DNA of 64,000 nt, taken from Candidatus Bathyarchaeota archaeon (GTDB lineage: Archaea; Thermoproteota; Bathyarchaeia; TCS64). Below, piece after piece: positions 1 to 64,000 of this stretch; positions within the stretch are counted from its first letter, which is position 1; each line of letters starts with the position of its first letter. The notes beneath the pieces were generated by a model, which saw only the letters and a program-made list of their open reading frames with translations, made no database searches and was not told where the DNA came from. Position numbers and translations under genes: made by a program. The stretch spans positions 29,852 through 93,851 of the forward strand of contig CAVYLP010000003.1 in the NCBI GenBank assembly GCA_963769425.1. Reading direction: 5' to 3'.

Positions 1-7
1 TGAAGCA

Positions 8-1732
8 TTGATGTTATATATGGATTTAAAAAAACATTTATTATTAGATATTATAAATAAAAAACAAAAATGGATATTAGCCATATTCATAACGTTATTA
101 ATCATTTCAATAAGTTTGTTATTTATTTTAACTTATACATCAAAACCGTTTACTTTAACTGAAAATAGTACCCTCTTTAGTGTTCTTCCGCCTTTATATT
201 GGGTTTTAACTTTATTAAATTTTATATTCATTTTTACCATTAGTAGATTTATTAAAAATAAAAAATTGCTATTCTCATTACTAATTTTGGATTCCTGCAC
301 TTCACTGTTTCTTAATTATATATTTTTTATACCTGTAGGACAATCAGATATAAATTCAGTAACAAAATATCTTACGGTATTAAATTCATCTAATAACATT
401 GGCATAACCCAAATTAATATTGATAGCTATTTTCAATGGCCGATATATTTTATATTTGCGAAAATCATAATGCTTGTGTTCAACACAGATATATCAACAA
501 CAATTAAAATTGGGTACAGTCTATTCAATATTTTATTTACATTTTTTATAACATTTTTCCTTATTAAACTTAATATTAGTATTAAAAATATATTTTACAT
601 TCTACCAATATATAACATATTAAGTTATCATTTTATAGTTTTACAATTTGCTCAACAAACATTAGCTCTTTTATATACCATATTGATATTTATTTTGTTC
701 ATTAGCATTGAAAAAATAAATGTAAAGTCATTATTATATATAATTTATATAGCATTAATTTTCACACATCCATTTTTTTTCATATTTTTCATAACATCCA
801 TTTTAATAGAGATTACATTATTTAAAAATAAAAAGAAGATTATAAATATTAATTTATTTCTCTCATTACTAGCCATATATTTAATAAGCTATAAAATATT
901 CTTTTCGAGCATAAATTCTCAATTCATAGATCTAATAAGCAATGTTGGATTATTTAAAAGCGAGACATGGACAACTATATTCAGCTTTTTAGGACTAAAA
1001 ATTAACAATCAGACTTCTGCAACATATCCGTTTTATAATTTAGTAAATATCCAATACCTATCACTTTTAGCTAATATATCAAGATTAATTTTACTATCAT
1101 TCATAGGAATCCTCATGATCGATGGTCTTATAATGCTTAAAGAAAAACAATTATTCAAAACCATTAAACAGTTAGACATCTCAATCATGATTTCTACACT
1201 AATTTTTTGGATAATTGGATTATTTTCTTCATTTTTAGGTCAACGCTCACTTCAGGTGTTTTTCATACCAGTCGCAAAGAGCTACAACTATATAATTAAA
1301 AAATCGACCATCATGAAATCAATAATTCTATTACTAATAATTATATCCCCTATTGTTTTCTCATTAACTTCTTGGGGAGACACCTTTTTGACTGGAAGTT
1401 ATTCAGTCAAAGATTTTGAGATGGAGAAATCGGGTCAAATTATTGACAAATTTGCTCTGAGTGATCAAAAAGTTTTAGCTGCAAACAATGGATTTCCAAC
1501 CGGGTATCCCTCAGGTCTTAAAATCTATTATGTTCAACCAGGGTACTTTGAGTACATCAATATAACAAATAAAACATCTAACATGGACTTAATTTTATAT
1601 ACGCCAAAAATGAACATGTTAATACAATACTACGGAATTCAACAAATTAAAAAACAAAATTTATTGAATAATAACGTATTATATAATAATAAGAACACTA
1701 TATGCATAAATCCTTTACATGTCATCAAATAA
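8..1732 (+). CDS. Large polytopic membrane protein (574 aa) in the AT-rich island. It may be a glycan polymerase or an oligosaccharyl/glycosyl-transferase-type membrane protein.
   Basis: Long ORF with more than 10 predicted hydrophobic segments. It heads a cluster of glycosyltransferase and sugar-modifying genes. No family motif was recognised. Confidence 0.45.
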   Translation: MMLYMDLKKHLLLDIINKKQKWILAIFITLLIISISLLFILTYTSKPFTLTENSTLFSVLPPLYWVLTLLNFIFIFTISRFIKNKKLLFSLLILDSCTSLFLNYIFFIPVGQSDINSVTKYLTVLNSSNNIGITQINIDSYFQWPIYFIFAKIIMLVFNTDISTTIKIGYSLFNILFTFFITFFLIKLNISIKNIFYILPIYNILSYHFIVLQFAQQTLALLYTILIFILFISIEKINVKSLLYIIYIALIFTHPFFFIFFITSILIEITLFKNKKKIININLFLSLLAIYLISYKIFFSSINSQFIDLISNVGLFKSETWTTIFSFLGLKINNQTSATYPFYNLVNIQYLSLLANISRLILLSFIGILMIDGLIMLKEKQLFKTIKQLDISIMISTLIFWIIGLFSSFLGQRSLQVFFIPVAKSYNYIIKKSTIMKSIILLLIIISPIVFSLTSWGDTFLTGSYSVKDFEMEKSGQIIDKFALSDQKVLAANNGFPTGYPSGLKIYYVQPGYFEYINITNKTSNMDLILYTPKMNMLIQYYGIQQIKKQNLLNNNVLYNNKNTICINPLHVIK

Positions 1733-1885
1733 GCATATAAAAATTTTTTAAATATTCTAATTTTAAATTTTAAAAACAGTTATAAAAAATATAACATCAT
1801 AAATAAAAATAAAAATATGCTTTTAAGTAGAATAATAAGAAAGTTTAAGACCCAATTCCCTAAGTAATGACTAAATGAATATATA

Positions 1886-3118
1886 ATGAAACAAATACGA
1901 ATGGCGCTAATATTAGGAAATTTTTATACCAAATCTTTTCCGAGCTGGCCACAGGTTACTGGGGTATATGGTTTAAATTTACCAAACAAAGGACACCTCG
2001 TCGACATGTTCATGCCTTATCATGCAAATGCATTTCAAAAAACACAATCTATAGCTTTGTATAAAAGCAGAATTTATTTAATTCCTTGGATGAAAACCAA
2101 TTCATACCTATTTTCTATGGTTACATTCATGATATACCAAATGAGACTTTTCTTTAGTTTATTAAAATTAAATAAGGAAAATCATTATAACATATTTCAG
2201 GTTAGAGACGAAATATTCTCAGGAATAACCGTATTATTATATAACATCTTATTAAAGAAAAAATATACATTCAACTACTCATTTCCATTTTTTGAGGGAT
2301 TAAATGAAGCATATAGGAATGGTGAAAAAGTAAATAAAATTCAGTTATTATTTTTCTATATTCAAGATATTATTTTAAAAAATTTACTATTCAAAAAAAG
2401 TACCTATATTTTTCCAATAAGTGGTGAAATGCTATCAGAACTGGTCAAAATCGGTATTCCACGAGATAAAATGTATCCGCTTACAGAAGGAATAGAACCA
2501 ACCACATTTAAAATCAATTCGAATTATAACGAACTGAAAAAAATTCTCAACATTAATGATAACGAATTTATCATTTCGTACGTCGGATCACTATCATCTT
2601 CAAGAGGCATTGAAATAATAATAGACGCCTTTGAGATGGTTTTAAAAGATAACCCCCAAACAAAATTATTATTAATTGGGTCAGGAAATGATTTCAATTA
2701 CTTAAAAAATAAGGTTGACCGTAAAAATCTTAATAATTCAATAATTTTTACCGGCCAAGTAAGTCATGATGAGGTTCCAAATTATATTTCCATATCTAAC
2801 GTTTGTTTGTCTATAATTAAACCTTTAAAGAGCTTTTTTGTTAGTTCTCCATGTAAACTTTTTGAGTATATGATACTAGGGAAACCGATAATTGCTAATA
2901 AAGAAATTCCTGAACATGAAAGAGTAATATCAGAATCAAATTGTGGCCTATTAACAGAATATAATACAAATGATATAAAAAATGCGATAAATTATTCCAT
3001 TAAAAACTATGATAATTTTAAATTACTAGGAGAAAATGGGAAAAAATGGGTTATTGAAAAAAGAACATTTTCTAAGATCTCAGAACAATTAGAAGAGATT
3101 TATTTATCGCTTTTATGA
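1886..3118 (+). CDS. Glycosyltransferase, GT1/GT4-type (410 aa)
   Basis: C-terminal motif EYMILGKPIIANKEIPEHERVISESNCGLL is typical of group-1 glycosyltransferases (E-x7-E nucleotide-sugar binding region). It sits in the glycan cluster. Confidence 0.7.
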   Translation: MKQIRMALILGNFYTKSFPSWPQVTGVYGLNLPNKGHLVDMFMPYHANAFQKTQSIALYKSRIYLIPWMKTNSYLFSMVTFMIYQMRLFFSLLKLNKENHYNIFQVRDEIFSGITVLLYNILLKKKYTFNYSFPFFEGLNEAYRNGEKVNKIQLLFFYIQDIILKNLLFKKSTYIFPISGEMLSELVKIGIPRDKMYPLTEGIEPTTFKINSNYNELKKILNINDNEFIISYVGSLSSSRGIEIIIDAFEMVLKDNPQTKLLLIGSGNDFNYLKNKVDRKNLNNSIIFTGQVSHDEVPNYISISNVCLSIIKPLKSFFVSSPCKLFEYMILGKPIIANKEIPEHERVISESNCGLLTEYNTNDIKNAINYSIKNYDNFKLLGENGKKWVIEKRTFSKISEQLEEIYLSLL

Positions 3119-3167
3119 TAACGATTGATTAAGAATTTCAATTCCGGCACATAAAGTACAATAGTGT

Positions 3168-4253
3168 TCAACTACTAATGGTTTTGAATTTGTTCTGTAA
3201 CGCTGGATCTTCCTTTATTTGAACCAAGCTTTCCGGATAATAGCTAATAAACCATACCAAGAAAGATGTCACATCAATTTTATCATTCAATAAATGATTT
3301 CTCTTGACACGCCAATCTTGTTTGACACCATTCTCAGATATCAACATTGTAGCGTATTTCAAAGCCTCAGAAGGATTCGAAAAACTATGCAAAAGATCAT
3401 ACTTTTTCTCAAGTTCCAACAGATTACCCATTGTATTCGATAGCGATGAAACGTATACCGAAGGAGTGCCCAATAAGGCGGCTTCAGTCGCCATCGAAGC
3501 CCCCTCCCCCACATAAAGCGATGCATAATACAGTAAATCATGGATATACACTGGATGAATTGTTAATTTGAATTTTTCAATATCGTTTGGCAATTGCCCT
3601 TCGGCACTCACAAAAACTTTTCCATACTTCGATAATTCTTCAATAAATGCCATTTTATCAAGAATTCCTGTTTGACGAACATCATGTGTGGCGGTCCAAG
3701 CACTGAATCGGATAATTGTGAACTTATCCTCAATCTTAAGGCTAAGCATATCAAGAACAGCTGGATTTGGTGAAAACCATCTTGGGTGAAGATAAACTAT
3801 TTTTTGATCCCCTTGATACCTGATTTGTTTTGAACCTAAATTTAGCTTATAGTTATCAGGGGTAAAAATGACGCTCGTGAAGGGTGCGTACAATCTATAC
3901 TGTTCTCTCGAGTGCTCCGTATCTTCAAAAGTAATCGATGGTTTTTTTAATAGCCAGGCTACATGTGCTGCACGAACCTATCCAAGACCGATGAAAATAT
4001 CTGGCTTAAAATCCAATGCGGCTTTATACAGTTTTAAATCCATCAAAGGCATGTTCAATAATTTCTTAGTAATAGAATCGCCGTAATTACCAAAGTTGAT
4101 ATAATTAACACCATAGCAATCCAATAACTCAAAAACAATAGGTCTACCTGACGCTATAACTAATACTTTATTACCTAATCGCTCCATTTCACGGATAAAA
4201 TATTTGAAAAAGTGAACATGAGCAGGATGATTAATATCCGTAATGATATTCAA
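3168..4253 (-). pseudogene. DUF354-like protein (a predicted glycosyltransferase/epimerase-like family) interrupted by an in-frame TAG
   Basis: ORFs 3978..4253 and 3168..3893 are in the same frame on the minus strand. Translation reads ...IFIGLG * VRAAHVAWLLKKPSITFEDTEHSREQYRL-YAPF... through a TAG at 3978-3980. The C-terminal ORF starts at TTG. Confidence 0.55.
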
Positions 4254-4299
4254 TACACTCTAATATTATAGAATTGTTTTCTAAATATCAATTGAATGG

Positions 4300-5295
4300 T
4301 TATATTTGAGCCTCGATTCCCTTATACTTCAATTGCAAAATATTTTTAAAACAATCGAAAATTGGTTTTCTAATAAATTTATAATATTTTCCATAATTTA
4401 CCAAATTTCCACCAAATCTTCTCTTAAACTCACGGGGCCCGTAAGGCCTTTGAGGATTTCCCGCCCCTCCAAAGTCAAAAAATTTATATCCATTTTTACT
4501 GCCAATTTCTAAACCTAACCATACCATTAATTCATTTGAATATTCAGAAACGTCATTATACAAAGATCCAGCATACCAATCATACATTACATCCTTATAG
4601 GTCAGAAATATTCTTGTAACTATAGGCTCATCATTTTTATATCCAATTTTTCCTATTATTTGTCCCTTAAGATACTTAAAAGCATTGATAAAAACTATCT
4701 TGTTTGGATTAGGCATATTTACTCTTTTATAAGTATTACAAATAAGACGATACGATTCATCGATATTTTTTTGAGTTTTAATATCGGAAATCACGATATT
4801 TTTACTTAATGCTTTTTTAATATTTTTTCTTCTATTTTTAGGAATTGAATCCCATGTTATTTTTGAATCTAGATTTAGTGGTATTTCATAATTCAAGTGA
4901 TCCTCATAATAATAACTTATTTTTGAAAGAGCATTTTTAATGCTGCTTGTATCCCACATATTTTTAATATCTATCATAGAAGAAGGTATAATTTTTGGAT
5001 TTAATTCATCGATGTAGGATAATAGCATCGACGCATACATCGATTCATCGATAATTGGTCCCCCCTGAAAAGATAATCTTGAAAATAAATTATAATAATT
5101 TGTTAAATTCCCAACCATTAACCCCTTTATATTGTTATTATTTAATATAGTCAAACCCACTGATTTATTATAATTATCAATATTATTTACTTTATAATAC
5201 TCAGGCGTTTGAAATATATTGCCAAATTTATTAGTTAAAACATACTCTTTCCATTGTTTTTCATTAACTTTATCTATATTCATAATTTGTAGCAT
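4300..5295 (-). CDS. FemAB-like acyltransferase (FemABX / DUF482-like GNAT-fold family)
   Basis: C-terminal FDFGGAGNPQRPYGPREFKRRFGG motif characteristic of the FemAB family. 331 aa. Confidence 0.6.
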   Translation of the reverse strand: MLQIMNIDKVNEKQWKEYVLTNKFGNIFQTPEYYKVNNIDNYNKSVGLTILNNNNIKGLMVGNLTNYYNLFSRLSFQGGPIIDESMYASMLLSYIDELNPKIIPSSMIDIKNMWDTSSIKNALSKISYYYEDHLNYEIPLNLDSKITWDSIPKNRRKNIKKALSKNIVISDIKTQKNIDESYRLICNTYKRVNMPNPNKIVFINAFKYLKGQIIGKIGYKNDEPIVTRIFLTYKDVMYDWYAGSLYNDVSEYSNELMVWLGLEIGSKNGYKFFDFGGAGNPQRPYGPREFKRRFGGNLVNYGKYYKFIRKPIFDCFKNILQLKYKGIEAQI

Positions 5296-5298
5296 AAG

Positions 5299-6063
5299 TT
5301 ACCCTCCTCTAAAAATACGTATAGCCAATTTACCCGAGTTAAACAAATTATCTAAACACCAACTTATTACAAATTCAGAATAATTCGTTGCCCATCTTTC
5401 AGGGTGAATATTTAAATATAATTTAGAAAAGGACTTTGTGGAAATTACTTTTATTAAATCATTTGTATTTCTTATTTTAATCGAATTTATATCAGTTTTA
5501 ATGTAGTCCCTTAAATTGTTTTTATTATCCCAGCTACGTCCAGCATCCGTATAATAATCTATATCAGAAATAGATAGACTACCATCGCCAAGCAAATTAA
5601 AATCTTCAAACTTTACATTTTCCCAAATAGAGCTGCTCACATATCTCGACAAGGGCCGCCCATGCATGCTAATCGTATTAACATAGCATATTTTTCTAAA
5701 TTCTTCGAGCTCTTTCTTAAAAACATTAATGGCTTCAAATTGGTCACCATTTGTCTTGCAGAGCGTCTCATAATGATAGCCAATCTCATGCCCCATAACC
5801 GAAATTGATCGAATAATATCCTTATCAAAAACTCCAGAAGAATATCTAAAATAATATGTCGCTGAAATTCCTAAATTGTATTCCAGTTCAGCCATTTTTA
5901 AGGCATTCTTGGGCTTTCGGTCAACATCATGTCTTAAAATTATAAATCCATCCACCGGATGAGATTTTAAATATTCTTCTACGGTAATGAATCTATATCT
6001 AGAAATAATATTACACAGTTCTTTATACTTAGCTAATGTAAAATCAAGAGTCATATAGCTCAC
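5299..6063 (-). CDS. Polysaccharide deacetylase-like protein (carbohydrate esterase 4 superfamily-like)
   Basis: RHDVDRKP motif and His-rich metal-site residues (HEIGYHYE). It is separated by only 3 nt from the upstream FemAB-like gene. Confidence 0.5.
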   Translation of the reverse strand: MSYMTLDFTLAKYKELCNIISRYRFITVEEYLKSHPVDGFIILRHDVDRKPKNALKMAELEYNLGISATYYFRYSSGVFDKDIIRSISVMGHEIGYHYETLCKTNGDQFEAINVFKKELEEFRKICYVNTISMHGRPLSRYVSSSIWENVKFEDFNLLGDGSLSISDIDYYTDAGRSWDNKNNLRDYIKTDINSIKIRNTNDLIKVISTKSFSKLYLNIHPERWATNYSEFVISWCLDNLFNSGKLAIRIFRGG

Positions 6064-6204
6064 ATCGTAATGAATTAACGATCATAATTCTATTATTAAA
6101 TAGTATGCAATTTATTAAGAGTACGTTTCGCCGTTATTACAATGATTGCCAACCTAAATAAGAAAACAGTATTACTTTGAAGAACTCGTGCTAACTAATG
6201 AGTA

Positions 6205-7203
6205 TTAAAAAAATCGCCTTTTAAGGAGCCTCAAATACACTGACTCTGCGAATTTACCCCGTATATTCTGTTTCCTAACGGTATAAAAAGCGGTAAGTTT
6301 CGGTCCAAATTTTGATTTATATGTGGCAATTCCTTCTTTGTTAGCGCCTACAAAATCTATTTTTAGGATGCCTTCCTGCTTACATTTTTTTATGTTTTCC
6401 CAAGTGAGCAACTCATTTACAGGTATTTTTCCTTCAGGTCTTACGCTTCCAAGCCAATCCATGTAAGTATCATTGTGCCATAGAACAACTTCAGATCCGA
6501 CTATATCCTCGCCATTTTTTACTAAGTGGATGCATATATTATCTGGAAATAGTGCCCTAAGTTCGTTTAAATAATCTTTACTATATAATGGAATTGTTAA
6601 TCCTTGTTCAATATATCTCTTTGAAATCATACCAAATACAAGATCACTTTTATCAGTTTCAACTATTTTTATATTCAATTCTTCCGCTTTTCTTATTTTA
6701 GAACGTTTCTTAATATTAATACCCTTCCAAATTGTATCTATATCGGAAGATAAGTCTAGGATATATGTATAGTTAACATTCACATCATATCCACCCCAAA
6801 TTAACTGTCTAGTATCAATAATATCAGGCATGAACGAAATAAATATGTAATCGGGGTTTAATTGTTCTAATGTTTTAGAGAAATCATCATAAATAATCTT
6901 GAGATATTCTTCCTGTTTCTCTTGGTTAAAATCATAAAATGTGTCTTTAAGGGCATATCCAAGATAGGGTATACTAGCTCTCGGCGGTGGTGAGAATAAC
7001 ATCTTAACGGAATATTGTTGTTTATAGAAAACAGGGAATAAGCAAAACAGTTCATCGGTCTTAAAAAAACCGTAGGTTAACAAATCGAATCCAGAGTATT
7101 TAGCCGTTGTTTTAAGAAAATCCCAACGATGAAATATTGTTGAGTGACTGCAATCCTTAATGAATTTATCCCAGACCTGCGGGTCATCAATTATTTTTAT
7201 CAA
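6205..7203 (-). CDS. FemAB-like acyltransferase, paralog of 4300..5295
   Basis: C-terminal ...GILKIDFVGANKEGIATYKSKFGPKL resembles the FemAB signature. Size is similar (332 aa). Confidence 0.55.
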   Translation of the reverse strand: MIKIIDDPQVWDKFIKDCSHSTIFHRWDFLKTTAKYSGFDLLTYGFFKTDELFCLFPVFYKQQYSVKMLFSPPPRASIPYLGYALKDTFYDFNQEKQEEYLKIIYDDFSKTLEQLNPDYIFISFMPDIIDTRQLIWGGYDVNVNYTYILDLSSDIDTIWKGINIKKRSKIRKAEELNIKIVETDKSDLVFGMISKRYIEQGLTIPLYSKDYLNELRALFPDNICIHLVKNGEDIVGSEVVLWHNDTYMDWLGSVRPEGKIPVNELLTWENIKKCKQEGILKIDFVGANKEGIATYKSKFGPKLTAFYTVRKQNIRGKFAESVYLRLLKRRFF

Positions 7204-7291
7204 AAGGCCAGTCCTCGGACTCTATCTAACAGCTCAAAGATAAATTGATTATTATTAACCATATATATTATTCTTAACTTAATTATGTACA

Positions 7292-8332
7292 ATGAATTAC
7301 GACATATTGAAATCAAGTGATAAAATTTGGGACATCTACACGGTAAAAAATGATTATCAAATTAATGAAACTAATAATAATTTAAAACGCAACTCTGAAA
7401 TAATAAAAAATCCTCTGGCCTCAGAATATCTATTTAAAAATGAAAAGGTGCCCGAATATCCAAATGGGGAGGGATTTGCTTTATGTCTTACACACGACGT
7501 CGATGAAATTTACTTTCCATGGAGCCATTTACTACAAGCCATAATTTATTACGCCAAAAAAATGAATACGCATGGAATAATAAATTCCTTCCATTGGAAA
7601 TTTCGTAAAAAAGAGAGTCCATATCTAGATTTTAAAAAGATACTCGATCTTGAGAAAACATACAATGTTAGATCCACATTCTTTTTCCTAGCAACTGAAA
7701 AAGATCCCATCAGATTTCGATATGTCATTGAAGACGCAACGGAAATCATCAAAGATATTCAATCAGAAGGATTCGAAATAGGACTTCACGGTGGATACTA
7801 TGCTTACAATAATCTTGAGGACATCATTCAACAAAAAATTAGACTCGAAAGAGTTTCTAACAGCCAAGTAATTGGTTACAGGAATCATTATCTAAATTTT
7901 AACGTCCCTCAGACATGGTATTATCTGACAAAAGCGGGATTTACATATGATTCAACCATCGGATACAACACAAATAACGGATTCAGAAATGGCATGTGCC
8001 ACCCATACAAACCATATGATCGGAATATTAATAATTATATAAATATTATTGAAATTCCCCCAATTATCATGGACTCTGCATTTCCAAAAGGCACACTAGT
8101 AACTAATTGGTGGGAATTAAAGAAGATGTTAAAAGTTGTCGAGAAAAATCACGGGGTTCTCACCGTTAATTTCCACAACGAAGTGTTTCACGCCCCCTAC
8201 AAAGCAGACTTCATGAAGCTGTACGTGCATCTCCTGGAGGAAGGGAGAAGAAGAAAGGCTTGGATGACAAATGCCTCCGAGATACATGACTGGTGGAGAA
8301 AAAAATATATCGAGGAAGATATTATCACATAA
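7292..8332 (+). CDS. Polysaccharide deacetylase-like protein, paralog of 5299..6063
   Basis: LTHDVDE motif near the N-terminus and GLHGGYY His motif. 346 aa. Confidence 0.5.
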   Translation: MNYDILKSSDKIWDIYTVKNDYQINETNNNLKRNSEIIKNPLASEYLFKNEKVPEYPNGEGFALCLTHDVDEIYFPWSHLLQAIIYYAKKMNTHGIINSFHWKFRKKESPYLDFKKILDLEKTYNVRSTFFFLATEKDPIRFRYVIEDATEIIKDIQSEGFEIGLHGGYYAYNNLEDIIQQKIRLERVSNSQVIGYRNHYLNFNVPQTWYYLTKAGFTYDSTIGYNTNNGFRNGMCHPYKPYDRNINNYINIIEIPPIIMDSAFPKGTLVTNWWELKKMLKVVEKNHGVLTVNFHNEVFHAPYKADFMKLYVHLLEEGRRRKAWMTNASEIHDWWRKKYIEEDIIT

Positions 8333-8572
8333 ACTACCACATATATATCAGCGTCGCGCGCATAATAATCTAACTACTTCCTGATTAATAAATAATATAC
8401 AGTATAACTTAGTTTTAAACGGTGTATAAAAAGAATTCAGCTCATATAATAGTGGTACGAGCTAATTTTCAACTTGTCCAAGAATCGGAGAGGGTGATTC
8501 AGTGAGCATCAGCAAAACCTTCTTTACTTCGGTTCGGATGAGTATACATAGTAGTTGAGTTCTTGAGTTAGA

Positions 8573-9662
8573 TTAATAGTAGTCCCCGTAGGAAAAGTGT
8601 ATTTTGCTAGGTTGGGAGTTCTCAAGGAGTTTGAACTCCTTCTTTGCCAGGTCGGTATGGCAATACATCATAAGTGGCAGATTGCTTCTGACATCAATAA
8701 AGCCCAATTTAGATGCAATTTTCTGGTAGTTATGACCTGCCACAACTCTATAATTTATAGCATTTACACTCAAGCCATCGAAGTAGTCACACGCGTCCAC
8801 AAACAGGCTTGAAGCCACATCCAATCTCCCAGGTAAAGCAAGGAGGTCCATTATGTAACCCTCCGATAACGCACCATCTCCCTTAACCTGAAGCACACAG
8901 TACCCCAGAATCTCTTCCCCCTCAGTGACCTGCTTGACAAGGATACGGTGCCATCGCGGATCTAAATATCTCCAATTCAGGTAATCTTTGTTCCTCTCAA
9001 CCACGAAATTTAGACCCGCCTTGACTCTGTCGTAGAAGACATTGATACGTTCATCGAAGAAAGATTTCTCGGCGATGACAAAGTCACCTCGATAGCTAGG
9101 TTTGGGAATCAATCTACCTTCAATCGATTTCATTCCTTTGAAAGTGCTGAAAGCAAAGCACTTCATAGTAGCATTTTCTATAGACACTGACCTGAAGTAT
9201 TTGCGAACGTTCTTCACTCTGAGCATGTGGCATATTGCATGTGGGAAGACCCTTCGACCCTTCTTGAAGTGGTGCTTCACTATAATGGGACTTAGAGGAA
9301 TTTCATAACTTACCTCATAGCCCTTACGGGTCAGCTCCAGCATGTTGGAGTCGAATACCCTAGAATATACCCCCAAACCTTTGAACTCCCTATGGGTAGC
9401 CGCGTCGTCTCCGTACCTCCCCATGAAGGTGCGGCTACCGATCTTTATTGTTAGAAGAATTGCATGATCAGCAGCCAACTACTTTTCCATCATTCACAGC
9501 AACAGTTATTATCGAGCCCTCGGGACAATCGATATACTTCCACCGCCAAAAATCAAGTGGAGCCTTTATTCTGGCCCAATCTGGAAATGACTGTATCAAT
9601 AATTCCACTATTCCCTCCTCATCGCCAGATTCATAAGGACGGACATTAAAATCAAGACTCAT
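8573..9662 (-). pseudogene. GNAT-family N-acetyltransferase (tandem-GNAT, about 360 aa), frameshifted
   Basis: ORF 9468..9662 gives the N-terminus (...ITVAVNDGKVVGC). ORF 8573..9478 gives the remainder (YGDDAATHREFKGLGVY acetyl-CoA motif). They are collinear with the intact paralog 11354..12442, but a 1-nt frame change falls near 9470-9480. Confidence 0.55.
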
Positions 9663-9972
9663 GTAGTTCGATTGGGTAGAAACCTATATAAAAAAATAAG
9701 TATGTTTGTACGCTCTATCGTAGCGTTCGAGAATATCCTATACTTGGCAGTGATGTCATTTACGACCGAAAACAAAGCCCTTTTAACGAGGTGGTTGGTT
9801 TAGAAATAAAGTTCAAGTAATTAGAGGTAAGATAAAGTGCATGTCGGGGACTATAAGGCGTGCACACATCACCCTAAAGAGCATCCATTTCATCTGACTG
9901 GAGACTCGGACAAACGATAAATATACAATTACAAAAAAGTATTGTCCCTGACGAGCACTTAGGAGGGAATAT

Positions 9973-11030
9973 ATGTCAAACGAGCTTCAAACAAGATTTT
10001 ATAAAAATGGCGATGAACTGGAAATCGTAAAATTACTAAGGCGTATTTTCGATGACTGGGCTGCTCCGCATAAAACCAATTGACTTCTGGAAATGGAAAT
10101 ATCAATCTACGCCCCTAGGGTCATCTATTGCGCTTGTAACAATCGACGATAAATTGGCAGGAATCTGGCCATAGGTTAAATTATCGAATTAAGATCGGAG
10201 AAAGGGTTCTAAGAAGTCATTACGGAGATGATTTCGCGACACATCCAGATTTCAGGGGCAGAGGTGTATATAATAAAGTACTTAATGTATTAGAAGATGA
10301 ACGTCATAATAGTGGGGTAAATTTTCTCTACACGATAACCACAAATCCAATCGTAATGAAAGATAATATCAAGATGGGCAGATTTGACTTACCCCAGCCA
10401 CTTCTACACATGATCCTTGTAAAGCAGGCTAGATCCGGAACGCAAGCAGGTCTTTACTTGTATGGCGGGTTAAAACGACTGACAAAAAGTCCTTCCCATG
10501 CCGCCTCCTCGAAACCCCATGGGGACTATTTAATCGAGACAATAAGGGAATTTAACGGTGCATCTGATACATTCTATGAACGAATAAAAGACTCATACAA
10601 CTTCATCGTCGAGAGAAACAAGGAATTCATGAACTGGCGGTACTGCGACATCAGAGGAGGCAGATTTTTAATTAAACAAGCAAAACGAGGCGATGACGTT
10701 TTAGGTTATATCATTCTTGAGGTTAAGACTAAAGGAGAAAACTCGGAAGGATACATCATTGATATGCTAGCTGAGGACGATGAGGTTGCTACTTCCCTTT
10801 TAAAAGATGGCATTAACTCTTTAGCAGTTCTAGGAGTTGGTACATTTAACTACAGGGTTGTAAAGAACCATCCCTATCAAAAAATTTCAGAAAAACTTGG
10901 CTTCGTGGCACCACCTAATGTAATTGATATGCATGTCTACTGTCAATTTGATAACGCTGAAGAAGCAAAGGAGACTCTTTTAGCGACTGAACCAGGAAGT
11001 ATACACTTCAATTATGGCGATTATTTCTAG
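9973..11030 (+). pseudogene. GNAT-family N-acetyltransferase paralog. The N-terminal half is broken by several frameshifts or stops. The C-terminal 224 aa form an intact ORF (10356..11030).
   Basis: Fragments MSNELQTRFYKNGDELEIVKLLRRIFDDW... and ...DFWKWKYQSTPLGSSIALVTIDDKLAGIW lie in different frames. The C-terminal part aligns with 11354..12442 (ERNKEFMNWRY, GYIIDMLA). Confidence 0.5.
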
Positions 11031-11353
11031 AAACCGGTATATATTTAATATTCATTGTTCAAAGAATCGTGTGTATGGAACGATATACATATTTTAGTAC
11101 TAGACAAGTTCCTTAACTGAATGCTACGTGCGCAAGAGAGGATATTTCAAAACGATTAGGCTAAAAGTATGTTGTAGGGAATGGGTTTTTTAGTATCGGA
11201 TTCCGTCCCCTCCAGGGTTTACGAATCTGGCTCTTAAAATACTTCTTAAATTTAAACATTATAGATCTAGATGATCATGTATAATTACATATATAAAGGG
11301 AAGCGAATCATTAGTAAAAAACAATATAACTTCCCAACATATTAAACATCATA

Positions 11354-12442
11354 TTGGACGACGATACAGTCATTAGAGTCTACAATCCAAGCGATGAGAA
11401 TGGCATTGTTGAACTCCTACAGATGTCATTCCCATTCTGGAAAAAGATTAAATCCCCTCTCAACTATTGGAGATGGAAATACCTTGAAAACCCGAAGGCC
11501 CCAATCATATTCATCGCCGAAACAGACGGCAAAATCGTAGGAGTCGATCATTTCACTAGGCTCAAGGCAAAAATAGGAGAATCAACCCAGGAAATATACT
11601 ACGGTGACGACGCTGCGACCCACCCTGATTATAGAGGTCGTGGAATCTATAACAAGATCAATAGGTTGCTTGAAGAAGAAAGAAAACGAAATGAGATTAA
11701 GATAGCTTTCTCGTTCACAACAAGCCAAACAGTTGTCAATAGGGGACTCGAAAAGGGCCGCCTTCCTTTTCCGCACCAACTAATTAACATGCTTAATGTG
11801 AATGACATAGACCTCTACCTTAAAACATCAAAGGTAAAAAACTTAACACTATATAGTCTTGGTTTCAAAATCCTTAAGACGGGTAACACGATTGTTAACC
11901 AATTTAAAGAAAAACAAAGAAACACAAATTTCGAGATAATTCAGGTCTCAAAATTTAAAGAGAATATGTGGGAGTTCTGGAAAACAATAGAACAAGAATA
12001 CTCTCTCATCTTCGAAAGAAGCAATGAGTACCTGAATTGGAGATACTCTGACCCCACTGCCGATGAAATAAAAATCCGAGAAGCCGTGATTAAGGACGAG
12101 GTAATCGGATATGTTGTGACCGAACTGAGGAATTATGCCGACAACATCCAAAAAGGCTACATTTTGGATCTTCTAGCGCTCCCCGAAAGACTCGACGCCG
12201 CTGGAAGCCTTTTAGAAAATGCTCTCAGTTACTTTAATAGTCTGGGAATAAATGGTGTCGAATATCAGGTTATTAGGGGACACCCATACCAGAGTCTAGC
12301 GAGCAAATATAACCTCGTAGACACGTCGCTGATATCTAAAAGATACTTTTCATGGCAATACAAGGGTGCTGAGAAAGAGTACGAGACAATCAAAGCAGCA
12401 CCGTCTAATAAAATTCACTTCACACTAAGCGACTATCTCTAA
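11354..12442 (+). CDS. GNAT-family N-acetyltransferase (362 aa), intact member of the three-gene paralog set
   Basis: YGDDAATHPDYRGRGIYNKI (R-G-x-G motif A). The second half repeats the GNAT-like fold (ERSNEYLNWRY...GYILDLLA). Confidence 0.6.
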   Translation: MDDDTVIRVYNPSDENGIVELLQMSFPFWKKIKSPLNYWRWKYLENPKAPIIFIAETDGKIVGVDHFTRLKAKIGESTQEIYYGDDAATHPDYRGRGIYNKINRLLEEERKRNEIKIAFSFTTSQTVVNRGLEKGRLPFPHQLINMLNVNDIDLYLKTSKVKNLTLYSLGFKILKTGNTIVNQFKEKQRNTNFEIIQVSKFKENMWEFWKTIEQEYSLIFERSNEYLNWRYSDPTADEIKIREAVIKDEVIGYVVTELRNYADNIQKGYILDLLALPERLDAAGSLLENALSYFNSLGINGVEYQVIRGHPYQSLASKYNLVDTSLISKRYFSWQYKGAEKEYETIKAAPSNKIHFTLSDYL

Positions 12443-12862
12443 CCACTGACGTACAAAGCCAACCACATCAATCTTTCAATGGAATTTGACTTTCACTAAA
12501 TCGGGGTATAAAATGTGACTCGTGAGAGTCGCCGGCAGTATGAAAGGGAATCTGGCTTGTTCAGATAAACTGCATGACAATGATCTCTTTACCGCAAGAT
12601 TTTTTTGTCAACATTATGGATAACGGTTTGAGAAGTGCTCACCAAACACCTCTGATACCCTTAGCCAAGTAATGCGCGTTCTACTGTCCAGTTAAACTAA
12701 CCGGAAAATAATACTTCGACAAATCGGTTAAATAGTTATGTGAATACTCATGGCTGCTCAAGTAAACCATGCTAAATTGGTTTCAAAAGTTAAAAAAAAA
12801 GCGTAAATTCCCCTGTTAATGACTTGTTAAACACTATAAATATTTCAATGCCTAATGAACTA

Positions 12863-13687
12863 TTAATAATCAACGATTTTTGCCTTTTTTAAGTCCAGAT
12901 TATTTGTACTAGTAATCACTACATTCGAATGAAAAAACTTATAAAAATACTTCATTTTAATTCTCCAGAAATAGTCACGAAGCAACAATCTAGACACATT
13001 AACAATATATCTTGTATAACGAATCTTCGATTTCTCATTGCCATAACGTGCAGGTATGTGGACGTCCATCACTCGGAAGCCAACCACATTTAGTTTCGCA
13101 AGAAGATCATTACAGTAGCCATAGGAGGGATAGACACCATTAAGATCAATTCCATGTAGAGCTTTCGAACTGATAGCTGTGTACCCATTCTGAGGATCAC
13201 CAATATTCCAATATCCTGATGAAAATTTGGTTAGCAACGTCAATAAAAAGTTCCCAAGTCTACGAAAGTTACTCATACCCTTCATATCTTTGATTGATAA
13301 AAGTCTATTTCCCTTGGTGTAGTCGGCCTTATCATCAATTATTGGGTCAACAAGTGAAGGTATATAACTTGGATCCATTTGGTTATCTCCGGCCATTACA
13401 ACTACTATGTCAATATTATCGTCGATGCTTTTTTTATACCCTGTAATTATCCCGGCACCTACTCCCTTGTTTACTTCATGCTTAATTGGGTGAATTCGGA
13501 AATCAGAAAGTGCTAGTTCTGCTGCTATTTCGTATGTTCGATCAGGGGAATCATCGTCAATTACGTAAATCTGATCAATGTAATCCGGAATTGTTTGTAT
13601 GGTTTGTCCAATAAGAAGCTCTTCTTTGTATGCGGGTACGACTACAGAGAGTTTCTTATTTTTATACATTATCGGGACCCTATTCAT
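12863..13687 (-). CDS. Glycosyltransferase family 2 (dolichyl-phosphate sugar synthase-like)
   Basis: N-terminal LSVVVPAYKEE...YVIDDDSPDRT (DxD) and GAGIITGY are typical of GT2. Confidence 0.75.
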   Translation of the reverse strand: MNRVPIMYKNKKLSVVVPAYKEELLIGQTIQTIPDYIDQIYVIDDDSPDRTYEIAAELALSDFRIHPIKHEVNKGVGAGIITGYKKSIDDNIDIVVVMAGDNQMDPSYIPSLVDPIIDDKADYTKGNRLLSIKDMKGMSNFRRLGNFLLTLLTKFSSGYWNIGDPQNGYTAISSKALHGIDLNGVYPSYGYCNDLLAKLNVVGFRVMDVHIPARYGNEKSKIRYTRYIVNVSRLLLRDYFWRIKMKYFYKFFHSNVVITSTNNLDLKKAKIVDY

Positions 13688-13992
13688 TTTAATATGCTAT
13701 TATGAGTAAATCTTCTATCTGATCGATGGATTATCATCGCACGCATATCAGTTCCGTTACAGAATATCCTTGACTTATTAATATCGTCTCCGATATTCTA
13801 GTTCTAATCTATCGTTAGGTAGTAAATTAAAATAATCTTAATAATTATTAGGTGCAGAATAAAAAACTATTAGACCCTGATAAAAGTGTTACAATCTTTG
13901 TCAAGTTAAATAAAGCATTGAATAAAACCAGTCGAAATAGAACAGCGCGCATTAAAGATAAGACGTATTGACCATATTGCCCATTTTACTAT

Positions 13993-14936
13993 TTAGCCCA
14001 CCAGGACTCTCTGCCTTGTCTTCGAAGATCTCAGAGCCTCCTCACAGAGGGTAAGTGCACGAAGACCGTCTTCCCCGGTTATCTCAGGAGATAAACCGTT
14101 GGCGACGTGGTCTATGAATGAGCGAAGTTCCTCCTGAAGAGGTTCTTTATATGGTAAAAAGGGCTGTACAATCATTTCGTTATTTTCGATGGTGATCTGC
14201 TGGGTAGTGTACTCGACGTTGATTATTCCTTCTGTTCCGGTTACTGTGAGTGTCCTGATTCTTCTTGGGGTAAGCCAGTTTGTTTCGATAAATGCACTCC
14301 GGTCTCTATCATAGAAAAGATTGATGTTAGCATAATCTTCATACTTATGCCTGATACACCCTGCTACGGCTGAAACATACTGTGGCTCCCCTATGAGAAT
14401 GTGATTAATAATATCAATATCGTGGATGGCAAGGTCTTTCACAACACCAACGTCACCAATCCGATCTGGACTTCGACTTACTCTACGGGAGTGAGCAAGT
14501 ATTACATCTCCAATTTCGCCATTGGAACTTCTCTATACACCTCTTGGACTGCGGGATTGAATCGTTCTACGAAGCCAACCGTTAGAAAGACCCCAGCTTT
14601 GTGGGCCTTATCGATCAGGTTTTTCGCCTCTTCAATTGTATTCGTCATCGGTTTCTCGACAAGAACATGCTTACCATTTTCAATGGCTTGTAGGGCGAGA
14701 TCGTGGTGTGTTATAGTTGGTGTACAAATATCGACGACTTGTATGTTAGGGTCGTGGAATATTATTTTTGGATCGGTGTAGTATGGTACATGGTAAAGTT
14801 CACCGATCTCTCTAGCGGTAGGTTCATGAGCATCCGATATTGCCACAAGTTTGGCTCCGGGTAGGCTCCTGTAAACGCGAGCGTGGTTTCGACCCCAGCT
14901 CCCACATCCTATTACTGCGGCATTAATCGTCGACAT
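13993..14936 (-). pseudogene. Gfo/Idh/MocA-family NAD(P)-dependent sugar oxidoreductase, split by a frameshift
   Basis: ORF 14502..14936 carries the Rossmann N-terminus (AAVIGCGSWGRNHARVY...EKP). ORF 13993..14442 carries the C-terminal domain. They are in different frames and joined near 14445-14505. Confidence 0.6.
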
Positions 14937-15210
14937 AGTAGAGATGTTGTTAGTTGAAGGATTAATGGGTTATTAAAATAAGGATACACTCTTGCCAATG
15001 ATCAAGAGTCCAGAAGGAAAAAAGAAGCAATTCGCGGCAATTAATTAACCTATTTTGCTTCGTCAAAAAATGTTTATAAACTTCAGGAAGAAAGTTGAAA
15101 TTTTTATATAAACTGAGATTGTGAGCCTTAGGATCATCTACATATTGTGAGCTCCAGCACGTAGCACAGTGTAAATTAATTTAATAATTAGTCCCCGGTT
15201 TAAATTCATT

Positions 15211-15453
15211 TTAGCTGACTATACCGAGAACCTTAATTAAAGCAAAATAGCTAAGTGTCATAAGAAAGGCTACCCCAACTAAATCTACGTCTCGTCTCTT
15301 TTGTCTGAAAATTAGAGTTGTTCCAAAATAACAAATACTCAGAATTGTGAGATAGATGTCCAAAGTAATCTTTGGGATTAGGAATTGTGCAGTTAAGAGT
15401 GATACAAAGAAAACGATACTGAGTGTTGAAATATAGAGTTTTTGTTTATTCAT
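15211..15453 (-). CDS. Small membrane protein (80 aa, three hydrophobic segments)
   Basis: ORF only. Confidence 0.3.
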   Translation of the reverse strand: MNKQKLYISTLSIVFFVSLLTAQFLIPKITLDIYLTILSICYFGTTLIFRQKRRDVDLVGVAFLMTLSYFALIKVLGIVS

Positions 15454-15464
15454 CTTTTATCACC

Positions 15465-16740
15465 CTAAATATCGCCGTAATTATTTTTCCAGTTGTATTC
15501 TCTTCCTTTAGAATAATTGGGGCGTGGTAGATTATTTGCGAGTACGCTACCAACTATGCTTGTTTGGAGTGTTCCTAGGACGGCTATGTAGCGTGGAAAG
15601 TCGAAGTTGAGCGTGCTTACTTTCATTTGAATGAGGACGTCTTCACCCTGTTTGATCTCCTTAACCGACTGGATAAGGCCTAAACCCTCTACGAGAGTGT
15701 TTCTGAGTGCTTCCTCAATTGAAACATCATTATTTAGTGATTCGATTAAATCGCCACCAATCGGCATACGGATCATTAGCCCTAGCTTCCTATCGATATC
15801 TATAACGAGCCTCGGTGGGGCATCTACCAGTTTTTTAAATAGATTAAAATCAGTAGGCTCTCCGAGAGGTATATATGCATACGTTCTTCCCTCCTTACTA
15901 GGGAGATAGATCGCCTTCTCTTTAGCTTCGAATTGCTCGAGAATGGCTTCCACATTATATAATGACTCTTTTAACATCGCGAGCAGATTTTTATGGGGTG
16001 TGGGATCGTTTGGGAGCAGCATAGTGGTGGCGCCTAAAACGAATATGGCGATCCCTATCGCTGTAAAGAGACTGCTGTTGAATCTGAAAAATGCAATCAC
16101 TGACAGCCCGGCACCGATGGATGTGAGGATGAACCCAAGAAGGATGTAGGGGGAGATCTTAATCTTTCGCGTTGCCTTCACCTTGGATGGGCTCGTTTTC
16201 GATTCATTACGGTACCAAACGCGTACACCCCAGATTAGTAATACAAATACGCCCAAGGATGCGAGAAAAAGTGATACTCCTCTAGCGTTTATGTCTCGTA
16301 AAAAGTAGGAGAAGGGATGAGAAAAATCAGCTGAGACAACCCCATACCAGAGATACTTCGTTGCATTACTAAACGAATTATCAAAGTTGAGTCTATAGTA
16401 TCCATTTTCGTTGGCTGTCCACGTTACTTGTTCAGGGTTGATGATTCTCTTTTCGACTATAGACGTATTCGAGGGACTCTTTATGCTGAAATCGAGGTTG
16501 TTATTTCCGCCAGATATGTGGATCTCGACAGACTACTTTTGTTCCTTGGGGAAGCCAAGTCAAGAGATAATTCTGGGAGGAGGGATTAATAGTCGAATTT
16601 GCTTCCGTTGGATAAATGTGGTAAGATTCTGATACTATTAACGGTCCTACTATCATCAGACCAATACCTAGTAGTATCAGAAAAAAACCTGGAACTAAAA
16701 AAATCGTGTTGTTTCCCTTTAAAAAAGAACTCATGTCCAC
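15465..16740 (-). CDS. Membrane-anchored protein of unknown function. It is probably one gene whose annotated ORFs (15465..16256 and 16501..16740) are joined by an open frame and a frameshift.
   Basis: The 15465 frame stays open upstream to 16532 with no start codon. ORF 16501..16740 supplies an N-terminal TM segment in another frame. The 16256 start is TTG. Confidence 0.35.
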
Positions 16741-17033
16741 TAGTTACTTCGACCAGTTTAATAATAGTTTATGCCTTCTTGTTTCTGTTTGTTTTTTATG
16801 TAGAAAAGGTAGTGAAGAGGAAAGTAACAATGAGAACGAAAGTGCTATTGGGTTTCGGCGCACGCAATTCATAAATGGCTCAAATTAATTGGAAATTCAT
16901 AACAGTTTCTACAATCATTATCACTTATTAAAAAGAGTGTTTCGGGAATAAATTCTTATAAATGAGGATGAAAATCGCACCCTTTTCAAGGATGTATATT
17001 AATAGCTAAAAAAATAACTTTTATTGTTACAAA

Positions 17034-17311
17034 ATGGCATTCGATCCACTTGAATTGGTTATTATCGTCGTAGCAGTTGCACTTCTTTTCTAGGGCCCAA
17101 GCAGATCCCCGAACTAGCGAGAGCACTCGGAAGAGCAAGAGGTGAGTACAGTAAAGCCAGCAAGGAAATAGATAACGAGGAGAAGCCTAAATCACGAAAG
17201 GAGACCCCCGAAGACCCGTTAACAACTGTGGCCCTAAGCCTAGGAATAAGCGTGGAAGGAAAGTCAAAGGACCAGATTGCTAAGGAGATAATTGATAAAA
17301 AATCTTTCTAA
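17034..17311 (+). pseudogene. Second TatA-like gene (tatA paralog) disrupted by a 1-nt frame change at a G-run
   Basis: Frame 0 gives MAFDPLELVIIVVAVALLF then TAG (17091-17093). The +2 frame from 17093 gives GPKQIPELARALGRARGEYSKASKEIDNEE...KKSF*. Joined, they match TatA (…LIWGPNKIPELARALGRAKNEYSKA). The break falls where TatA1 has Trp (TGG). Confidence 0.6.
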
Positions 17312-17379
17312 GAAAAGATGAGTTTTAGGATTCCTCGTCTAAGCGGACTCATTAGTCATGATATTTCACATAGTCAAGA

Positions 17380-18288
17380 CTATATTCTTGACTTCCCGCA
17401 CTTCCGGCAGAATGCCTCATTCCCCTTAAACTTAGTCCCACAATAATTGCACTTGGATTCGACTGCTTTAGGGAATTCAATGAGGTTTGGAGTCACCCTG
17501 TTCTTCTCATACCTCTTAGCAACTATAATCGCGCCCTCGATCATTATAATCACTGGTATGAATAGAGCAAGATCCGCGAGCGGGCCTCCATCTGGACTTA
17601 TCAGCGCTGTGATGGCGTAGATTATAATGTAGAAGATCTTCCTGTTCTGTGTGATGATGGAGGTACCAACTACGCCAAATTTTACCAGAAGCACAAAAAA
17701 GACCGGAAATGTAAATCCAAATCCAGTGAATAGTACCGTAGTGAAGATCATCGAGTAGAAATCAAGAGCCGTGATGATTGGCTGCGCGCCCACGAACTGT
17801 GCGAAAATAATCACCGTCAACGACATAAATGGAGCTAAAAATAGGTAACCGAAGGCTGCCCCGGCTGCGAAGAAGAGTGTAAATCCTAACACAAAGGGGT
17901 AAACTGCCTTCCTTTCGTTCTCTAGCAGGGCTGGATTAATGAATTGAAATATCTCGTATCCAATGATCGGGGAACTGACAACAAACCCGAGTAGGATAGA
18001 GGCGAAGACATAAACCTCGAGAGGATCACCAATCTGCAGACTGATAATCTGTAGCTCAGTTGGAGCAACATAGTTCTTGACGACCTCCAGCATGACCGAG
18101 ATCATTGGTCTGTAAAATCCTGTAAGAAAACTTGAAGGATTAATTAAATCAAGGGGATTCGCGGGGAAAAGCATGAAAAAGATAGTGCTTACGAGAAGTG
18201 CAATAATAATAACCTTAGATCTGTCGGCCAACTCCTGAACATGCTCAAGAAAATTAGCCACTATACCAGGTTCTTCAGTCGCCGCCAC
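17380..18288 (-). CDS. tatC: Sec-independent protein translocase TatC with a C-terminal zinc-ribbon extension
   Basis: Six hydrophobic segments. N-terminal HVQELADRSK and SPDGGPLADLALFIPV match TatC motifs. C-terminal CNYCGTKFKGNEAFCRKCG. It lies 46 nt downstream of tatA. Confidence 0.85.
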   Translation of the reverse strand: MAATEEPGIVANFLEHVQELADRSKVIIIALLVSTIFFMLFPANPLDLINPSSFLTGFYRPMISVMLEVVKNYVAPTELQIISLQIGDPLEVYVFASILLGFVVSSPIIGYEIFQFINPALLENERKAVYPFVLGFTLFFAAGAAFGYLFLAPFMSLTVIIFAQFVGAQPIITALDFYSMIFTTVLFTGFGFTFPVFFVLLVKFGVVGTSIITQNRKIFYIIIYAITALISPDGGPLADLALFIPVIIMIEGAIIVAKRYEKNRVTPNLIEFPKAVESKCNYCGTKFKGNEAFCRKCGKSRI

Positions 18289-18334
18289 ATAGCATCCCTA
18301 CAGGACTGGTGAGTAATTAAAAAAAGGAAAGACC

Positions 18335-18631
18335 TTAGAGGTTGGTCTTCTTCGCAACAATCGCGTCGGCGATCTCATCCCGCGTCTTCCCGACTGTTTC
18401 GATGCCGAGTTGCTGCGCCACCTCAATGATTTTATCGGGTGCCGGAGCACTCTTAGGAGCCTCCTTCATGGCCTCCTGCGTGAAGACCTCTACCTCACTC
18501 GCGGCCTTAGAATATTCATTCTTCGCGCGTCCGAGCGCCCTGGCTAATTCAGGGATCTTGTTAGGTCCCCAGATCAGGAATATCATGATGGCTCCGACAA
18601 TTACAACCAGTTCAAGTGGATCTAACGCCAT
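18335..18631 (-). CDS. tatA: Twin-arginine translocase subunit TatA (98 aa)
   Basis: MALDPLELVVIVGAIMIFLIWGPNKIPELARALGRAKNEYSKA. N-terminal TM segment plus amphipathic helix. Confidence 0.85.
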   Translation of the reverse strand: MALDPLELVVIVGAIMIFLIWGPNKIPELARALGRAKNEYSKAASEVEVFTQEAMKEAPKSAPAPDKIIEVAQQLGIETVGKTRDEIADAIVAKKTNL

Positions 18632-18670
18632 TTTCCATCGATTCAGCGAAGGGAAGCTTTCTTAATATAC

Positions 18671-18708
18671 CTAATCGATTAGCTATTTTTAATTTAAAAT
18701 AGCTAATC
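18671..18708. promoter_or_regulatory. Nested perfect palindromes in the divergent tatA / PvcA-like intergenic region. This is a candidate operator.
   Basis: The 12-bp palindrome ctaatcgattag (18671-18682) overlaps 13-bp inverted arms gattagctatttt (18677-18689) and aaaatagctaatc (18696-18708). The site lies about 45-60 bp upstream of the tatA start. Confidence 0.45.
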
Positions 18709-18917
18709 AATTCATCAAGATACAGTTTTTCATCTTATCTATTTATAAAAAAAAATTCTAATGGAGAAACCACTGCTCGACAGCGAGGCGGGTGGTGTAG
18801 GAATGGAAATTGAACCAATTGTAATAGCCATATAACGGCTGTCCTTTTCACACATCTCTATTCGACTAATTAACTGATGCCCCCAAAACCTCGCATGCAG
18901 TTGAGAGCACGCACATA

Positions 18918-19951
18918 TTGGTTAGAAAATACGTAACTCCTATAATGGTAAAAATCACATCTGTGTCTGATAACACATTGGAAAAAGTAGGCGAACCTTC
19001 ATTAAAGCAATACTTGAACCAAATCATTGACTACGTAAAGACAAAAGAACAACCCAACAAACAAATTACCTCAAATAAACTCGTAGAAACACTCTTCGAC
19101 ACACTACTCTCACACGACTTCTGCTACCTAACGAGAACCCAAGTCGTACCCTACACATCGCAGATAATCGACGCATTCCAATCCGCAACACAGAAAAACA
19201 AACCACTACCCATGTACCTTGACCTCGGGCCCGGATACCACGCAGCCCTTGAAAAAAGCGACCCAAGACGCCTCTCCTTCGAGGTAGACCTAGGAGAACT
19301 CCTAGTTCTATATCAGATGAGAAAATTCATCAATAGAGTAAATAAAATCTATCCACCCGGGGCTGAGTTCAACATTATAATTGACAACGTGTGCGCTGTC
19401 TACGTAAACGACATCAACACTAAGGAAACGGAGCACTACTGCAGCCGATTCAGGGAACTAATAAGAGAGATGAATATGGAGGACCATGTAAAACTCCTCG
19501 TCGAATCGGAGCACTTCAACGTATCAGACTATGATGTTAAACCAATCCCCGAAGATGAAATAAAATCCTACGAACTCACAAAAGATGAACATGAAAACGT
19601 CGAACGATTCATTGGGCGCGCCTGCTCCAAAGAAGAGGCAATTAGGAGAATACTAACATACAAACAGATAGGAGACAGAACAGATGAGTTATTCTACAGC
19701 TTTTTCCAACACGGAGTACACATGACACAGAGAGCCTCAAAGCACAACGATAAGCTTCAGACCATTCCCAGGAGGCGACTCTAGGATACAGAGCCGGAAA
19801 AGTCGTCCTCGGCATCAACAACAGAAACAAAGTGTATCCCTTCCTGTTAACCAGCACCAACTACGAAAAATTCGTATATGAGAGCTTCACCTTCCCGGAG
19901 ATTCAACCGAAGGCAATTCGAGAAATAACGTTCGCTCACCCATCATAAATA
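18918..19951 (+). pseudogene. Hypothetical protein with tentative similarity to the DIT1/PvcA (isonitrile synthase) family. The C-terminus continues in another frame.
   Basis: The main ORF ends at TAG 19782-19784. The adjacent frame continues as GYRAGKVVLGINNRNKVYPFLLTSTNYEKFVYESFTFPEIQPKAIREITFAHPS. The segment IYPPGAEFNIIIDNVCAVYVNDI recalls the PvcA/IsnA core from memory only. Confidence 0.35.
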
Positions 19952-20169
19952 TCCAATTAACAAGCGTTCAATCCTACTAAAGGATCGAAGGTCAGCCAAA
20001 CGTAATTAATTCAATGGATTAGGCTTCATTCCAGCATTTCGAAAACAGGAACTAGCCGTCAAAGCAACCATAAAAACATCATACCTGCCACCTTGACGCT
20101 GCTAAAAAAGTCCAGACCCTCATGATTCACACCAATAATGAAGATTTCAGTTAATTATTAAAAATATAA

Positions 20170-20279
20170 TTGGTGCCGGGAATGGGAATTGAACCCATGG
20201 TCTCTATCCGGCTAAGGCACTGGTGCCTATAACCTCTGGATCATGAGTCCAGCGCATTAGCCAAGCTATGCTACCCCGG
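20170..20279 (-). tRNA. tRNA-Met/Ile2 (anticodon CAT) with an approximately 31-nt intron at a non-canonical position (variable-loop / T-arm junction). CCA is genome-encoded.
   Basis: Minus-strand read GCCGGGG-TA-GCAT-AGCTTGGCTA-ATGC-G-CTGGA-CTCATGA-TCCAG-[AGGTT...GAGACC insert]-ATGGG-TTCAATT-CCCAT-TCCCGGC-A-CCA. The acceptor, D, anticodon and T stems all pair. The extra 31 nt contains a GGCAC-CA-GTGCC hairpin. Confidence 0.6.
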
Positions 20280-20319
20280 CCCTTCTGACCCATACACACT
20301 GCACAAATTTAAATCCTGA

Positions 20320-21516
20320 TCATCGCTCAACGAGCCTAGGTTCACTAAGGGCGATAGGTCTTCCCTTCTCAAAATACACCCTTGGTAACAGTGGATGCAA
20401 CCCAACCATGAGGGAATACGTCATAATTCCGGCTAGTTCAGCCACGTTATGCGCGTTATTCACACCACCACGCCCTATGGCTTCTACTACCCCACCCACG
20501 TCGACGTCTGTCCCATCAAGATCGACTAGGAAGTGATTGACAGATACCGTCCCTAGTACATGTTTGATCCTCCCATCCACCATGACTAGGCCTTTCTTCG
20601 TCAAGCCCCTCGGGTAGCCGTCGGAGTACCCGATATGAACTGTCCCCACCTTCATCCTCTTAGAAGCCGTGAATCTCCTAGAATAGGTGAGGGACTCTCC
20701 AGACTCAACCCACTTGACCTGTTCGACTCGAGCTTTGAGGGAAATTGCCAACTTTAGGTCCAAACCGCTCTCCCGATCCTCAGGGTCGGGATAGAACCCG
20801 TAGAGCATTAAGCCCGGCCGAACAGCGTCCAAAAACGTGAAGGGTCTGTGGAAGACCGCGTTTCCACTTGCCATGCTGCGGACCCCATACCTAATCCCCA
20901 ATCGATCCAACTCTGCGCTGACATCCTTCATTCTATCAACCTGAATCCGATCAAGTTCCGCATCCTCCGACATGGTCGAGAAAATACCGGTTATCTCAAG
21001 GTGCGTAAGAGACGAAATATACTGAACGAGATCAACGGCTTCGCTCCACCTTACACCAACTCTACCGAGTCCTGTGTCGATCTTAACCCGAGTCTCAGCC
21101 TTCTTCCCGACTTTTTGGGCTGCGGATTCTAGTCTCTCCGCCGTTTTCTTCTGGTAAATCGTCTGCGTGATTTCTTTTGTGACAACCAATTCATAATGCT
21201 CATCTGAGAAGAGGGGATCCATGCTGATCACACCACAATCAAGGTGAGAGTCCCTGATCTGCTCGGCCTCCCAAAGCTTTGCTACGAGGTACTGCTTGAT
21301 GCCCATCCTCATCATATGCGCAACTACTGGTACCAACCCATGGCCGTAGGCATTCGTTTTAACACAGGGGATCACTTCGACTTGGACCTTTTTCTTAACT
21401 TCTTCAAGGTTGTATGTGATAGCGTCGAGGTCGATCTCGAGCCAAGAGGGAAAGCCCTGGATACGTTTCTCTATCTCTTCAGAGGAAAGCTGCCTAGCGA
21501 AATAGGCTTCAGCCAA
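20320..21516 (-). CDS. alr: Alanine racemase (PLP-dependent)
   Basis: VKTNAYGHG pyridoxal-phosphate attachment motif near the N-terminus. Length and C-terminal beta-domain are consistent. Confidence 0.8.
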   Translation of the reverse strand: MAEAYFARQLSSEEIEKRIQGFPSWLEIDLDAITYNLEEVKKKVQVEVIPCVKTNAYGHGLVPVVAHMMRMGIKQYLVAKLWEAEQIRDSHLDCGVISMDPLFSDEHYELVVTKEITQTIYQKKTAERLESAAQKVGKKAETRVKIDTGLGRVGVRWSEAVDLVQYISSLTHLEITGIFSTMSEDAELDRIQVDRMKDVSAELDRLGIRYGVRSMASGNAVFHRPFTFLDAVRPGLMLYGFYPDPEDRESGLDLKLAISLKARVEQVKWVESGESLTYSRRFTASKRMKVGTVHIGYSDGYPRGLTKKGLVMVDGRIKHVLGTVSVNHFLVDLDGTDVDVGGVVEAIGRGGVNNAHNVAELAGIMTYSLMVGLHPLLPRVYFEKGRPIALSEPRLVER

Positions 21517-21825
21517 GTGACATCGACGGATTAACTGGCTCTAATCCTATTAAATAGGTTTGGCGAATTAACACAATTTACCCAGAAAAGCCATGACAAC
21601 ATGGACTTGCAAATCCCTGACCAGAACCAAACACTCACTATGACCTTCACAACGCTAGGGGGCTATCACTTATTGTAGCGTTCACACAAGGCCCTTGTAG
21701 ATAGGATATAAGGGTCATGGCAAGGCGTAGAAATAAGCTAGAATTGACTTAGATTTAAGAAATTTCTCCTAACTATAAATACGATTCTTCCTTTTATAAA
21801 AACGGAGAACCGTGAGGTAGTAAAA

Positions 21826-22218
21826 ATGTCCGCTCCGATCCCTCCGTCAGCTATAGACTGGGGTAAGGTCTTCGAGATATTTCTCGTACTTGGAGCGATC
21901 GCCTTGACGGTGGTCATGGGATCAATGCTCTACATGCTTGTAAAATACAGATTTAGGGGAGGGGAGTGGACAGAGAGACCGATTGACCCATCTCACGAAA
22001 ACACTACCCGTTGGAGGGAAGCGATAATCTTCGCCTCAATATCATTCCTTGTACTCTTTGGATTAGCCATAGTCTCATACAGGGCAGTAGTATACATCCA
22101 GAATCCGCCGATCGCCACTAATTCCTACGAGATAAAGGTCACGGCGTTTCAATGGGACTTCAGGTTTACCTATCCTAACGGATACTCAACGGTTGGGGTA
22201 TGCAATGTCCCAGCTAAT
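21826..22218 (+). pseudogene. Haem-copper oxidase subunit II (CoxII-like) N-terminal fragment, truncated by IS insertion
   Basis: Two TM helices, KYR, HENT and YEIKVTAFQWDFRFTYPNG (the conserved QWxWxFxYP region of CoxII). The annotated ORF 21826..22302 reads on into the IS terminal repeat that begins at 22219. No CuA-site region follows. Confidence 0.6.
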
Positions 22219-23492
22219 GCGCGCTGCCTTGTCCCGAAATTAACGGCCAAACACCAATCCCTCGAGCAAGGAGACATAAAATCAACTCACAAAAACCACT
22301 AAGCCACATCAACCCCTCCGAAGCCCACAAAACACCCACAACAGACTACACCCCCAGAACCCCAAACCCACTACCCACTAGCCACCCCCACCAGAAACCC
22401 CTCAGACGAGACCCTCACACGTTGAAGAACGTAGGCGAAACAGCCTTCTCAGGCCGACCCAGACACTCAGCCGCCTCACGAACCAGCACGACACAGAGCA
22501 GGCTCAGCAACGCATACACCGAAACGCATCCCAGCCTCCTCACATTGTTCACGGTCAAACCGTACTGGGTCTTCAGCCAGCTGAACACCGACTCCACCAG
22601 CGGACGCTTATGGTACTCGGCCACGAGCCCAGGTGGACCGTGAGTCCTGAACCTACGATCAACCCTCAGAATCCCCTCACCTCTCTGGTTAGCAGTATAC
22701 GGAATCACCGAATCAGAGACGAGACCCCTCACCGCCGAGCTACTGTACTGGCTGTCCGCCACCAGGCTCCTCACCAACCCGCCGGCCCTAACCAGCACCG
22801 CCCTGGCCTTCTCAACCAAGCCTGGAGCGTGCTTCTTCTCGTTGTCGTTAGCGGGAGCCAGCAGAGTGGCTAAGGGAAGCATCGTTTTGTGGTCCACCGC
22901 GACGTGGAGTTTGTAGCCGAGGTCGTAGCCCCTGCCGTTCCTGCCCACTAGGGCGTCTGGGTCAGAGTACGCGACCCTGCTGTTATCCGGGTGCCTGATG
23001 CTCCGTGCCTTGATGAAGCTCGCATCCAGGAGCACATCGACCTCAGGGGCTCTGAATCTGAGGAGTTTGACCACCTTCTCCTCGAGGATGAGCTGGAGGA
23101 CGTCGGATCCGACCCGCTTCGTGAATCTGCTGATGACGGATCTGGGGTAGCCTCTCTGTTTCCCGTATATGAGGCAGAGCCGTCTGAGTCGCCGGTCGAC
23201 GTCGAGGATCCGGGTGAGCTCGCGGAGGCTTCGGATGCCTTTCAGCCTCATTATGAGGAGGGCTCTTAGGATTCCGAGTGGGTTTCTGGGTGGTCTGCCG
23301 GCTCCGGTTGTGTGGTAGCAGCCGATGAGTTGTTTTTGGGCAATGCTTAAGTCGACGTTTCTGAAGAGTGTTTCAAGGGTCTCGTGTTCGTCCTGTCCTA
23401 ACGGACTCGACCTCCTCTGGTTCCCGCCATGGGTGACGAGACCCTAACTTTCAAGATAAACTTGTCTCGAATTTAGGGACAAGGCAGCGCGC
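22219..23492 (-). mobile_element. IS4/IS5-family insertion sequence (about 1.27 kb) with 22-bp imperfect terminal inverted repeats
   Basis: Left end gcgcgctgccttgtcccgaaat (22219-22240). The reverse complement of the right end atttagggacaaggcagcgcgc (23471-23492) is gcgcgctgccttgtccctaaat, matching 20 of 22 positions. The DDE transposase ORF lies inside. A CA-rich 3' segment (22300-22400) resembles copy 2 at 46000-46100. Confidence 0.7.
22415..23251 (-). CDS. DDE transposase, IS4/IS5 family (278 aa from ATG; the frame stays open about 190 nt further upstream without a start codon)
   Basis: Segments DASFIKA, HVAVD, VADSQYSS and ESVFSWLK (DDE, with the E in the xxxFxWxK-like region). Confidence 0.7.
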   Translation of the reverse strand: MRLKGIRSLRELTRILDVDRRLRRLCLIYGKQRGYPRSVISRFTKRVGSDVLQLILEEKVVKLLRFRAPEVDVLLDASFIKARSIRHPDNSRVAYSDPDALVGRNGRGYDLGYKLHVAVDHKTMLPLATLLAPANDNEKKHAPGLVEKARAVLVRAGGLVRSLVADSQYSSSAVRGLVSDSVIPYTANQRGEGILRVDRRFRTHGPPGLVAEYHKRPLVESVFSWLKTQYGLTVNNVRRLGCVSVYALLSLLCVVLVREAAECLGRPEKAVSPTFFNV

Positions 23493-23997
23493 GATAAGAC
23501 TATGGCCCCAAACCCAAATTAGATCTTGATTTCTGCTAGATTTTTATTCTTTGAAAGAAAAAACTAAATATTTCTTAAAGTATGTGAAAGATGTGTATAG
23601 ATATGCGCGCGCAGTTAAATTTAATATTTATAAACTCTGGTGCAAAATCGATCTATTGCACCAATAAGTGGCGAAAAATAAATGACGAAAGAGACGTTCG
23701 AAATAGGTGAGACCGAAAAACACCTTATAATAGTTGACGCGAGCATATTTTGGAAACATATAACCATCGAAATAGATGGGAAAACAATGGTTAATGAGTA
23801 CAGTTATTCACCGATGCCGAAGAAATTCCAGTTCGACGTGGGAACTTCCGAAAAGCATCAGTGGAAATCAGCGCCGGGGGCTTCTCACCCATCAAAGTCG
23901 TTGTAGATGGCAAAGAGGCTCAAAAAACCTGAACATGCACCGCAGTAATTCGTTAGACATGATCAACATAGAAAGCTAGCGAGAAAACTCGGAAATC

Positions 23998-25260
23998 TTA
24001 CTGGGCCCGCGTCTCCATAACAGGCGGGACGCGATACTCGCCGTTCAGGATGGCCGGGCCGGGCTGGTAGACGCGCAGCCAGAGTATGAATTTGCCTGCA
24101 GGCGCGGGCAACCAGTTGGATTCATGGCCTGCCGGAGCGGCGTTCTGAATATAAATGTCGACGGAGCCGTCGGCGTTTGGCACGAGTCCCGACCGGTCGC
24201 TCACGCTGTACCGGTTGATTGGATTCGGCACAAAGCGATTGTGGTCATCACCCATAGTCAGCGACCAGAATGCATTGTTCGGCGGGAGTTGTCCTGCCGG
24301 GAAGTGCATGATGTAGTCGTGCTCTCCGGAGAGCGGATGACCCGCGCCATCTGCGTCCGTCGTCCAGTACATCGCCTCCTCCGGTACGTTTACCGGGCCA
24401 GGAAATATCTGGGCGCATGCGGCTCTGAACAGAAAGCCGATTGCCAGGCTCGCCGCATCCGAAAATGGTGGTCCAGCCGTTGACCTTCGTGACATAGATC
24501 CTCGCAATAATCGGGAGCGTGACAAACGCCAGCCCGAAGCCGAGGAGGATGCCTTGTATCACGTCATTACGCACAGTTCTTGAATTGGGATTTAAGATGA
24601 ACGAATTGATGATGAAAAAGACGAATACCACGCCGATGAGTACCGTCAGAATAGCGTATGTTCTGCTGCTCATATTGATCCCTCCTGGTTTAGCGGTGTG
24701 AGCCGTATCTGCTTTGCAAGATGATGGGCGGTCGGCAGGTCGCTGTCGCTCTCCACGAGCACTCGGCCGATGACGAGCACCGAGTTGTTCGGCGAGGATA
24801 TCTGTTTCATGCCGCTCGGCACCTGTCCTTTCCAGTTCGGCCCCGTGATGAGGTAGTCGCCGGCTTCGGTTCCCGTGGTACGTTTGCCGACGTAGGCGAA
24901 AACTGTGTTGTTCGACGGGTCGGTGAACTGCACGCTGTAGTAGCGGCCGTTCATGTCCGGGACGTGCAGGACTTGCGGCCCTTTTCTGAGGTCAAGCCAG
25001 CCGACCGTAGAGCGTGTCGCGGTTCACGCCGTAGTCACCAGGTTTGAGGCCGAGGCGGGCGGGTGGAGGGGGTCTGCAAAGAGTGTTTGGGGCTCCGTAT
25101 AGAGCGTATTGACCGGGATGGGGCCTTCGCCGAACCCTTTAACGAGGATCGCTCTCTTGTACACGTACAGAATTATGCGTGGCCAATTGTAGATGAAAAG
25201 GAACCATGTCACGACCATGATCGAACCGAAAATTAATAGATCTTCGAGTTCCCACATCAT
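23998..25260 (-). pseudogene. DUF1254/DUF1214-family protein gene broken into at least 4 ORF fragments
   Basis: Fragments 25024..25260, 24670..24954 (DUF1254-like: YSVQFTDPSNNTVFAYVG...LITGPNWKG), 24248..24673 and 23998..24525 (DUF1214-like: NNAFWSLTMGD...YRVPP) lie in different frames of one strand. Confidence 0.5.
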
Positions 25261-25813
25261 GGATTCATCTTACATGATTGTTTATACAGTTTGCCATGAT
25301 CTCATCTTTGATGAGGAGGTTGTATTGAAAAATGCCAACAAACTTTCAACGAAAATTATTGCGCGGTTGTGGGTAAATGTTGGTTGTCTTTATGAGTAAA
25401 ATCGCGTCTCGCGCACGCCCCGCTACCATTAGCTAACCCCTCAATCTCAGAGAGAGTACTCAAAGCGTTACGGAGTATCAGGATCCTTAACAAGAACTCT
25501 CAGTTGACATATGCCAAGCATCTCAGAAGGCTGGCTAAAGGAGTAAACCTTGATTCTTCCGAGAGGTTTGCACTAATCTTTCATCTGAGCAAACATGGGC
25601 TAAGACCCGATGAAATCAGTAAGATAAAACTCAGTTTTTAATGGGGATAGAGGTGAGCTTTCGGTTAGAACATCAAAGCTTGGTCTTGAATGGACGCTGA
25701 GATTGAAAAGAGAATCTAGCGATTTATTTAGAGATCAACTTGCCTTGATCCAGATGCATTTCTTCTTTGAATTAGTTATTGGGTTAGAGGTTTTTGCGAC
25801 AGCGTGGCACTGT

Positions 25814-27331
25814 TTAATTTCCGATTATTCCATCAATCGCTTCCTCGAGATCGCCCGCGGCCTTCTCTAGTTTTCTCCTCTTCTCCATGATGTATACTGA
25901 GTCTTCCTCGATCTTTCTCTGGCTGAGGCCAATCTCTTCTAGGACTCTCACTGGGGCAGGACCACCGATGAGTGTTCGTCGATACACCATCTTCCGTGGA
26001 TCCATAGCCTCCTGAATGATTTGGGTCGATAGCCCCAGATTCCTTCCATAGTCGGGATACATCGTTGCAGCTTCGTCAAGATTCTCCTCCGTGACCTGGC
26101 TGGGTTTCACTCCACGTTCGACACCTACCCTGACAAGTGTCGCGACTATCTGATGGGCGGTCCTCCACGATAATCCCTTCTCGCGCACAACGGCTGCGGC
26201 GAGGTCAGACGCCCCCGCCCAGTGGGCACCAGCTAACTCTTCAGCGCGGGAGGAATCTATCTTCAGGGTGCTTAAAATTCCAGGGATCATTCTCAGCCCA
26301 TTGTTGATGTCGGTCCAGGATCTGTGCATCCCATCGACGGAGTCTGCTCCCAGCATCCTTGACTTGACGTTGACTGTCAGGTCAGCTAAGAATCTGAGGG
26401 CCGTGGGATTTCTCTTCTGCGGCATTATGCTGCTTGTTCCGCAGTACCTGTCGGCTGGGTCGACAAGTCCGAACTCGTTCGAGCTAAAGATGAGCATGTC
26501 GTAGAACAGACCGCTGATAACGTGGCTCAGAGTGAGGAGGACGGCGAAGCTGTCCAGTGTGTACCACTCGTGTTTCTCGGCGTCGTAGCAGTTCCTGTAC
26601 AGCGCGTCGAAGCCTAGGAGGTCCATGGTGCGATGTCGGTCGAATCCAGGGATGTCGGTTCCCGTGCCAATCGCCGAGCCCGCGGGGCTGATCTGGGACA
26701 GATCGTAGGCGGCCTCAAGTTTTCTCTGCTCCCTTTCGAGCTGATTGAGGAAGGCCATCGCGTAGAACCCGAGCGTCATAGGCTGAGCATGCTGGAGGAT
26801 GTAGCTTGAGCCATAGACTGTCAGCCCTGGAGAGTACATCGGCCAGATGGTTTCCACGTGTTTCTCCGCAAAGTCAGCTAAGGCCATCCTAACGGTGGTG
26901 AGCAACTCCATGGCTTCGAGGATGTATTCGCGCTGTGTGATGTGTTGGCTCACCGTGGCGAGGTCTCCAGTACTTCTCCCGATGTGGATTCGACCTCCGA
27001 CCTCCCAGCCAAGCTTCTCAATCAGGTAGGATTCACCCGAGTGGTCAACTCCGCCAACTCTGACGCGTTCCGCCAAAACACCCTCCGCCTCCATCTCCCT
27101 GAAGGCTCTGAGGATCGCCGCTCCGTCGCCCTTCGGAATTATGCCCTGTTCGGTGAGCATAACGGTGTGGGCCTTGTCGAACATGTGGTAGGCGAGGTAG
27201 GGTGGGGTCTTCTCCCACCCCTTTTCCGCTCTCTGGAACTCAGGCGCCATCGGCTCTGTGAGGCGGCCGACTCCGGGCCTCATCGCGAACCATAGGTGAC
27301 CTCTGTACCTGTACTCCTCTTTCTTCTCCAA
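25814..27331 (-). CDS. argH: Argininosuccinate lyase
   Basis: Fumarate-lyase signature GTSSIMPQKRNP. Overall layout matches ArgH. Confidence 0.85.
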   Translation of the reverse strand: MEKKEEYRYRGHLWFAMRPGVGRLTEPMAPEFQRAEKGWEKTPPYLAYHMFDKAHTVMLTEQGIIPKGDGAAILRAFREMEAEGVLAERVRVGGVDHSGESYLIEKLGWEVGGRIHIGRSTGDLATVSQHITQREYILEAMELLTTVRMALADFAEKHVETIWPMYSPGLTVYGSSYILQHAQPMTLGFYAMAFLNQLEREQRKLEAAYDLSQISPAGSAIGTGTDIPGFDRHRTMDLLGFDALYRNCYDAEKHEWYTLDSFAVLLTLSHVISGLFYDMLIFSSNEFGLVDPADRYCGTSSIMPQKRNPTALRFLADLTVNVKSRMLGADSVDGMHRSWTDINNGLRMIPGILSTLKIDSSRAEELAGAHWAGASDLAAAVVREKGLSWRTAHQIVATLVRVGVERGVKPSQVTEENLDEAATMYPDYGRNLGLSTQIIQEAMDPRKMVYRRTLIGGPAPVRVLEEIGLSQRKIEEDSVYIMEKRRKLEKAAGDLEEAIDGIIGN

Positions 27332-27455
27332 GTTTATCGATGATAGAGCTACTGTGCGCCTACATAGTACCTATCATTGGCCGAGGAGATCGACAGTTGT
27401 GCATGGAGAGTTATGTAAGAAATGATGCGAGTGCGCAACTCATGTGACTAAAGAT

Positions 27456-29219
27456 TTAGTCCAGGTTCAGCTGGGCGAGCCAAGTTGCCTCACCCAGAGC
27501 GTCTGAAACCCGGTTAGCCTCACGGACAAGCTTCGTCTTCAAGGCTTTGAAGCTGCTAGTATCGGGGTTTAACTTCACAAGTTCGGAGAGCGGATGCAGC
27601 ACAGGTATTGGCTTGATGTATTCGGCGCCATAATGGTCCTGCCCGTATGGTCCGCTGAGGGTGTAGTTGATTGGGTTGATGACTCTGCAGATCTTCAACA
27701 TCGTAGCGTTTGTTGATTTTGCTCTCGTCTCATCATCCTCGTGAGAATTTTCGGAGGCCCTGTTTAGTTCCTCTGTTCTTAAGTCGAACGTGACTGCAGC
27801 CTCCTTGAAGCCCTTGGCTTTCTCACTTAGCCCTGAGAGGTCTAGTGCGTCGCCTGAGATCTTCTCGAGCTCATCGAGGGCTGTGAGTGTCCAGTCCGCA
27901 ACTGGGGTAAATCTGTATGGCAGTAATGGCAGAGTGCAGAGCCTCAGAATGACAAGGAGGTGAGCCTTGTTAGCCATGTAGAGGGTCTCAGGGTCGCATT
28001 TCTCGATGGTGTCGTATTCGCTGTGGTACCACCAACCACCAGGTTTCTGCTCCTCTCCGTTAGGTGTCACAGTCAAGACCCTTGTGGATGGCACCCCGAC
28101 CCCGAGGTAGGACTGGTCACCGGCTTTCCACGGTGTGTAGCCAGCGATTCTCCTGTAATCAGCTCCCTCGTATTCGGCTAGATCCTTGATCGTCTGGTCC
28201 ATGAAGTCGTGGCAAACGGGGTCCGAGTCGACGGTGTATACCGTTGTCCCAATCATGCACGGCGTATCGTCGTTTAGGTATGCGACACAGTGTTGCTTCA
28301 CTCTATCCCAGTTGTTGTCCAGGTAGTATGTTGATCCAGTCATGATGCCGGTCTCGTGCCCCTGGAAGAAGAGGAACTCCGCTCCTCTTCTCATCGGTTT
28401 AAGACTTGATAGAACCCTCGCGACTTCGAGAGTGCACGCGACCCCGACGGCGTTGCAGCTACCAGCCGCGGCCCAGGCATCCATGTGGCTGCCGAGTAGG
28501 ACATAGTCCTCCTCCTCCCCCTGAATAGATGCCGTGGGCTGTCTTGTTCTAGCCCAGCCCCTTTCATTGCGGCCACGCATAAAGACCCTCACGGGCCCGC
28601 TCTGAAGGAGCTGCTTGAGCTCGTTTCCATCCTCATAGTTGATGAGAAAGGCTGGGATTCTCCCGATCTCGTCGATGTTCTCCGGGGTAGGGTTACCCCA
28701 CACGGACTTGACTGTGCCCCTGTTTAAGACCCTGCGGGGGGCATGGTAACTGATGACGATCAGACCTGCAGCACCCTTCAACACGCCCGCTACGTAGTTC
28801 TTCCAGGGCCTAGCTGGTCCGAGTTCGAACTCTGCCAGAACAATCTTGTCCTTGACGTTCTTATCTTTGTAGTCTTCGAGGCCGCCTCCGGCGACGTAGA
28901 CTAATTCTCCCTCGACCCCTTCTGAACCGGTGGAAGCCATCTGTGCGAGAGGCATCGCATCTATGGACCTCTTTTTTGGCGCCGTGACTCGGAGTTCGGC
29001 TTCAGTAAGCTTGGGGAAGTCGAGCCAGCTCTGATACTCAACTGCTTTCGCCTGAACATGGTACCCTTTCAGGACGTTCAGTACGTATTCGACGGCTCTC
29101 TCGTTTTCCGGAGTTCCCGAAAGCTTCTGTCCTGATTCCGCGAACCATTTGGTGTGTTCCCAGCTCTTCTCCCTTGAGACTCGGTTAAGTGCCTCCTTTT
29201 CATAGTCCGTTAGAACCAT
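27456..29219 (-). CDS. M28-family metallopeptidase-like protein with a PA/TfR-like apical region (587 aa)
   Basis: LLGSHMDAW, DDTPCM and EFLFFQGHETG segments are compatible with an M28 dinuclear zinc site. No signal peptide was recognised. The call is tentative. Confidence 0.4.
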   Translation of the reverse strand: MVLTDYEKEALNRVSREKSWEHTKWFAESGQKLSGTPENERAVEYVLNVLKGYHVQAKAVEYQSWLDFPKLTEAELRVTAPKKRSIDAMPLAQMASTGSEGVEGELVYVAGGGLEDYKDKNVKDKIVLAEFELGPARPWKNYVAGVLKGAAGLIVISYHAPRRVLNRGTVKSVWGNPTPENIDEIGRIPAFLINYEDGNELKQLLQSGPVRVFMRGRNERGWARTRQPTASIQGEEEDYVLLGSHMDAWAAAGSCNAVGVACTLEVARVLSSLKPMRRGAEFLFFQGHETGIMTGSTYYLDNNWDRVKQHCVAYLNDDTPCMIGTTVYTVDSDPVCHDFMDQTIKDLAEYEGADYRRIAGYTPWKAGDQSYLGVGVPSTRVLTVTPNGEEQKPGGWWYHSEYDTIEKCDPETLYMANKAHLLVILRLCTLPLLPYRFTPVADWTLTALDELEKISGDALDLSGLSEKAKGFKEAAVTFDLRTEELNRASENSHEDDETRAKSTNATMLKICRVINPINYTLSGPYGQDHYGAEYIKPIPVLHPLSELVKLNPDTSSFKALKTKLVREANRVSDALGEATWLAQLNLD

Positions 29220-29529
29220 ATGTGGAGATTCGTAGTCTGCGGATATTTCAGTTGCGCGCGAATGACTCTCTTATTTTTAATAAAAGTGTCAAGTCAGACT
29301 CGCAAGTGAAAACGTTAGTATGGGGCTTCCCCCCGCTACTTTTAATAAATTTATGAATATTATCCAGTTCAACTACACATTCAGAACTCGAATATGCAGA
29401 AGAGGAGAAAAATCTCGCATCCTGTCGCGCACGCGTAAGGATTATGGGGTTGCGTATATTATGTGCTGGTCATCCTCGCACGCTTGCCGTCTCATACACT
29501 TTTTAAAATTCAATTCTCAATACAGAATC

Positions 29530-29844
29530 ATGAATGCCGAAGCATTTGACGATGAGGGATTTCTAATCAACGCCAATCTATGGACCAAAGAACTATCAAA
29601 GAGTATGGCTAAGACCCAATTCGACATAACCCTCACCGACCAACAGACAAAGATCATCCTTTACATCAGAGACTACTACAAAAAATGGGAGACACTACCA
29701 ATGCTTAAAACAATCAGAGACGAATTCGACCTAACCACATCAGAGATAGATGAACAATTCAAGAGAGGCAGCAGCACAGCGAGGGGAGTAATATGCAAAC
29801 TCGCCGGGTTACCAAAGATGCTATGCATAGCCTCAGGATGCTGA
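29530..29844 (+). CDS. TusE/DsrC-family sulfur-relay protein (about 105 aa from the internal Met; annotated ORF 29320..29844)
   Basis: C-terminal ...KLAGLPKMLCIASGC is close to the DsrC/TusE tail (…AGLPKPTGC…) with a penultimate-arm Cys. The internal LTDQQTKIILYIRDYYKKWETLP is DsrC-like. Confidence 0.55.
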   Translation: MNAEAFDDEGFLINANLWTKELSKSMAKTQFDITLTDQQTKIILYIRDYYKKWETLPMLKTIRDEFDLTTSEIDEQFKRGSSTARGVICKLAGLPKMLCIASGC

Positions 29845-29851
29845 GCGAACA

Positions 29852-30205
29852 ATGAGCGAAGAGCTATTGCTGGTATACGGCTGGGGACCGGAGGAGGATG
29901 GAAAACTCTCATCCCTCCTCTACATAGCAGAGACGGGGATATCGATGGGCATGAATACCTCGATCTTTCTCTTCACAGAAGCGGCGATCCTCGCCAAACA
30001 GGGTAACATCCAGAAGGTAAGCGTGGAAATGGACTCCAGGTTCAGACGAATCACAAACGACCCCAGGCTCAGGGTATATGTGTGCGAAGAGGCGGCAAGG
30101 AAGCGTGGGTTAACACGTGATAACATCGAGGAAAAAATCAGCCTTATTGGGTACGCCACCTTCCTTGACATAGCTACAAAAACTAAGACTGTGATAACAA
30201 TTTAG
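29852..30205 (+). CDS. DsrE/DsrF/TusD-like protein (117 aa)
   Basis: Conserved YVCEEAARKRGL Cys motif. Size matches. It starts 8 nt after the TusE-like gene. Confidence 0.55.
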   Translation: MSEELLLVYGWGPEEDGKLSSLLYIAETGISMGMNTSIFLFTEAAILAKQGNIQKVSVEMDSRFRRITNDPRLRVYVCEEAARKRGLTRDNIEEKISLIGYATFLDIATKTKTVITI

Positions 30206-30219
30206 GGGATAGATAAACG

Positions 30220-30612
30220 ATGATTGTGAAAAAGGTGAAGGAAGTCAAGGACTTCGACGTCAAGGAGGCGTATGGGCAGGATGCTGAGGGAGTATCGATC
30301 AGGTGGATCTCTGAGAAACGCACGGGCGGGGATGAGTATCTGCACAACTTCGCACTCAGATACTTCACCTTCAAGCCTAATGCCTACATGAATCCTCATA
30401 AGCATCCGTGGGAGCAGGAGATCGCCGTCACGAAGGGAAGGATTCAGGTTTTAGGAGCTGCCAATGTTCAGATTCTGAATGAGGGAGATGTAGGATATTT
30501 CCCGGCGAATGAGGTGCATGGTTTCAAGAATCTCTCTAATGGAGATAGCGAGTTCTATTGTGTGATTGGGTGTGTTGGGAAGGGTGAAAACTGTCTGGGC
30601 ATACAGGGCTAA
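30220..30612 (+). CDS. Cupin-domain protein (130 aa)
   Basis: PHKHPWEQEIAVTKG and EVHGFKN form the two cupin His/Glu motifs. Confidence 0.6.
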   Translation: MIVKKVKEVKDFDVKEAYGQDAEGVSIRWISEKRTGGDEYLHNFALRYFTFKPNAYMNPHKHPWEQEIAVTKGRIQVLGAANVQILNEGDVGYFPANEVHGFKNLSNGDSEFYCVIGCVGKGENCLGIQG

Positions 30613-30779
30613 AAAACATTATAGTTGGCTAATTAATTGAATCTCTTCATTCATTACCTACTTATTTGACTTGATTATGTTCTTGATGCCGAAGTATTGT
30701 AAATGAAAAAAAGATAGCGATTCTTAACCTAGCATCTTAACTAAAAGGATTTAATAGAGAAGGGTTAAAATCGGGCTCC

Positions 30780-31817
30780 GTGTTGAAGCCGTTGGTATCC
30801 ACCATGAAGGGGAAGGCGCTCGCACTCATCTCCGGGGGGCTCGACAGCACCCTCGCTGTGAAGATGGTGAAGGAGATGGGGCTCGAGGTCGAGGCTGTTC
30901 ACTTCACCACCCCATTCTGCCAGTGCGACAAGTGCAGCGTCGACACCACCGCGGAGCAGCTAGACCTCAAGGTCCACAACGTCTTCCTCGGGGAGGAGTT
31001 CCTCTCGATCGTCGTCGACCCGCCCCACGGCAGGGGCAGCCACATGAATGTCTGCATCGACTGCCGCATACTCATGCTCAGGAAGGCGAAGACCCTCGCC
31101 GAGCAGATAGGCGCGGGCTTCTTCGTCACCGGCGAGGTTCTCGGGCAGCGCCCCATGAGCCAGCATGGGTCGGCCATGCGCCTCATAGAGCGAGAGGCGG
31201 GCGTCGAGGACCTGGTACTCAGGCCACTCTCGGGCAAGCTCATGAAGGAGACGCGCATGGAGGACGAGGGAATCGTCGACCGCGACGACCTACTGGAGAT
31301 CAGTGGCAGGAGGAGGCTTCCGCAGTTCGAGCTCGCGGAGAAGCTGGGCGTCTACGACTACCCGTGCCCATCTGGCGGCTGCCTCCTAACCGACCCCGAG
31401 TTCGCCTCAAGGCTTCGGGACTACATCGACAACGAGGGCACGCCAACGATCGAGTCGATACTGCTCCTCAAGGTCGGCAGACACTTCAGGGCGAGGGAGA
31501 CACGCATCGTCGTCGGCAGGAACGAACTCGAGAACAATATTCTCGAGGGCTTCGCACAGAGAGGCGGAACGCGCCTCGAGGTCGAGGGGATAAACGGCCC
31601 CGTCACCCTTGTCATGGGATACGACGAATCCGCCATCAACGCCGCAGCCAAGCTCACCGCAAGATACTCGGATGCACCCAGAGACACACAAGTATGGGTA
31701 AAGGTCACGTCAAGCGCCTCCAAGAGCAGGCAACAAGTGGAGACCGTGGACGACTATACGCTTGAGTCTCTCAGGATCAAAGGCGCGAAGATCCGGTCCA
31801 AGAATACAGGCGTCTAA
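30780..31817 (+). CDS. PP-loop ATP pyrophosphatase of the ThiI/tRNA-sulfurtransferase type (no THUMP domain). Its likely start is M at 30807.
   Basis: LISGGLDSTLA (SGGxDS PP-loop). VCIDCRILMLRKAKTLAEQIGAGFFVTGEVLGQRPMSQ matches the ThiI catalytic-Cys / GExxGQxxSQ region. Confidence 0.6.
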   Translation: MLKPLVSTMKGKALALISGGLDSTLAVKMVKEMGLEVEAVHFTTPFCQCDKCSVDTTAEQLDLKVHNVFLGEEFLSIVVDPPHGRGSHMNVCIDCRILMLRKAKTLAEQIGAGFFVTGEVLGQRPMSQHGSAMRLIEREAGVEDLVLRPLSGKLMKETRMEDEGIVDRDDLLEISGRRRLPQFELAEKLGVYDYPCPSGGCLLTDPEFASRLRDYIDNEGTPTIESILLLKVGRHFRARETRIVVGRNELENNILEGFAQRGGTRLEVEGINGPVTLVMGYDESAINAAAKLTARYSDAPRDTQVWVKVTSSASKSRQQVETVDDYTLESLRIKGAKIRSKNTGV

Positions 31818-31931
31818 CCCCCTTACTGATCCCTTCATATGCCCGCGCAAGCTGATAATCACAGGGAAGCTAAAAGATTACGAGTACAACGAAACTAAAC
31901 CTATATATAATTTTTAAACAAATAGCAATGT

Positions 31932-32129
31932 ATGGCCTTCAAACGAATTTATCAGGACATCCCGGGAGTCAGCTGTCCATTATGCGGCGCATCCGTATTG
32001 AAAGATGCTAGAAATACAAAAAAGATCACCTATTTCTGCAGTGGAAAAACAACCCACGACCTAACAAATAACAAGACCATAAAGGCCTTTTTAATTGGAG
32101 AAGCCCTAACCCGACCTACAACACACTAG
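31932..32129 (+). CDS. Small Cys-containing hypothetical protein (65 aa)
   Basis: ORF with CPLCG...FCSGK (possible zinc ribbon). Confidence 0.3.
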   Translation: MAFKRIYQDIPGVSCPLCGASVLKDARNTKKITYFCSGKTTHDLTNNKTIKAFLIGEALTRPTTH

Positions 32130-32498
32130 ACTACGCCTACGCACATAGAAGCTAAGATAAAATCATTATTTCAAGAACATTATAGACTACTTAAATGCTT
32201 ATCTCATTTTTCGAACTTGCCTTTAGCTCAAAAAAACAATCAAACATACCGCCAGAAAATTAACCCAAAAGAACAATTACAAAACAACCAAAACCCATCA
32301 AAAAAAAAACGACCATGACATAAAACACAAAAAAACCCTAAAAACACATACAAACACACTTTAACAACCACTTTTTAACAAAAACAAGTGAATTGTGATG
32401 AAAGAGATCTCTTTCCCCGCTACCACGTACTACCCCCTCAACGTTCGCGTGTATAATAAGATAAATAAGGGTTATTTGCATTCTTTTTTTGACCTTGT

Positions 32499-32615
32499 AT
32501 GCCATGTAAGTGCAAAGAGTGTGGCGAAGTTTTTCCGAGTGCCAAGCAGAGAGATGCTCATATAGCCAAAGCACACCCAGAGAAGAAGACGCCAACAACT
32601 GCCAAGTCTTCATAG
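32499..32615 (+). CDS. Tiny C2H2-type zinc-finger protein (38 aa). It falls below the 60-aa cutoff of the ORF track.
   Basis: MPCKCKECGEVFPSAKQRDAHIAKAHPEKKTPTTAKSS has the C-x2-C-x12-H-x4-H spacing. A TATA-like ttatttg sits about 27 bp upstream (32472-32478). Confidence 0.45.
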   Translation: MPCKCKECGEVFPSAKQRDAHIAKAHPEKKTPTTAKSS

Positions 32616-32932
32616 AGCGATGGGACCTATACCCTATTTCGCTCGCGCGTATCATACTCAGATTTTTTCAGATTTCTAAGCTTTGAGAGTTCAAACGACA
32701 GCCTTGTACTACCCCCGCAACTTTTCAATTAAACTAAATATTATTTGGTTTAAAATACTTTTTCGCAAACGATGAAGGGCTTATGGCAAGAAGACCATAA
32801 TGCTCTCGTGATATTAATTGAAAAATTTATGTCGATTTAGAAATAAAATAATTATTTATTTATATTGATGATATTTTTTGAATATCAAATCGAGCAGAAT
32901 TTTTATATCTAAAATAAGAAGATGAATAATGT

Positions 32933-33841
32933 ATGATCAAAAGTAATAGAAGTAGATTGATACAAACCCAGGTTATGGCACAAATAGCGCCTCCAATTCT
33001 TGAGTCACAAGCTGGTTTCAATGGGGGCTATCTAACAACGTGGGATGGGAGGGCAAAGCACGGTGCTGGCCCTGGAGGTATCAAATATAACGTAAGATTG
33101 GGATCACCATGTTTGGGTTGGCCAGAGACGGAGTATCTTGAACCTGGGGTATCATTAAAAGAGGTTGAGGCAAAGGCTGCACCATATCAGAATCCCTCCA
33201 GCTTTTCGACTACTATGCATACGGTATGCTGTCTAGGCAATGAAGCTAGACTTGTATCCGGGGACGCAAAGAGTAGAAAAGGTGTAATTATAGGTAAGAG
33301 CGATAGACACGTCCTCGCTGAATTCTCTGATAAGATACTTGAGGACCTCACGATTGGTGACCATGTTCGTATCATAGCTGAAGGTGTGGGACTCGAAGTT
33401 GAGGGCTTTGAAGGCAGCGTCTTTAACATGTCAGGAGAATTTCTCGACTCATTAAATCTAAGTTTGAATGGGGGAAAACTTGTATTCCCTGTCGCCAAAA
33501 TCATTCCGGCTTATGCTATGGGAAGTGGGGTCGGTGGATCAGAGGCCCAGAGGGGTAACTTTAGTATTCAGAGTAATCCGCCGGAGCTTGTTGAGGAACT
33601 AGGAATTGCGGATTTGAAGATGGGTGATTTCGTTGCTCTCAAGGACATTCTGATGCATTATGGGAAGGCTTACCATAGAGGTGCGATTACGGTAGGTGTA
33701 GTGATGACTGGAGCGAGTGATAACGCTGGGCATGGTCCTGGTGTACTGGCGCTTGCTTCATCAAAACCTGGTATGATCCTCCCCGACGTAGATAGATCAG
33801 CAAACCTAAGGCGCTACATCGATGTGACCTACTATGATTGA
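32933..33841 (+). CDS. Uncharacterised protein, paralog A (302 aa)
   Basis: Full-length similarity to 33834..34703. Shared motifs are DGxxxxGxGPGG/NG, GxPCxGW, CxGNEA, SGDAK, GDxVxxK, MGSG and GHGPGV. Confidence 0.6.
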   Translation: MIKSNRSRLIQTQVMAQIAPPILESQAGFNGGYLTTWDGRAKHGAGPGGIKYNVRLGSPCLGWPETEYLEPGVSLKEVEAKAAPYQNPSSFSTTMHTVCCLGNEARLVSGDAKSRKGVIIGKSDRHVLAEFSDKILEDLTIGDHVRIIAEGVGLEVEGFEGSVFNMSGEFLDSLNLSLNGGKLVFPVAKIIPAYAMGSGVGGSEAQRGNFSIQSNPPELVEELGIADLKMGDFVALKDILMHYGKAYHRGAITVGVVMTGASDNAGHGPGVLALASSKPGMILPDVDRSANLRRYIDVTYYD

Positions 33842-34703
33842 GACCAATAAGGATCGACTCGTAAAGGTTGCCGTAATGGGCGAGGTTAATATGCCTTGGG
33901 CTAATGAGACCTACTCCACGGCGTTCGATGGTTCACCAAGAATTGGGAATGGACTTAGGCTTGGTATGAATGGAGTAAAATGTAACATCAAGATAGGTGA
34001 CCCATGCGCTGGCTGGGTTGAGGGTGAGCACGTAGAGCCTGGAGTGAGCGTCGCGAACCCAGATAATTTGCAGAACAACGCTCTCGCAGTACTCGCGTGT
34101 GTTGGCAACGAAGCCACGGTAAAATCCGGGGATGCCAAGGGAGCTAATGGAGTAATAACCGGTAAACACGGTCCATTTCATGTCCACTTCCGCGCAAAAG
34201 ATAAAGCGAACATCTCGATCGGCGATAAGGTCCAGTTCAAGGCTTGGGGGGTTGGATTAAAGATCAAAGGTTATGAAGATGTGAATATACATAAGTGCGG
34301 ACCAGAACTTCTCGAAAAAATGGGGATAGAGATCAAAAATGGTCGACTGCTTGTGCCAGTCGTCGCTGAGTTCCCTGCCGAGATCATGGGATCAGGCTAT
34401 GGTATGTCCCCACACTCAATCGACTACGACATCCAGAGCACGTGCCCAGATGTTGCTGTTGAGCTGGGTGTAGATAGGCTGCGCCTCGGCGACTTCGTTG
34501 TTTTAAGGGACCAGTTAAACGATTATGGTAGGGGATATTACAAGGGTGCAGTTAGTATAGGAGTCGTAATCCACGGCTGGAGTAATCACCCGGGACATGG
34601 ACCAGGCGTAACTACGTTAATCAGCGCGAGACCTGGCAGGGTAATGACCACAATCAATCCTGAAGCCAACATCGTTAATGCCCTAAATCTTAGTTTGGAT
34701 TAA
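33834..34703 (+). CDS. Uncharacterised protein, paralog B (289 aa). Its start overlaps the end of paralog A by 8 nt.
   Basis: See paralog A. Tight overlap indicates co-translation. Confidence 0.6.
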   Translation: MIETNKDRLVKVAVMGEVNMPWANETYSTAFDGSPRIGNGLRLGMNGVKCNIKIGDPCAGWVEGEHVEPGVSVANPDNLQNNALAVLACVGNEATVKSGDAKGANGVITGKHGPFHVHFRAKDKANISIGDKVQFKAWGVGLKIKGYEDVNIHKCGPELLEKMGIEIKNGRLLVPVVAEFPAEIMGSGYGMSPHSIDYDIQSTCPDVAVELGVDRLRLGDFVVLRDQLNDYGRGYYKGAVSIGVVIHGWSNHPGHGPGVTTLISARPGRVMTTINPEANIVNALNLSLD

Positions 34704-35121
34704 TCCCGGAATTCGTCGTCTTTGAATCATTTTTAGGACCAGAATATATGCGGATCCCAATCGCACCGCCAAATATAAATGCGATTAGTATGAGGAAATC
34801 ATTTACATTAATAGAAATACCACTAATGAATAGAAAAAGAGAGTAAAATAAATAGGCAATAAAACCCAATAGAACACCGACAGAGACATTAGTGTCTGGA
34901 TAACGTCTCTTGAATAAATTTGATACTGCAACTCCGCTTAATAATGAAGAGGAAAATATCACACCAAAATAAAGGTAGGGGTCAGCAGTAATGAACGTAA
35001 CTAAAATGAGGGCCATAATATAAGCAGGCGTTGCTTCTAATACTCCCCCTGATACATAAATTTGTAATGGAGTTTTAGTAGTTTTTTCTAAATTTTCCAC
35101 GTTAATACGATGAATCAACAC
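34690..35121 (-). CDS. Small polytopic membrane protein (143 aa)
   Basis: ORF with four hydrophobic segments. AT-rich. Confidence 0.35.
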   Translation of the reverse strand: MLIHRINVENLEKTTKTPLQIYVSGGVLEATPAYIMALILVTFITADPYLYFGVIFSSSLLSGVAVSNLFKRRYPDTNVSVGVLLGFIAYLFYSLFLFISGISINVNDFLILIAFIFGGAIGIRIYSGPKNDSKTTNSGINPN

Positions 35122-35225
35122 AATAAATATCTTTTGAGACGAGCACGGCTCATATGGTGAATTTTCCAGAATCCATCACGATGAAGGGCTTTTGGTCTTG
35201 CTTCGTCACGGTGATTGTAGGATGC

Positions 35226-36119
35226 TCAACTAGTAGAATCCATATGGGTCTTTGATGGGTAAAAGCTCCCTCCAAAAGCCACATGTATGGTACCTATCAC
35301 CTTCTCTGCCTCGAGGAACTCATCGACGAGTCTTGCTTTCGGGTTTATTCCAAAGGAGAATTCTCCCAAGTATCTCGACCCAGGGTCTCTTCGAAGTTCC
35401 TCCTCTATTCGACTCTTGATTTTCTTGTCGCTACATTTGACTAAGCCTGCTTTGCCATTTTTGGAACTGATCTCGACTGGAGTTTCGCGGTAGAGTCTGT
35501 CGAATCCGCCTGATGTGCAGACAAGTTTTCCATCAAATGAGTCACCCACGGGAGGCATGCACATAACTTCACCACATGGTAGGTTGCCACCGTATTCTAC
35601 TATGAATTCATGGTCTATTCTGAATGTGAAGTCGGCGCCTAACTGGCTCTGTACTCTAACCTTCTTTGTATCCTTCAGTTTCTCTCTGAGCTTCTCGCCG
35701 AAGGCAAACATCGACTCGTATTCAGCATCTGTAAGGGAAGCAGCGCCCTCTGTGAACATGTCTATCGTTAGACCTGGGCAGTGACAGATTCTTGCTGATT
35801 TATGCCGTTCGAGTTTGTTGAACTGGATCCTGTAGGCTGTCTCTTCACCAGAGTTTCTGAAGAGGTTAATATACAGGTCTGGTTTATTTGCAGCAATTAG
35901 CTCCTTCGTGTGATCATCAAGTTTGGTTCGTATGTTGCTGCTTGTATCCATCATACATAACTTCGTCCAGAGACCGAGTTCGAGTGTAGCCCTCGAAAAT
36001 AAGTCTCCAAGTGGCTTCAACTCTGAGTCGCAAAATATGAGGGCTGATTCACCCACAGTAGCGTCTCGTGTGTTAAAAAGTGCAGTCTTAACTGCTGAAA
36101 GGGCATCCAATCGAGTCAC
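35226..36119 (-). CDS. M29-like (aminopeptidase T/AmpS-type) metallopeptidase-like protein. It is the last gene of the membrane-module operon.
   Basis: Overall resemblance to thermophilic aminopeptidase family M29 (tentative). The start overlaps the upstream gene by 4 nt. Confidence 0.4.
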   Translation of the reverse strand: MTRLDALSAVKTALFNTRDATVGESALIFCDSELKPLGDLFSRATLELGLWTKLCMMDTSSNIRTKLDDHTKELIAANKPDLYINLFRNSGEETAYRIQFNKLERHKSARICHCPGLTIDMFTEGAASLTDAEYESMFAFGEKLREKLKDTKKVRVQSQLGADFTFRIDHEFIVEYGGNLPCGEVMCMPPVGDSFDGKLVCTSGGFDRLYRETPVEISSKNGKAGLVKCSDKKIKSRIEEELRRDPGSRYLGEFSFGINPKARLVDEFLEAEKVIGTIHVAFGGSFYPSKTHMDSTS

Positions 36120-36817
36120 ATCTCGTATCCCATCGATTTTCTCAACAGATTCCTCGTTTTCAGTACATAGACGGTTGCTACGATGACGACTATCATTCCG
36201 ATTGTGAGGTACATGTTATCGGAATTCAGAAGCATTACCATCCTTCCATTCACTAGAGCAGTTCTGCTCATGAAGGTGTTAGCGAAGTAGGCACCGAAGG
36301 CGATGTATATCAGGTAGTATCCGATGCGGGACGTCGTTCCCAAGGCTCCTGTGTGTGGCCTCGAGAAGTAGAAGTACAGCAGAGAGGTTATCACAGTGAC
36401 AACCACCAGGATGTTCTCAAGAGATTGCGTCAGGTTTCCGGTGATGAATAGAGGCACTATTGTCGCTTGGATCTGGCTTGTGAGACTGACTTCTATCACT
36501 GCCCTCAATGTGATGCCCATACCGACGCCTATGGAGAGCGCGATTGGGTATCTTGCTACCCATCGATATTTCTCTGTGTACCTGAGATACGTTGCTAAGC
36601 CAAGGAGAATGGGGATTATGACTAGATAGTTTCCGCTCTGTAGTGGAGTTATACCGTAGTCCATGATGAAGCCTATCGCAGCCACGAGGGCGAAGGCTTG
36701 GGCTGTAGCAACGAATGTGTGTTCAGCGAAGACTGTGAAGGGATTATCTTTGAACAACATACTGAAAATGCATAGGGTGAAGAAGACTACAAGTAGACTA
36801 TCTAAACCAATGACCAT
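36116..36817 (-). CDS. Polytopic membrane protein (233 aa)
   Basis: About 6 hydrophobic segments. Translationally coupled with its neighbours. Confidence 0.5.
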   Translation of the reverse strand: MVIGLDSLLVVFFTLCIFSMLFKDNPFTVFAEHTFVATAQAFALVAAIGFIMDYGITPLQSGNYLVIIPILLGLATYLRYTEKYRWVARYPIALSIGVGMGITLRAVIEVSLTSQIQATIVPLFITGNLTQSLENILVVVTVITSLLYFYFSRPHTGALGTTSRIGYYLIYIAFGAYFANTFMSRTALVNGRMVMLLNSDNMYLTIGMIVVIVATVYVLKTRNLLRKSMGYEM

Positions 36818-37632
36818 TACTTCTTACCTCCTATCCCCACGAAGTACACTATATTGCCAATAACCACGGCTGCTATCAGCCATAGGTGGGCGATTGAGAG
36901 AACGTCGGTGCTCTCTACTCCTAGACCGGGGGTTTTTGTCAGTATCTCGAATTCGCCTGCTCCTCTGACGCTGGAGAGCAACCCAGAGATCTGGCCTGCT
37001 TGGAAATATGGAAGCATAGTAGGCAGCATAACACCTGTTTCGCCGGCTATGACTTTGTTATTAAATTTCTGTTGGAACTGCATGAGGAAACTAGTGGCGC
37101 TAGCTGAGCCTGAATCGAATGTTATTATCAGTGTTATGTCAGCACCGGTTTTTACGTTATCGAGGAAAGTTCCGGAGATCGAGTTACCGTAGTAATCATT
37201 GTGCACAACACCGTGGAAGTTAGTTGCTAATGCGGCTAACCCAGTGTCCCAACCCGCGACGTACCCTATATTGACATAGTCTTGACCGTATTTTTTCCCT
37301 TCCAAGTTAACGTTTTTCAGAGTATAGTCGATCCACTGAGAACCCATAGTCCATGCGCTAAAGTAGATCACCTTGAGGGGTCTGGTCATTAGAAACTGTG
37401 TGGTGTCGAGGACTTGTGGGCCCAGTTCGCCCCAGGATGCTGCGTCGCCACCGTAGTGGACCAGCACGATGCTGCCTGATGGTAAGTTTACAACGGTGTT
37501 ATAGTAGTCCTGAGTATACTGGCTTACCGTTATCGGTAATCCTAGTGGGTGAAGTATAGGGATAGCTATGGCTATGAACATGATTATGTACACTATTCGC
37601 TTCTGGTTTTGGTAGCCATTTAACCAACTCAT
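36817..37632 (-). CDS. Bitopic membrane protein with a large extracytoplasmic domain (271 aa)
   Basis: N-terminal TM segment, central soluble domain (LVHYGGDAASWGELGPQV...) and a C-terminal TM ending in GIGGKK. Confidence 0.5.
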   Translation of the reverse strand: MSWLNGYQNQKRIVYIIMFIAIAIPILHPLGLPITVSQYTQDYYNTVVNLPSGSIVLVHYGGDAASWGELGPQVLDTTQFLMTRPLKVIYFSAWTMGSQWIDYTLKNVNLEGKKYGQDYVNIGYVAGWDTGLAALATNFHGVVHNDYYGNSISGTFLDNVKTGADITLIITFDSGSASATSFLMQFQQKFNNKVIAGETGVMLPTMLPYFQAGQISGLLSSVRGAGEFEILTKTPGLGVESTDVLSIAHLWLIAAVVIGNIVYFVGIGGKK

Positions 37633-37637
37633 TCAAA

Positions 37638-38276
37638 TCACTTCTCCGAAGTTCCGGCCAGGAAACCATACTCCTTGCCGGTCATGACCCTTAGAGCGAG
37701 GGCAACTGCAGCCAATGTGATACTTATGCCAATGCCTCTGCTCACGCCCATTGTTGGATAATTTAATATGAATGTGCCAATTGGGTCGAATCCTCCCCAT
37801 ATGATTGCACCGATAGGTGCGTTTTTCAAGAGAACTATAAATGCGGATATGAGGAGCAGTGATGACTCGATGCTCTTGAATCTGAATGATTTGTAGGCTG
37901 CGGACGCCATGTAGAAGAGGGCTATTGAGTAGAATGTGGCGCTAAGTGGGGAGTACACGTTATTGTATATGTAGCTTGAGATATCACCCGAGTTCCCCTG
38001 AATTACGCCTATGATCGAAGTTATAGAGGTCAATAGAATAAACCAGGCGGCATAGTACCATCCAGGTCTTCTTTTAGCAATTTTTTTCCCGTAATTCTGA
38101 AACATGTTGATGAAACCGAGTCCGATTGCGAAAGCTGCTATAACTGTTCCCCAGTTGGTTAGTTGATCGGTGGTTGCCCTAAGGATGGGTATATCGAGGT
38201 TCCAATCTAAGAGGAAAACGATGATTGCTATCGCTGTGATTGCTATCGATATCTCCTTACGTTTATACCATGACAT
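37638..38276 (-). CDS. Polytopic membrane protein (212 aa)
   Basis: About 6 hydrophobic segments. Confidence 0.5.
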   Translation of the reverse strand: MSWYKRKEISIAITAIAIIVFLLDWNLDIPILRATTDQLTNWGTVIAAFAIGLGFINMFQNYGKKIAKRRPGWYYAAWFILLTSITSIIGVIQGNSGDISSYIYNNVYSPLSATFYSIALFYMASAAYKSFRFKSIESSLLLISAFIVLLKNAPIGAIIWGGFDPIGTFILNYPTMGVSRGIGISITLAAVALALRVMTGKEYGFLAGTSEK

Positions 38277-38287
38277 TTCAATGCCTC

Positions 38288-39076
38288 CTAAACGCTAAGA
38301 AGTATGGATACGATGTTGTATCCGAATATTGCAACCACAGCACCGACGACGATTAAACCGACAACAAAGATTTTGCCCCAGTCTTGGCCACGAAGGCTTC
38401 CTATCTCCACGGGATCCTTTGAGAGATAAGCTCCAGCTGCATAAAGCTCCTCACCGATAAGTACATAATCAGCTATACAAGCCAGCACTGCCGTCTGCTG
38501 ATAGTTTTGGCCGCTGCCAGCGATGACGATAGCCCCAACCGACTCCGCTTCCTCACTCAAAGCCAGTTGTTCGGGGCCATACAGTCCAGTGAAGGCGGCT
38601 GCGGCAATGTTTTTTTCGTGGATCAGCCCTATTTGGCCGGTAGCCCACGCAAACTGGTCTTCTGAGAGGAATATCACATTCTCTGGTTTAAAGTCCTCAA
38701 TTCTTCCCTCGTCATCGTAGGCGTTCCTAACAGTTTCGACAGCCTGAGGGTAGATGATAGATGTCCCTATGTCTCCACCAGCGGGGACGTATAATGTTGT
38801 ATGTGTGCGCGCTGCAATTTTGGCAATATAACCCGTTATGCTCAAGGCCGCTAGCGTGTTTGGGCCAAAACTATCTAAACCATAGCCACTCATAACAGGG
38901 CGGTTCATCTCCGAAGACCTTTCAACAGCCTCCTCGATAGCATCTAGTGCGGCAACTTTTCTGATATATGGTAACTCCTTGGCTTTTCCAGCCTGCGTCA
39001 TCAGATAATAAATCACTAAAAAAAGTCCGATGAGCACGGCAAATGGAAAAGCCTTGCCAGGGAATAACAGTAACAA
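38288..39076 (-). CDS. Bitopic membrane protein with a soluble central domain (262 aa). It is the first gene of the module.
   Basis: N- and C-terminal TM segments. It is preceded by a 245-bp, roughly 25% GC intergenic region (39077-39320). Confidence 0.5.
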   Translation of the reverse strand: MLLLFPGKAFPFAVLIGLFLVIYYLMTQAGKAKELPYIRKVAALDAIEEAVERSSEMNRPVMSGYGLDSFGPNTLAALSITGYIAKIAARTHTTLYVPAGGDIGTSIIYPQAVETVRNAYDDEGRIEDFKPENVIFLSEDQFAWATGQIGLIHEKNIAAAAFTGLYGPEQLALSEEAESVGAIVIAGSGQNYQQTAVLACIADYVLIGEELYAAGAYLSKDPVEIGSLRGQDWGKIFVVGLIVVGAVVAIFGYNIVSILLSV

Positions 39077-39320
39077 TTTAAGTCAGATTAATCGATATTT
39101 GTGATACATATTAATAACTTTCCATTAAAACTTATTTCATTTGAGGAAAAATTTAGTATTTTTTAGTCAATTAAGTAATATTCACGACTGATTAACTGGA
39201 TGAAATACTATTTTTATCAATTATGTCATATTTTAAAACACTAATACTTACTTATTATTTAACTTAATAACCATCAATTTTCTAACTTACTGCCGGGAAG
39301 AGAATGATATGAATAAGTTA

Positions 39321-40475
39321 TCACTCATCTAGTACCTCAATGTTCGCTCTCGGCAGAGTCACCCGCTTCCCGTTATTTAGTTCAACCTCGACTACCCTCA
39401 CGTCTGCTTCTGTCTCAACCTTGTGAAGATTGATTGGCAGACTAATGACAGTGCCATTCTCCCCGAAATAGGGGGTCTGAATCACTCTTACAGGGGTTCC
39501 AACCCTCATAGTCGATGGAGCTTCTTCTTTCTCGTCTGTGGGGGGTGTTTCCTTGTTCGGAATGATGATCTCTGGACGTTGAACACCGGCCCTGATCTGG
39601 GTGGCGCCATTGATGTGGGCTAGATATCCGTTGAACTCGTTGAAGAGGTCAAAGGTTCTCTTCGACATCGCCATCTTGCCGAAGCCCTCGGTGATGATCA
39701 GGGTTAACCCAATTTCTTCTTCCCCGGTTATCGCCACTCCGATAGCGTGGCCTATAAAGCTCGTCAAATCTTCCTCTTTAATGCCTCCCGAGATTATGCC
39801 TGATACGCCGAGTTCAACAGCTTTTTTTAACGTCTCGAAGGTGACGATTCCCCCCGACACAAGTATGTTACCTTTATGTTCGGACTGAATCGCATCGGCT
39901 GAAAGTTGATCCTCTGGGGAACTTACCATCACAGCAATATTGCCGTGTGCCTCTCCGCCTACACCGAATATTCCCTGGATGAAAGCAGCCTCCGTCTCTA
40001 TTACGGCGCCAACATCTTCGATGATCTCACTGACCCTTCCAGGAACATATGCGTTCACACTGATGGGCTCCGGGTGAGTCCTGACAATGATCCTACCCGT
40101 CAAAGCTGAAACATTATCAACTACGCCATCTATTGGAGACCTAACGAATTTTTTTATGAGTCCAAACATCGTTATGCACTGCGCGATAACCTCGTTCTCT
40201 TTGACAGGGTCACCAACCTTCTTCACTAAGTAACTCTCGAGCTCCTCAGAATCAACGTTCAGAATACCCGCTGCTTTAAGGATGTAGGGTCTTCCCGGCA
40301 TTTTTACCTCGGCCACAACGGTGTCGTAGTCGACGACGTCCCCCAGTTTGACAACGACGTTGCCGTGCATTGGCAACTTCCTGATCTTCTTTACATCCAC
40401 TCTTCTCTTGACTTTCAGGCCGGGTGAGTAAGCTTGTGCCTCGGAGGCAACCGCGTCGGTTTCGATAATTGTCAT
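39321..40475 (-). CDS. Uncharacterised protein (about 384 aa from MTIIETD...) partnered with a MutL-family ATPase
   Basis: Its start lies 4 nt downstream of the upstream stop. N-terminal beta-clip/SAF-like segment (VKLGDVVDYDTVVAEVKMPG), Gly-rich central region (GIVTFETLKKAVELGVSGIISGGIKEE) and a C-terminal KOW-like region (RVGTPVRV). No family was recognised. Confidence 0.45.
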   Translation of the reverse strand: MTIIETDAVASEAQAYSPGLKVKRRVDVKKIRKLPMHGNVVVKLGDVVDYDTVVAEVKMPGRPYILKAAGILNVDSEELESYLVKKVGDPVKENEVIAQCITMFGLIKKFVRSPIDGVVDNVSALTGRIIVRTHPEPISVNAYVPGRVSEIIEDVGAVIETEAAFIQGIFGVGGEAHGNIAVMVSSPEDQLSADAIQSEHKGNILVSGGIVTFETLKKAVELGVSGIISGGIKEEDLTSFIGHAIGVAITGEEEIGLTLIITEGFGKMAMSKRTFDLFNEFNGYLAHINGATQIRAGVQRPEIIIPNKETPPTDEKEEAPSTMRVGTPVRVIQTPYFGENGTVISLPINLHKVETEADVRVVEVELNNGKRVTLPRANIEVLDE

Positions 40476-40479
40476 CAGT

Positions 40480-42291
40480 TTACACCTCCTTGTTCGGGTA
40501 AAGCCCCAGCGATTCATTCCAGGTTTTTATCTTTCGTTTACAGAGCTCTGGGCTTTCTGGGAATCTTATTGGTCTCCCCCTCGCGTCGATGTAGACCCCG
40601 ACGACGCCGCCTTGTATGGTTGTTTTCAGGGTTTTCCCGGGCCCAGCCCCAACATCGAAACCCCGCGAAGGTGTGATCACCGCCTTCGCCTCATGCCCCT
40701 CGGGGAGGGAAACCTTCACTATCTCACCGAACTTTAGCTCTTTATCCACTTTAGAGCCATCGGGTATCTCAAAGTTGACCCTTAGTGCCTCCGCTCCGAA
40801 CTCAGCTGTGCCGACTGGAGCGATGACAGTTCCAACCCTCACAAGGCAATCTTTGTCGAATATCTGCCATGCCGCATCCGGGTGGATTGTAGAGAGAACG
40901 CCGAGGTGAGGCATCATGAAGACGCTGTCTTGGAAGATCCTTGTAACGCCCTCTGGTTGAAACGCGTCGGTCATTATGAGCATCGACTGCTCGCGTCTTG
41001 GGGCATGTGAAAGGAGGCCTCCGGTACCAGCTATAATTCTTATCTTCATCATGTCTATGTATGACTCTGCAAGCTCCTGGTTGAGGATCTGGTCGAGGTC
41101 CCTCTTCTCACCGACGCCCTTGAGGCGTGTTGCTATGCTTTTATGGTGGACTAGTCCTAGCCTAAGGGCCTCCCTAGCGACAGCGTGTTCCAAGATCAAG
41201 TTATCTAGTGTATGAGGTATGATTGTGGGCCGGATCATCTTATTCATGAGCCTGTTCTTAACCTCAGATTCGTCGAGGTCGAATGGGAGCCACCTCACAA
41301 TATTCTCGACACCTGTCTCGAGGAGCACGTTACATATGCTGTAGCTCATCCCGAGGTTGGCGCTGACGCTCCTCACGAACCTCCCATCAAAGATCGAGTA
41401 GATATTTGTGGTGGCTCCACCTAGCCCCACACCTAAAACGTTCTCCTTGAATGTGTTGGCGATGAGCTGCATCGCCATCCCCTCGCCGCCGGGGGTGGGC
41501 ATTATGTCGATGTTTGTCCACTTCATCAGATCGGGATACCCTGGGGCGTGGGACATTACATGCTTCATGAATATCTCGTGTATGGCTCGTCTTGCGGGCT
41601 CTGTGTTCTCCACATCCAGTTTCGGTCGCAAATTCGGGACGCTTGTGAAGTCGAAGTCCTTGCACAAGATCTCCTTAACCTCCTCGGTGGCATCTTTGTT
41701 ACCCGCGTAGAGGAGGGGGAGGCTATAATCTACCCCGAGCCTCGGTTTAGGCTCCGCCGCCTTAATCAGCTCCGCGGTTTCGAGAACGACCTTTATCGCG
41801 CCGCCATCCGTTCCTCCTGCTAATAGGATCATGTCTGGCCTGAGGCTTCGAATCCTCTGTATTTTGACGTAGTCTGGCCGCAGGTCGTTAGTGGCGATCA
41901 CATCCATGACCATCGCTCCGGCGCCGAGTGCAGCCCTGTTCGCGCTCTCAGCGGTGATCCCTTTCATCGCGCCGGCGACCATCATCTGCAATCCACCACC
42001 AGCGCTACTCGTTGTGCAATAGATGTCCACGCCCGAGTCGTTGATGCACGGCATCGAGATCCCGTGTCCATCTGGGGAGAGTATCTTATGGTTGGTCAAT
42101 TCTTCGATCTCCTTGATGGCGTTCTTAACACCCTGGGTTACGTTCTCGAAGGGTGCTTCCACGGTTGTAGGTGCCTCACCGGCTACGACGAATCTCCACC
42201 CGTCCGCCCTGTTGGCAAAGAAGCGGGCCTTAGTGGTTGTGCTACCGACGTCGGTTGCCAGAATGTACCGAGCCTCCTCGAGTGGCTTCAT
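40480..42291 (-). CDS. MutL/GlmL-family ASKHA-fold ATPase (glutamate-mutase accessory protein-like) with an extra C-terminal domain of about 140 aa
   Basis: N-terminal LATDVGSTTTKARFF (phosphate-1), LLAGGTDGG and GVGLGGATTNIYS (phosphate-2/adenosine motifs) as in glutamate mutase component L. 603 aa, against about 460 for GlmL. Confidence 0.6.
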   Translation of the reverse strand: MKPLEEARYILATDVGSTTTKARFFANRADGWRFVVAGEAPTTVEAPFENVTQGVKNAIKEIEELTNHKILSPDGHGISMPCINDSGVDIYCTTSSAGGGLQMMVAGAMKGITAESANRAALGAGAMVMDVIATNDLRPDYVKIQRIRSLRPDMILLAGGTDGGAIKVVLETAELIKAAEPKPRLGVDYSLPLLYAGNKDATEEVKEILCKDFDFTSVPNLRPKLDVENTEPARRAIHEIFMKHVMSHAPGYPDLMKWTNIDIMPTPGGEGMAMQLIANTFKENVLGVGLGGATTNIYSIFDGRFVRSVSANLGMSYSICNVLLETGVENIVRWLPFDLDESEVKNRLMNKMIRPTIIPHTLDNLILEHAVAREALRLGLVHHKSIATRLKGVGEKRDLDQILNQELAESYIDMMKIRIIAGTGGLLSHAPRREQSMLIMTDAFQPEGVTRIFQDSVFMMPHLGVLSTIHPDAAWQIFDKDCLVRVGTVIAPVGTAEFGAEALRVNFEIPDGSKVDKELKFGEIVKVSLPEGHEAKAVITPSRGFDVGAGPGKTLKTTIQGGVVGVYIDARGRPIRFPESPELCKRKIKTWNESLGLYPNKEV

Positions 42292-42550
42292 GTCGTTCCC
42301 CTACCTTTCTTTAGATGAACTTAAAAAAACTCCTTTCTGTTTTACTCACTTTAGACAAAAACAGTAGCGATGATTAAGAAACGTGGTCATCTTGTTTCAT
42401 TTTCGACACAAATTAATGAATTTCCACAATGAGAGACACTGAATTTCTAATACAAACACATTTTTACTATCTATCGAAGTCGCCGACTAGGATAGGTCGT
42501 AAATTATTTCTCCTCAACTCCCAGATGGACTAACCAGGAGTGTCGATGAA

Positions 42551-44359
42551 TTGGATGAGTTCTCGATTCTGATAACGGATACCGCCGTTGTCGATGGATC
42601 AGGTAAGCCTCCATACAGGGCTAGCATAGGTATAAGGGGAGACAAGGTCGAGCAGGTCGGTATGGTGAAAGGAGACGCCGTGACCGAGATCGACGGAAAG
42701 AAGCTCACAGCCATTCCGGGTTTTATAGACTCACACAGTCACGGGGATTTCAACATCCTCTTCTTCCCCCGTTGCGAAAGTTATCTCTACCAGGGCGTCA
42801 CCACGATGGTGACTGGACAATGCGGCATGTCCCCCGCCCCGATAGGCGATAAGATCACCCTACCAGGGATCGCAGAGTATTACCAGTTCGAGCTCGAACC
42901 CTACAAGTACGAGCCCACTCACACCGTCTACCCACGTGAGACAGTCAACAGACTAATGAGGGAGAAATTTGGGTGGACGATAGACTGGCACTCAATGGCT
43001 GACTGGTTCAAAGTAGTAGAAGAGAAGAAGACGTCGATCAACCTCGCAACCATGGTCGGTCACGTTACGGTAAGGAGGACCGTGATGGAGGATGATTTTG
43101 AGAGGCCGGCTAAAAAGGAGGAGAGGGATATGATGGCGTCACTGATCCGAAGGTCCCTAGATGAAGGGTGCATCGGTTTATCCATGGGTCTCGACTACGA
43201 CCCGGACACCTTTGCCGACAGGGAAGAGCTTGTTGATGCGTGTAAAGTAGCCGCAGAGTACGGAGCCATCTTCGTCCCCCACTCCCGGAGGACGGGGAGG
43301 CGCAAAGGCGTAACCGCGGGTCAGAGGCCACACGACAAGATCGATGCCATAAACGAGGTCATTGACCTCTGCCGCGCATCCAAGGTGCGCATGAATATCG
43401 CCCACCTCTTCACAGGCTGGTACATTAACCCGGACACCAGTTCGACGCTGGAGGAGGCGAATAGGAGAGCTACCCTCAAGGTCATAGACGACGCGATCAA
43501 GGAGGGACTCGATATCAGCTTCGATGCGCTCCCAAGTTGCATGACCTCAGTCTATGGAGGCGCCGCCTTCCTCTGCGGCAGCTTTGAACCATGGGTCAGG
43601 GAGAAGGGAAGCCGAGCCGAGTTCGCGAAGTGGCTCAATGTAGAAGAGTACAGGCAGGAGATAAAGGACGCCGTAAAGGCGGGTAAGTGGTACACGAGAG
43701 AGGGACCCAATATAAATCCCCACTGGGCTGAAGGCATGACGATACTGAGACATAGGGACCCAAACACAATAAACAAAACGATCGCAAAGATAGCGGAAGA
43801 GAGGAGCAAAGACCCCTACGACGTCTGGTTCGACCTGATAAGGGAGGATCCAGATGCCCTATGTGGACATCCATTCACGTATCCCGGAGGACCGCCAGAC
43901 CTTAACGCCGAATACCATAAAGTATTCTGGCAGCACCCAGCCGTGCCCTAGGGATCGTTCATGCAGACGTATACGATTACCAGTATGAACCCCCGGTCCC
44001 CACCTACATGCTGCCCATGGTCATGTTTTACTCAGCATTCCCCCATCATTCCTAGAGAAATTCGTGATTCGCGAGAAGATACTCACGATAGAACAGGCAG
44101 ATACAAAACCTCGACGCAGCCCGCGAAACGCTACGGTCTAAAGGGAAGAGGCGAGATAAAATCCAGATCCTTCGCCGATGTCGTTCTTCTAGAAATGGAC
44201 AAGCTGAAGGTAAACGGAACACCCTTGGAGCCGAAGAAAAAACCATCAGGCATACCTTATGTCATCGTCAATGGCTCGGTGGTGATTGAAAATGGTGAAC
44301 ACACTGGTGCAAAGCCAGGCCAAGTGATCAGGAAGGCCTATAGCCTCCCATCTTCTTAA
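42551..44359 (+). pseudogene. D-aminoacylase (N-acyl-D-amino-acid deacylase, amidohydrolase superfamily) with an in-frame TAG and a garbled segment before the C-terminal domain
   Basis: N-terminal PGFIDSHSHGDF metal-binding motif. C-terminal ...GLKGRGEIKSRSFADVVLL...GIPYVIVNG lies in the same frame after TAG 43949-43951. The segment 43952-44130 fits the family only if further indels are assumed. Confidence 0.6.
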
Positions 44360-44510
44360 ACCCCCCTGAGCGAGAAATCAAGCTGAGACCACGCTATCAG
44401 GCGGTGCTTCACTGAACCTCGAGAGCACCTCATACGTCTTAAGAGCGTCCCTCTCAAAGACCAGTATAATCATCTCCGCATCACAACTCATGAAGTCGGT
44501 TATGTTAATC

Positions 44511-45067
44511 TCATTCATGTAGACCTCTGTAGTAATCGCGGAGATGACACCCCGGGGTATTCGCAGCCTCCTCTGAGAGGGGAATCAGGATACCCGCAAG
44601 CCCTCGGTTCGTCTGCAGGATTCTCTGGCTCGGTAAAACATCTAGGACTTTATTGACGTTCTTCTCATCCATCGCAACCCTGATGTTTTCGAAACCCTTC
44701 ACGAAGCGAAAGGTGTCCCCAGTATTGTAATCCGTTTCCAGGGAGATCTTTTTAGGAGAGTGACAATGTCGGGATCATTATCAAGAGTCATCCCTAATAT
44801 CTTGTTCTTCAAGGTGAGCTTAGAGATTAGTCTCCCAATATTGCTGTAGTTCTCCATCATCTCAAGAATGGGGTAGCGTCGGATCGCACTGACCACAGCC
44901 TCAAGCGAGGTCTTCTCCCCAACCGTACCCTGAATAACTCTGGCGAGCGCCCTGATGTTGATGAGGTTTCTCGCAAGCCCCTTCTTTATGACCGCATCCT
45001 GCTCGATGGTCTCCTTCACCACGTCACTTAAAGAACGCGTCGAATTCGACATAAATGTAGCGTACAC
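44511..45067 (-). pseudogene. Frameshifted paralog of 45214..45876 (divergently oriented)
   Basis: 44699..45067 aligns with residues 1-120 (SLSDVVKETIEQDAVIKKGLARNLINIRALARVIQ...LEAVVSAIRRYP). 44511..44702 aligns with residues about 130-190 (QTNRGLAGILIP) in another frame. Confidence 0.45.
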
Positions 45068-45213
45068 GACACATGGTTTAACATTTGCCGGATATTAGAC
45101 ACGTTTCTACACGAATATCTTCGACCCCAGAGAACATTGCGACTAGATTTAAGCTATCTTCCACTGCCGACATTCAAATATATGCACATATTAATTGAAC
45201 CACTGACACGATC

Positions 45214-45876
45214 ATGGATGAGTCGCAGCAATCACTCAGCGATAACTTGAGAGAGATCATCGAAAAAGACCCTGTGATAAAACAAGCTCTTACAAGAGGA
45301 TTCGTTAACATTAGGGCGCTTGCCAGAATGATTCAACCTCAGATGAGTGATAAACCCACGCTCGAGGCCATCGTTAGCGCTATAAGGAGATATCCAGTCA
45401 ACGAGAGTTACTCAAAATATAGCGAAATCGGGAAGCTCATCGGAAAGCTCACGATGAAAAATAAGATAGCAGCTTTGACGATAGAAAACGAACTAAACGT
45501 GAACCTGGCTCTCGACAAACTCTTGGCTGATACCTGGGTCAAAGGAGGAGACACTCTACACATCGTCAAGGGCATCAATTCTTTGAGGGTACTAGTTGAC
45601 ACTAAGAACCTGGACAAGCTTATTGCGGTTATTCCCAAGAAATATATTCGCAAAACCAACAGGGGGCTCGCCGAGATAGTGATTGGTATGAGCAACCTCC
45701 AGAGAAAGGCTCCAGAGATCGGCGTCATTGCCACTTTAACATCCGAGGTCGCTTTGAACGGTATAAGTCTCACCGACTTCATGAGCTGCGACGCAGAGAT
45801 GATTGTCATAGTGCGTGAGAAAGATGCGTTGAGGTGTTACAAAACACTGGAGAAGTTAAGCCAAGAGGGTAGCTAA
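45214..45876 (+). CDS. Hypothetical protein with an N-terminal HTH-like segment (220 aa). It may be an ACT-like regulator.
   Basis: ORF only. LREIIEKDPVIKQALTRGFVNIRALARMI looks helix-turn-helix-like. Confidence 0.45.
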   Translation: MDESQQSLSDNLREIIEKDPVIKQALTRGFVNIRALARMIQPQMSDKPTLEAIVSAIRRYPVNESYSKYSEIGKLIGKLTMKNKIAALTIENELNVNLALDKLLADTWVKGGDTLHIVKGINSLRVLVDTKNLDKLIAVIPKKYIRKTNRGLAEIVIGMSNLQRKAPEIGVIATLTSEVALNGISLTDFMSCDAEMIVIVREKDALRCYKTLEKLSQEGS

Positions 45877-45916
45877 TTTTTCCAGTTTGTAAGTCGATTG
45901 CGTGCGTAGATACGAA

Positions 45917-46748
45917 GCGCTAGCCTGTTTAGAAAACCATCTTCAAAGACCTTAACCCCGCTAACCTCGACCTAACCGAGACAGACTCCAATACCCCATC
46001 CAAAAATCAAACTCCAAGTCATCTCAGTAGACCCGAAGCCCACCCGCCAAAACGATGGAAAAACCTCAGAAAGCCCCCTCAGCAACGACGCACTCACTTA
46101 ACAAAGCCCTTTATACACATGACCAGATCAGGAGACCCCAACCTCACCGAAGCCAACGCAACGGCAAGCATAGAGATCAGACTCAGCAAGACATGGATCA
46201 CCACACAAGTCCACCCCCTCACTTGGAGACCATCAAGCATCAATTACTCCTTCGCCCTCCCGAAGAGCCTCTCTATGCTCCACCTCTTCCTGAACAGCTT
46301 CACGATCCGCCTAGCACCCCTAGCCATGAAGTCCCTGCCCGCCCTGAAGGCATCCCTCAGCCTCGAGTTCCTCCTCACTGGGATAATGGGCTCGGCACCA
46401 AGCCACTCAGCCGCGTCCCTCGCGTTCTGAGACCCATATTGGCTGTCGGCGAGCACCGACTTAAATCGGACGCCAAGGCGATGAACCGCCTCCAGAAGCG
46501 GCTCGAAGTGAAGCTTGGAGGCTGAGTTGTCTGTCGCTGGGGATTCGGAGGAGGTGTTTGGCTAGTTGGGCTTTCAGCATGGCGAGTGGTTTGATTTGGG
46601 TTCTTCCTGGTCCTGTGTGGTGGTAGTGGTTTGTTAGATTTGTGTGTATCTGGTCTAGGTTGAGTGAGTCAAGCACGCGCTTAACATTCAACCTACCTCA
46701 ATGGAGATTTGGGTTGGTCTCTATATTAATTTCTAAACAGGCTAGCGC
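45917..46748 (-). mobile_element. Degenerate copy (832 bp) of the same IS family as 22219-23492, with perfect 19-bp terminal inverted repeats
   Basis: IRs are gcgctagcctgtttagaaa (45917-45935) and tttctaaacaggctagcgc (46730-46748). Inside lie transposase fragments in two frames (46461..46691 N-terminal LKAQLAKHLLRIPSDR; 46244..46456 C-terminal ADSQYGS...RWSIERLFGRAKE). Confidence 0.65.
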
Positions 46749-46781
46749 GCAAATTACGAGCACAAAGCGCACGTGTTATTG

Positions 46782-49017
<2,236 letters not shown>

Positions 49018-49037
49018 TTATTACTTAATAATCGGTA

Positions 49038-49472
49038 ATGAATAGCACTCTCACTGATGTCGAGATCATATCTGCACTCCGCTCGAAGGGTTTCAAGGCT
49101 ACTTCACAGAGGATAGCCATCTGCCGCAGCATATTACATAGTGCGGATCATCCTACTCCCCAGAGAATTTACGAGGAAGTGAAGAAGTTTCACCCAACAG
49201 TTAGCTTGGCAACAGTGTATAAGACCCTGGGCGTGTTGGAGGAGCTTAACCTGCTCCAGAATCTGCCTTTGAAGCACGGGGAAACGAGGCTCGACCCTAA
49301 CATGGAACCTCATCTCAACATGGTTTGCAGTAGATGCGGGGTTGTAAGAGATGTAACAGATGAATACTTGAAGGAGATGATTAAGAAGGCGGCTGAGAAG
49401 GTTAGATTCAGCATCTCGGGGCAATGCTTCCTCCTCTATGGAGTGTGTGAGAGTTGCGGGAAAAAGCGCTAG
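49038..49472 (+). CDS. Fur-family metalloregulator (a PerR-like candidate given its divergent katG)
   Basis: RIAICRSILHSADHPTPQRIYEEV...TVYKTLGVLEE DNA-binding domain. C-terminal CxxC pairs (CSRCG...CESCG). Confidence 0.75.
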   Translation: MNSTLTDVEIISALRSKGFKATSQRIAICRSILHSADHPTPQRIYEEVKKFHPTVSLATVYKTLGVLEELNLLQNLPLKHGETRLDPNMEPHLNMVCSRCGVVRDVTDEYLKEMIKKAAEKVRFSISGQCFLLYGVCESCGKKR

Positions 49473-49796
49473 AAGTTCACCGCGTTCATTGGTTTTTTGT
49501 GAGGAGTCTGCAGGTTAAGATCTATCAGAGCACACTAGACGATGAGTTGTTCATAATCACTCCTAGTTCATTTACACAGAAGCAATAGCAAAAAACGTTC
49601 AACGAGATTTATGCTTTCTGTAAACGTGGCATCTTTTTGTTATTTCATTGGATAACGGTATGTAAGTGCTAAAGAAACGGAAGTAATATTATAACATAGT
49701 TACTCTTACAGGGAGAGAATAACTAACCTATATATTTTAAGTTAAATAGAATAAATTTATTAACTATGTCTATATCAATCATGCGAGTGAATAGAC

Positions 49797-50048
49797 ATGG
49801 CTGATGTTTCATTCAAGTTAGTTGATGTTGAGAAGAAACCCAGTAGAAGGTACAGGAAAGGAAGCAAGTACGATCCGATAATCGACCAGTTCTGCAATAG
49901 CAAGTCCAAATTGGTGAAGGTTGAATTAAAGGGGAAGGACGCAAACTACATTCGTACTCAGCTGAAGAAGAGGATCGATGCTAGGGATATGGGTAGTCAA
50001 ATTGAAGTATCGGTCGTCAACAACATCGCCTATATTGAGAAGAAGTAA
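49797..50048 (+). CDS. Small basic hypothetical protein (83 aa) in an AT-rich patch
   Basis: ORF only. Confidence 0.3.
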   Translation: MADVSFKLVDVEKKPSRRYRKGSKYDPIIDQFCNSKSKLVKVELKGKDANYIRTQLKKRIDARDMGSQIEVSVVNNIAYIEKK

Positions 50049-50114
50049 AAAGGGTACTAACCTCAAGGGATTTTGATTTATCAAATCCCTCTTTAAATTC
50101 GCTTTTAGCATATC

Positions 50115-50546
50115 TTATTTTAAGGATATTTCCCACCGATATCGAATAAGTCCACGATTCAAGACTTCAAGCAATGCGTTCGCCTTCTTTCGGAGTTCAT
50201 CGGCGTTGCTACCAACTGCCTCTAGGATCGACTCCTCTTTGATCGAGGCCGCCTCCTCGAGTGTCTTCCCCTTTAGCAGGTCGCACAGCGCCTCCACCGC
50301 GACGTTGACCGTTGGGTCGCATAGGCACAGGTACTTGATTGTTTCAATGGAGCCGTTGCGGATGTTGATGAATATCTTCAGGTAATCTGCGGGGCGCCCG
50401 CAGATCCGCCTGTTGCCCTCGGCGACGGGGTCTAGGAGTATGGTGGGGTTTTCGATGGTGCCGGCGTTCTCGAAACCCGTCCTGAGCAGCTTGCGGTAGT
50501 ACTTGATGACTGCCTGGTCCATCTTTTCCCTCTTATCGACTCTCAT
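50115..50546 (-). CDS. NifU/IscU-like Fe-S cluster scaffold-type protein
   Basis: GNRRICGRPADY and CLCDPT Cys-containing segments. It overlaps the cysteine desulfurase stop by 4 nt. Confidence 0.5.
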   Translation of the reverse strand: MRVDKREKMDQAVIKYYRKLLRTGFENAGTIENPTILLDPVAEGNRRICGRPADYLKIFINIRNGSIETIKYLCLCDPTVNVAVEALCDLLKGKTLEEAASIKEESILEAVGSNADELRKKANALLEVLNRGLIRYRWEISLK

Positions 50547-51898
50547 ACGTAGCTGCGTTCTTCAAATATATCGTCGAGCGTCTCGATGAACGTCTCGCAC
50601 TCCTCCATCGTGTTGTAGAAGTAAAGGGAGACGCGGTACAGCATCCTATGCTCCGAGGGAAGCCGCGGCTCCGCCCAGCCCTCTCCGTACTCCCTGTTCA
50701 GGTAGGAGTGGACGCAGAAGGCGCCGGACCGGATCATTATGTTGCTCCTCTCGCTGAGCTCCTCGGCTATCCCAACGGCGTTGGGCCGCTTGATCTCGAA
50801 GGTCAGTATGCCTCCTCTCTGGGCGGGGTCCTCCGGCCCGAGTATCTTCAGCCACTCCGCCTCGTTGTACTTGTGGAGGAGTTCCTCCGTCAGGAAGCGG
50901 TTAAGATCCGTTTCGTGGGAGCTTATACGCTCCATCCCTATCTTCTTCAGGTACTTGACTGCTGGACCCGCCCCGATCTGCCCCGGATAGTTCTGGACCC
51001 CCGCCTCGAAGCTCTCCGGGGGATCAAGCAGGCGGTAGGAATCGTAGGTCGTGTCACCTACCGTGCCTCCGCCGATGAGAGCTGGTTCGACTAGACAGCG
51101 ATCCGACTCATCCACGCCTATCCTCCGCTCTATGAACTCCTTCTTGCCGTAGAGGATGCCGACCCCCTTCGGCCCACACATCTTGTGTATCGAGAATGCC
51201 AGGAAGTCCACATCCAGATCCTGCACGTCGACGGCCCGATGCGGGACCGCCTGAGCTCCATCGAGCAGGACCTCGGCGCCGTGATCGTGCGCTATCTTGA
51301 CCATGGCTTTGGCAGGGATGGTGTAGCCCGTAAGGTTCGAAGTGTAGCCCATGCTGACTAGCCTGACCCTGTTACCCTCCAGCTTGTGCTCAAGCTCCTC
51401 GAGATCGAAGATGCCGCCTGGGCCCTGATCTACATGGTCGACCTTGATCAGTCCTTTATCCTGTAGCCTAAGCCAGGGGAGCAGGTTCGAGTTGTGCTCC
51501 TTGTCCCCCAGCAGAACGATGTCTCCAGGCCGGAATCTGAATCCGAGCGCCACGATGTTGATGGCGTGGGTCGTGTTCGAGGTGAAGATTATCTCTTTTT
51601 CGGATCTCGCGTTTATGAAGTTCTTGATGAGATGACGGGAACCCTCGGTCCCTTTATCGGCGTCTCCCTCGATTCGGCTGGAGACCTCCTCTGCGAACCA
51701 GTGCTGGCTCCTCCCCTCGCCGCACGCCGGGTACTCCTTGTAGTACTCGTTAATGGCCTCGATCACCTGCCTCGGCACAAGCGTCGTGCAGGCGTTGTCT
51801 AGGTAGACCGGCGGCTTCCCGTTGCGACGGCGGCTCAGCGCCGGGAAGTCCCGCCTTATGGCCTCCAGGTTCTCCTTGTTCATCTCTTCGTCATCCAT
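50543..51898 (-). CDS. Cysteine desulfurase (class V aminotransferase, SufS/NifS-like)
   Basis: PLP fold segments. FSIHKMCGPKGVGILYG has the Lys of the SxHK motif. The C-terminal RSGAFCVHS-like region is present. Confidence 0.8.
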   Translation of the reverse strand: MDDEEMNKENLEAIRRDFPALSRRRNGKPPVYLDNACTTLVPRQVIEAINEYYKEYPACGEGRSQHWFAEEVSSRIEGDADKGTEGSRHLIKNFINARSEKEIIFTSNTTHAINIVALGFRFRPGDIVLLGDKEHNSNLLPWLRLQDKGLIKVDHVDQGPGGIFDLEELEHKLEGNRVRLVSMGYTSNLTGYTIPAKAMVKIAHDHGAEVLLDGAQAVPHRAVDVQDLDVDFLAFSIHKMCGPKGVGILYGKKEFIERRIGVDESDRCLVEPALIGGGTVGDTTYDSYRLLDPPESFEAGVQNYPGQIGAGPAVKYLKKIGMERISSHETDLNRFLTEELLHKYNEAEWLKILGPEDPAQRGGILTFEIKRPNAVGIAEELSERSNIMIRSGAFCVHSYLNREYGEGWAEPRLPSEHRMLYRVSLYFYNTMEECETFIETLDDIFEERSYV

Positions 51899-51962
51899 CT
51901 CCGGCTATTAGGTAAAAAGACTGGTTCTGTATCGGCTTAGGGCGGCCACATTTTTTGGTGCT

Positions 51963-54635
51963 CTACTTTTTCTTCTCGGCGAGCGCCTTCTTGACCCTCG
52001 CGGGGGTCGCGGGGAGGTCGTATATCCTCGCGTCGCAGGCGTTGTAGATGGCGTTCGTCACTGCGGGTGCCGTCGAGGTCATCGTCATTTCGCCGATCCC
52101 CGTCGTCTTGAGCGGCCCTATCGAGCGGGGCGTCTCCCTGACGAGGTTGACCATCTCGAAGCTGTCCCGGATCATGGGGAACTTGAAAGTGACGTAGTCG
52201 ACGCTCTTGCCGTGGACGTACTCCTCCCTCAGAGCGTAGCCGACGCCCTGATCCATACCTCCCTCTAGCTGCCCTTCGAAGGCCAGGGGGTTGATGACGG
52301 GGCCGGCGTCTATCGCTGACGTGATCCTCAGGACGCGTGTCTCTCCGGTCTCGGTGTTGACCTCGACCTCGCAGAGCTGTATGTTGTGGCACTCCGTCGC
52401 GTAGTTAGGCCCCTGTCCCGTCTTGGGGTCGAACTTGTCAGGCCCCTCGGCCGCGAAGTTGCCCTCGTAGCGCGTCGGCTTGCCCGCCTTCTTCATGCCT
52501 GCGTAGGTCTTCGTCTTCGCCTCGGCCATAGCCTTCTTGAGCTTGTCGCAGGCGTCTGCGAGGGCGTTCCCGGCGAGGAACGTCATGCGGCTGCCCCATG
52601 AGCCGCCTGCGCTCACAGTCTTATCCGTGTCACGTGTGTAGAGGCGCACCTTCTCCAGGGGTAAGCCTAGCCTTTCGGCCGCGATCTGAGTGAGCATGGC
52701 GTCGTTCCCCTCCCCCGGGTCCGCGACGGCAGCGTAGATCGTTACGCCGTCATCGGAGTCAAGCTCGATATAGAGCTTAGCCGCGTCCCCGAAGTCTCCT
52801 ATGCCGAACGAATCAGCTGCAAGGCCGACGCCGCGCCTCAGCTTGCCACCCTTCGCGTTGAACGCCTCCGCCTCCTTAACAGCCTTCTCGTAGGCGGGCT
52901 TCACGGCGTCGCATAGCTCGGGGAATGGCCAGTCGACCGCCACTGGGCCGGTGGACTTCGACTGCCCCGGCTTCAGCGAGTTCATTCTACGAATCTCAAG
53001 TGGGTCTATGCCGAGTTTCTCAGCGATCATGTCAACGGCGGACTCGATTGCGAACATCGTTTCCGGCGGACCCGCTCCTCGGGCTGCACCACCTCCGGCG
53101 TTGTTGGTGTAAACGAGTCTACCGAAAGCCTCGATGTTGGGTATGTGGTAGGACCCCTGTAGCATCATCAGCGAGCGATCTAGGCTCGAGCCGGGTCCGC
53201 CCAACATGTAGGCGCCCTTGTTAATCGTGAAGTCGTAGTAGAGCGCCGTGAAGTGACCACCCTTGTCCGCCGCCATCTTCAGCTTCGCCGAATATGGGTG
53301 CCTCTTCGATGTAGTCTGCATCGACTCCGTCATACTCGGCTGATACTTGATTGGGCGCTTGAAGTGGAGCGCAGCGGCAGCAGTGACAGCCTCCGTCGTG
53401 ACCCTCGCCTTGATGCCGAACTGACCGCCTACGAAGGGCTCCTTATAGCGGACGTTGTCCCAGCCGACCGCCTCCTTGATCTCGGCAGTATGGTTGTGGA
53501 TAGCGATGCTGCGCCCGATCACGACGAGCTGGTCGCCATCGAGGTAGGCGACGCAGTTTTCGGGTTCAAGCGGTGCCTGGTGGTTCATCTGCGTCTCGAA
53601 GTCGTGTTCGACGACGACCGCAGCCTTGGCGAACGCCTCATTCGCGTCTCCCTTTATGAGGGGCTGCGAGTAGCAGAGGTTCGGCGAGTGGCTGTGTAGC
53701 TGGTAGGCTCCGGGTGCGAGCGCCTCCTGAGGAGTCATCATGACGGGGAGAGGCTCGTACTCGACCTTGACAGCGGCCGCCGCGGCCCTTGCCTGCTCGC
53801 GGGTCTCCGCTGCGACGCCGATGATCGGGTCACCAAGACACCTCACCACGTCCTCGCATAGCACAGGCCTATCTGGCCAGTACTCCCTGATCCTGTTCGT
53901 TCCCTTGATGTCGTCGGCCGTCATGACGCCGAACACTCCCGGCATCTTCAGCGCCGCCTTCGTGTCGACGGACTTGATCTTAGCGTGGTACTGGATGCTG
54001 TGCACCAGCGCTAGGTGGAGTGGTTTGTCGAGCTTTATGTCGGCGGAGAACTCGGCGAGGCCACAGGCCTTCAGCATCGATGTGGGCCGGGGATGGAATG
54101 TGCCCATCATCCCTCCCTTGAGACCGCGTCGGACCTCCGCGGGGGTCGTCTCCTTTCGGATGAACTGGCCCGAGAGCTTCACGGCCTCAATGATCTTCTT
54201 GTACCCTGTGCACCGACACATGTTGCCCGCCAGCGCCCTCTTTATCGCCGGGAGGTCCGGGTTGGGGTTCTGATCGAGAAGGACCTTCGTCGCTATTATC
54301 ATGCCCGGCGTACAGAAGCCGCACTGTATCGCGTCGGTCAAGACGAACGCCTCCTGGATCAGGTGAGGCTTCTCAGGCGTGCCCAGACCCTCAATCGTGG
54401 TCACGGACGCGTCGTCAAGGTCGGCAACCTTCTGCAGGCAGGAACGCACCGCCTTGCCGTTCACTATCACGGTGCACGCTCCACACTGACCCTTCCGATC
54501 ACATGACTGCTTCGTGCCAGTCAGACCGAGGTCCTCGCGTAGCAGGTCGATTAGGGCCCTGTTGGGCTCCACCGTGAACTCACGCTTGACTCCGTTGATA
54601 TTTATAGAAACTTCCTTCGTCGTAGTCGGCGACAT
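51963..54635 (-). CDS. Molybdopterin-dependent aldehyde oxidoreductase (xanthine-oxidase family, Mop type). It has N-terminal 2x[2Fe-2S] domains fused to the Mo-cofactor domain and no FAD domain.
   Basis: N-terminal CDRKGQCGACTV...C and GFCTPGM...CRCTGY ferredoxin motifs, then a large MoCo-binding domain. 890 aa. Confidence 0.8.
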   Translation of the reverse strand: MSPTTTKEVSININGVKREFTVEPNRALIDLLREDLGLTGTKQSCDRKGQCGACTVIVNGKAVRSCLQKVADLDDASVTTIEGLGTPEKPHLIQEAFVLTDAIQCGFCTPGMIIATKVLLDQNPNPDLPAIKRALAGNMCRCTGYKKIIEAVKLSGQFIRKETTPAEVRRGLKGGMMGTFHPRPTSMLKACGLAEFSADIKLDKPLHLALVHSIQYHAKIKSVDTKAALKMPGVFGVMTADDIKGTNRIREYWPDRPVLCEDVVRCLGDPIIGVAAETREQARAAAAAVKVEYEPLPVMMTPQEALAPGAYQLHSHSPNLCYSQPLIKGDANEAFAKAAVVVEHDFETQMNHQAPLEPENCVAYLDGDQLVVIGRSIAIHNHTAEIKEAVGWDNVRYKEPFVGGQFGIKARVTTEAVTAAAALHFKRPIKYQPSMTESMQTTSKRHPYSAKLKMAADKGGHFTALYYDFTINKGAYMLGGPGSSLDRSLMMLQGSYHIPNIEAFGRLVYTNNAGGGAARGAGPPETMFAIESAVDMIAEKLGIDPLEIRRMNSLKPGQSKSTGPVAVDWPFPELCDAVKPAYEKAVKEAEAFNAKGGKLRRGVGLAADSFGIGDFGDAAKLYIELDSDDGVTIYAAVADPGEGNDAMLTQIAAERLGLPLEKVRLYTRDTDKTVSAGGSWGSRMTFLAGNALADACDKLKKAMAEAKTKTYAGMKKAGKPTRYEGNFAAEGPDKFDPKTGQGPNYATECHNIQLCEVEVNTETGETRVLRITSAIDAGPVINPLAFEGQLEGGMDQGVGYALREEYVHGKSVDYVTFKFPMIRDSFEMVNLVRETPRSIGPLKTTGIGEMTMTSTAPAVTNAIYNACDARIYDLPATPARVKKALAEKKK

Positions 54636-54873
54636 GCAATCAACTCTGCATTACTATTACGAAATGTTTGTATGAACATTTCGGTCGAGTGTACGCGCTT
54701 GCCTCCTATAGTTGCCCTGCGTTGTTGCGTCCTAACGGTGAAGCGGGTGGAGCAGCTAGGTTAGAGTACATTAAGATTAAAATGGGCTAGACCAGTGGAA
54801 GCTTTTTTTTCAGTCTAATCCTCCTTAACAAAATGATTTTACTAATATGTGATGCCTCTATAAACGCTAGCAA

Positions 54874-56373
54874 ATGATTCTAGAGTCGATATGTATACTC
54901 GTTCATTTTATAAGACGCTGTAATCTTCCTAATTGCGTGAGAAGTTTGAAAATTGTGTCAGTCTCAATCGCATCCATTGCGATTCTATTCACGATAGTCC
55001 TAGCATTTTCAGCGACTAATGTAGTCCACGCCATCGGGGTAAACGCCACTATAAATGGTGGACCCACCCCCATGGGAATAGTATATGACTCCGGCAAGAA
55101 CCTAATCATCACAGCCAACTACAAACTCGATCCAACCAACCCAAACTCCGCAAACAGAATCTCATTGATAAACGACACCACTAACAGACTCATCGGGTCG
55201 ATCGCCATACCCTTTATACAAACAACAGGTGCTAGAGGAGCCTTCCCAGTCGACCTAGCCTATGCACCGGACCAAAACTTGACATTCGTATCCTGCGGAG
55301 CCGGCACGGTAGCAGTGGTGGCGGATAAGGATGGCCACATAGTCGCAAACGTTGCAGTGGGGATTTCTCCAACTGGCATAGCCTACGACTCCGGCAAGAA
55401 AGAGGTCTATGTAGTCAACACATATGACGGAACCGTCTCGGTCATTGACGTCAACTATAAGGTGATCGCAACCATACCCGTGGGAAAAAGCCCCACCCGC
55501 GTAGCCTATGACTCAGGTTTAGGCGAGGTATTCGTGACCAACGAGGAATCTAGCACGGTCTCTGTCATTTCGGATAGCAAACATGAGGTTGTTGCAACCA
55601 TAACCGTTGACGCCGGCGCCACAAACTTCGGCCCCACAGGCGTCGCCTACGACTCCGGCCAACACAAGGTCTACGTCGCCAACCCCCACTATAACACTGT
55701 CTCCGTCATATCCGACGACGCGGATAACAAGGTCAAGACCACGATCAACAACATATCTGGCGCGAGTGCTGTGGCTTACGATTCTGGCAAGGGCCAGATA
55801 TGGGTGCTCACACAGGGTGGCGTCACCGTAATATCAGACAGCAATGATCAGGTAATTGCCAGTGTGGGTATCGCATCTGGGCTTTATGGTATAGCCTATG
55901 ACTCAGGTAAGGGCGAGATATTCGTCACCAGCACTAATGATGGCACGGTCTACATGATTTCAGATTCATTCAGTACCCCAACGCCGACGCAGACAACAGG
56001 CACCCTAATAGTCAATGTAAAGGACTCCAACGGAGGTGTCCTCTCGGGAGTAACTGTATCGTCGACGAGCCAGCCCTCAGGTCAAAGTGGGTTGAGTGGG
56101 ACAACCGGCTCTGATGGGTCGGTGACTATTAGCAATGTGGCTACAGGGGCATACACGTTACAGGCATCGAAAAGTGGATACGTGACTGGGACTGGTTCAG
56201 GAAGTGTTGCGGCTGGCTCATCTGCAACCGTTAGCATTACCCTTCAGACTCAACAATCGGGCGGAGGAGGTGGAGGGGGCGGGGGTGTGCCAGGTTTCCC
56301 GGTTGAAGCTACTGTACTGGGTATAATTCTCGTTGTGGTTGTGTTGTCCGCCCGAAAACGCTTATCCGTTTAA
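54874..56373 (+). CDS. Surface protein with YVTN-type beta-propeller repeats and a PGF-CTERM archaeosortase sorting signal
   Basis: About 7 repeats of ...YDSGK..V(Y/F)V.N...TVSVI... A Thr/Ser/Gly-rich linker follows, then GGGGGGGGVPGFPVEATVLGIILVVVVLSARKR at the C-terminus. Confidence 0.65.
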   Translation: MILESICILVHFIRRCNLPNCVRSLKIVSVSIASIAILFTIVLAFSATNVVHAIGVNATINGGPTPMGIVYDSGKNLIITANYKLDPTNPNSANRISLINDTTNRLIGSIAIPFIQTTGARGAFPVDLAYAPDQNLTFVSCGAGTVAVVADKDGHIVANVAVGISPTGIAYDSGKKEVYVVNTYDGTVSVIDVNYKVIATIPVGKSPTRVAYDSGLGEVFVTNEESSTVSVISDSKHEVVATITVDAGATNFGPTGVAYDSGQHKVYVANPHYNTVSVISDDADNKVKTTINNISGASAVAYDSGKGQIWVLTQGGVTVISDSNDQVIASVGIASGLYGIAYDSGKGEIFVTSTNDGTVYMISDSFSTPTPTQTTGTLIVNVKDSNGGVLSGVTVSSTSQPSGQSGLSGTTGSDGSVTISNVATGAYTLQASKSGYVTGTGSGSVAAGSSATVSITLQTQQSGGGGGGGGGVPGFPVEATVLGIILVVVVLSARKRLSV

Positions 56374-56902
56374 TTTCCTCGATTTTTCTATAACTCTTCG
56401 GCATGACTCATTTTTTACTCCACTTGCACACACAAATAAAGTCGAAGATGATACAACGAGGATGATATTTATCGATGTGAGGTGTAACACCAATAAAATG
56501 ACGTCTGAGATGAGACAGAGGCAGATTTCCAAATTATATATCTAAGAGGTGTGACACTAATCTCATCAATTCATCGAATCTCATGCCACTTATACTCTAG
56601 CGCATTTGTTACAAGCGATGAGAGACTGAGGAAAATAGAGGATCCCGCGATCATCATAATGAAGGACTATATCTAAACAATTTTTTAAATAGAAATGAAT
56701 ATGTAAAAGCTTCGTACTAAATCAAAATGTATTTATCGAATTGTAAATGGGTTAACAACCACCATTATAACACGCAACAACCACCGTATACAGTGAAGAA
56801 TCCTGTAACGGCCACCACTTACATGCGCAACTGCTACTATTACAAAGCGCAACAGCCACCGTATACAAGGGACAGCTCCGCAACAGCCGCCACTTATAAG
56901 GA

Positions 56903-56989
56903 AGACAGAAATAGACAGAAATAGACAGAATAAGACAGGAATAGACGGAAATAGACAAAAATATACTAAAAAAGACAGAAAAAGACAGG
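56903..56989. repeat. Imperfect tandem array (about 9 copies) of a 10-bp unit AGACAGAAAT
   Basis: gaagacagaaatagacagaaatagacagaataagacaggaatagacggaaatagacaaaaatatactaaaaaagacagaaaaagacagg. Confidence 0.8.
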
Positions 56990-57135
56990 CGTCTAAGCGT
57001 TTTTATTGACCTGAATCGGTAAAGGGGCTTGGAAACGGCTCAGATGGGTAAAGTGTTTGTGAGGAAAAACGGTATAAGTTGCAGTCGTTGCGGTATAAGT
57101 AGCCACTGTTGCGCGGAGGATGTGGATGGACTCAG

Positions 57136-57381
57136 ATGGGTTTTTCGGTGCGGATCGGAGAGGCACATAGATTAATGATCCCGATTGAATGCAGGCGAAA
57201 ACTTGACCTGAAGCCGGGGCAGATCTACGATATAACGATTGTAAGCTCGGACAGGATGGTCAAAGAAAATTTCCTTGCGAAGCTTCACTCATCTGGACAC
57301 GTCGTCATCCCGAAGCTCATCTACGAGACAAGAAAGTTCGCCAAAGGTCAGCTTCTAACCGTCTACGTCAGTACAGATTAA
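57136..57381 (+). CDS. AbrB/MazE/SpoVT-type swapped-hairpin DNA-binding protein (annotated ORF 57109..57381)
   Basis: MGFSVRIGEAHRLMIPIECRRKLDLKPGQIYDITIV has the KLDLKPGQ hairpin motif. Confidence 0.5.
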   Translation: MGFSVRIGEAHRLMIPIECRRKLDLKPGQIYDITIVSSDRMVKENFLAKLHSSGHVVIPKLIYETRKFAKGQLLTVYVSTD

Positions 57382-57402
57382 ACGAGGTGGAGGATTGCCT
57401 AG

Positions 57403-57663
57403 CTAGACCTTCCCTTTAGCCTGATCCATCGCGGCCTGGATCCCCCTACTGATCTTTCTCGGCAAAGTAGTTCTTCTCACCCACCGGCCATCCGCACTAA
57501 GCTTTTTGATTACCTCACTCAGGAGGGCTACATCAGCTCTGAGCCTGTTAACGTCACGCCTAGCCAAGACAAAGAGCATCCTCGTAGCGTCGTCCTCGAC
57601 CCCGTCCTTTAGCCAAGCATTAAGGCGCCTTCTATCAGCCTCGGTGAATATGTAACTTCTCAT
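57403..57663 (-). CDS. Small hypothetical protein (86 aa). The rest of annotated ORF 57403..57906 is a shadow of the deacetylase gene.
   Basis: Internal Met MRSYIFTEADRRRLNAWLKDG... The coding-like part ends before the overlap with 57717..58559. Confidence 0.3.
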   Translation of the reverse strand: MRSYIFTEADRRRLNAWLKDGVEDDATRMLFVLARRDVNRLRADVALLSEVIKKLSADGRWVRRTTLPRKISRGIQAAMDQAKGKV

Positions 57664-57716
57664 AAAGCTAAAAATATAACAGCGTACTAATAAAAATTCA
57701 GGATTCAGAATACTAT

Positions 57717-58559
57717 TTAATCCTTCCAGCACCGAGCCACGTCTTCGCCTCTGCAGAACCAGACCCCCTTCTGCCTCATCATGTGCTGGATGAGCCTCTC
57801 CACCATCATGATCCTGTGCGCCCTGCCGCTGATGTAGGGGTGCAGCGTTAGGACGTAGACGCCGTTCTCGACGTTGTCGTACATGTAGTCGAACTCCTGG
57901 CTCCACACCTCGAAGACGTCGCTCGGGGAGTGTAGTCCCGGGTTTAGGGGAGCCCTGCGGAACTCGAAGTGGGGGTAGTCGTCCATGTACCAGGAGATGG
58001 GGAGCTCTATGATCTTCGACTCCCTGCCGAAGACCCAGGGCTCGGAGGGGGAGCCGTGGTCACCCACCCTGCACTTGTAGGGGTTGAAATCGTCACCCAT
58101 CTGGGTGCTGTCGTAGAGGAAGCCGTGGTCCTCCATCAGCTTTATCGTGCTGTTACTGTTCGCGAAGCCGCCCGAGCGGTTACCCACGGGGTACTTGCCG
58201 GTGACCCTCTTTATCACCTCGTTCGCCTTCTCCATCAGCTCCAACTCCTTCTCGGGGCTGAGCTGAGGCGCGTCCTCGTGGCACCACATGTGGTGGGCGA
58301 TCTCGTGCCCCTTATCGAATATCTTCTTCGTGAGCTCCGGGTAGACCTCGATGGTCCACGCCGGAACGAAGAAAGTGGTCTTGAAGTTGTACTTGTCGCA
58401 GAGGTCGAGCACCCTCGGGACGCCTACACGGGCACCGAACTCGCCCTGGCTGATCAACGTGGGCGTCGTCTCGCCGCGGAGGACAAAAGCAGACATCGCG
58501 TCGAAGTCCCAACTGAGGACGACGGCGCATTTCTTACCCTTCGGTAGAACAATCGGCAT
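57717..58559 (-). CDS. Divergent polysaccharide deacetylase (PuuE/allantoinase-like CE4 family)
   Basis: N-terminal KKCAVVLSWDFDAMS and His-rich HHMWCHE segments. Confidence 0.6.
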   Translation of the reverse strand: MPIVLPKGKKCAVVLSWDFDAMSAFVLRGETTPTLISQGEFGARVGVPRVLDLCDKYNFKTTFFVPAWTIEVYPELTKKIFDKGHEIAHHMWCHEDAPQLSPEKELELMEKANEVIKRVTGKYPVGNRSGGFANSNSTIKLMEDHGFLYDSTQMGDDFNPYKCRVGDHGSPSEPWVFGRESKIIELPISWYMDDYPHFEFRRAPLNPGLHSPSDVFEVWSQEFDYMYDNVENGVYVLTLHPYISGRAHRIMMVERLIQHMMRQKGVWFCRGEDVARCWKD

Positions 58560-58607
58560 ATCGGTTCGAGGAATAGGGTACTCAAAATGCGCTTTTAAGA
58601 CCGCGCA

Positions 58608-58994
58608 TCACGCCGACTCAAGCTTGTTGGAGGGGACCCAGCCGTAGCGCCACTTGGCGTCGAGGCACTCCGCCCACCCGAGCGTCTCCCCGAGTAGCTG
58701 GACAACGTCACCTACCTCCACGGTCAGCTCGATTGAGTTATAGGGCTGGTTGAAGACGCCCTTGGCCCCATCTATCCTCAGGTGGGTCGAGGGGACCCAC
58801 ATCTCAACACTCTTCGAATCTTTGCACCAGAACCAGCCAGGCATCTCCGGGTCCTCCTTACCGACGGAGACAATGTCCCCCTCGGACGCGACCATCGCGT
58901 AGGTGAAGGACGCCTTGTGCTCCCTCGCGACGCGGTACAATGGCCTCTTCATGGTTTCGGGTCCGCGTCGGCGGATAAACCGTTTACTCTTCAT
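58608..58994 (-). CDS. Hypothetical protein, possibly an SH3-like fold (128 aa)
   Basis: ORF with codon usage matching its neighbours. Confidence 0.35.
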   Translation of the reverse strand: MKSKRFIRRRGPETMKRPLYRVAREHKASFTYAMVASEGDIVSVGKEDPEMPGWFWCKDSKSVEMWVPSTHLRIDGAKGVFNQPYNSIELTVEVGDVVQLLGETLGWAECLDAKWRYGWVPSNKLESA

Positions 58995-59012
58995 CCAGGG
59001 GTGAGGCGAGCA

Positions 59013-60212
59013 CTACTTCTTCAATGTCTCCTTGACAACGACGATAGCAAGGAAACAGCCAAGCAGTGCGAGCCCAGCGTTGAGGAGGAAGAGTGAGCCG
59101 ACTCCGAGGAGGGCTGAGACGATCCCCGCAACAGCAGGTCCAGCGAAGGTGCCGAGGTCTCTCAGTAGACGGTAGAAGCCGAAAGCCTTCCCACGGTTCT
59201 CGGGGGTAGAGACGTCGGCGACGAGGGCGCTCGCGACGGGGTGGAAGAAGCCGGTGCCGAATCCGAGGGTGATGCTGGAGGCCACCAGTGCTACCGGGGA
59301 AGCCGAGGCGAAGAGGCCGATGAAGCTCAGCGAGGTGAAACCCATCCCCACTGCTATCGGTAGCCTCCTGCCGACGCGGTCAGATACTGGGCCCGCGAGG
59401 AAGGAGCCGAGAGAAGTCGCCCCCGCGAAGGCGACGAATAGGAGGGCCAGCTCCTCGATGCTGAGCAGGCTCGTCTGGGTCGTGTATAGGGGGATTATAG
59501 AACTGAAGACGTTCTGAGAGTACATGAAGAGGAAGGCGGTATACATCGCGACAAGGTACTCGGGACCGATAATGTCCCTGAGCCCGCCGACGTCGAGCAC
59601 CGGCCCCCTCGCCCCCGTGGGGGCGGAGGTCTCCCTGACGAGCACAATACTGAGGACGAAGGCCACCGCGGAGAAGGCAGAGGCAACGCCGAAGACGGCG
59701 GCGACGCCGATCACACTGACCAGTACACTGGACGCCGCTGAGCCTATCATTATAGCGAAGCCGTTGCCCCCCTCATAGAGCCCCATCGCGAGGGCCCTCC
59801 TCTCCGGGCCAGCCGCCTCCACCATCGCCGTCATCATGGCGAGGAAAAACATCGCCTGCCCCGCCCCGTAGAGAACGAAGCCGACGACCAGCATGGCAAC
59901 GGAGGAGGATAGGTAGACTACCGCGAGGCTCACGGCAATCGTCGCCGCCCCAACCGTGGCTAGCCTCTTCCGCCCGTGGACATCAGAGAGGAAGCCACTC
60001 ACCGGGCCCAGCCCCGCCTTAACGAGGCCGATAGTCGAGATAAGAACACCCACAAGCAGGTACGATGTCCCCACGAAGCCGCTCGTCTGGAGGGCGAGGA
60101 GGGGCTGGATCATGCCGTAGCCGATGAAGCTTGCGAAGAGTGCCGTCATGTAACCGGCGACCCTAAAGAAGAAGCCGAGGCCACCCTCTCTCGCGGTCAA
60201 GGTCTCAACCAA
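59013..60212 (-). CDS. MFS transporter (12 TM)
   Basis: Twelve hydrophobic segments and a loop 2-3 motif (DRVGRRL). Confidence 0.75.
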   Translation of the reverse strand: MVETLTAREGGLGFFFRVAGYMTALFASFIGYGMIQPLLALQTSGFVGTSYLLVGVLISTIGLVKAGLGPVSGFLSDVHGRKRLATVGAATIAVSLAVVYLSSSVAMLVVGFVLYGAGQAMFFLAMMTAMVEAAGPERRALAMGLYEGGNGFAIMIGSAASSVLVSVIGVAAVFGVASAFSAVAFVLSIVLVRETSAPTGARGPVLDVGGLRDIIGPEYLVAMYTAFLFMYSQNVFSSIIPLYTTQTSLLSIEELALLFVAFAGATSLGSFLAGPVSDRVGRRLPIAVGMGFTSLSFIGLFASASPVALVASSITLGFGTGFFHPVASALVADVSTPENRGKAFGFYRLLRDLGTFAGPAVAGIVSALLGVGSLFLLNAGLALLGCFLAIVVVKETLKK

Positions 60213-60236
60213 CTCCCCCCACAGCCGTGAAAAGGC

Positions 60237-60764
60237 TTGCGCCGACGCCTGCCACCTGAAACGATAAAAACACCATGGGCCAGAGTCACTCAGGTGTCAG
60301 ACTTGGTAAAGGCTCTCGTCCTGTATCACAGTCAGGAGTTCGGTAACACGGGTAAGATGGCGGAGGCGGTGGCGGAGGGGCTGCGCTCCGCGGGGTGTGA
60401 GGTCACCACTTTCAACACTAACGCGGGGAGGTTCGACGCCTCCACCTTCCCCCAGTACGCCTGCGCCGCCTTCGGCTCACCCGACTACTACAGCTACGTC
60501 GCGGGGGGCCTCAAGACCTTCATGGACGACCACTACATTTTGCATACTCGCAAGGGCGTCACCGGGATGAAGGGCAAGCCATACTCCCTCTTCTACAGCC
60601 ACGGGGGAGGCGGCAGGGTCAGGGAAGCTATGGTGAACCTCTTCAAACACGTCGGGACACTCGTCGGGGAACCCCTCGGCTGCCCCGGCGCACCCTCGAA
60701 GGACATTCTGAGTAAGTGCCGCGACCTCGGAAGGGAACTCGCCAAGAAAGCGACGACCTCATAA
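60237..60764 (+). CDS. Flavodoxin-like fold protein (WrbA/NAD(P)H:quinone oxidoreductase-like). The true start is probably internal (TTG/GTG near 60303).
   Basis: VKALVLYHSQEFGNTGKMAEAVAEGL flavodoxin-like N-terminus. Confidence 0.5.
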   Translation: MRRRLPPETIKTPWARVTQVSDLVKALVLYHSQEFGNTGKMAEAVAEGLRSAGCEVTTFNTNAGRFDASTFPQYACAAFGSPDYYSYVAGGLKTFMDDHYILHTRKGVTGMKGKPYSLFYSHGGGGRVREAMVNLFKHVGTLVGEPLGCPGAPSKDILSKCRDLGRELAKKATTS

Positions 60765-60804
60765 CGATCGGTAAGAAAAGGGCTTCATCAGGAAAGCGAT
60801 CAGT

Positions 60805-61644
60805 CTACCACTTCAGCTTTTGGAGGAAGGCCCTGACTTCCCTCTCGAAGTCTGCTGGCTTATCCTGGGGCACCATGTGACTCGCCCCCTTAACCGCCAC
60901 GACCTCGAGGCCCGGGATCAGCTTCACCATCCGCTCCCTCTTCTCCGGGGTCACCAGCGGGCTCTCGGAGCCGAGTATCAGCTTAGCTGATACCCTGATC
61001 CTCTCGACGTATGGCCAGAGGTCGGTGAAGTAACTTGTCATTGTCGGGCTGCCCGTGGGCTTCGGCTTGAGACTCCCGTTGGGTTGCTTCACAAAGCCGT
61101 GTTTGAGCCGGTTCTCGACGTACTCTGGGGAGAACCCGGGGTATCTCTGCTTCAGGTACGCCTTCGCCTCGGCCTCGTTCTTCATCGACTCAGGCGCCTG
61201 CTGACTCCAGGGTCTGGACACCGGGTCCGGCGGTGCTATGTCGACCAGTATCAGCCCCTTCACCTCGTCGGGGTGCTCCGCGGCGAGTATCATGCTCATC
61301 CTCCCACCGATGCTGTGGCCTATGAGGACGCAGGGGGAGTAGCCGAGCTTCAGGTAGCACTCTCTCATGAGTTCCGCGTGCTCGGGGAGGGTCACTGTCT
61401 TCGTCGGGACGGTGGTGTCCCCGTGTGCGAGGATGGTGAGGGCTAGTATCTGATACCTGTCCTCAAGCGACTCACACATAGCTTCCATACTGTAGGCGTC
61501 CATCCCCATGCTGTGAAGGATGACGATCTTCCTACCCCTCTTCCCCCAGGTGGCGTAATGAATCTTGTAGCCGCCGACCTCGATGAAACCCTCGGATGCC
61601 GTCAAAGCGTGTCGAGGAGTGTTGGGGGGCTTCGCCGGTTTCAA
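60805..61644 (-). CDS. Alpha/beta-hydrolase fold protein
   Basis: GHSIGG nucleophile elbow. HGDTT oxyanion-region context. Confidence 0.7.
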   Translation of the reverse strand: MKPAKPPNTPRHALTASEGFIEVGGYKIHYATWGKRGRKIVILHSMGMDAYSMEAMCESLEDRYQILALTILAHGDTTVPTKTVTLPEHAELMRECYLKLGYSPCVLIGHSIGGRMSMILAAEHPDEVKGLILVDIAPPDPVSRPWSQQAPESMKNEAEAKAYLKQRYPGFSPEYVENRLKHGFVKQPNGSLKPKPTGSPTMTSYFTDLWPYVERIRVSAKLILGSESPLVTPEKRERMVKLIPGLEVVAVKGASHMVPQDKPADFEREVRAFLQKLKW

Positions 61645-61652
61645 TTTTTGGA

Positions 61653-61889
61653 TCAGTACCGGTCGCGTGGGCTCTGTGTGAGCTTCATCACGGCGAGGCT
61701 GTGGCTGCAGACCCCCTTCTCCTGGTACCCGGGGCAGCTGCAGTAGACCCTGCCATCCCTGACGACGAGGGTATATGTGCCGTGATCACCAATCACATTG
61801 TAGTGCCCAGTGTCGAGCCTCTCGATCCTCCCCGCCTTCAGGAGCCGGTCGGCCTTGTCAAGCATCTTGTAGAGTGGCATGGCGAGCAC
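61653..61889 (-). CDS. SWIM zinc-finger protein (78 aa)
   Basis: YCSCPGYQEKGVCSHSLAV has the CxCx(n)CxH SWIM pattern. Confidence 0.5.
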   Translation of the reverse strand: MLAMPLYKMLDKADRLLKAGRIERLDTGHYNVIGDHGTYTLVVRDGRVYCSCPGYQEKGVCSHSLAVMKLTQSPRDRY

Positions 61890-61971
61890 TGAAAACAGGA
61901 GGCGACGGCTTCAAGATAAGCTATTCCATGAGGGCGCCGGGATACGGTGAAATATTCTGAGCGGGGATATC

Positions 61972-62817
61972 GTGTTGATTCGTATGGGCAGACTTGAGGG
62001 TAAGGTCGCGGTGGTCACAGGCGCCACCGGGGGCATAGGCGAGGCGAGCGTCAGACTCTTCGCATCGGAGGGGGCCAGGATCATAGCGGCCGACGTCGAG
62101 GACGAGAGGGGACACCGCCTAGAGAGTGGATTGAAGGGCAAGGTGGTCTACCGCCACACCGATGTCTCGAAGGAGGAGGATGTCAGGGACGCGGTGAAGG
62201 ACGCCGTGGACAACTGGGGGCGCCTAGATGTCATGTTCAACAACGCGGGTATCGTCGGCGCCGTCGGCTCAATAGAGGAGGTGAAGCTAGAGGACTTCGA
62301 TAGGACCCTCAGGGTCAACCTCAGGGGGGCCTTTCTCGGGGTAAAGCACGCCGCCCCCGTGATGAGGAAGCAGGGCTCGGGGAGCATAATAAACACGGCG
62401 AGCACCGCCGCCGTCCTCGCGGGCTTCGGCAACCACATCTACAGCGCCTCGAAGGCGGGGATAGTCCAGCTAACCCGAAGCGTCGCCATGGAGCTTGGGG
62501 AGGCGGGTATCAGGGTGAACTGTGTCAGCCCCGGCTACATACCGACGCCGATGATAGGAATAGCTAGGAGCCTGACCAGGGACCAGGCGGAGGAGAAGAT
62601 GCACATCATCGAGGACGCCTTCAGGGACGCCCAGCCGCTCCGTGGCCCAATAATGCCCGAGGAGGTCGCAAAGGCAGCACTCTTCCTAGCTAGCGATGAT
62701 TCCAAATTCATCACGGGACAGAACCTATTCGTCGACGGCGGAGTCACCGGCGGAAAGATGTGGAGGGACTACCAGAAGGGGACGAACAGTCTCAGGGAGG
62801 CCCTCGAGAAGGGATGA
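61972..62817 (+). CDS. Short-chain dehydrogenase/reductase (SDR)
   Basis: TGATGGIG cofactor motif. YSASKAG catalytic Tyr-x3-Lys. Confidence 0.8.
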   Translation: MLIRMGRLEGKVAVVTGATGGIGEASVRLFASEGARIIAADVEDERGHRLESGLKGKVVYRHTDVSKEEDVRDAVKDAVDNWGRLDVMFNNAGIVGAVGSIEEVKLEDFDRTLRVNLRGAFLGVKHAAPVMRKQGSGSIINTASTAAVLAGFGNHIYSASKAGIVQLTRSVAMELGEAGIRVNCVSPGYIPTPMIGIARSLTRDQAEEKMHIIEDAFRDAQPLRGPIMPEEVAKAALFLASDDSKFITGQNLFVDGGVTGGKMWRDYQKGTNSLREALEKG

Positions 62818-63377
62818 GCGCTAAGGTAACGGTCCTAGGCGTTGCAGGTAGCCCACGCAGAGGAGGAAATACTGAGACACTTCTGGACGAGGTCCTAAGA
62901 GGTGCCAAGGATGCGGGTGCGGAGACTGAGAAGGTGGTCCTCGCACAATCCAACGTTGGCCCCTGTAGAGCATGCAACGCGTGCTCACGGACAGGAATCT
63001 GCATACAAGACGACGACATGGCAGCAATCATCGAGAAGATGAAGGCGTCCAGGGTCTGGGTCCTCGCCACCCCGGTCTACTGGTGGGGCCCAACCGCACA
63101 GATGAAGGCGTTCATAGACAGGTGGTACGCCGTCCCCAGAAAGGAATTCAGGGGCAAGCGCATCATACTCGCCGCCTCCTCGAACGGAGGTGAAACCTAC
63201 CAGAAGCTAATGATAGAGATGTTCAGTGAGATCATCGACTACCTCGGCATGGAGAAGTACCGTGTCCTCCAAGCGGCGGGCACCGACGCGAAGACATCGG
63301 CCAGAAACAACTCCGCCCTCATGGAGGCGGCCCACGCCGCGGGGTTCGACGCTGTCAAGACGCTGAGTGATCCTTGA
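62814..63377 (+). CDS. NADPH-dependent FMN reductase / iron-sulfur flavoprotein-like protein. Its start overlaps the SDR stop (ATGA).
   Basis: MSAKVTVLGVAGSPRRGGNTE flavodoxin-like P-loop. CRACNACSRTGIC cluster motif. Annotated ORF 62760..63377. Confidence 0.6.
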   Translation: MSAKVTVLGVAGSPRRGGNTETLLDEVLRGAKDAGAETEKVVLAQSNVGPCRACNACSRTGICIQDDDMAAIIEKMKASRVWVLATPVYWWGPTAQMKAFIDRWYAVPRKEFRGKRIILAASSNGGETYQKLMIEMFSEIIDYLGMEKYRVLQAAGTDAKTSARNNSALMEAAHAAGFDAVKTLSDP

Positions 63378-63853
63378 AGCCGTCGATCGTTACCATCTCT
63401 TCCCTGACCTTCCACCCGCAGTCACGGCAGGTGTTATCGTACCACGATAGGGGGTAACCGCATCTTTGGCAGTTCCACCGCTCCGCCTGCTCCCTCAGCC
63501 AGCCTTCCGAGCCGCCGGATTCGATCACCTTCAGGGACCCCATGAGCGTCCTCGCCCCTGTAGGCGGAGAAGTCGACGATGTACTTGTAGTCGGGGCACT
63601 CTTCGAACTCATCGCATTGGGCACAGTTCTCTATGCCTCTCTTCTTCTGGCAGGCCTTGATGCCACACTTCTGGCAGTTTATCCACTGCTCCTCGTATGG
63701 TGAGGAGCAGCCGTTGCACTTTATCTCGTCCTCGGGGACGTTGAATCGCCTCGCCATCTCCTTGAGGAGTTCCCCGCCGTCCCTCTCCGCTCTGTAGATG
63801 AAGCATGCGCCGCAGTATATTCCGCATTTGCTGATGAGTCTCTCGTCGACCAC
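63355..63853 (-). pseudogene. Cys-rich DUF3795-like protein, apparently frameshifted
   Basis: 63434..63853 gives the N-terminal CGIYCGAC...CNGC...CQKC...CAQC. 63355..63624 gives the C-terminal ...WNCQRCG...CRDCG in another frame. Confidence 0.35.
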
Positions 63854-64000
63854 GATTCAGAGTTACTAAACAAACCGTTTAAACCCACCCTCTCCGAGGG
63901 AACGATTAATCTCGGCGGTCGAGCTAGACAACTTAGTGATGACTGCTTTGATGGAGAAGATGCAGTGGGACATCGCGCAGCTGGTCGAGAACACGGACCC

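Follow-up and report, generated by a model that had tools for sequence, protein, structure and literature searches.

Bathyarchaeia are mostly anaerobes. According to Hou et al. (2023; PMC10321748), the grassland-soil Houtuousia alone among Bathyarchaeia encode cytochrome c oxidases, which are Sulfolobus-like, and a 2025 review repeats that these enzymes are found in Houtuousia only (PMC12694404). The presence of oxidases in this genus has been taken as a sign of adaptation to soil with (micro)oxic conditions (PMC10321748, PMC12694404). In the SoxM-type oxidase of the Sulfolobales, subunit II is SoxH, subunits I and III are fused in SoxM, and the sulfocyanin SoxE is a further component. On the side of the mobile elements, the described IS5/IS1182 type has a single transposase gene within approximately 1.1-1.3 kb bounded by short inverted repeats, and the transposase combines DDE_Tnp_1 with an N-terminal DUF772 domain and a D-D-E triad with a Y-2-R-3-E-6-K signature. 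The disruption or rearrangement of operons by IS elements is well known, and the locus described here is of additional interest because its target is an oxidase gene and because structural variants occur at one and the same breakpoint. In the following, the window refers to the whole 64,000-nucleotide (64 kb) stretch of DNA that was analyzed.

The plus strand of the window contains at positions 21826-22218 the 5' fragment of a coxII gene of the CoxB/SoxH type, with 131 codons free of stops and frameshifts. Its best relative, P0001, is a protein of 223 amino acids with a PF00116 domain, which is 87% identical over residues 1-131 (E 5.9e-73), and PF00116 is present in all seven database relatives of the window coxII, which range in size from 158 to 225 amino acids. 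The surrounding ORF (21826-22302) encodes CoxII for codons 1-131 and then reads into the left repeat of an IS element, as the preliminary description had already stated; in tblastn the CoxII homology ends exactly at 22218, which is both codon 131 and the end of the IS element. The fragment matches the TIGR02866 CoxB profile partially, over positions 11-123 of 202 (E 5.4e-12), and the intact P0001 exceeds the cut-off of this model (159.6 vs 147.7 bits). The model of the SoxA-type quinol oxidase gives a weak match (25 bits vs a cut-off of 110). What is kept is the two-helix membrane anchor together with the first beta-strands, without the CuA site. In P0001 the CuA domain (residues ~127-216) can be aligned to solved structures of subunit II and is located past the position of the break; its CuA motif is CYELCGSGHTFM, with the pattern C-x-E-x-C-x3-H-x2-M, and the CuA ligands (H, C-x-E-x-C, H, M) are present in both orthologues P0001 and P0137. 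The CuA/cupredoxin part had been described as absent downstream of the IS element, and indeed tblastn found it neither 3' of 23492 nor anywhere else in the 64 kb. As the break removes the whole CuA-binding domain, the predicted product could neither bind CuA nor act as a functional subunit II, and judged from its sequence the coxII of the window is a truncated pseudogene of the CoxB family. The annotated ORF of 158 amino acids is a coxII fragment fused to the end of an IS element, and a call of "has coxII" for this MAG would be wrong at this locus. An extra segment of ~110 bp located 5' of coxII was also folded and revealed no significant structure (z = -1.0).

A comparison with related loci shows how the intact region is organized. 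The DNA of L001, which comes from a JGI soil-type metagenome, is 86-93% identical to window positions 21504-22218 and reads CCAGCTAAT/CAAAATG at the site of the break (marked by the slash), so that coxII is uninterrupted and runs directly into coxI. In L006 the order of alanine racemase (minus strand), coxII and coxI agrees with the left side of the window. Both loci are short (L001 1 kb, L006 4.3 kb) and show the oxidase operon in part. The full operon is present in L002, L003 and L004 and consists of coxII, a coxI/III fusion of 710-761 amino acids, a gene for a small CoxIV-like protein, a SoxE/blue-copper gene and a UbiA-type haem O synthase gene, a combination with the coxI+coxIII fusion that resembles the SoxM system and points to a SoxM-like haem-copper oxidase. 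TatC and TatA are located 5' of the operon in L003 and L004, and the same is true for the window. Because the upstream intergenic region and the alanine racemase are syntenic with L001 and L006, and TatC/TatA with L003 and L004, we classify the coxII fragment by its gene neighborhood as the orthologous gene in its normal position and not as a stray paralogue. Using the L001-L006 proteins as queries (tblastn, E<=1e-3), no match to coxI/III, coxIV, soxE or ubiA was obtained in the 64 kb, which means that within the window coxI is missing as well as the 3' part of coxII. A metagenome scan with P0001 yielded two distant loci only; two further loci (L088 and L089) have the lyase gene in common with the window, but without synteny.

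Directly adjacent to codon 131 of coxII, positions 22219-23492 comprise a complete IS element of 1,274 bp with the transposase on the minus strand and with 23-nt inverted repeats as boundaries. The left repeat (22219-22241, GCGCGCTGCCTTGTCCCGAAATT) abuts the coxII codon and lies on the 3' side of the transposase, and the right repeat (23470-23492, AATTTAGGGACAAGGCAGCGCGC) lies on its 5' side and is identical at 23 of 23 positions in the related locus L090. Both repeats follow the sequence GCGCGCTGCCTTGTCCC(G/T)AAATT and are complementary at 22 of 23 nucleotides. There are exactly two occurrences of the 17-nt core GCGCGCTGCCTTGTCCC in the window, one at either end and both with 0 mismatches (0.08 expected by chance at <=3 mismatches). 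The transposase frame (22415-23443, minus strand) is open over 342 codons and contains DUF772 (E 1e-9) followed by DDE_Tnp_1, both above the Pfam cut-offs; the DDE_Tnp_1 match (PF01609) has an E-value of 8.3e-17 and 62 bits against a cut-off of 23, and covers positions 5-200 of 200. The first canonical start codon of the transposase is the ATG at 23251, which would give a protein of 278 amino acids. The frame 5' of this ATG is conserved at the protein level, yet it contains no in-frame ATG, GTG or TTG, and most long-type copies of the family also have no in-frame canonical start ahead of the conserved N-terminus. D140, D230 and E284, the putative catalytic triad, do not vary in an alignment of 14 members of the family, one of which is the window copy, and neither does the signature Y277-R280-E284-K291. 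Based on domain order, termini and these residues, we assign 22219-23492 to the IS4/IS5 DDE superfamily as a structurally complete, IS5/IS1182-like element.

A genome scan with the transposase as query identified 149 encoded relatives; 79 loci were retained. The family is found nearly exclusively in MAGs of Bathyarchaeia/Bathyarchaeota from Danish soils (MFD), SPRUCE peat, palsa and similar sources, and the few contigs binned outside the Bathyarchaeia are short ones. The closest transposase relative is 87% identical (L007), and over the full length the window element shares 73-79% nucleotide identity with the elements in L007, L008 and L010 without any sharp switch in similarity. The idea that the terminal repeats define an IS family proved correct, as the core GCGCGCTG[GC]CTTGTCCC delimits elements at both ends in more than 50 loci of other genomes. 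Two size classes exist, one of ~1.10 kb and one of ~1.27-1.33 kb. Among the NCBIfam IS models compared (IS5, IS1182, IS4, IS982, ISNCY), transpos_IS5_4 gave the best full-length profile alignment of the window transposase (positions 5-279 of 285), and the transposase stays below all cut-offs of these models, with 87.8 of 270 bits for IS1182, 70.3 of 140 for IS5_4 and 43.3 of 110 for IS5_3. There were no relatives of the transposase on 72,556 plasmids (tblastn) or in the PDB (phmmer), and no published description of insertion sequences of Bathyarchaeia was found in the searchable literature. The IS element has no name so far and adds a new member to a kind of IS that is already known. The family with GCGCGCTG[GC]CTTGTCCC ends is abundant in Bathyarchaeia and can serve as a marker as well as a target for annotation.

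No consistent target duplication is apparent in this family: a match of >=2 bp was observed in 12 of the 54 complete elements. Directly next to the elements, the dinucleotides TA (21%) and GC (17%) occur more often than others. At the window element a check for a target duplication revealed none, as the left flank ends with ...GCTAAT/ and the right flank starts with /GATAAG, compared to CTAAT/CAAAATG at the intact site. Given this pattern in the family, the missing duplication is weak evidence when taken alone.

The window contains a separate, internally deleted IS element of the same superfamily at positions 45917-46748 (832 bp, minus strand). Its inverted repeats of 19 nt (45917-45935 and 46730-46748, with GCGCTAGCCTGTTTAGAAA ends) are perfect, in agreement with the preliminary description, and fragments of a transposase are recognizable at 46461-46691 (DUF772) and 46244-46456 (DDE_Tnp_1). 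The proposal that this is a second copy of the same family has to be given up: it is a different IS with other ends, its transposase fragments are 30-39% identical to the first IS family at the amino acid level, and a comparison of the second element with the first IS revealed no nucleotide similarity. The element is located 34 bp away from the stop codon of katG.

The key to the history of the coxII locus is the right-hand side of the complete element. The flank at 23493-23681 (no strand assigned) is unrelated to coxII and starts with the junction GCGCGC/GATAAGAC. The same junction is present in L090 (ENA ERZ25039477, contig_100026), which aligns to window positions 23470-30621 with 94.8% identity; the alignment sets in at the inner boundary of the right repeat. 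L090 also bears an IS element at this site, but a different one: it is 77% identical to the window IS in the transposase region, lacks the 5' end and the second repeat, and is inserted in opposite orientation, with the 3' end of its transposase next to the shared flank, where the window has the 5' end. Beyond this element, L090 has genes for an abhydrolase, a TP_methylase, a riboflavin-kinase-type protein and RtcB, and all of these are absent from the window. Because L090 has the same junction with a different IS, the right junction of the window is an older IS junction that was not created by the insertion into coxII. According to the preliminary description, the insertion has apparently destroyed an aerobic respiratory subunit. 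This holds in so far as the gene is cut at the end of the IS element; one insertion is not enough, however, since a right flank that is not coxII and is shared with L090 leaves the missing 3' half unexplained by a single event. Hence, we infer that a second rearrangement, probably mediated by IS ends, is required in addition to the insertion.

Independent support for the left breakpoint comes from a second assembly. In the protein collection the window ORF corresponds to P0135 (383,910-bp contig), and P0136, which is encoded on a 1,024,914-bp contig, has CoxII residues 1-131 identical to the window, followed by Ala-Arg and then by AQIVIGTG and a stop. Ala-Arg are the residues encoded by the GCGCGC of the window, i.e., by the six bases with which the IS end begins; for P0136 the junction is known at the protein level. 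The alanine racemase on the P0136 contig is 98% identical to that of the window, and the tail AQIVIGTG is absent from six-frame translations of the window and of all fetched loci. The coxII breakpoint is therefore real and common to two assemblies, and its continuation differs in the second one.

Taken together, we consider it probable that an IS element first inserted into coxII and that two IS copies later exchanged their ends, which left a disrupted oxidase operon at this locus. In such a scenario, the insertion would account for the cut that coxII shows behind codon 131, at the very terminus of the IS. The presence of an older element would account for the other IS end, which adjoins DNA that in the 95%-identical L090 already bore an IS end at the same nucleotide. 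Finally, the 23-bp end of the element in coxII may have been swapped with the identical end of a second, resident member of the family. The ends involved would be the repeat at the 5' end of the element in coxII and the repeat at the 3' end of the resident element, which consist of the same 23 bp, and the exchange could have been achieved either by host recombination within the inverted repeats or by a transposase that brought together ends from two copies. With the two ends in inverted orientation, an inversion would have moved the 3' part of coxII away from this site, along with coxI/III, coxIV and the genes for the blue-copper protein and haem O synthase; with the ends as direct repeats, this set of genes would have been deleted. 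The housekeeping-like genes beyond the L090 element would favor an inversion over a deletion, and the reciprocal junction is not seen in the 64 kb. The even similarity of the window IS to its relatives fits an exchange at the ends and not in the middle of the element. This reconstruction takes L090 as the pre-rearrangement state of the right-hand site, and it leaves the AQIVIGTG continuation of P0136 unexplained. A repeat of 23 bp is short for homologous recombination, which counts against an exchange of this kind. We also considered that two IS copies recombined inside their bodies, leading to either deletion or inversion, and rejected this, because the IS would then still point the same way as seen from the right flank, and in this respect L090 and the window differ.

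It is conceivable, although unlikely, that the arrangement is a product of metagenome assembly, with an IS copy in coxII and another copy at the GATAAGAC site, whose flanks were misjoined through the repeat, so that the 3' part of coxII and an intact operon would follow beyond the true copy. A chimera of this type would leave the same signature as a real IS-IS recombination, namely two unrelated junctions and no target duplication; moreover, several 1-nt frameshifts in comparison to relatives suggest long-read consensus errors in this metagenome assembly, and L092, a related contig, ends at a distance of 164 bp upstream from the start of alanine racemase, at the place where coxII would be expected to begin. 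Nevertheless, the contig has a length of 383,910 bp, and such contigs with a 1.3-kb repeat are usually built from spanning reads. In addition, the L090 site is occupied by a different lineage (77%) in opposite orientation, so an extra, unseen identical copy would be needed, and the only sequence common to both elements in the required orientation are 23 bp, which is too short to mislead an assembler.

A single event might also be sufficient, if an IS element resident at the GATAAGAC site had undergone intramolecular replicative transposition into coxII and thereby caused an adjacent deletion or inversion. We consider this unlikely as well. It would yield one ancestral and one new junction without target duplication and would work without a prior second copy, and the intact catalytic residues suggest that the element could have been active. 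The resident of L090, however, is a different member of the family (77%) in opposite orientation, and the window IS is not its orthologue. Furthermore, IS4/IS5-type DDE elements are generally held to be cut-and-paste elements. The weakest explanation, an old paralogue remnant in the form of a decayed duplicate with an intact coxII operon elsewhere and no loss of function, could draw on the fact that our view is limited to 64 kb of the genome and that the truncation is common to two assemblies and hence not very recent, but it is very improbable in view of the orthologous position (alanine racemase and intergenic region as in L001/L006, TatC/TatA as in L003/L004) and of 131 codons without stop or frameshift that are 87% identical to an intact homologue.

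Returning to the preferred reading, an insertion followed by an exchange of IS ends, its biological meaning depends on the host. Relatives of the alanine racemase (80-81% identity) and of the lyase (64-65%) are labelled Bathyarchaeia/Bathyarchaeota, the katG DNA is 80-87% identical to loci of Bathyarchaeota MAGs, and L091 (GCA_017883585.1) is 84-94% identical to the window over 8.6 kb. With regard to these similarities the window appears compatible with a Houtuousia-like, oxidase-bearing soil lineage. If the operon of this strain is broken by an IS element, with a breakpoint common to two assemblies, the oxidase trait would not be fixed, and mobile elements would reshape the respiratory capacity within populations. 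A more far-reaching version, which we regard as doubtful, states that the sole aerobic respiratory operon of a Houtuousia-like soil Bathyarchaeon was broken up when two different members of a Bathyarchaeia-specific IS family exchanged their 23-bp ends, and that at least three structural variants of the coxII breakpoint are segregating among close relatives. If true, oxygen respiration would be in the process of being lost or shuffled under natural conditions, in a lineage whose adaptation to oxic soil is considered recent.

A comparison with the known systems reveals both agreement and differences. Unlike the SoxM system and bacterial CoxB, the window retains only the membrane-anchor half of subunit II, with no partner subunits in the 64 kb. 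The IS element shares the single transposase gene, the size, the short inverted repeats, the domain order and the signature residues with the IS5/IS1182 type, and differs in that its family is almost confined to MAGs of Bathyarchaeia and that no consistent target duplication is apparent in it. Finally, the locus resembles inversions and deletions between IS elements, since the junctions on the two sides of a single IS are unrelated, a target duplication is missing and the adjacent genes are lost from the locus. In contrast to such events, the partner suggested by L090 would be a diverged (77%) and oppositely oriented element, and the exchange would have taken place in or at the 23-bp repeats.

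The breakpoint of the truncated coxII gene, where the gene meets the insertion sequence, recurs in a second assembly, in which the protein P0136 is encoded on a 1,024,914-bp NCBI/ENA contig. Residues 1-131 of P0136 are identical to the CoxII fragment of the window and are followed by the same Ala-Arg, after which the protein continues with AQIVIGTG and a stop codon. This short tail had no coding match across the window and the fetched loci. Between the alanine racemase gene and coxII, the window carries about 110 bp more than L001, a relative with intact coxII. This extra segment (21590-21707) contains a small palindrome, ACAAGGCCCTTGT, its predicted fold is not significant (z = -1.0), and a search of it for IS ends found none.

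Four genes of the window are split by 1-nt frameshifts in comparison with relatives, namely a GFO_IDH_MocA gene (13993-14936), a 74-aa ORF (23682-23930), a DUF1254/DUF1214 gene (23998-24954) and the catalase-peroxidase gene katG (46782-48999, frameshift near 48750). These genes are either pseudogenes or the product of long-read consensus errors, and some of the breaks in the DUF1254/1214 gene are common to the window and its close relative L090. In each of three Bathyarchaeia genomes, katG has IS elements no more than a few kb away (window 46748-48999; L050, 9322-11512; L066, 12220-12996). The DNA identity of the gene among these genomes is 80-87%, and in the window it is adjoined by a gene for a Fur-family regulator (49038-49472).

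Further features were noted in other parts of the window. The first 8000 nt are very AT-rich, with 21-33% GC versus 45-63% in the right half, and encode glycosyltransferases, FemAB/GNAT-like proteins and a polysaccharide deacetylase. This block resembles an island of surface-glycan genes with an unusual base composition. The tatC gene is flanked by a 44-nt inverted repeat (84%; 17031-17074 and 18591-18634), which corresponds to two TatA-like genes in opposite orientation. A 499-aa ORF (54874-56373) with internal direct repeats of about 250 bp, 64-74% identical, represents a repeat-domain protein.

Within the IS family, the invariant N-terminal region of the transposase (QDEHETLE...) has no in-frame ATG, GTG or TTG upstream in most long-type copies, as in the window (23380-23443, minus strand) and likewise in L007, L008, L009, L010, L011, L013 and L063. 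Since its third codon positions vary among these copies, the region is translated. Just upstream are CCATGG, which is conserved and out of frame, and the motif AGGAGGT(G/C). These sequence features suggest that the transposase is expressed by a programmed frameshift or from a non-canonical start. The family's ends, GCGCGCTGCCTTGTCCC, also delimit elements of about 390-550 bp that lack a transposase (L073, 10269-10660; L088, 1626-2171). Such elements probably represent MITE-like forms derived from the IS family that are non-autonomous.

What the first reader, a model, noticed from the sequence alone, without database searches (positions are those of the whole stretch)
29320..31817. Compact sulfur-relay cluster: TusE/DsrC-like, DsrE-like, cupin, ThiI-type PP-loop ATPase
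Four co-directional, tightly spaced genes (gaps of 8, 15 and about 170 nt) combine a DsrC/TusE-type Cys-tail protein, a DsrE/TusD-type persulfide carrier and a stand-alone ThiI-like PP-loop adenylyltransferase with no THUMP domain. This is a Tus-like thiolation pathway in an unusual subunit combination (no TusBCD trimer, an added cupin). It may thiolate tRNA or make a thio-cofactor, with the cupin acting as a sulfur or oxygen-handling partner. The argH and peptidase genes upstream are unrelated.
Basis: partly seen in the sequence, partly recalled or inferred. Interest (0 to 1): 0.5.

Follow-up and report, generated by a model that had tools for sequence, protein, structure and literature searches.

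The report
Bathyarchaeal DsrC–DsrE–cupin sulfur-carrier module
The four genes are real, but they are two units: a three-gene sulfur-carrier cassette (variant DsrC, orphan DsrE, cysteine-rich metal cupin) of unknown chemistry, conserved in Bathyarchaeia archaea, next to a common tRNA-thiolation-type enzyme that is rarely its neighbour.

Summary
The four co-directional genes exist and the family calls hold (DsrC/TusE, DsrE, cupin, ThiI-like PP-loop). Two corrections apply. Gene 1 starts at 29530, not 29320. The PP-loop protein is not stand-alone: it carries a C-terminal NFACT-R_2 RNA-binding domain. It belongs to the large ThiI+DUF814 family, predicted in 2014 to be a THUMP-less 4-thiouridine synthase.

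The four-gene block is not a conserved unit. Across 77 related loci, almost all labelled Bathyarchaeia, the only recurrent genes are DsrC*, DsrE* and cupin*, always in that order. The PP-loop gene is adjacent in 3 loci, and its own close homologues sit in unrelated neighbourhoods.

The trio has a sharp signature:
- DsrC* has an invariant lengthened three-Cys arm ending in Cys.
- DsrE* keeps only the active-site Cys78 and is nearly orphan in sequence space.
- Cupin* is TM1459-like, with three His ligands, His58 replaced by Gln, and an invariant Cys triad at the active-site cavity.

Best reading: an autonomous relay, DsrE* to DsrC* arm to the cupin metal/Cys site. The relay steps are inferred, not shown. 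The PP-loop enzyme is probably a separate Fe-S-type tRNA thiolase. This is a new variant of a known kind, of moderate interest.

The parts
29500..29508 (+). TATA-like box (TTTTTAAAA) 22-30 nt upstream of the DsrC* ATG. Putative archaeal promoter of the three-gene operon, with a short or absent leader.
   Evidence: The sequence (c/t)TTTTTAAAAttc is conserved at the same distance in the window and in L013-L018. Its function is inferred.
29530..29844 (+). DsrC* : a TusE/DsrC/DsvC-family protein of 104 aa with an invariant lengthened C-terminal arm, RGVICKLAGLPK(M/L)LCI(A/S)SGC-COOH. Cys89 corresponds to DsrC CysB. Cys99 is an extra cysteine. Cys104 is the last residue.
   Evidence: Pfam DsrC 4.7e-16 and TIGR03342 54.6 bits against a cut-off of 53.5. 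PDB DsrC 2v4j_C, E = 1.7e-8. Fourteen homologues at 51-86% identity keep all three Cys.
29794..29841 (+). Codons for the DsrC* Cys arm: C89 at 29794-29796, C99 at 29824-29826, C104 at 29839-29841, followed by the stop codon.
   Evidence: Invariant columns of alignment A1. Compared with the canonical CK(L/M)AGLPKPTGCV tail.
29852..30205 (+). DsrE* : a single-Cys DsrE-fold protein of 117 aa. Cys78 (30083-30085) sits at the DsrE/TusD active-site position. The N-terminal motif YGWGPEE(D/E)G(K/R)LSSLLY is invariant.
   Evidence: Pfam DsrE 3e-9. The family profile matches S. solfataricus DsrE3A (3mc3) at E = 3.3e-10 with the Cys aligned. Only 9 hits at E < 1e-3 among 1.84 billion cluster representatives.
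30220..30612 (+). Cupin* : a TM1459-like metal cupin of 130 aa. H60, H62 and H100 are invariant. Gln66 replaces the fourth His ligand of TM1459. The C-terminal triad C114-x3-C118-x6-C125 (30559-30594) is invariant.
   Evidence: Profile against TM1459 (1vj2), E = 4.7e-20. AF2 model pLDDT 86; Foldseek TM-score 0.77-0.9 to TM1459. Invariant columns. TM1459 ligands and Cys106 geometry from PMC5031596.
30613..30779 (+). AT-rich spacer of 167 nt (GC 0.31) between cupin* and the PP-loop gene. It probably holds the end of the trio transcript and a separate promoter.
   Evidence: Composition, sequence. A short stretch just upstream of the PP-loop start is shared with L016. The function is inferred.
30780..31817 (+). 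ThiI-like PP-loop ATPase fused to a C-terminal NFACT-R_2 RNA-binding domain (ThiI+DUF814 family). The PP-loop SGGLDS is at 30831-30848. The CXXC motif (C92, C95) is at 31053-31064 and C201 at 31380-31382. The NFACT-R_2 domain spans 31476-31748. It is adjacent to the conserved module but not part of it. The true start may be the ATG at 30804.
   Evidence: Pfam ThiI 8.6e-14 and NFACT-R_2 4e-19. At least 7967 homologues. Invariant Cys are C47, C49, C52, C92, C95 and C201. Fold matches to ThiI and to RqcH/FBPS. Residues 1-9 have pLDDT < 50.

Best explanation
The region holds two separate functional units.

Unit 1 (29530-30612) is a self-contained three-gene operon, found almost only in genomes labelled Bathyarchaeia, that encodes a protein-bound sulfur relay built around a small metalloenzyme. 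The proposed mechanism is as follows. A homo-oligomeric DsrE* carries sulfane sulfur, as a persulfide or possibly a thiosulfonate, on Cys78. It passes that sulfur to the terminal Cys104 of the lengthened arm of DsrC*, with Cys99 and Cys89 acting as resolving or relay thiols. The flexible arm then enters the TM1459-like cavity of cupin*. There a three-His(/Gln) metal centre, flanked by Cys114, Cys118 and Cys125, processes or receives the sulfur.

Shown here: gene order and conservation, the fold and family of each protein, and the position and invariance of the cysteines and metal ligands.
Inferred: every transfer step, its direction, the metal, and the chemistry at the cupin.

Unit 2 (30780-31817) is a member of the ThiI+NFACT-R family. 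It most likely adenylates a tRNA uridine and thiolates it (predicted s4U) using a CXXC+C iron-sulfur site. It has its own promoter and generally does not depend on Unit 1.
For: 1. Conservation. All 10 genome loci found with the DsrC* tail motif are labelled Bathyarchaeia/Bathyarchaeota and carry DsrC*-DsrE*-cupin* in the same order. Among 80 metagenome loci found with cupin*, DsrE* is upstream in 62 of 75 with room and DsrC* in 57 of 69. ORF clustering over 77 trio loci finds no other widely recurrent neighbour; cupin* is in 77, DsrE* in 75 and DsrC* in 68, and flanks otherwise differ.

2. The PP-loop gene is not part of the unit. Its homologues at 83%, 83%, 78% and 57% identity have no DsrC, DsrE or cupin neighbour. 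It is adjacent in only 3 of 77 trio loci. Its family is about 100 times larger: at least 7967 clusters against 62 for DsrC* and about 84 for cupin*. In the window a 167-nt AT-rich spacer separates it from the trio, and its GC3 is 0.83 against 0.51-0.62.

3. Relay chemistry is plausible. DsrE* Cys78 aligns with the active-site Cys of DsrE3A (3mc3) and of other DsrE-fold proteins. DsrE-Cys78 to DsrC terminal-Cys transfer is experimentally established and one-directional in A. vinosum (PMC3397948). The DsrC* arm and its three Cys are invariant from 51% to 99% identity.

4. The cupin is the centre of the module. It is the most conserved of the three (55-95% identity against 40-86% for DsrE*). DsrC* and DsrE* were never seen without it in about 14 DsrC*-anchored loci, whereas about 15 loci have cupin* alone. 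Its Cys114 equals TM1459 Cys106, which lies 3.1 A from metal ligand His58 and lines the cavity, as does the TM1459 C-terminus, where C118 and C125 sit in cupin*.

5. The PP-loop protein has the GRxRxxQ and TxxE motifs and the CXXC plus internal Cys described for ThiI+DUF814. Archaeal rhodanese-less ThiI/TtuI enzymes with CXXC+C bind a [4Fe-4S] cluster and use inorganic sulfide in vitro (PMC9825150). A homologue, P0025, carries an extra BFD-like [2Fe-2S] domain.
Against: - No experiment or structure shows any sulfur transfer, complex formation or metal content for these proteins. The cupin's reaction is unknown, and so is the natural function of its closest solved relative, TM1459.
- The closest solved DsrE relative, DsrE3A, carries thiosulfonate rather than persulfide (PMC4175335). 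The species carried here is therefore uncertain.
- About 15 loci have cupin* with an intact Cys triad but no DsrE* or DsrC* within several kb. The cupin can therefore work without adjacent carriers.
- PP-loop adjacency occurs in two different arrangements: tandem in the window and L016, convergent in L080 with 56 nt between the stops. That is more than the roughly 0.1 chance adjacencies expected over about 70 loci, so some functional link to tRNA thiolation cannot be dismissed.
- The donor that loads DsrE* is unidentified.
- The C92/C95/C201 to CXXC+C equivalence rests on spacing and family description, not on a residue-level alignment.
Confidence: 0.5

Rival explanations
1. All four genes form one Tus-like thiolation pathway: DsrE* passes sulfur to DsrC* (playing TusE), which passes it to the ThiI-NFACT-R enzyme (playing MnmA) for tRNA or cofactor thiolation, with the cupin as an accessory.
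For: - TusD-to-TusE-to-MnmA is the textbook precedent (summarised in PMC3397948).
- ThiI+DUF814 proteins lack a rhodanese domain and associate with the carrier TusA in bacteria, so an external carrier is plausible.
- The PP-loop gene abuts the trio in the window, in L016 (tandem) and in L080 (convergent). That is two arrangements among about 70 loci, against roughly 0.1 expected by chance.
Against: - Adjacency is absent from 74 of 77 trio loci, including close relatives of the window such as L013 (88% DsrC* identity), L014, L015, L017 and L050.
- PP-loop homologues at 57-83% identity sit in unrelated contexts.
- The PP-loop family is about 100 times larger than the trio families.
- The enzyme has a CXXC+C signature. 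Archaeal rhodanese-less ThiI/TtuI enzymes with this motif work with a [4Fe-4S] cluster and free sulfide in vitro.
- This model gives no role to the best-conserved member, the cupin.
Confidence: 0.17
2. The cupin is the sulfur source rather than the sink. It mobilises sulfur from a small organosulfur or inorganic substrate at its metal site, captures it on its Cys triad, and hands it via DsrE* to DsrC*. DsrC* then serves several biosynthetic acceptors, occasionally including ThiI-NFACT-R. The trio would be a substitute for cysteine desulfurase plus TusA in low-sulfide habitats.
For: - DsrE-to-DsrC transfer is one-directional in vitro, and DsrC/TusE are normally the last carriers that dock onto enzymes. 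That leaves the cupin as the only candidate upstream of DsrE* within the module.
- No TusA, rhodanese or IscS gene lies near any trio.
- Cupin-fold C-S lyases exist. DMSP lyase DddK is among the structural and profile matches.
- Record titles point to peat and permafrost (SPRUCE, Chersky) for some carriers.
Against: - No cupin is known to generate protein persulfides, and the literature search found none.
- Solo cupins exist without carriers.
- The cavity is hydrophobic like that of TM1459 and shows no recognisable Cys or organosulfur binding motif.
- No acceptor is conserved nearby.
Confidence: 0.13
3. The trio is a sensor or regulator, or a thiol-stress device, rather than a biosynthetic or catabolic relay. 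DsrC* uses its helix-turn-helix-like core as an RspA-type regulator switched by arm-Cys oxidation or persulfidation. The cupin acts as a ligand or metal sensor, comparable to an AraC-type ligand-binding cupin.
For: - There are weak LexA_DNA_bind (E = 0.007) and AraC_binding (E = 5.7e-5) matches.
- One sub-lineage of about 16 loci places the trio convergent to DnaJ-DnaK-GrpE.
- In L023 a DUF134/sigma70_r4-like regulator gene is inserted between DsrE* and cupin*.
Against: - Invariant metal ligands and a TM1459-type catalytic cavity argue for an enzyme.
- The invariant active-site Cys in DsrE* argues for transfer chemistry.
- The HTH and AraC hits are below the curated thresholds or generic to the folds.
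- No conserved target operon lies next to the trio.
Confidence: 0.08
4. The trio handles a soft metal or metalloid (for example Hg, As, Cu or Ni). The mobile Cys-rich arm of DsrC* and the Cys triad of the cupin would act as metal shuttles, by analogy with the C-terminal Cys pair of MerA (an analogy drawn from general knowledge).
For: There are seven invariant Cys across three small proteins, plus a His-rich metal site. A P-type ATPase with a YHS domain lies near the PP-loop gene in L005 and L006, but that is not near any trio.
Against: No metal transporter, MerR/ArsR regulator or reductase recurs near the trio. The DsrE and DsrC folds are known only as sulfur carriers.
Confidence: 0.04

Closest known systems
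E. coli TusBCD-TusE-MnmA 2-thiouridine sulfur relay
   Same: A DsrE-fold carrier with an active-site Cys at position 78 sits next to a TusE/DsrC-family protein with a C-terminal Cys arm. A PP-loop tRNA-thiolation-type ATPase is nearby in this window.
   Different: - There is one DsrE-fold gene instead of three paralogues (TusB, TusC, TusD).
- DsrE* and DsrC* score far below the TusD, TusB and TusE equivalog cut-offs.
- DsrC* has three Cys and a longer arm.
- The PP-loop enzyme is ThiI-like, not MnmA, and is usually unlinked.
- A cupin is the constant third partner.
- There is no TusA or IscS.
DsrEFH-DsrC-DsrAB system of sulfur oxidisers and sulfate reducers
   Same: The DsrE-to-DsrC pairing. 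DsrC* retains the CysB-equivalent (Cys89), which is otherwise typical of organisms that have DsrAB. The idea of a flexible arm carrying sulfur into a metalloenzyme pocket is also shared.
   Different: - No dsrAB or dsrMK lies within 8 kb of any trio.
- In one lake-sediment MAG study, dsrAB was confined to non-Bathyarchaeia phyla.
- The arm is C-x9-C-x4-C ending at Cys, instead of C-x10-C followed by one residue.
- The candidate docking enzyme is a 130-aa cupin, not a sirohaem reductase.
Archaeal DsrE3A / DsrE2B-TusA thiosulfonate carriers (Metallosphaera cuprina; S. solfataricus SSO1125 = PDB 3MC3)
   Same: This is the closest solved relative of DsrE* (E = 3.3e-10, active-site Cys aligned). 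It is a single-gene, homotrimeric archaeal DsrE.
   Different: - DsrE3A has a Cys-x7-Cys pair, whereas DsrE* has only the first Cys.
- DsrE3A is linked to TusA, Hdr-like genes and dihydrolipoamide dehydrogenase. DsrE* is linked to DsrC* and a cupin.
TM1459, the Mn-cupin of Thermotoga maritima (PDB 1VJ2)
   Same: The same fold (TM-score 0.77-0.9, rmsd 1.7 A, about 31% identity). The same cavity-lining residues: R47, F49, W64, I68, F102, F112, C114 and I116 correspond to R39, F41, W56, I60, F94, F104, C106 and I108. Three of the four His ligands are shared.
   Different: - His58 is replaced by Gln66.
- A C-terminal extension carries two further invariant Cys (C118, C125).
- Cupin* has a constant genomic partnership with sulfur carriers.
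- The natural function of TM1459 is unknown, so it offers no functional transfer.
ThiI+DUF814 (NFACT-R) family, predicted alternative tRNA 4-thiouridine synthase (Burroughs and Aravind 2014, PMC4075521)
   Same: The window's PP-loop protein has this architecture (ThiI-like PP-loop plus NFACT-R_2), the CXXC plus internal Cys, and the GRxRxxQ and TxxE motifs. It lacks THUMP and rhodanese domains.
   Different: - The 2014 paper describes it mainly in bacteria and a few thaumarchaeota, with TusA as the only conserved neighbour.
- Here it is in Bathyarchaeia, with no TusA nearby and only sporadic adjacency to a DsrC/DsrE/cupin trio.
- The searched literature held no experimental test of the family.

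Membership tests
TusE/DsrC/DsvC family (PF04358, TIGR03342) | The sequence profile match reaches the curated cut-off | tested here: met
   PF04358 59.6 bits against 24.9. TIGR03342 54.6 against 53.5, which is a marginal pass. PDB DsrC 2v4j_C, E = 1.7e-8.
TusE/DsrC/DsvC family (PF04358, TIGR03342) | [quoted passage not shown] | tested here: not met
   The arm ends ...LCIASGC-COOH. The Cys is the last residue, 15 residues after CysB instead of 11, and an extra Cys99 lies between them. This pattern is invariant in 14 homologues. The rule is stated in PMC3397948.
Bona fide DsrC (dissimilatory) | A second Cys (CysB) about 10 residues upstream, together with DsrAB in the organism | tested here: inconclusive
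   The CysB equivalent (Cys89 in CKLAGLPK) is present. No dsrAB lies within 8 kb in any locus. Whole genomes could not be scanned.
TusE (E. coli-type, NF008562) | The equivalog profile score | tested here: not met
   24.6 bits against a cut-off of 191.
TusBCD / DsrEFH heterohexamer | Three adjacent DsrE-fold paralogues (E/D, F/C, H/B) | tested here: not met
   There is only one DsrE-fold gene in the window and in every related locus. TusD scores 22.4 against 89.25 and TusB 26.6 against 49.2.
DsrE superfamily (PF02635) | The fold profile match plus an active-site Cys at the DsrE/TusD Cys78 position | tested here: met
   PF02635 37.5 bits against 22.7. Cys78 is invariant and aligns with the conserved Cys of 3mc3, 2qs7 and 3pnx.
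DsrE3A subgroup | A Cys-x7-Cys motif and linkage to dihydrolipoamide dehydrogenase, Hdr and TusA | tested here: not met
   The second Cys is absent (CEEAARKRG). No such neighbours were found.
Canonical ThiI/TtuI (TIGR00342) | An N-terminal ferredoxin-like domain plus a THUMP domain, then the PP-loop domain; the equivalog score | tested here: not met
   There is no THUMP hit. TIGR00342 scores 56.2 against 264.5 and only its PP-loop part matches (positions 171-314).
ThiI+DUF814 (NFACT-R_2) family | A ThiI-like PP-loop domain fused to a DUF814/NFACT-R domain | tested here: met
   PF02568 at residues 10-152 (8.6e-14) and PF18297 at residues 233-323 (4e-19). All 120 top homologues share both domains. 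The fold search matches ThiI and RqcH/FBPS.
ThiI+DUF814 (NFACT-R_2) family | The SGGxDS PP-loop, CxxC plus an internal Cys, GRxRxxQ and TxxE motifs, and two conserved Arg in the NFACT-R part | tested here: met
   SGGLDS at 18-23. C92-I-D-C95 and C201 are invariant. G176-RRRLP-Q182 and T158-RM-E161 are present. R234, R237 and R247 are invariant. Motifs are as listed in PMC4075521.
ThiI+DUF814 (NFACT-R_2) family | A conserved TusA neighbour (the bacterial context) | tested here: not met
   There is no TusA gene next to the gene in the window or in L001-L007.
ThiI+DUF814 (NFACT-R_2) family | Catalysis of tRNA s4U formation | not testable with these tools
   This is a prediction only. No experimental paper was found.
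TM1459-like Cupin_2 | The cupin barrel with four His metal ligands (H52, H54, H58, H92) | tested here: inconclusive
   The fold and three His are conserved (H60, H62, H100). The fourth position is Gln66, nearly invariant. The metal is unknown.

The most novel reading that the evidence does not exclude
Cupin* is a previously unrecognised kind of metalloenzyme whose substrate is sulfur carried on a protein arm. The lengthened three-Cys tail of DsrC* would insert into a TM1459-type cavity, where a three-His metal site and an active-site Cys triad oxidise, reduce or transfer the sulfur. That would make it a 130-residue, non-sirohaem functional counterpart of the DsrC-DsrAB partnership. In the reverse direction it would be a cupin-type sulfur mobiliser replacing cysteine desulfurase and TusA. 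Either role would be in archaea that have not been shown to carry DsrAB.
Probability: 0.2. Interest if true: 0.75.

Novelty: new variant of a known kind. Interest (0 to 1): 0.45.

Why it matters
DsrC/TusE and DsrE proteins are the core carriers of cytoplasmic sulfur trafficking. So far they are known to end either at DsrAB (energy metabolism) or at MnmA (tRNA).

A third, tightly conserved end-point partner would widen the repertoire of protein-persulfide chemistry. Here that partner is a small metal cupin with cysteines in its active-site cavity. It would also give a first functional lead for the TM1459-type cupins, which are much used as artificial-metalloenzyme scaffolds but have no known natural role.

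Bathyarchaeia are abundant, uncultured sediment and peat archaea whose sulfur metabolism is inferred only from gene lists. A defined, testable three-protein module is a practical entry point, because all three proteins are small and should be easy to express.

Separately, the result warns against reading the neighbouring ThiI-NFACT-R gene as part of the same pathway. It also places that family, still untested experimentally in the literature searched, firmly in Bathyarchaeia.

Tried and rejected
1. Four-gene operon. I looked at neighbourhoods of PP-loop homologues and of DsrC* and cupin* homologues. I then ran tblastn and ORF clustering over 107 fetched loci. The PP-loop gene is not a conserved member.

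2. A partner sulfur donor. Pfam scans of 20 further ORFs between 14 and 46 kb found no rhodanese, TusA, IscS or SufS. ORF clustering found no recurrent extra gene. The ABC-ATPase cluster is paralogue noise, and DnaJ-DnaK-GrpE is synteny within one sub-lineage.

3. Distant DsrE* relatives that might carry functional hints. An exhaustive phmmer search of 1.84 billion representatives returned only 9 hits. The non-family hits have E of about 1e-4, so this was a dead end.

4. A distant cupin* relative, P0270 (32% identity, Cys triad kept). Its neighbour is a metallo-beta-lactamase-fold gene, with no DsrE or DsrC. This is a single case and was not pursued.

5. Solo-cupin loci. No informative shared partner was found.

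6. Defence-system reading. PADLOC gave no meaningful hit.

7. RNA elements. Rfam found only a tRNA at 20174-20280.

8. The bacterial sigma-70 promoter and terminator scan is not applicable to an archaeon and was uninformative.

9. Literature. No paper combines DsrE, DsrC and cupin, none links cupins to persulfide transfer, and none tests ThiI+DUF814 experimentally.

10. L025 appeared to lack DsrC*. The region is masked with N, and the last 22 codons of the tail are visible. This is masking, not absence.

11. P0123, which looks like a cupin-DsrC fusion, is a gene-call read-through from an unrelated upstream cupin across the promoter region on a 678-nt contig.

Full report
**Observation.** The window carries four co-directional + strand ORFs at 29320/29530-29844, 29852-30205, 30220-30612 and 30780-31817. 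The gaps are 7, 14 and 167 nt. Pfam and NCBIfam assign them to four families, each above the curated cut-off:
- DsrC/TusE: PF04358 59.6 bits; TIGR03342 54.6 against 53.5.
- DsrE: PF02635 37.5 bits.
- Cupin_2: 51.1 bits.
- ThiI-type PP-loop: PF02568 52.0 bits.

Two details needed correcting. First, the DsrC-like gene starts at 29530. All homologues are 104 aa and begin there. A TATA-like TTTTTAAAA box at 29500-29508 lies inside the supposed N-terminal extension and is conserved at the same distance in relatives. Second, the PP-loop protein is not stand-alone. Residues 233-323 form an NFACT-R_2 (formerly DUF814) domain (E = 4e-19). An AF2 model (pLDDT 86) matches ThiI structures with its N-terminal half and RqcH/FBPS C-terminal regions with its C-terminal half. 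The argH-like lyase and M28 peptidase upstream are on the opposite strand and never recur in related loci.

**The PP-loop protein.** It belongs to the ThiI+DUF814 family described by Burroughs and Aravind in 2014 (PMC4075521). That family is a THUMP-less, rhodanese-less ThiI-like PP-loop fused to an NFACT-R RNA-binding domain. Its phyletic distribution is almost mutually exclusive with canonical ThiI, TusA is its only conserved neighbour in bacteria, and it is predicted to make 4-thiouridine. The window's protein has the following features:
- SGGLDS at residues 18-23.
- An invariant C92-x2-C95 plus C201.
- A further invariant C47-x-C49-x2-C52.
- GRRRLPQ (the GRxRxxQ motif) and TRME (the TxxE motif).
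- Invariant arginines in the NFACT-R part.

The family is huge: at least 7967 clusters at E <= 1e-3, and the top 120 all have both domains. Archaeal rhodanese-less ThiI/TtuI enzymes with a CXXC+C motif bind a [4Fe-4S] cluster and thiolate tRNA with inorganic sulfide in vitro (PMC9825150). One homologue, P0025, even carries an added BFD-like [2Fe-2S] domain. My equation of C92, C95 and C201 with that motif rests on spacing and on the 2014 family description, not on a residue-level alignment. I found no experimental test of the family.

**Is the four-gene block a unit?** It is not. PP-loop homologues at 83% (P0002), 83% (P0010), 78% (P0024) and 57% (P0084) identity lie in four unrelated neighbourhoods with no DsrC, DsrE or cupin gene. 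DsrC* homologues at 86%, 84% and 52% identity all sit in a DsrC-DsrE-cupin trio with different flanks and no PP-loop gene.

A scan of one genome for each of 185,579 species with the DsrC* tail motifs found 10 loci. All are labelled Bathyarchaeia or Bathyarchaeota, and all carry the trio. Only L016 has the PP-loop gene downstream. A metagenome scan with the cupin* profile gave 80 loci:

| Feature | Loci with the feature | Loci with room to see it |
|---|---|---|
| DsrE* upstream of cupin* | 62 | 75 |
| DsrC* upstream of cupin* | 57 | 69 |
| PP-loop gene within 8 kb downstream | 1 (L080) | 52 |

In L080 the PP-loop gene is convergent with the trio, with 56 nt between the stop codons. ORF clustering over 77 trio loci found no other widely recurrent neighbour. 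The exceptions are paralogue noise and one sub-lineage in which the trio lies next to DnaJ-DnaK-GrpE. In the window, the spacer before the PP-loop gene is AT-rich (GC 0.31), and the gene's GC3 is 0.83 against 0.51-0.62 for the trio.

The adjacency in 3 of 77 loci comes in two arrangements. That is more than the roughly 0.1 I would expect by chance, so an occasional functional link is not excluded. It is not the conserved design.

**Anatomy of the trio: DsrC*.** It matches solved DsrC structures (2v4j_C, E = 1.7e-8). Its arm is RGVICKLAGLPK(M/L)LCI(A/S)SGC-COOH and is invariant from 51% to 99% identity. Compared with the canonical CK(L/M)AGLPKPTGCV:
- It keeps the CysB position (Cys89).
- It is four residues longer.
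- It has an extra Cys99.
- It ends at Cys104 rather than having a penultimate Cys.

According to PMC3397948, the penultimate Cys is strictly conserved in the family, and CysB is otherwise almost confined to organisms with DsrAB. No dsrAB lies near any trio. In one lake-sediment MAG study dsrAB was confined to non-Bathyarchaeia phyla.

**Anatomy of the trio: DsrE*.** It has a single invariant Cys78. This aligns with the active-site Cys of S. solfataricus DsrE3A (3mc3, E = 3.3e-10) and of other DsrE-fold structures. DsrE3A is a homotrimer (PMC4175335), which supports a homo-oligomeric DsrE*. DsrE* lacks DsrE3A's second Cys. It is almost orphan in sequence space, with only 9 hits at E < 1e-3 among 1.84 billion cluster representatives.

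**Anatomy of the trio: cupin*.** It is the best conserved of the three. Its closest solved relative is the Mn-cupin TM1459 (profile E = 4.7e-20; Foldseek TM-score 0.77-0.9, rmsd 1.7 A).
- It keeps TM1459 ligands H52, H54 and H92 as H60, H62 and H100.
- It replaces H58 with Gln66.
- It keeps the cavity residues R39, F41, W56, I60, F94, F104, C106 and I108.
- It adds a C-terminal extension with invariant C118 and C125.

In TM1459, Cys106 is 3.1 A from His58, and the C-terminus lines the active-site cavity (PMC5031596). The C114-x3-C118-x6-C125 triad is therefore an active-site feature, not a remote zinc knuckle. A 32%-identical outlier, P0270, still has it.

**Mechanism.** The shown facts are the fold of each protein, the position and invariance of seven cysteines and three histidines, the fixed gene order with 6-60 nt gaps, and the independence from other genes. 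From the established DsrE-Cys78 to DsrC terminal-Cys transfer, which is one-directional in vitro, I infer the following sequence:
1. DsrE* is loaded by an unidentified donor.
2. DsrE* passes sulfane sulfur, or a thiosulfonate as in DsrE3A, to the DsrC* arm.
3. The arm delivers it into the cupin* cavity.
4. The metal and the Cys triad act on it.

The asymmetry of occurrence argues that the carriers serve the cupin. DsrC* and DsrE* were never seen without cupin*, while about 15 loci have cupin* alone with its triad intact. What the cupin does chemically (oxidation, reduction, or transfer to a small molecule) cannot be decided here. The natural function of TM1459 is also unknown.

I put about 0.85 on the two-unit architecture and about 0.35-0.4 on the specific relay-to-cupin mechanism, which gives 0.5 overall.

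**Rivals.**
1. The TusE-MnmA precedent and the rare but repeated adjacency favour it. Non-conservation, the size disparity between the families, the probable Fe-S/sulfide chemistry of the enzyme, and the lack of any role for the cupin count against it.
2. The cupin as sulfur source upstream of DsrE*, with DsrC* serving several acceptors (0.13).
3. A thiol- or sulfur-sensing regulatory device (0.08).
4. Soft-metal handling (0.04).

**Comparison and membership.** The module works like a Tus/Dsr relay but is not a member of TusBCD-TusE. It has one DsrE paralogue, and its equivalog scores are far below the cut-offs. It is not DsrEFH-DsrC-DsrAB either. DsrC* passes the family HMM but fails the penultimate-Cys rule. 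DsrE* is in the DsrE superfamily but in none of the DsrE to DsrE5 groups as defined by motif and linkage. The PP-loop protein fails canonical ThiI membership (no THUMP; 56 bits against 264.5) but meets every sequence feature of ThiI+DUF814 except the TusA neighbour.

**Novelty and interest.** No paper in the searched library combines DsrE, DsrC and a cupin or links a cupin to persulfide transfer. The trio is a new variant of a known kind of system, a cytoplasmic sulfur relay. It has an unprecedented third partner, a distinctive DsrC arm, and a distribution almost confined to Bathyarchaeia. The exceptions are one trio locus labelled Nitrososphaeria (L023) and one cupin* homologue labelled Geothermarchaeales. 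Interest is moderate (0.45). It offers a clear, cheap experimental target and a possible first natural role for TM1459-type cupins, but the chemistry is unknown and the clade is narrow. The neighbouring ThiI-NFACT-R gene is an ordinary member of a described, though untested, family.

**Limits.**
- Whole genomes could not be profiled.
- No multimer modelling was possible.
- Promoter and terminator statements for this archaeon are inferred from sequence conservation only.
- Taxon labels come from record titles.

Noticed in passing
window 20174-20280 (-): Rfam finds a 107-nt tRNA (55.5 bits), presumably an intron-containing archaeal tRNA. ARAGORN found no tRNA in the window.
   Followed up: no
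window 22415-23251 (-): A DDE_Tnp_1 transposase ORF (E = 4.8e-17). It lies about 6 kb upstream of the cluster, in a region of patchy composition.
   Followed up: no
window 32933-33841 and 33834-34703 (+): Two tandem DUF4438 paralogues overlapping by 8 nt, each with both the N- and C-terminal domains. Their function is unknown, and they are absent from the other trio loci.
   Followed up: partly
window 25814-27331 (-): An argininosuccinate-lyase-like protein scores below the argH cut-off (213.8 against 279.5). Its second-best match is XcbC of bacterial coenzyme M synthesis (188.7). It may be a diverged fumarase/aspartase-superfamily lyase rather than ArgH.
   Followed up: no
window 1-64000: GC content swings from 0.245 (1-2000) to 0.62 (52-54 kb) within one 64-kb window. 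That is unusually mosaic for a single genome stretch.
   Followed up: no
window 18918-19784 (+): An ORF with a partial DIT1_PvcA (isonitrile/dityrosine synthesis) match, E = 1.1e-8.
   Followed up: no
P0025 (homologue of window 30780-31817): A 400-aa ThiI-NFACT-R homologue (76% identity) carries an additional PF04324 BFD-like [2Fe-2S]-binding domain. This is consistent with iron-sulfur chemistry in the family.
   Followed up: no
L027 1723-2898: The most distant cupin* relative, P0270 (32% identity, also a DMSP_lyase Pfam hit), keeps the C-x3-C-x6-C triad. A metallo-beta-lactamase-fold gene follows directly, with no DsrE or DsrC.
   Followed up: partly
L073, L082, L083, L085, L090-L104 (about 16 loci), about 0.4-4.3 kb downstream of cupin*: In one sub-lineage (cupin* 61-68% identical) the trio lies convergent to a DnaJ-DnaK-GrpE chaperone operon.
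   Followed up: no
L023 6595-8396 and L024: In a contig labelled Nitrososphaeria, a DUF134/sigma70_r4-like regulator gene is inserted on the opposite strand between DsrE* and cupin*.
   Followed up: no
L080 7272-9439: The ThiI-NFACT-R gene lies convergent to the trio, with 56 nt between the stop codons. This is a second, different arrangement of the adjacency seen in the window and L016.
   Followed up: partly
L052, L053, L055, L059, L061, L062, L064, L070, L076, L078, L079, L084, L093, L026: Cupin* homologues (55-74% identity, Cys triad intact) stand alone, with no DsrE* or DsrC* within several kb. Six of them share a downstream 173-aa ORF of unknown function on the opposite strand.
   Followed up: partly

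Follow-up and report, generated by a model that had tools for sequence, protein, structure and literature searches.

Two overlapping genes of the window, by which we mean the whole analysed stretch of 64,000 nucleotides, encode paralogous proteins of the DUF4438 family, one with the full set of family-invariant residues and the other with a degenerate putative site, and we consider it probable, judging from sequence comparison, that the two form a hetero-complex in which a canonical subunit is joined with a degenerate one. The upstream gene, hereafter A (32933..33841, plus strand), encodes the site-degenerate paralog of 302 aa, and the downstream gene, hereafter B (33834..34703, plus strand), encodes the canonical subunit of 289 aa. 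An initial annotation of this DNA had described them as overlapping tandem paralogs with about 35-40% identity from end to end; both ORFs were recovered, with the 8-nt overlap at 33834-33841, and BLASTP gave 114 identities in 306 positions (37%) over their entire length with an E-value of 1e-65, i.e., far beyond chance.

Both proteins contain the two Pfam domains of DUF4438, PF14505 in the N-terminal part (95.5 bits in A and 128.1 bits in B, with a gathering cut-off of 24.9) and PF20999 in the C-terminal part (118.1 and 132.7 bits, respectively, with a cut-off of 27), and in both of them the domains follow each other in the required order and cover the protein; so the guess that the family might be one of the Pfam DUFs was right. 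The only relative with a solved structure is TM1086 of Thermotoga maritima, matched with E-values of 3e-67 (B) and 6e-47 (A), and no other PDB relative was retrieved by a profile search of all PDB sequences with E-values up to 10. The predicted models of A and B possess the double beta-barrel fold of TM1086, and each of them aligns to a single uninterrupted chain of TM1086, with 276-277 of 282 residues aligned, the Cys region included. The crystal structure of TM1086 has been available since 2008-2010 (PDB entries 3DCL, with 5 chains, and 3N99, with 30 chains), and a paper on crystallisation methods notes that the asymmetric unit exceeds 1 MDa. In the literature searched, this paper and an unrelated mention of the accession were the only finds, and no function was assigned there to DUF4438 or TM1086. 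The profiles of NCBIfam, PADLOC and PHROGs did not match A or B, which are thus placed in no anti-phage defence or phage family, and the pair was assigned to no characterised enzyme; DUF4438 is a family already catalogued, structurally solved and functionally blank. As to the origin of the double barrel, an internal duplication was considered and is not claimed here, hhalign of the N- against the C-terminal domain having returned only a 13-column LxxLxhGDxV match with a probability of 5%.

A search with B collected 3,357 clusters at 90% identity and a search with TM1086 more than 7,300, while a profile search of 1.84 billion representatives yielded 891 clusters at 50% identity. The bacterial members come from Thermotogae, many Clostridia, Melainabacteria, Bipolaricaulota, PVC bacteria and Actinobacteria, the archaeal ones from Bathyarchaeia and from Thor- and Promethearchaeota (Asgard archaea); the closest homologs of the window proteins are annotated as Candidatus Bathyarchaeota or Bathyarchaeia.

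The distinction between the two paralogs emerges from an alignment of 417 family members, in which groups were compared and positions are numbered according to the window protein B. H66, H112, S187, D197, Y198, D199, H247 and H255 are conserved in 93-100% of the 335 canonical sequences, a set composed of B-type, single-copy archaeal and 120 bacterial TM1086-like proteins. In the 78 A-type sequences these canonical invariants are replaced by Y, K or C (H66), G, V, A or S (H112), H, N or Y (D197), W, F or L (Y198), C or S (D199) and F, T or C (H247), position 187 is variable, and H255, the His of GHG, which is present in 100% of the canonical proteins, is kept in only 50%. The two types have in common the glycine scaffold and N51, E68, C89, N92, K102, D131, D220, D226, S250 and N279. 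Protein B of the window keeps all the family-wide invariants (H66, E68, C89, N92, H112, D131, S187, D197, Y198, D199, D220, D226, H247, H255 and N279). Protein A retains the fold, the glycine scaffold, E68, C89, N92, K102, D131, D220, D226 and N279; however, it has Y, S, N, F, S and T in place of H66, H112, D197, Y198, D199 and H247, respectively, and the absence of these residues makes it a representative of a divergent, site-degenerate subfamily. The A-types also exhibit conserved residues of their own, K111 (100%), W198 (64%) and C199 (65%), and for this reason A may have a distinct function rather than none.

The motifs highlighted by the initial annotation, CxGNEA, SGDAK and GHGPGV, are indeed all present in both translated proteins. 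The first of them reads CLGNEA in A (aa 100-105; 33230..33247) and CVGNEA in B (aa 89-94, comprising C89, N92 and E93; 34098..34115), as follows from translation and column conservation; GHGPGV occupies aa 266-271 of A (33728..33745), its His being present in this genome, and aa 254-259 of B (34593..34610), with H255 as the His. All these features, as well as those listed below for B, lie on the plus strand. However, the highlighted motifs belong to the shared scaffold and are not the telling residues: H66, H112, D197, D199 and H247, which discriminate the two proteins, occur only in B, within H66-V-E68 (34029..34037; the His is lost in A-types), in GKH (H112, 34167..34169), in D197-Y198-D199 (34422..34430) and at 34572..34574 (H247). 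The supposed invariance of the Cys is correct for the canonical members, where this residue, like the His of GHG, is found in 100% of sequences, and does not extend to the A-types, where C89 is retained in 85% and the His, as said above, in half.

The pairing of the two types is conserved well beyond the window. A GTDB species genome scan revealed the A-type gene (product of ~290-310 aa) directly upstream of the B-type gene (~283-293 aa), on the same strand, in 28 of 28 loci of bathyarchaeal type; measured between the A stop and the B start, the spacing in homologous loci lies within -17 to +17 nt and mostly within -8 to +5, and the other neighbours of the pairs vary among lineages. In loci long enough to tell, no A-type gene was seen without a directly adjoining B-type one, and several genomes harbor two pairs (e.g., CP070784.1, with L011 and L016). 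In the NJ tree the A-types group into a single clade and branch within it in the same pattern as the B-types do within theirs, which points to one old duplication followed by co-divergence. The two types also occur fused by nature, in P0361 (636 aa, full length) and in the N-truncated P0009 and P0066: in each of these chains an A-like half is joined by a short linker to a B-like half, and in 3 of 3 cases the first half is degenerate and the second canonical; MAFFT places all A-type sequences onto the B half of the natural fusion. The dN/dS ratios between the window genes and their orthologs in L001, a locus with 90% identity, are 0.059 for A and 0.078 for B, so that both genes are under strong purifying selection. 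The heteromeric pair suggested by the initial annotation is thus strongly backed by the co-conservation in 28 loci, the mirrored trees, the tight coupling of the genes and the fusions, which together with the spacing and the selection support, rather than prove, a physical A-B complex.

Two side observations concern these data sets. Loci L013 and L018 are recorded as Patescibacteria and Candidatus Desulfaltia, respectively, yet their A/B pairs nest inside bathyarchaeal clades, which suggests mis-binned contigs or horizontal transfer. Residues 1-30 of P0361 make up a hydrophobic, signal-peptide-like segment, MKKFIISFVSVSSLLILAAFPVSVTG, absent from the window proteins; it may reflect a miscalled start, or else secretion or membrane anchoring.

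The presence of two genes could also be read in another way, namely that A and B are sub- or neo-functionalised proteins, each forming homo-oligomers of its own with a different ligand, and are co-transcribed only because they serve the same process. TM1086 does form homo-oligomers in the crystal, and single-copy members make up most of the family, as in 87 loci of another archaeal clade (found by a metagenome scan with an alignment of that narrower clade) and in the examined genomes of Thermotoga and Clostridia; the A-type-specific W198, C199 and K111 and the strong purifying selection on the A-type proteins are also in line with this reading. Nevertheless, we hold it to be unlikely in view of the A-B fusions in a single polypeptide, the strictly mirrored phylogenies, the adjacency in all 28 loci and the lack, in sufficiently long loci, of A-types separated from B-types. 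The hetero-complex remains the explanation that we prefer.

The structure of the gene junction fits the joint production of the two proteins. The overlap, ATGATTGA (33834..33841, plus strand), superimposes the stop of A on the start of B, and in the junction sequence TAC TAT GAT TGA / ATG ATT GAG the ATG of B is embedded; such an overlap agrees with translational coupling. A is listed in the database as P0121, a protein of 288 aa that begins at Met15; however, the start at 32933 is better supported, since the first 14 residues, with the N-terminal MIKSNRSRLIQ, align with B and TM1086, and since ~140 nt upstream of it are conserved in L001, the sequence farther upstream being not conserved. This conserved segment includes a TATA-like box, TTTTTATATC, recognised in the alignment of the upstream regions of the window and L001 (32900..32909, plus strand; 24-33 nt 5' of the ATG of A), which we infer, from position only, to be a promoter element. 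At its 3' end B overlaps tail to tail, by 14 nt (34690..34703), with a convergent ORF for a 143-aa membrane protein (34690..35121, minus strand), and the arrangement in L001 is the same.

The region 5' of gene A is an AT-rich spacer of 1.1 kb (31817-32932), of which only the last ~140 nt are conserved with L001; it contains two small plus-strand ORFs (~31929-32130 and ~32501-32616) with Cys-pair and C2H2-like zinc-ribbon motifs. Still farther 5', at 29320-31817 on the plus strand, sulfur-relay-like genes are located, encoding DsrC-like, DsrE/DsrH-like and cupin proteins and a ThiI-like PP-loop protein fused to NFACT-R_2, an RNA-binding domain. Across the window (1-64000) the G+C content, computed in 2-kb steps, climbs from left to right, starting at 0.25 and reaching ~0.6, which is unusually heterogeneous for one contig.

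As for the site itself, degenerate copies of DUF4438 have arisen outside the A-type clade as well. In L032 and L033, both of them actinobacterial, the paralogs of each pair are sisters in the tree, and it is the downstream copy that carries H66L, E68Q, H112S, D197C, D199Q and H255Y, the upstream one being canonical; the L014 pair looks like a separate duplication with partial loss. The repeated joint loss of residues of the H66/H112/D197/D199 type argues for one functional site, to which residues lost together in degenerate paralogs would most likely belong. In B, as the functional subunit with all family-wide invariants, this putative site would be composed of H66, E68, C89, N92, H112 and D131 from the N-terminal barrel and S187, D197, D199, D220, H247 and H255 from the C-terminal barrel, and we suppose it to be catalytic. 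Four His, several Asp/Glu and one Cys suggest a metal centre or a Cys-His nucleophile system, and the His/Asp/Glu pattern of B is compatible, at the sequence level, with a metal-dependent hydrolase; still, a catalytic metal or Cys-His centre is a tentative assignment, somewhat less likely than not.

We propose that A and B would be two subunits of a hetero-oligomeric DUF4438 complex with the double beta-barrel fold of TM1086, produced in equal quantity from a single near-leaderless transcript with translational coupling. In this complex A would be a folded, selected and site-dead partner with a non-catalytic structural or regulatory role, co-assembling with B in a 1:1 ratio. The counts of 5 and 30 chains in the TM1086 crystals agree with assemblies built from pentamers, for instance a decamer; as a matter of speculation, a pentameric ring would need stacked rings or a decamer to provide the 1:1 ratio, as in an A5B5 arrangement. 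A still broader proposal can be formulated, according to which DUF4438 would be an unrecognised class of ring- or cage-forming enzymes with a His/Asp/Glu/Cys site, a metal or nucleophile centre, contributed by both barrels and revealed by natural knock-out paralogs of at least 2 separate origins, and would operate in Bathyarchaeia as an obligate hetero-oligomer in which active subunits are combined with dead ones, the two being fused in some lineages; taken as a whole, this proposal is doubtful.

Analysis of the genomic neighbourhood gives only loose indications of the substrate. The survey covered 33 genome loci and 87 metagenome loci, which were clustered, and included a Pfam census of 12 non-redundant loci with 92 neighbours; it revealed no conserved partner gene, none of the families occurring in more than 3-4 of the 12 census loci. 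TiaS, proteasome alpha, HAD, eS26 and CBS proteins, which recur near DUF4438 genes, were considered as functional partners and rejected, as their recurrence reflects lineage synteny. Rfam detected no riboswitch or other RNA beside the DUF4438 genes in the window and 10 loci. In the window, the neighbours that had been initially named as aminopeptidase, D-aminoacylase and MutL-like were confirmed by Pfam as M28 with a PA domain, an M29-like protein, Amidohydro_3 and PF13941 'MutL', the latter being, as we take it, the glutamate-mutase-associated type and not the mismatch-repair MutL. The genes around the bathyarchaeal pairs encode aminotransferases (classes I/II, III and IV, DegT), peptidases (M20, M28, M29-like, TldD/PmbA), amidohydrolases, Asparaginase_2, hydantoinase and AstE/AspA proteins, and transporters (MFS, ECF, Opp); the peptidases, aminotransferases and transporters recur only loosely near the pairs. 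The best local link is the M29-like gene, which adjoins the pair on its downstream side, in convergent orientation, in the window and L001 and on its upstream side, in divergent orientation, in L007; this link is confined to one subclade. Considering this loose context in Bathyarchaeia, a small nitrogen compound or a peptide would be the probable substrate.

The suggestion of an amino-acid-metabolism context made by the initial annotation therefore applies, and loosely, to the near relatives of the pair, while the neighbours of farther relatives are different and the bacterial contexts show no relation to each other. In a genome of Kiritimatiellae and one of Verrucomicrobiota (L036, 43-2285; L037, 5023-7432) a tRNA is followed by a single canonical DUF4438 gene and then by the genes of GcvH (the H protein of glycine cleavage) and a lipoate-protein ligase (LplA/B catalytic domain); in Thermotoga the DUF4438 gene lies among aminoacyl-tRNA synthetase genes and precedes a rhomboid gene, and in Zhenhengia it follows an Rce1-like gene. 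In the single-copy archaeal clade it is found ~50 nt upstream of eS26 on the same strand in ~40 metagenome loci (L039-L125; e.g., L039, 7001-8231), where three CBS-domain genes and one for a CDP-alcohol phosphatidyltransferase flank it.

These contexts of the farther relatives bear on the view that DUF4438 is a ring-shaped binding or scaffold protein, e.g., for RNA, translation factors or a membrane protease, in which the invariant His and Asp bind a ligand or stabilise the assembly. The position directly upstream of eS26, the synthetase and rhomboid surroundings in Thermotoga and the Rce1-like neighbour in Zhenhengia would agree with it, as would the structural neighbours obtained by model comparison besides TM1086, which are only non-catalytic beta-barrels: the F1/V1-ATPase crown domains, the EF-Tu domain-2-like barrels of SelB, eRF3 and Hbs1, Gar1, eL33, MreC and the barrel domain of M42 peptidases. 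However, the dense set of invariant His, Asp and Cys fits such a role less well, and we regard it as improbable. As for the idea, also raised in the initial annotation, that the Cys of C-x-G-N-E-A is a self-processing site of the pyruvoyl or Ntn type generating the active enzyme, it is very improbable in spite of the 100% conservation of this Cys in canonical members, the small residues preceding it and the Ntn-type or amidase genes (Asparaginase_2, GATase_4) among some neighbours, given that the sequence and fold comparisons detected no similarity to a known self-processing family (pyruvoyl-dependent decarboxylases/reductases, Ntn hydrolases with their alpha-beta-beta-alpha sandwich, PrdA/GrdE-type proproteins), that the models match one continuous TM1086 chain through the Cys region, that G, N, A or S takes the place of the Cys in 15% of A-types, and that functional and degenerate copies are told apart by His/Asp and not by the Cys.

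Several other genes near the pair deserve to be mentioned in their own right. A minus-strand cluster convergent with the pair (34690-42291) comprises, in this order, the 143-aa membrane ORF, the M29-like gene, three membrane proteins that match no Pfam family, DUF6754, a protein of 398 aa likewise unmatched in Pfam, and PF13941 'MutL'; the gene order is the same in L001, and the cluster could encode an uncharacterised membrane complex. Its M29-like ORF (35226-36119, minus strand) is 297 aa long and ends with THMDSTS, while the L001 homolog is longer by ~20-25 residues; a truncated C-terminus, a frameshift or a difference in sequence may be the cause. The D-aminoacylase-like Amidohydro_3 is split into two consecutive plus-strand ORFs (42551-43951 and 43961-44359), the first matching the N-terminal and the second the C-terminal part of its Pfam model; an interruption of the gene, a recoded stop or an error of sequencing could account for the split.

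In general, the preferred reading, a hetero-complex of canonical B and degenerate A, makes the pair a kind of natural experiment, which points to residues that are dispensable for the fold yet indispensable in canonical members and thereby yields a short list of candidate active-site residues for the widespread DUF4438. It also predicts that the bathyarchaeal A and B need co-expression to form the native particle. Bathyarchaeia are abundant and uncultured sediment archaea, so each conserved uncharacterised complex is a gap in their metabolic models.

Among known systems, the nearest one is the family itself (PF14505 plus PF20999; 3DCL, 3N99), and membership in it provides no mechanistic explanation for A and B. 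TM1086 and most of its relatives are single-copy, whereas here two paralogs co-evolve, and in comparison with TM1086 the window protein A has lost H66, H112, D197, Y198, D199 and H247. In its organisation the pair resembles the TldD/TldE (PmbA) metalloprotease and the alpha/beta subunits of the mitochondrial processing peptidase, MPP (M16), where one paralog is catalytic, the other retains only the fold, and the two form an obligate heteromer; A would correspond to TldE or MPP alpha, and B to TldD or MPP beta. In A/B, too, one of the paired paralogs bears the putative active residues and the other does not; however, neither system is related to A/B in sequence or fold, and the analogy is only organisational, catalysis and a heteromer being proposals in the case of A/B. 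As for the alpha/beta (A/B) rings of F1/V1-ATPases, the likeness consists in one generic six-stranded barrel, and DUF4438 is devoid of the P-loop ATPase domain. What is new is the conserved pairing of a canonical and a degenerate DUF4438 protein, the repeated origin of such pairs, their fusion and the list of residues that results from them.

Follow-up and report, generated by a model that had tools for sequence, protein, structure and literature searches.

The analysed stretch of DNA (the window, 64,000 nucleotides of a Candidatus Bathyarchaeota archaeon) carries a cassette of four tightly coupled membrane-protein genes, A to D, that recurs in invariant order in archaea and in several bacterial phyla and belongs to no described system. 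The explanation that we favour, with slightly less than even confidence, is that A to D would encode a new heteromeric uptake system for amino acids or nitrogen solutes. The analysis establishes the gene order, conservation, topology and fold class of the cassette, and the functional proposals are built on these.

Organization and conservation of the cassette

Five tightly packed ORFs, A to E, lie on the minus strand (Table 1). Their existence as coupled genes, as first proposed, was borne out: A/B and B/C are separated by gaps of 11 and 5 nt, C/D overlap by 1 nt, and D/E overlap by 4 nt, the start of E running over the stop codon of D. Each of the five proteins is already a called gene in public collections. 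Since the homologues of A, B, C and D are numerous, these four are genuine genes and not chance ORFs. The 143-aa membrane ORF that follows E may belong to the transcription unit as its sixth gene; no relatives of it occurred among the fetched loci.

Table 1. Positions of the cassette genes and neighbouring features in the window.
Feature	Position	Strand	Remarks
Membrane ORF, 143 aa	34690..35121	-	~28 nt downstream of repaired E
Gene E, M29-like, 297 aa as called	35226-36119 (35150..36119 repaired)	-	PF02073 match
Gene D, 233 aa, six TM helices + C-terminal seventh	36116..36817	-	
Gene C, 271 aa	36817..37632	-	bitopic
Gene B, 212 aa, six TM helices	37638..38276	-	hydropathy on alignment, K+R counts
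Gene A, DUF6754 (PF20539), 262 aa, TTG start	38288..39076	-	
AT-rich spacer, 244 bp	39077..39320	-	22.5% GC; between 384-aa gene and gene A
Conserved cytoplasmic protein (up398)	39321..40475	-	cassette-linked; alignment 60% mean column identity
MutL/GlmL-family ASKHA ATPase, 603 aa	40480..42291	-	PF13941, 392 bits

The spacer ahead of gene A is presumed to hold the promoter and leader of the cassette. Its AT-richness had been recognized correctly, but the surrounding region is not at about 58% GC as was stated: the value is 46.7% for the operon, 52.4% for the genes upstream and 46.9% for the whole window. Because intergenic DNA of comparable AT content is found at other places in the window, such as 32701-32900, the spacer is not exceptional for this genome. 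In two relatives (L010 and L011) it is likewise AT-rich and about 200 bp long, with a scarcely conserved sequence. A scan of 33000-43000 gave no Rfam match at E<=1, neither in the spacer nor elsewhere. With no Rfam element, such intergenic DNA common and the assumed background wrong, the idea of a strong or regulated promoter was not upheld.

Conservation extends to four genes. In all 48 metagenomic copies with enough sequence (copies of A with at least 2.6 kb downstream), A is followed by B, C and D in that order; D is last in every complete copy, and B comes after A wherever the sequence reaches. The median intergenic gaps are 12, 2 and 0 nt. The same order is found in Methanomethylicia archaea, a Firmicutes MAG, a 10.9-Mb genome and other MAGs, and in loci L093 and L095-L099; further named hosts are Armatimonadota, WOR-3, Poribacteria and Stahlbacteria. 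The family is large: A alone falls into at least 1,830 clusters when grouped at 90% identity, and C has 5,462 representatives at 50%. In three loci (L075, L076, L083) the whole cassette is present as a tandem triplet. Of the predicted five-gene co-conservation, the A-B-C-D part stands, but E does not belong to it: the gene is frameshifted and had no homologue beside other cassettes (0 matches in the first 91 loci), so that the conserved unit comprises four genes and not five.

Topology and fold of the subunits

The description of two bitopic proteins (A and C), each with a soluble domain of about 200 aa between TM helices, and two polytopic ones (B and D) holds. Orientations were derived from positive-inside counts, from fusions in A homologues, some of which carry a signal peptide and FN3 domain ahead of TM1, and from one C homologue in which a CARDB domain is inserted into the soluble domain. 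Protein A is predicted to have its N-terminus outside, a TM helix, a cytoplasmic six-stranded Rossmann-like domain, a second TM helix and its C-terminus outside. The predicted layout of C is the reverse, with both termini inside and an extracytoplasmic Rossmann-like domain between the helices. The secondary-structure elements of C occur in the same order as those of A, and both predicted folds are generic Rossmann-like. Judged from alignment and secondary structure only, the conserved residues of A lie in the loops following strands beta1, beta3, beta4 and beta6; neither GxGxxG nor another cofactor motif was found in it. B is predicted to have both termini inside, and the N-terminus of D is probably outside. 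The seventh helix of D is present in the window and in the archaeal versions seen, and its first cytoplasmic loop carries the conserved motif KDNPF(Y)RFAEH. An invariant asparagine in the second TM helix of C (Asn260) is the sole notable conserved polar TM residue in the cassette. The family alignments revealed no conserved charged residue in the TM cores, no conserved Cys in the B and D consensus and no conserved Cys/His clusters.

Only A matches a family, DUF6754 (199 bits against a cut-off of 27, residues 12-256 aligning with profile positions 14-253 of 257), for which no literature was found. For B, C and D no relative was detected in Pfam, NCBIfam or the PDB (for C, by profile against PDB sequences), and B and D belong to no known family. 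The PADLOC models of known anti-phage defence systems (E<=0.01) gave no match for A-E, the two genes upstream or the 143-aa ORF. The original prediction that the module is unlike anything described is thereby sustained, as is its view of a coupled membrane module devoid of an ABC, ECF or Sec signature. No ATPase or solute-binding-protein family was matched by any of the five genes.

A possible uptake system

A functional indication comes from locus L020. There RF00168, the lysine riboswitch, is matched over its full length (85.3 bits, gathering score 30, E=6e-21) and is followed on the same strand by a terminator-like hairpin with a U-run and then by cassette gene A. The genes upstream of the riboswitch are unrelated to lysine biosynthesis. 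Lysine riboswitches govern lysine biosynthesis and lysine transporter genes (PMC5584792). The L020 arrangement thus points to an unrecognized kind of amino-acid transporter, and gives independent support to the import part of the peptide-import idea put forward originally. Among about 95 loci no second cassette was linked to a riboswitch; the closest relatives of the L020 cassette (50-57% identity) lack one, and no RF00168 match was found at the window's own cassette.

The tandem triplets are counted in the same direction because such copies are common among transporter paralogues. No transporter family resembled B or D when 46 sequences of B and 40 of D were searched at E<=1.

In an uptake system of this kind, A-D would be the four subunits of one integral-membrane heteromer, a physical complex that we infer from the invariant gene order and translational coupling only. 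With the N-terminus of B inside and that of D probably outside, the two polytopic subunits would together provide about 12 TM helices and form the path of translocation. C, with its outer domain tethered to the membrane, could capture the substrate in the manner of a membrane-anchored binding protein, and the cytoplasmic domain of A could gate or regulate transport, a role known from the RCK/KTN domains of K+ transporters. In this genome the cassette would have gained a translationally coupled M29-like aminopeptidase gene. Both the transporter function and the individual subunit roles are what we infer from these features.

Several known transporters were compared with the cassette. An ABC transporter was rejected, as no ABC_tran, BPD_transp or ABC-2 match exists in A-E or the adjacent genes, and no ABC-type family recurred among B or D homologues at E<=1. 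An ECF transporter was rejected for want of a CbiQ/EcfT, S-component or ATPase family match. TRAP (DctPQM) and TTT (TctABC) systems resemble the cassette in being multi-subunit and ATPase-free, with an outer alpha/beta capture domain, separate small and large membrane subunits and coupled genes. However, the outer domain of the cassette consists of one Rossmann-like lobe anchored through two TM helices, it has a similar counterpart on the cytoplasmic side, and there are two 6-TM membrane subunits; no DctQ/DctM, TctA/TctB or DctP/TctC match was found in Pfam or NCBIfam. The KtrAB and TrkAH potassium transporters, which combine an RCK/KTN regulatory domain with a membrane subunit, are among the closest systems. 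The L020 cassette occupies the position that the riboswitch-controlled transporters LysP, YvsH, LysW and LysXY take after RF00168 and its hairpin, and B and D are similar in size to the LysE-type 6-TM translocators (about 200-230 aa, six TM helices), but there is no similarity to APC, NhaC, ABC or LysE proteins and the four-subunit architecture is unlike that of any of them.

Linked ATPase and other neighbours

Upstream of the cassette lie a MutL-like ATPase gene and the gene of a cytoplasmic protein whose true start is probably M15, giving 384 aa. The latter has an N-terminal barrel-sandwich hybrid domain (RnfC_N or biotin-lipoyl-like), a central alpha/beta part and a C-terminal KOW-like domain; of 11 homologues, 7 matched RnfC_N and 2 matched KOW. 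Assignment of the ATPase as GlmL, the methylaspartate mutase accessory protein, was rejected, since its scores are below the NCBIfam equivalog cut-offs (GlmL, 211 against 475; Or-4, 209 against 600) and no mutase genes adjoin it. The recurrent link of the cassette to these two genes had been overlooked before. The ATPase is always paired with the 384-aa protein. The pair adjoins a cassette at 13 loci, which represent six or more lineages with A identities of only 33-55%, and its arrangement there is upstream, downstream or divergent. In 26 loci the gene of a small protein, Z (about 110 aa), immediately precedes A or the MutL-like gene. A simple secondary transporter would leave the ATPase, the 384-aa protein and Z unexplained.

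These linkages speak for an alternative that we consider unlikely, namely that the cassette is a transmembrane coupling or scaffold device connecting the ASKHA-ATPase module (MutL-like protein, 384-aa protein and Z) to the exterior, so as to assemble or remodel the envelope or to signal, rather than to transport solutes. A relay across the membrane would go well with the pairing of one domain inside and one outside, and the outward parts of A and C gain surface domains (FN3, CARDB) in some lineages. MreB-RodZ-MreCD is one design to which a scaffold may be compared. The PilM-PilN-PilO and GspL-GspM systems likewise show genetic linkage between an ATPase-like protein of the ASKHA fold and bitopic proteins with far-side domains, but here the ASKHA protein is of the GlmL/hydantoinase branch and does not resemble FtsA/PilM, each bitopic protein has two TM helices and a Rossmann-like instead of a ferredoxin-like domain, and secretin or pilus genes are missing. 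The ATPase pair is moreover not obligate: it occurs in 7 of the 29 loci with at least 4 kb upstream, and within 8-10 kb it was absent from the Methanomethylicia, Firmicutes and large-genome loci. No envelope-biogenesis genes are consistently adjacent, and the L020 riboswitch and the tandem triplication fit a transporter better.

Elsewhere in the neighbourhoods, genes acting on amino acids, peptides or amides recur, which is counted in favour of a transporter: M29-like, M28 and amidohydrolase genes in the window, Amidohydro_1 in L093, L095, L096 and L098, LamB_YcsF in L099, an S9/Tricorn peptidase in L098, and M20 peptidases. The theme is weak, as the 93 nearest neighbours span 106 different Pfam families.

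A less likely reading: membrane-bound enzyme or energy coupling

Somewhat less probable again is a membrane-bound enzyme or energy-coupling complex, synthase/translocase-like or transhydrogenase/Rnf-like, in which A would bind a nucleotide, nucleotide-sugar or cofactor and a group or reducing equivalents would be passed through the membrane to the outer domain of C. The conserved residues of A appear to sit in loops where Rossmann-like domains usually bind ligands. The cassette also shares features with Rnf and Na+-NQR: two small 6-TM subunits, probably of opposite orientation as in NqrD/NqrE and RnfA/RnfE, bitopic subunits with soluble domains, and a peripheral barrel-sandwich subunit, to which the RnfC_N/NqrA_N-like barrel of the 384-aa neighbour would correspond. 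SLBB/Wza-like or sugar-nucleotide genes are found near a few loci. Against this, A has no cofactor motif, conserved Cys or His clusters and FMN or Fe-S motifs are lacking, most cassette loci miss the barrel protein, and only a single lineage has polysaccharide genes as neighbours. Nor would nucleotides be available to an extracellular Rossmann-like domain. Membership of Rnf/Nqr was rejected (no PF02508 match among the 46 B and 40 D sequences at E<=1, no conserved Cys), the same searches gave no PNT or glycosyltransferase match, and the proton-translocating transhydrogenase PntAB was rejected as the PNTB/PntAA families with their NAD(P)-binding dI and dIII domains were not found.

Gene E

The 3' end of E at 35226 is caused by a single-base insertion near position 35237. 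In the +1 frame the reading continues through LLVEHPTITVTKQDQKPFIVMDSGKFTI up to a stop ending at 35150, and the repaired protein of about 322 aa agrees with an intact close relative of 315 aa (P0128), compared with which the insertion cuts the last ~28 residues. A nearby amidohydrolase gene is likewise split into two ORFs, and for this reason the frameshift may be an assembly error. The proposed M29-like aminopeptidase was confirmed in part: E exceeds the Peptidase_M29 (PF02073) cut-off of 27 bits marginally (29.5 as called, 32.0 repaired), but the frame is broken and the match covers only profile positions 192-351 of 406, short of the full two-domain architecture of about 370-410 aa. NCBIfam gave no match, and neither did phmmer against the PDB, solved M29 structures included. 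Judged by eye, E retains M29-like motifs (GEV, GEF, HVAFG and HMD) that may hold the metal-ligand Glu, Glu, His, His and Asp residues. E is best described as a divergent, short protein that appears M29-like. A near-identical 31-kb contig with members of the A, B, C and E clusters is the only likely exception to the absence of E from other cassettes.

A five-component peptide import and processing system with E as an integral partner is improbable: the 4-nt overlap with D, the M29-like motifs and the peptidase and amidohydrolase genes nearby speak for it, but the missing homologues at other cassettes, the frameshift and the marginal, partial M29 match without a PDB relative make E at best a lineage-specific add-on. 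E is a lineage-specific passenger outside the conserved cassette.

Significance

Three of the four cassette proteins have no family and the fourth is a DUF, and the cassette is carried by thousands of distinct lineages. Genome-scale annotation of metabolism and transport in uncultivated microbes at present misses it. If A-D is a transporter, as we tentatively suggest, its architecture would be new, with one tethered Rossmann-like domain per membrane face and two 6-TM subunits. For a hitherto anonymous operon, the L020 riboswitch supplies a hypothesis that can be put directly to the test, namely that lysine or basic amino acids are taken up. The recurrent proximity of a GlmL-like ATPase may also mean that ATP is coupled to a membrane complex in a way not yet described. 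More speculatively, and with a low probability, A+B (domain inside) and C+D (domain outside) could be inverted halves of a new transport machine, energized or regulated in many lineages by an actin/Hsp70-fold ATPase of the GlmL/hydantoinase branch that docks via the 384-aa protein and membrane protein Z. If true, this would represent a new energy-coupling principle, distinct from those of ABC, P-type and V/F-type ATPases.

Organization of the gene cassette

The window was predicted to carry a five-gene module, encoding four membrane proteins (A to D) and an M29-like aminopeptidase (E), and the ORF listing, with five consecutive genes on the minus strand, and the gene junctions agree with this. 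A and B are separated by an 11-nt gap containing a GGAGG motif and B and C by 5 nt, while C and D overlap by 1 nt (TAATG) and D and E by 4 nt (GTGA). Public collections hold the exact sequences of all five as called genes. The spacer that precedes A is indeed AT-rich, and similar AT-rich intergenic stretches are present elsewhere in the window. The background of about 58% GC that had been ascribed to this region was not recovered, since GC content is 46.7% in the operon, 52.4% in the upstream genes and 46.9% in the whole window. An Rfam scan of the spacer gave no match, its alignment with relatives revealed no conserved block that stands out, and in a sigma-70 promoter scan, a model not applicable to an archaeon, sites were rarer than in shuffled sequence. 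Two tandem DUF4438 genes converge on the operon; no homologues of these were found near other cassettes, and nothing relevant was found in the literature on DUF4438.

Features of the window and their positions
Feature	Position	Strand	Description
AT-rich island	1-7300		about 14-29% GC in 200-nt windows
Group-1 glycosyltransferase gene	1886-3118		within the AT-rich island
Polysaccharide-deacetylase-like gene	7292-8332		at the end of the AT-rich island
tRNA	20174-20280	minus	107 nt, CAT anticodon
AT-rich intergenic stretch	32701-32900		example of a stretch like the spacer
Two DUF4438 genes	32933-34703	plus	302 and 289 aa, overlap 8 nt
E	35226-36119	minus	297 aa as listed ORF, GTG start
D	36116-36817	minus	233 aa
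C	36817-37632	minus	271 aa
B	37638-38276	minus	212 aa
A	38288-39076	minus	262 aa, TTG start
Spacer	39077-39320		244 bp, 22.5% GC
MutL-like ATPase and 384-aa protein genes	39321-42291	minus	directly upstream of the spacer
Amidohydrolase, first ORF	42551-43951	plus	part of split gene
Amidohydrolase, second ORF	43961-44359	plus	part of split gene
Region of peroxidase-domain ORF and overlapping ORF	46782-48999	minus	peroxidase-domain ORF of 639 aa
ORF overlapping its 5' end	48616-48999	minus	127 aa

The window is probably archaeal because it contains a CAT tRNA with an insertion and several genes that match NFACT-R_2 and DUF7523, families typical of archaea. The tRNA (55.5 bits in Rfam, not reported by ARAGORN) carries about 35 additional nucleotides after the anticodon arm and looks like an intron-containing archaeal tRNA with a non-canonical intron position. 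The long AT-rich island at the start of the window, which contrasts with 47% GC overall, may have been acquired horizontally as a glycosylation island.

Conservation of the cassette

A genome scan detected A-B-C-D in this order in two bacterial MAGs at 30-42% identity. The same four genes are present in Methanomethylicia archaea (proteins of 268, 217, 276 and 240 aa), in a Firmicutes MAG and in a genome of 10.9 Mb whose A carries an FN3 extension. In relatives of the window with 71% identity the contigs end within C, leaving A, B and only the beginning of C. A metagenome scan with an alignment of A gave 80 loci. Co-occurrence was examined by iterative HMM searches of all ORFs of 91 loci, counting the copies with at least 2.6 kb of downstream sequence, and B, C and D follow A in order in all 48 of these, with median gaps of 12, 2 and 0 nt for A/B, B/C and C/D. 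The claimed linkage of A to D is borne out by this count, and six additional loci have the same arrangement. Complete cassettes occur as tandem triplicates in three loci (L075, L076, L083) and as a divergent pair in another (L024). The A family comprises at least 1,830 clusters at 90% identity, and the C family 5,462 representatives at 50% identity (E≤1e-3), of which 4,335 have E≤1e-10. Source names include Firmicutes, Methanomethylicia, Poribacteria, Stahlbacteria, WOR-3 and Armatimonadota.

The four genes thus stood as a unit, and the inclusion of E in it did not, because iterative HMM searches of all ORFs detected E homologues in none of the first 91 cassette loci. E is a lineage-specific addition outside the conserved module. 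Its match to M29 is marginal and partial (29.5-32 bits, profile positions 192-351 of 406), and phmmer found no match among solved structures. The end of E at 35226 also had to be revised: a single-base insertion (GAT-T-CTA) near 35237, within 35219-35246 on the minus strand, truncates the protein. The +1 frame reads LLVEHPTITVTKQDQKPFIVMDSGKFTI up to a stop ending at 35150, which restores a C-terminus as in P0128, an intact close relative. An obligate five-gene system for peptide import and processing, as originally suggested, is very improbable: E does adjoin D in the window, and the recurrent unit has four genes.

The frameshift in E may be an assembly error, because an amidohydrolase nearby is likewise split into two adjacent ORFs, which divide Amidohydro_3 profile positions 2-253 and 415-472 between them. 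Two genes are thus disrupted within 10 kb, which suggests indels in the assembly or pseudogenisation. Further along, a peroxidase-domain ORF has its 5' end overlapped by a same-strand ORF, perhaps as the result of a further frameshift in, for example, a catalase-peroxidase gene.

Topology and folds of the subunits

Hydropathy plots show A and C to have a single transmembrane segment at either end, as had been claimed for these two bitopic proteins, and B and D to have several. The orientations proposed here are deduced from sequence statistics and domain fusions. For A, an outside N-terminus and a cytoplasmic Rossmann-like domain are predicted, because residues rich in Lys and Arg follow TM1 and because in many homologues (e.g. 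P0088, P0053 and P0089) TM1 is preceded by a cleavable signal peptide and an FN3 domain. One A homologue carries a VanZ domain. The soluble domain of C is predicted to be extracytoplasmic, since a DRR motif precedes TM1, RR/KK follows TM2, and CARDB repeats, which are of an extracellular domain type, interrupt this domain in homologue P0319. Long C homologues tolerate large insertions there, including, besides the CARDB repeats of P0319, a tandem domain duplication (P0262) and coiled-coil-like inserts in others. For B, six TM helices and an inside location of both termini are predicted. In D the odd-numbered loops carry the positive charge and therefore imply an N-terminus outside, with six TM helices and a seventh in the window and archaeal versions seen. 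The complex would have a similar soluble domain on either face of the membrane, together with two six-TM subunits of probably opposite orientation.

AlphaFold models from deep alignments are confident for A (pLDDT 91.9) and C (pLDDT 93.1) and have the same order of elements: a TM helix, a helix, six beta-alpha units and a long C-terminal TM helix. The six units are modeled as a Rossmann-like sandwich; a GxGxxG motif was not found in A. Paralogy of A and C was considered, but a collinear hhalign alignment of 105 columns (score 26.0, E=0.0099) is not significant because reversed-sequence controls reach 27.8. What A and C have in common is only architecture and fold class. Comparison of B with D gave nothing above controls, and no score for internal 3+3 TM repeats exceeded them.

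A is a clear member of DUF6754 (199 bits in Pfam), for which no mention was found in the literature searched under this name or PF20539. B, C and D have no match in Pfam or NCBIfam, and profiles of 40-47 homologues each retrieved no sequence relative from the PDB. Permissive Pfam scans with 46 B and 40 D sequences returned scattered hydrophobic noise only, and PADLOC defence-system models gave no match. These profile checks are in agreement with the claim that the module is new to description.

Recurrent neighbors

Clustering of the remaining ORFs of the cassette loci revealed three recurrent neighbors, one of which is the ATPase pair described below. A small protein, Z, of about 105-130 aa with a hydrophobic central stretch and no Pfam match, is encoded in 26 loci, usually immediately 5' of A or of the MutL-like gene (e.g. 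L013:5009-5362, L035:5665-5982 and L079:4230-4574). Its consensus reads ...LIEKLA..IV.R.LE.PAILFLE..KPL.F.GSQ...RENVE.LI.RIE.L. A TM protein of about 150 aa is present in seven loci, and both proteins are absent from the window. When the 93 other neighbors closest to the cassettes were surveyed with Pfam, 106 families were counted, none of them dominant.

The ASKHA ATPase of the MutL/GlmL family and the 384-aa protein form an invariant pair, located beside cassettes in 13 loci (L010-L013, L016, L030, L044, L058, L069, L070, L081, L085 and L091); among the 29 loci whose upstream sequence reaches 4 kb or more, 7 carry it. The lineages with the pair are diverged, their A proteins sharing only 33-55% identity. 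Against the GlmL and Or-4 equivalog models the MutL-like protein stays far short of the cut-offs, and it represents a distinct subfamily; nothing relevant was found in the literature on PF13941 or on GlmL in a membrane context. The 384-aa protein, whose probable start is Met15 of the ORF as listed, is highly conserved, with 60% mean column identity in the alignment. It belongs to no known family and has an N-terminal RnfC_N/biotin-lipoyl-like barrel and a KOW-like C-terminus. PDB profile searches with A and with both members of the pair gave no meaningful match. The cassette could be a trans-membrane scaffold that joins the ATPase module to the exterior. The recurrence of the pair in diverged lineages, in varying arrangements relative to the cassette (upstream, downstream or divergent), is consistent with this. 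We consider such a scaffold unlikely.

A lysine riboswitch upstream of one cassette

Rfam scans at gathering threshold of all fetched cassette loci, about 720 kb, detected only one riboswitch, a lysine riboswitch (RF00168) in locus L020. The aptamer (3058-3243, on the plus strand as the cassette) is full-length, covering model positions 1-182, with a score of 85.3 bits (gathering score 30, E=6e-21). It is followed at about 3271-3303 by a terminator-like hairpin, GUGAGCGACC-CAGAC-GGUCGCUUAU, and a U-run (GUUUUUG). Gene A starts 3' of both at 3413, followed by B and by C up to the contig end. Of the two upstream genes, one encodes a protein resembling those of poly-gamma-glutamate synthesis (capsule biosynthesis) and the other a hydrolase of the CocE/NonD type; neither belongs to lysine biosynthesis. 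Genes under the control of lysine riboswitches are those of lysine biosynthesis and of lysine transporters (PMC5584792). For a set of four membrane proteins, a role as transporter is much more likely than one as biosynthetic enzyme. The link to the cassette comes from this single instance; no riboswitch was found with the closest relatives of the L020 cassette (50-57% identity) or, by Rfam, in the window.

Possible functions

Tests for membership of ABC, ECF, TRAP/TTT, Rnf/Nqr, Pnt, known lysine transporters and defence systems placed the cassette in none of these; for ABC and ECF this agrees with the lack of an ATPase or solute-binding-protein signature reported at the outset. Several of these systems are resembled in design principles only. 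A membrane enzyme or energy-coupling complex is an unlikely further alternative. The cassette appears new at the level of sequence, and B and D may yet adopt a known membrane fold.

We tentatively favor uptake of amino acids or related nitrogen compounds by a heteromeric system, a reading that is plausible while falling a little short of probable. It is based on the L020 riboswitch, the tandem paralogous cassettes and a loose theme among the neighbors (peptidases, amidohydrolases and a 5-oxoprolinase subunit). In such a system the tethered outer domain of C would capture the substrate, B and D would form the translocation path, and the cytoplasmic domain of A would provide gating or regulation. 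The analysis itself establishes gene order and breadth of distribution, along with predicted topology and fold class; assembly into a complex, transport and the subunit roles are inferred from these. The tandem triplicates imply paralogous specialisation within the family.
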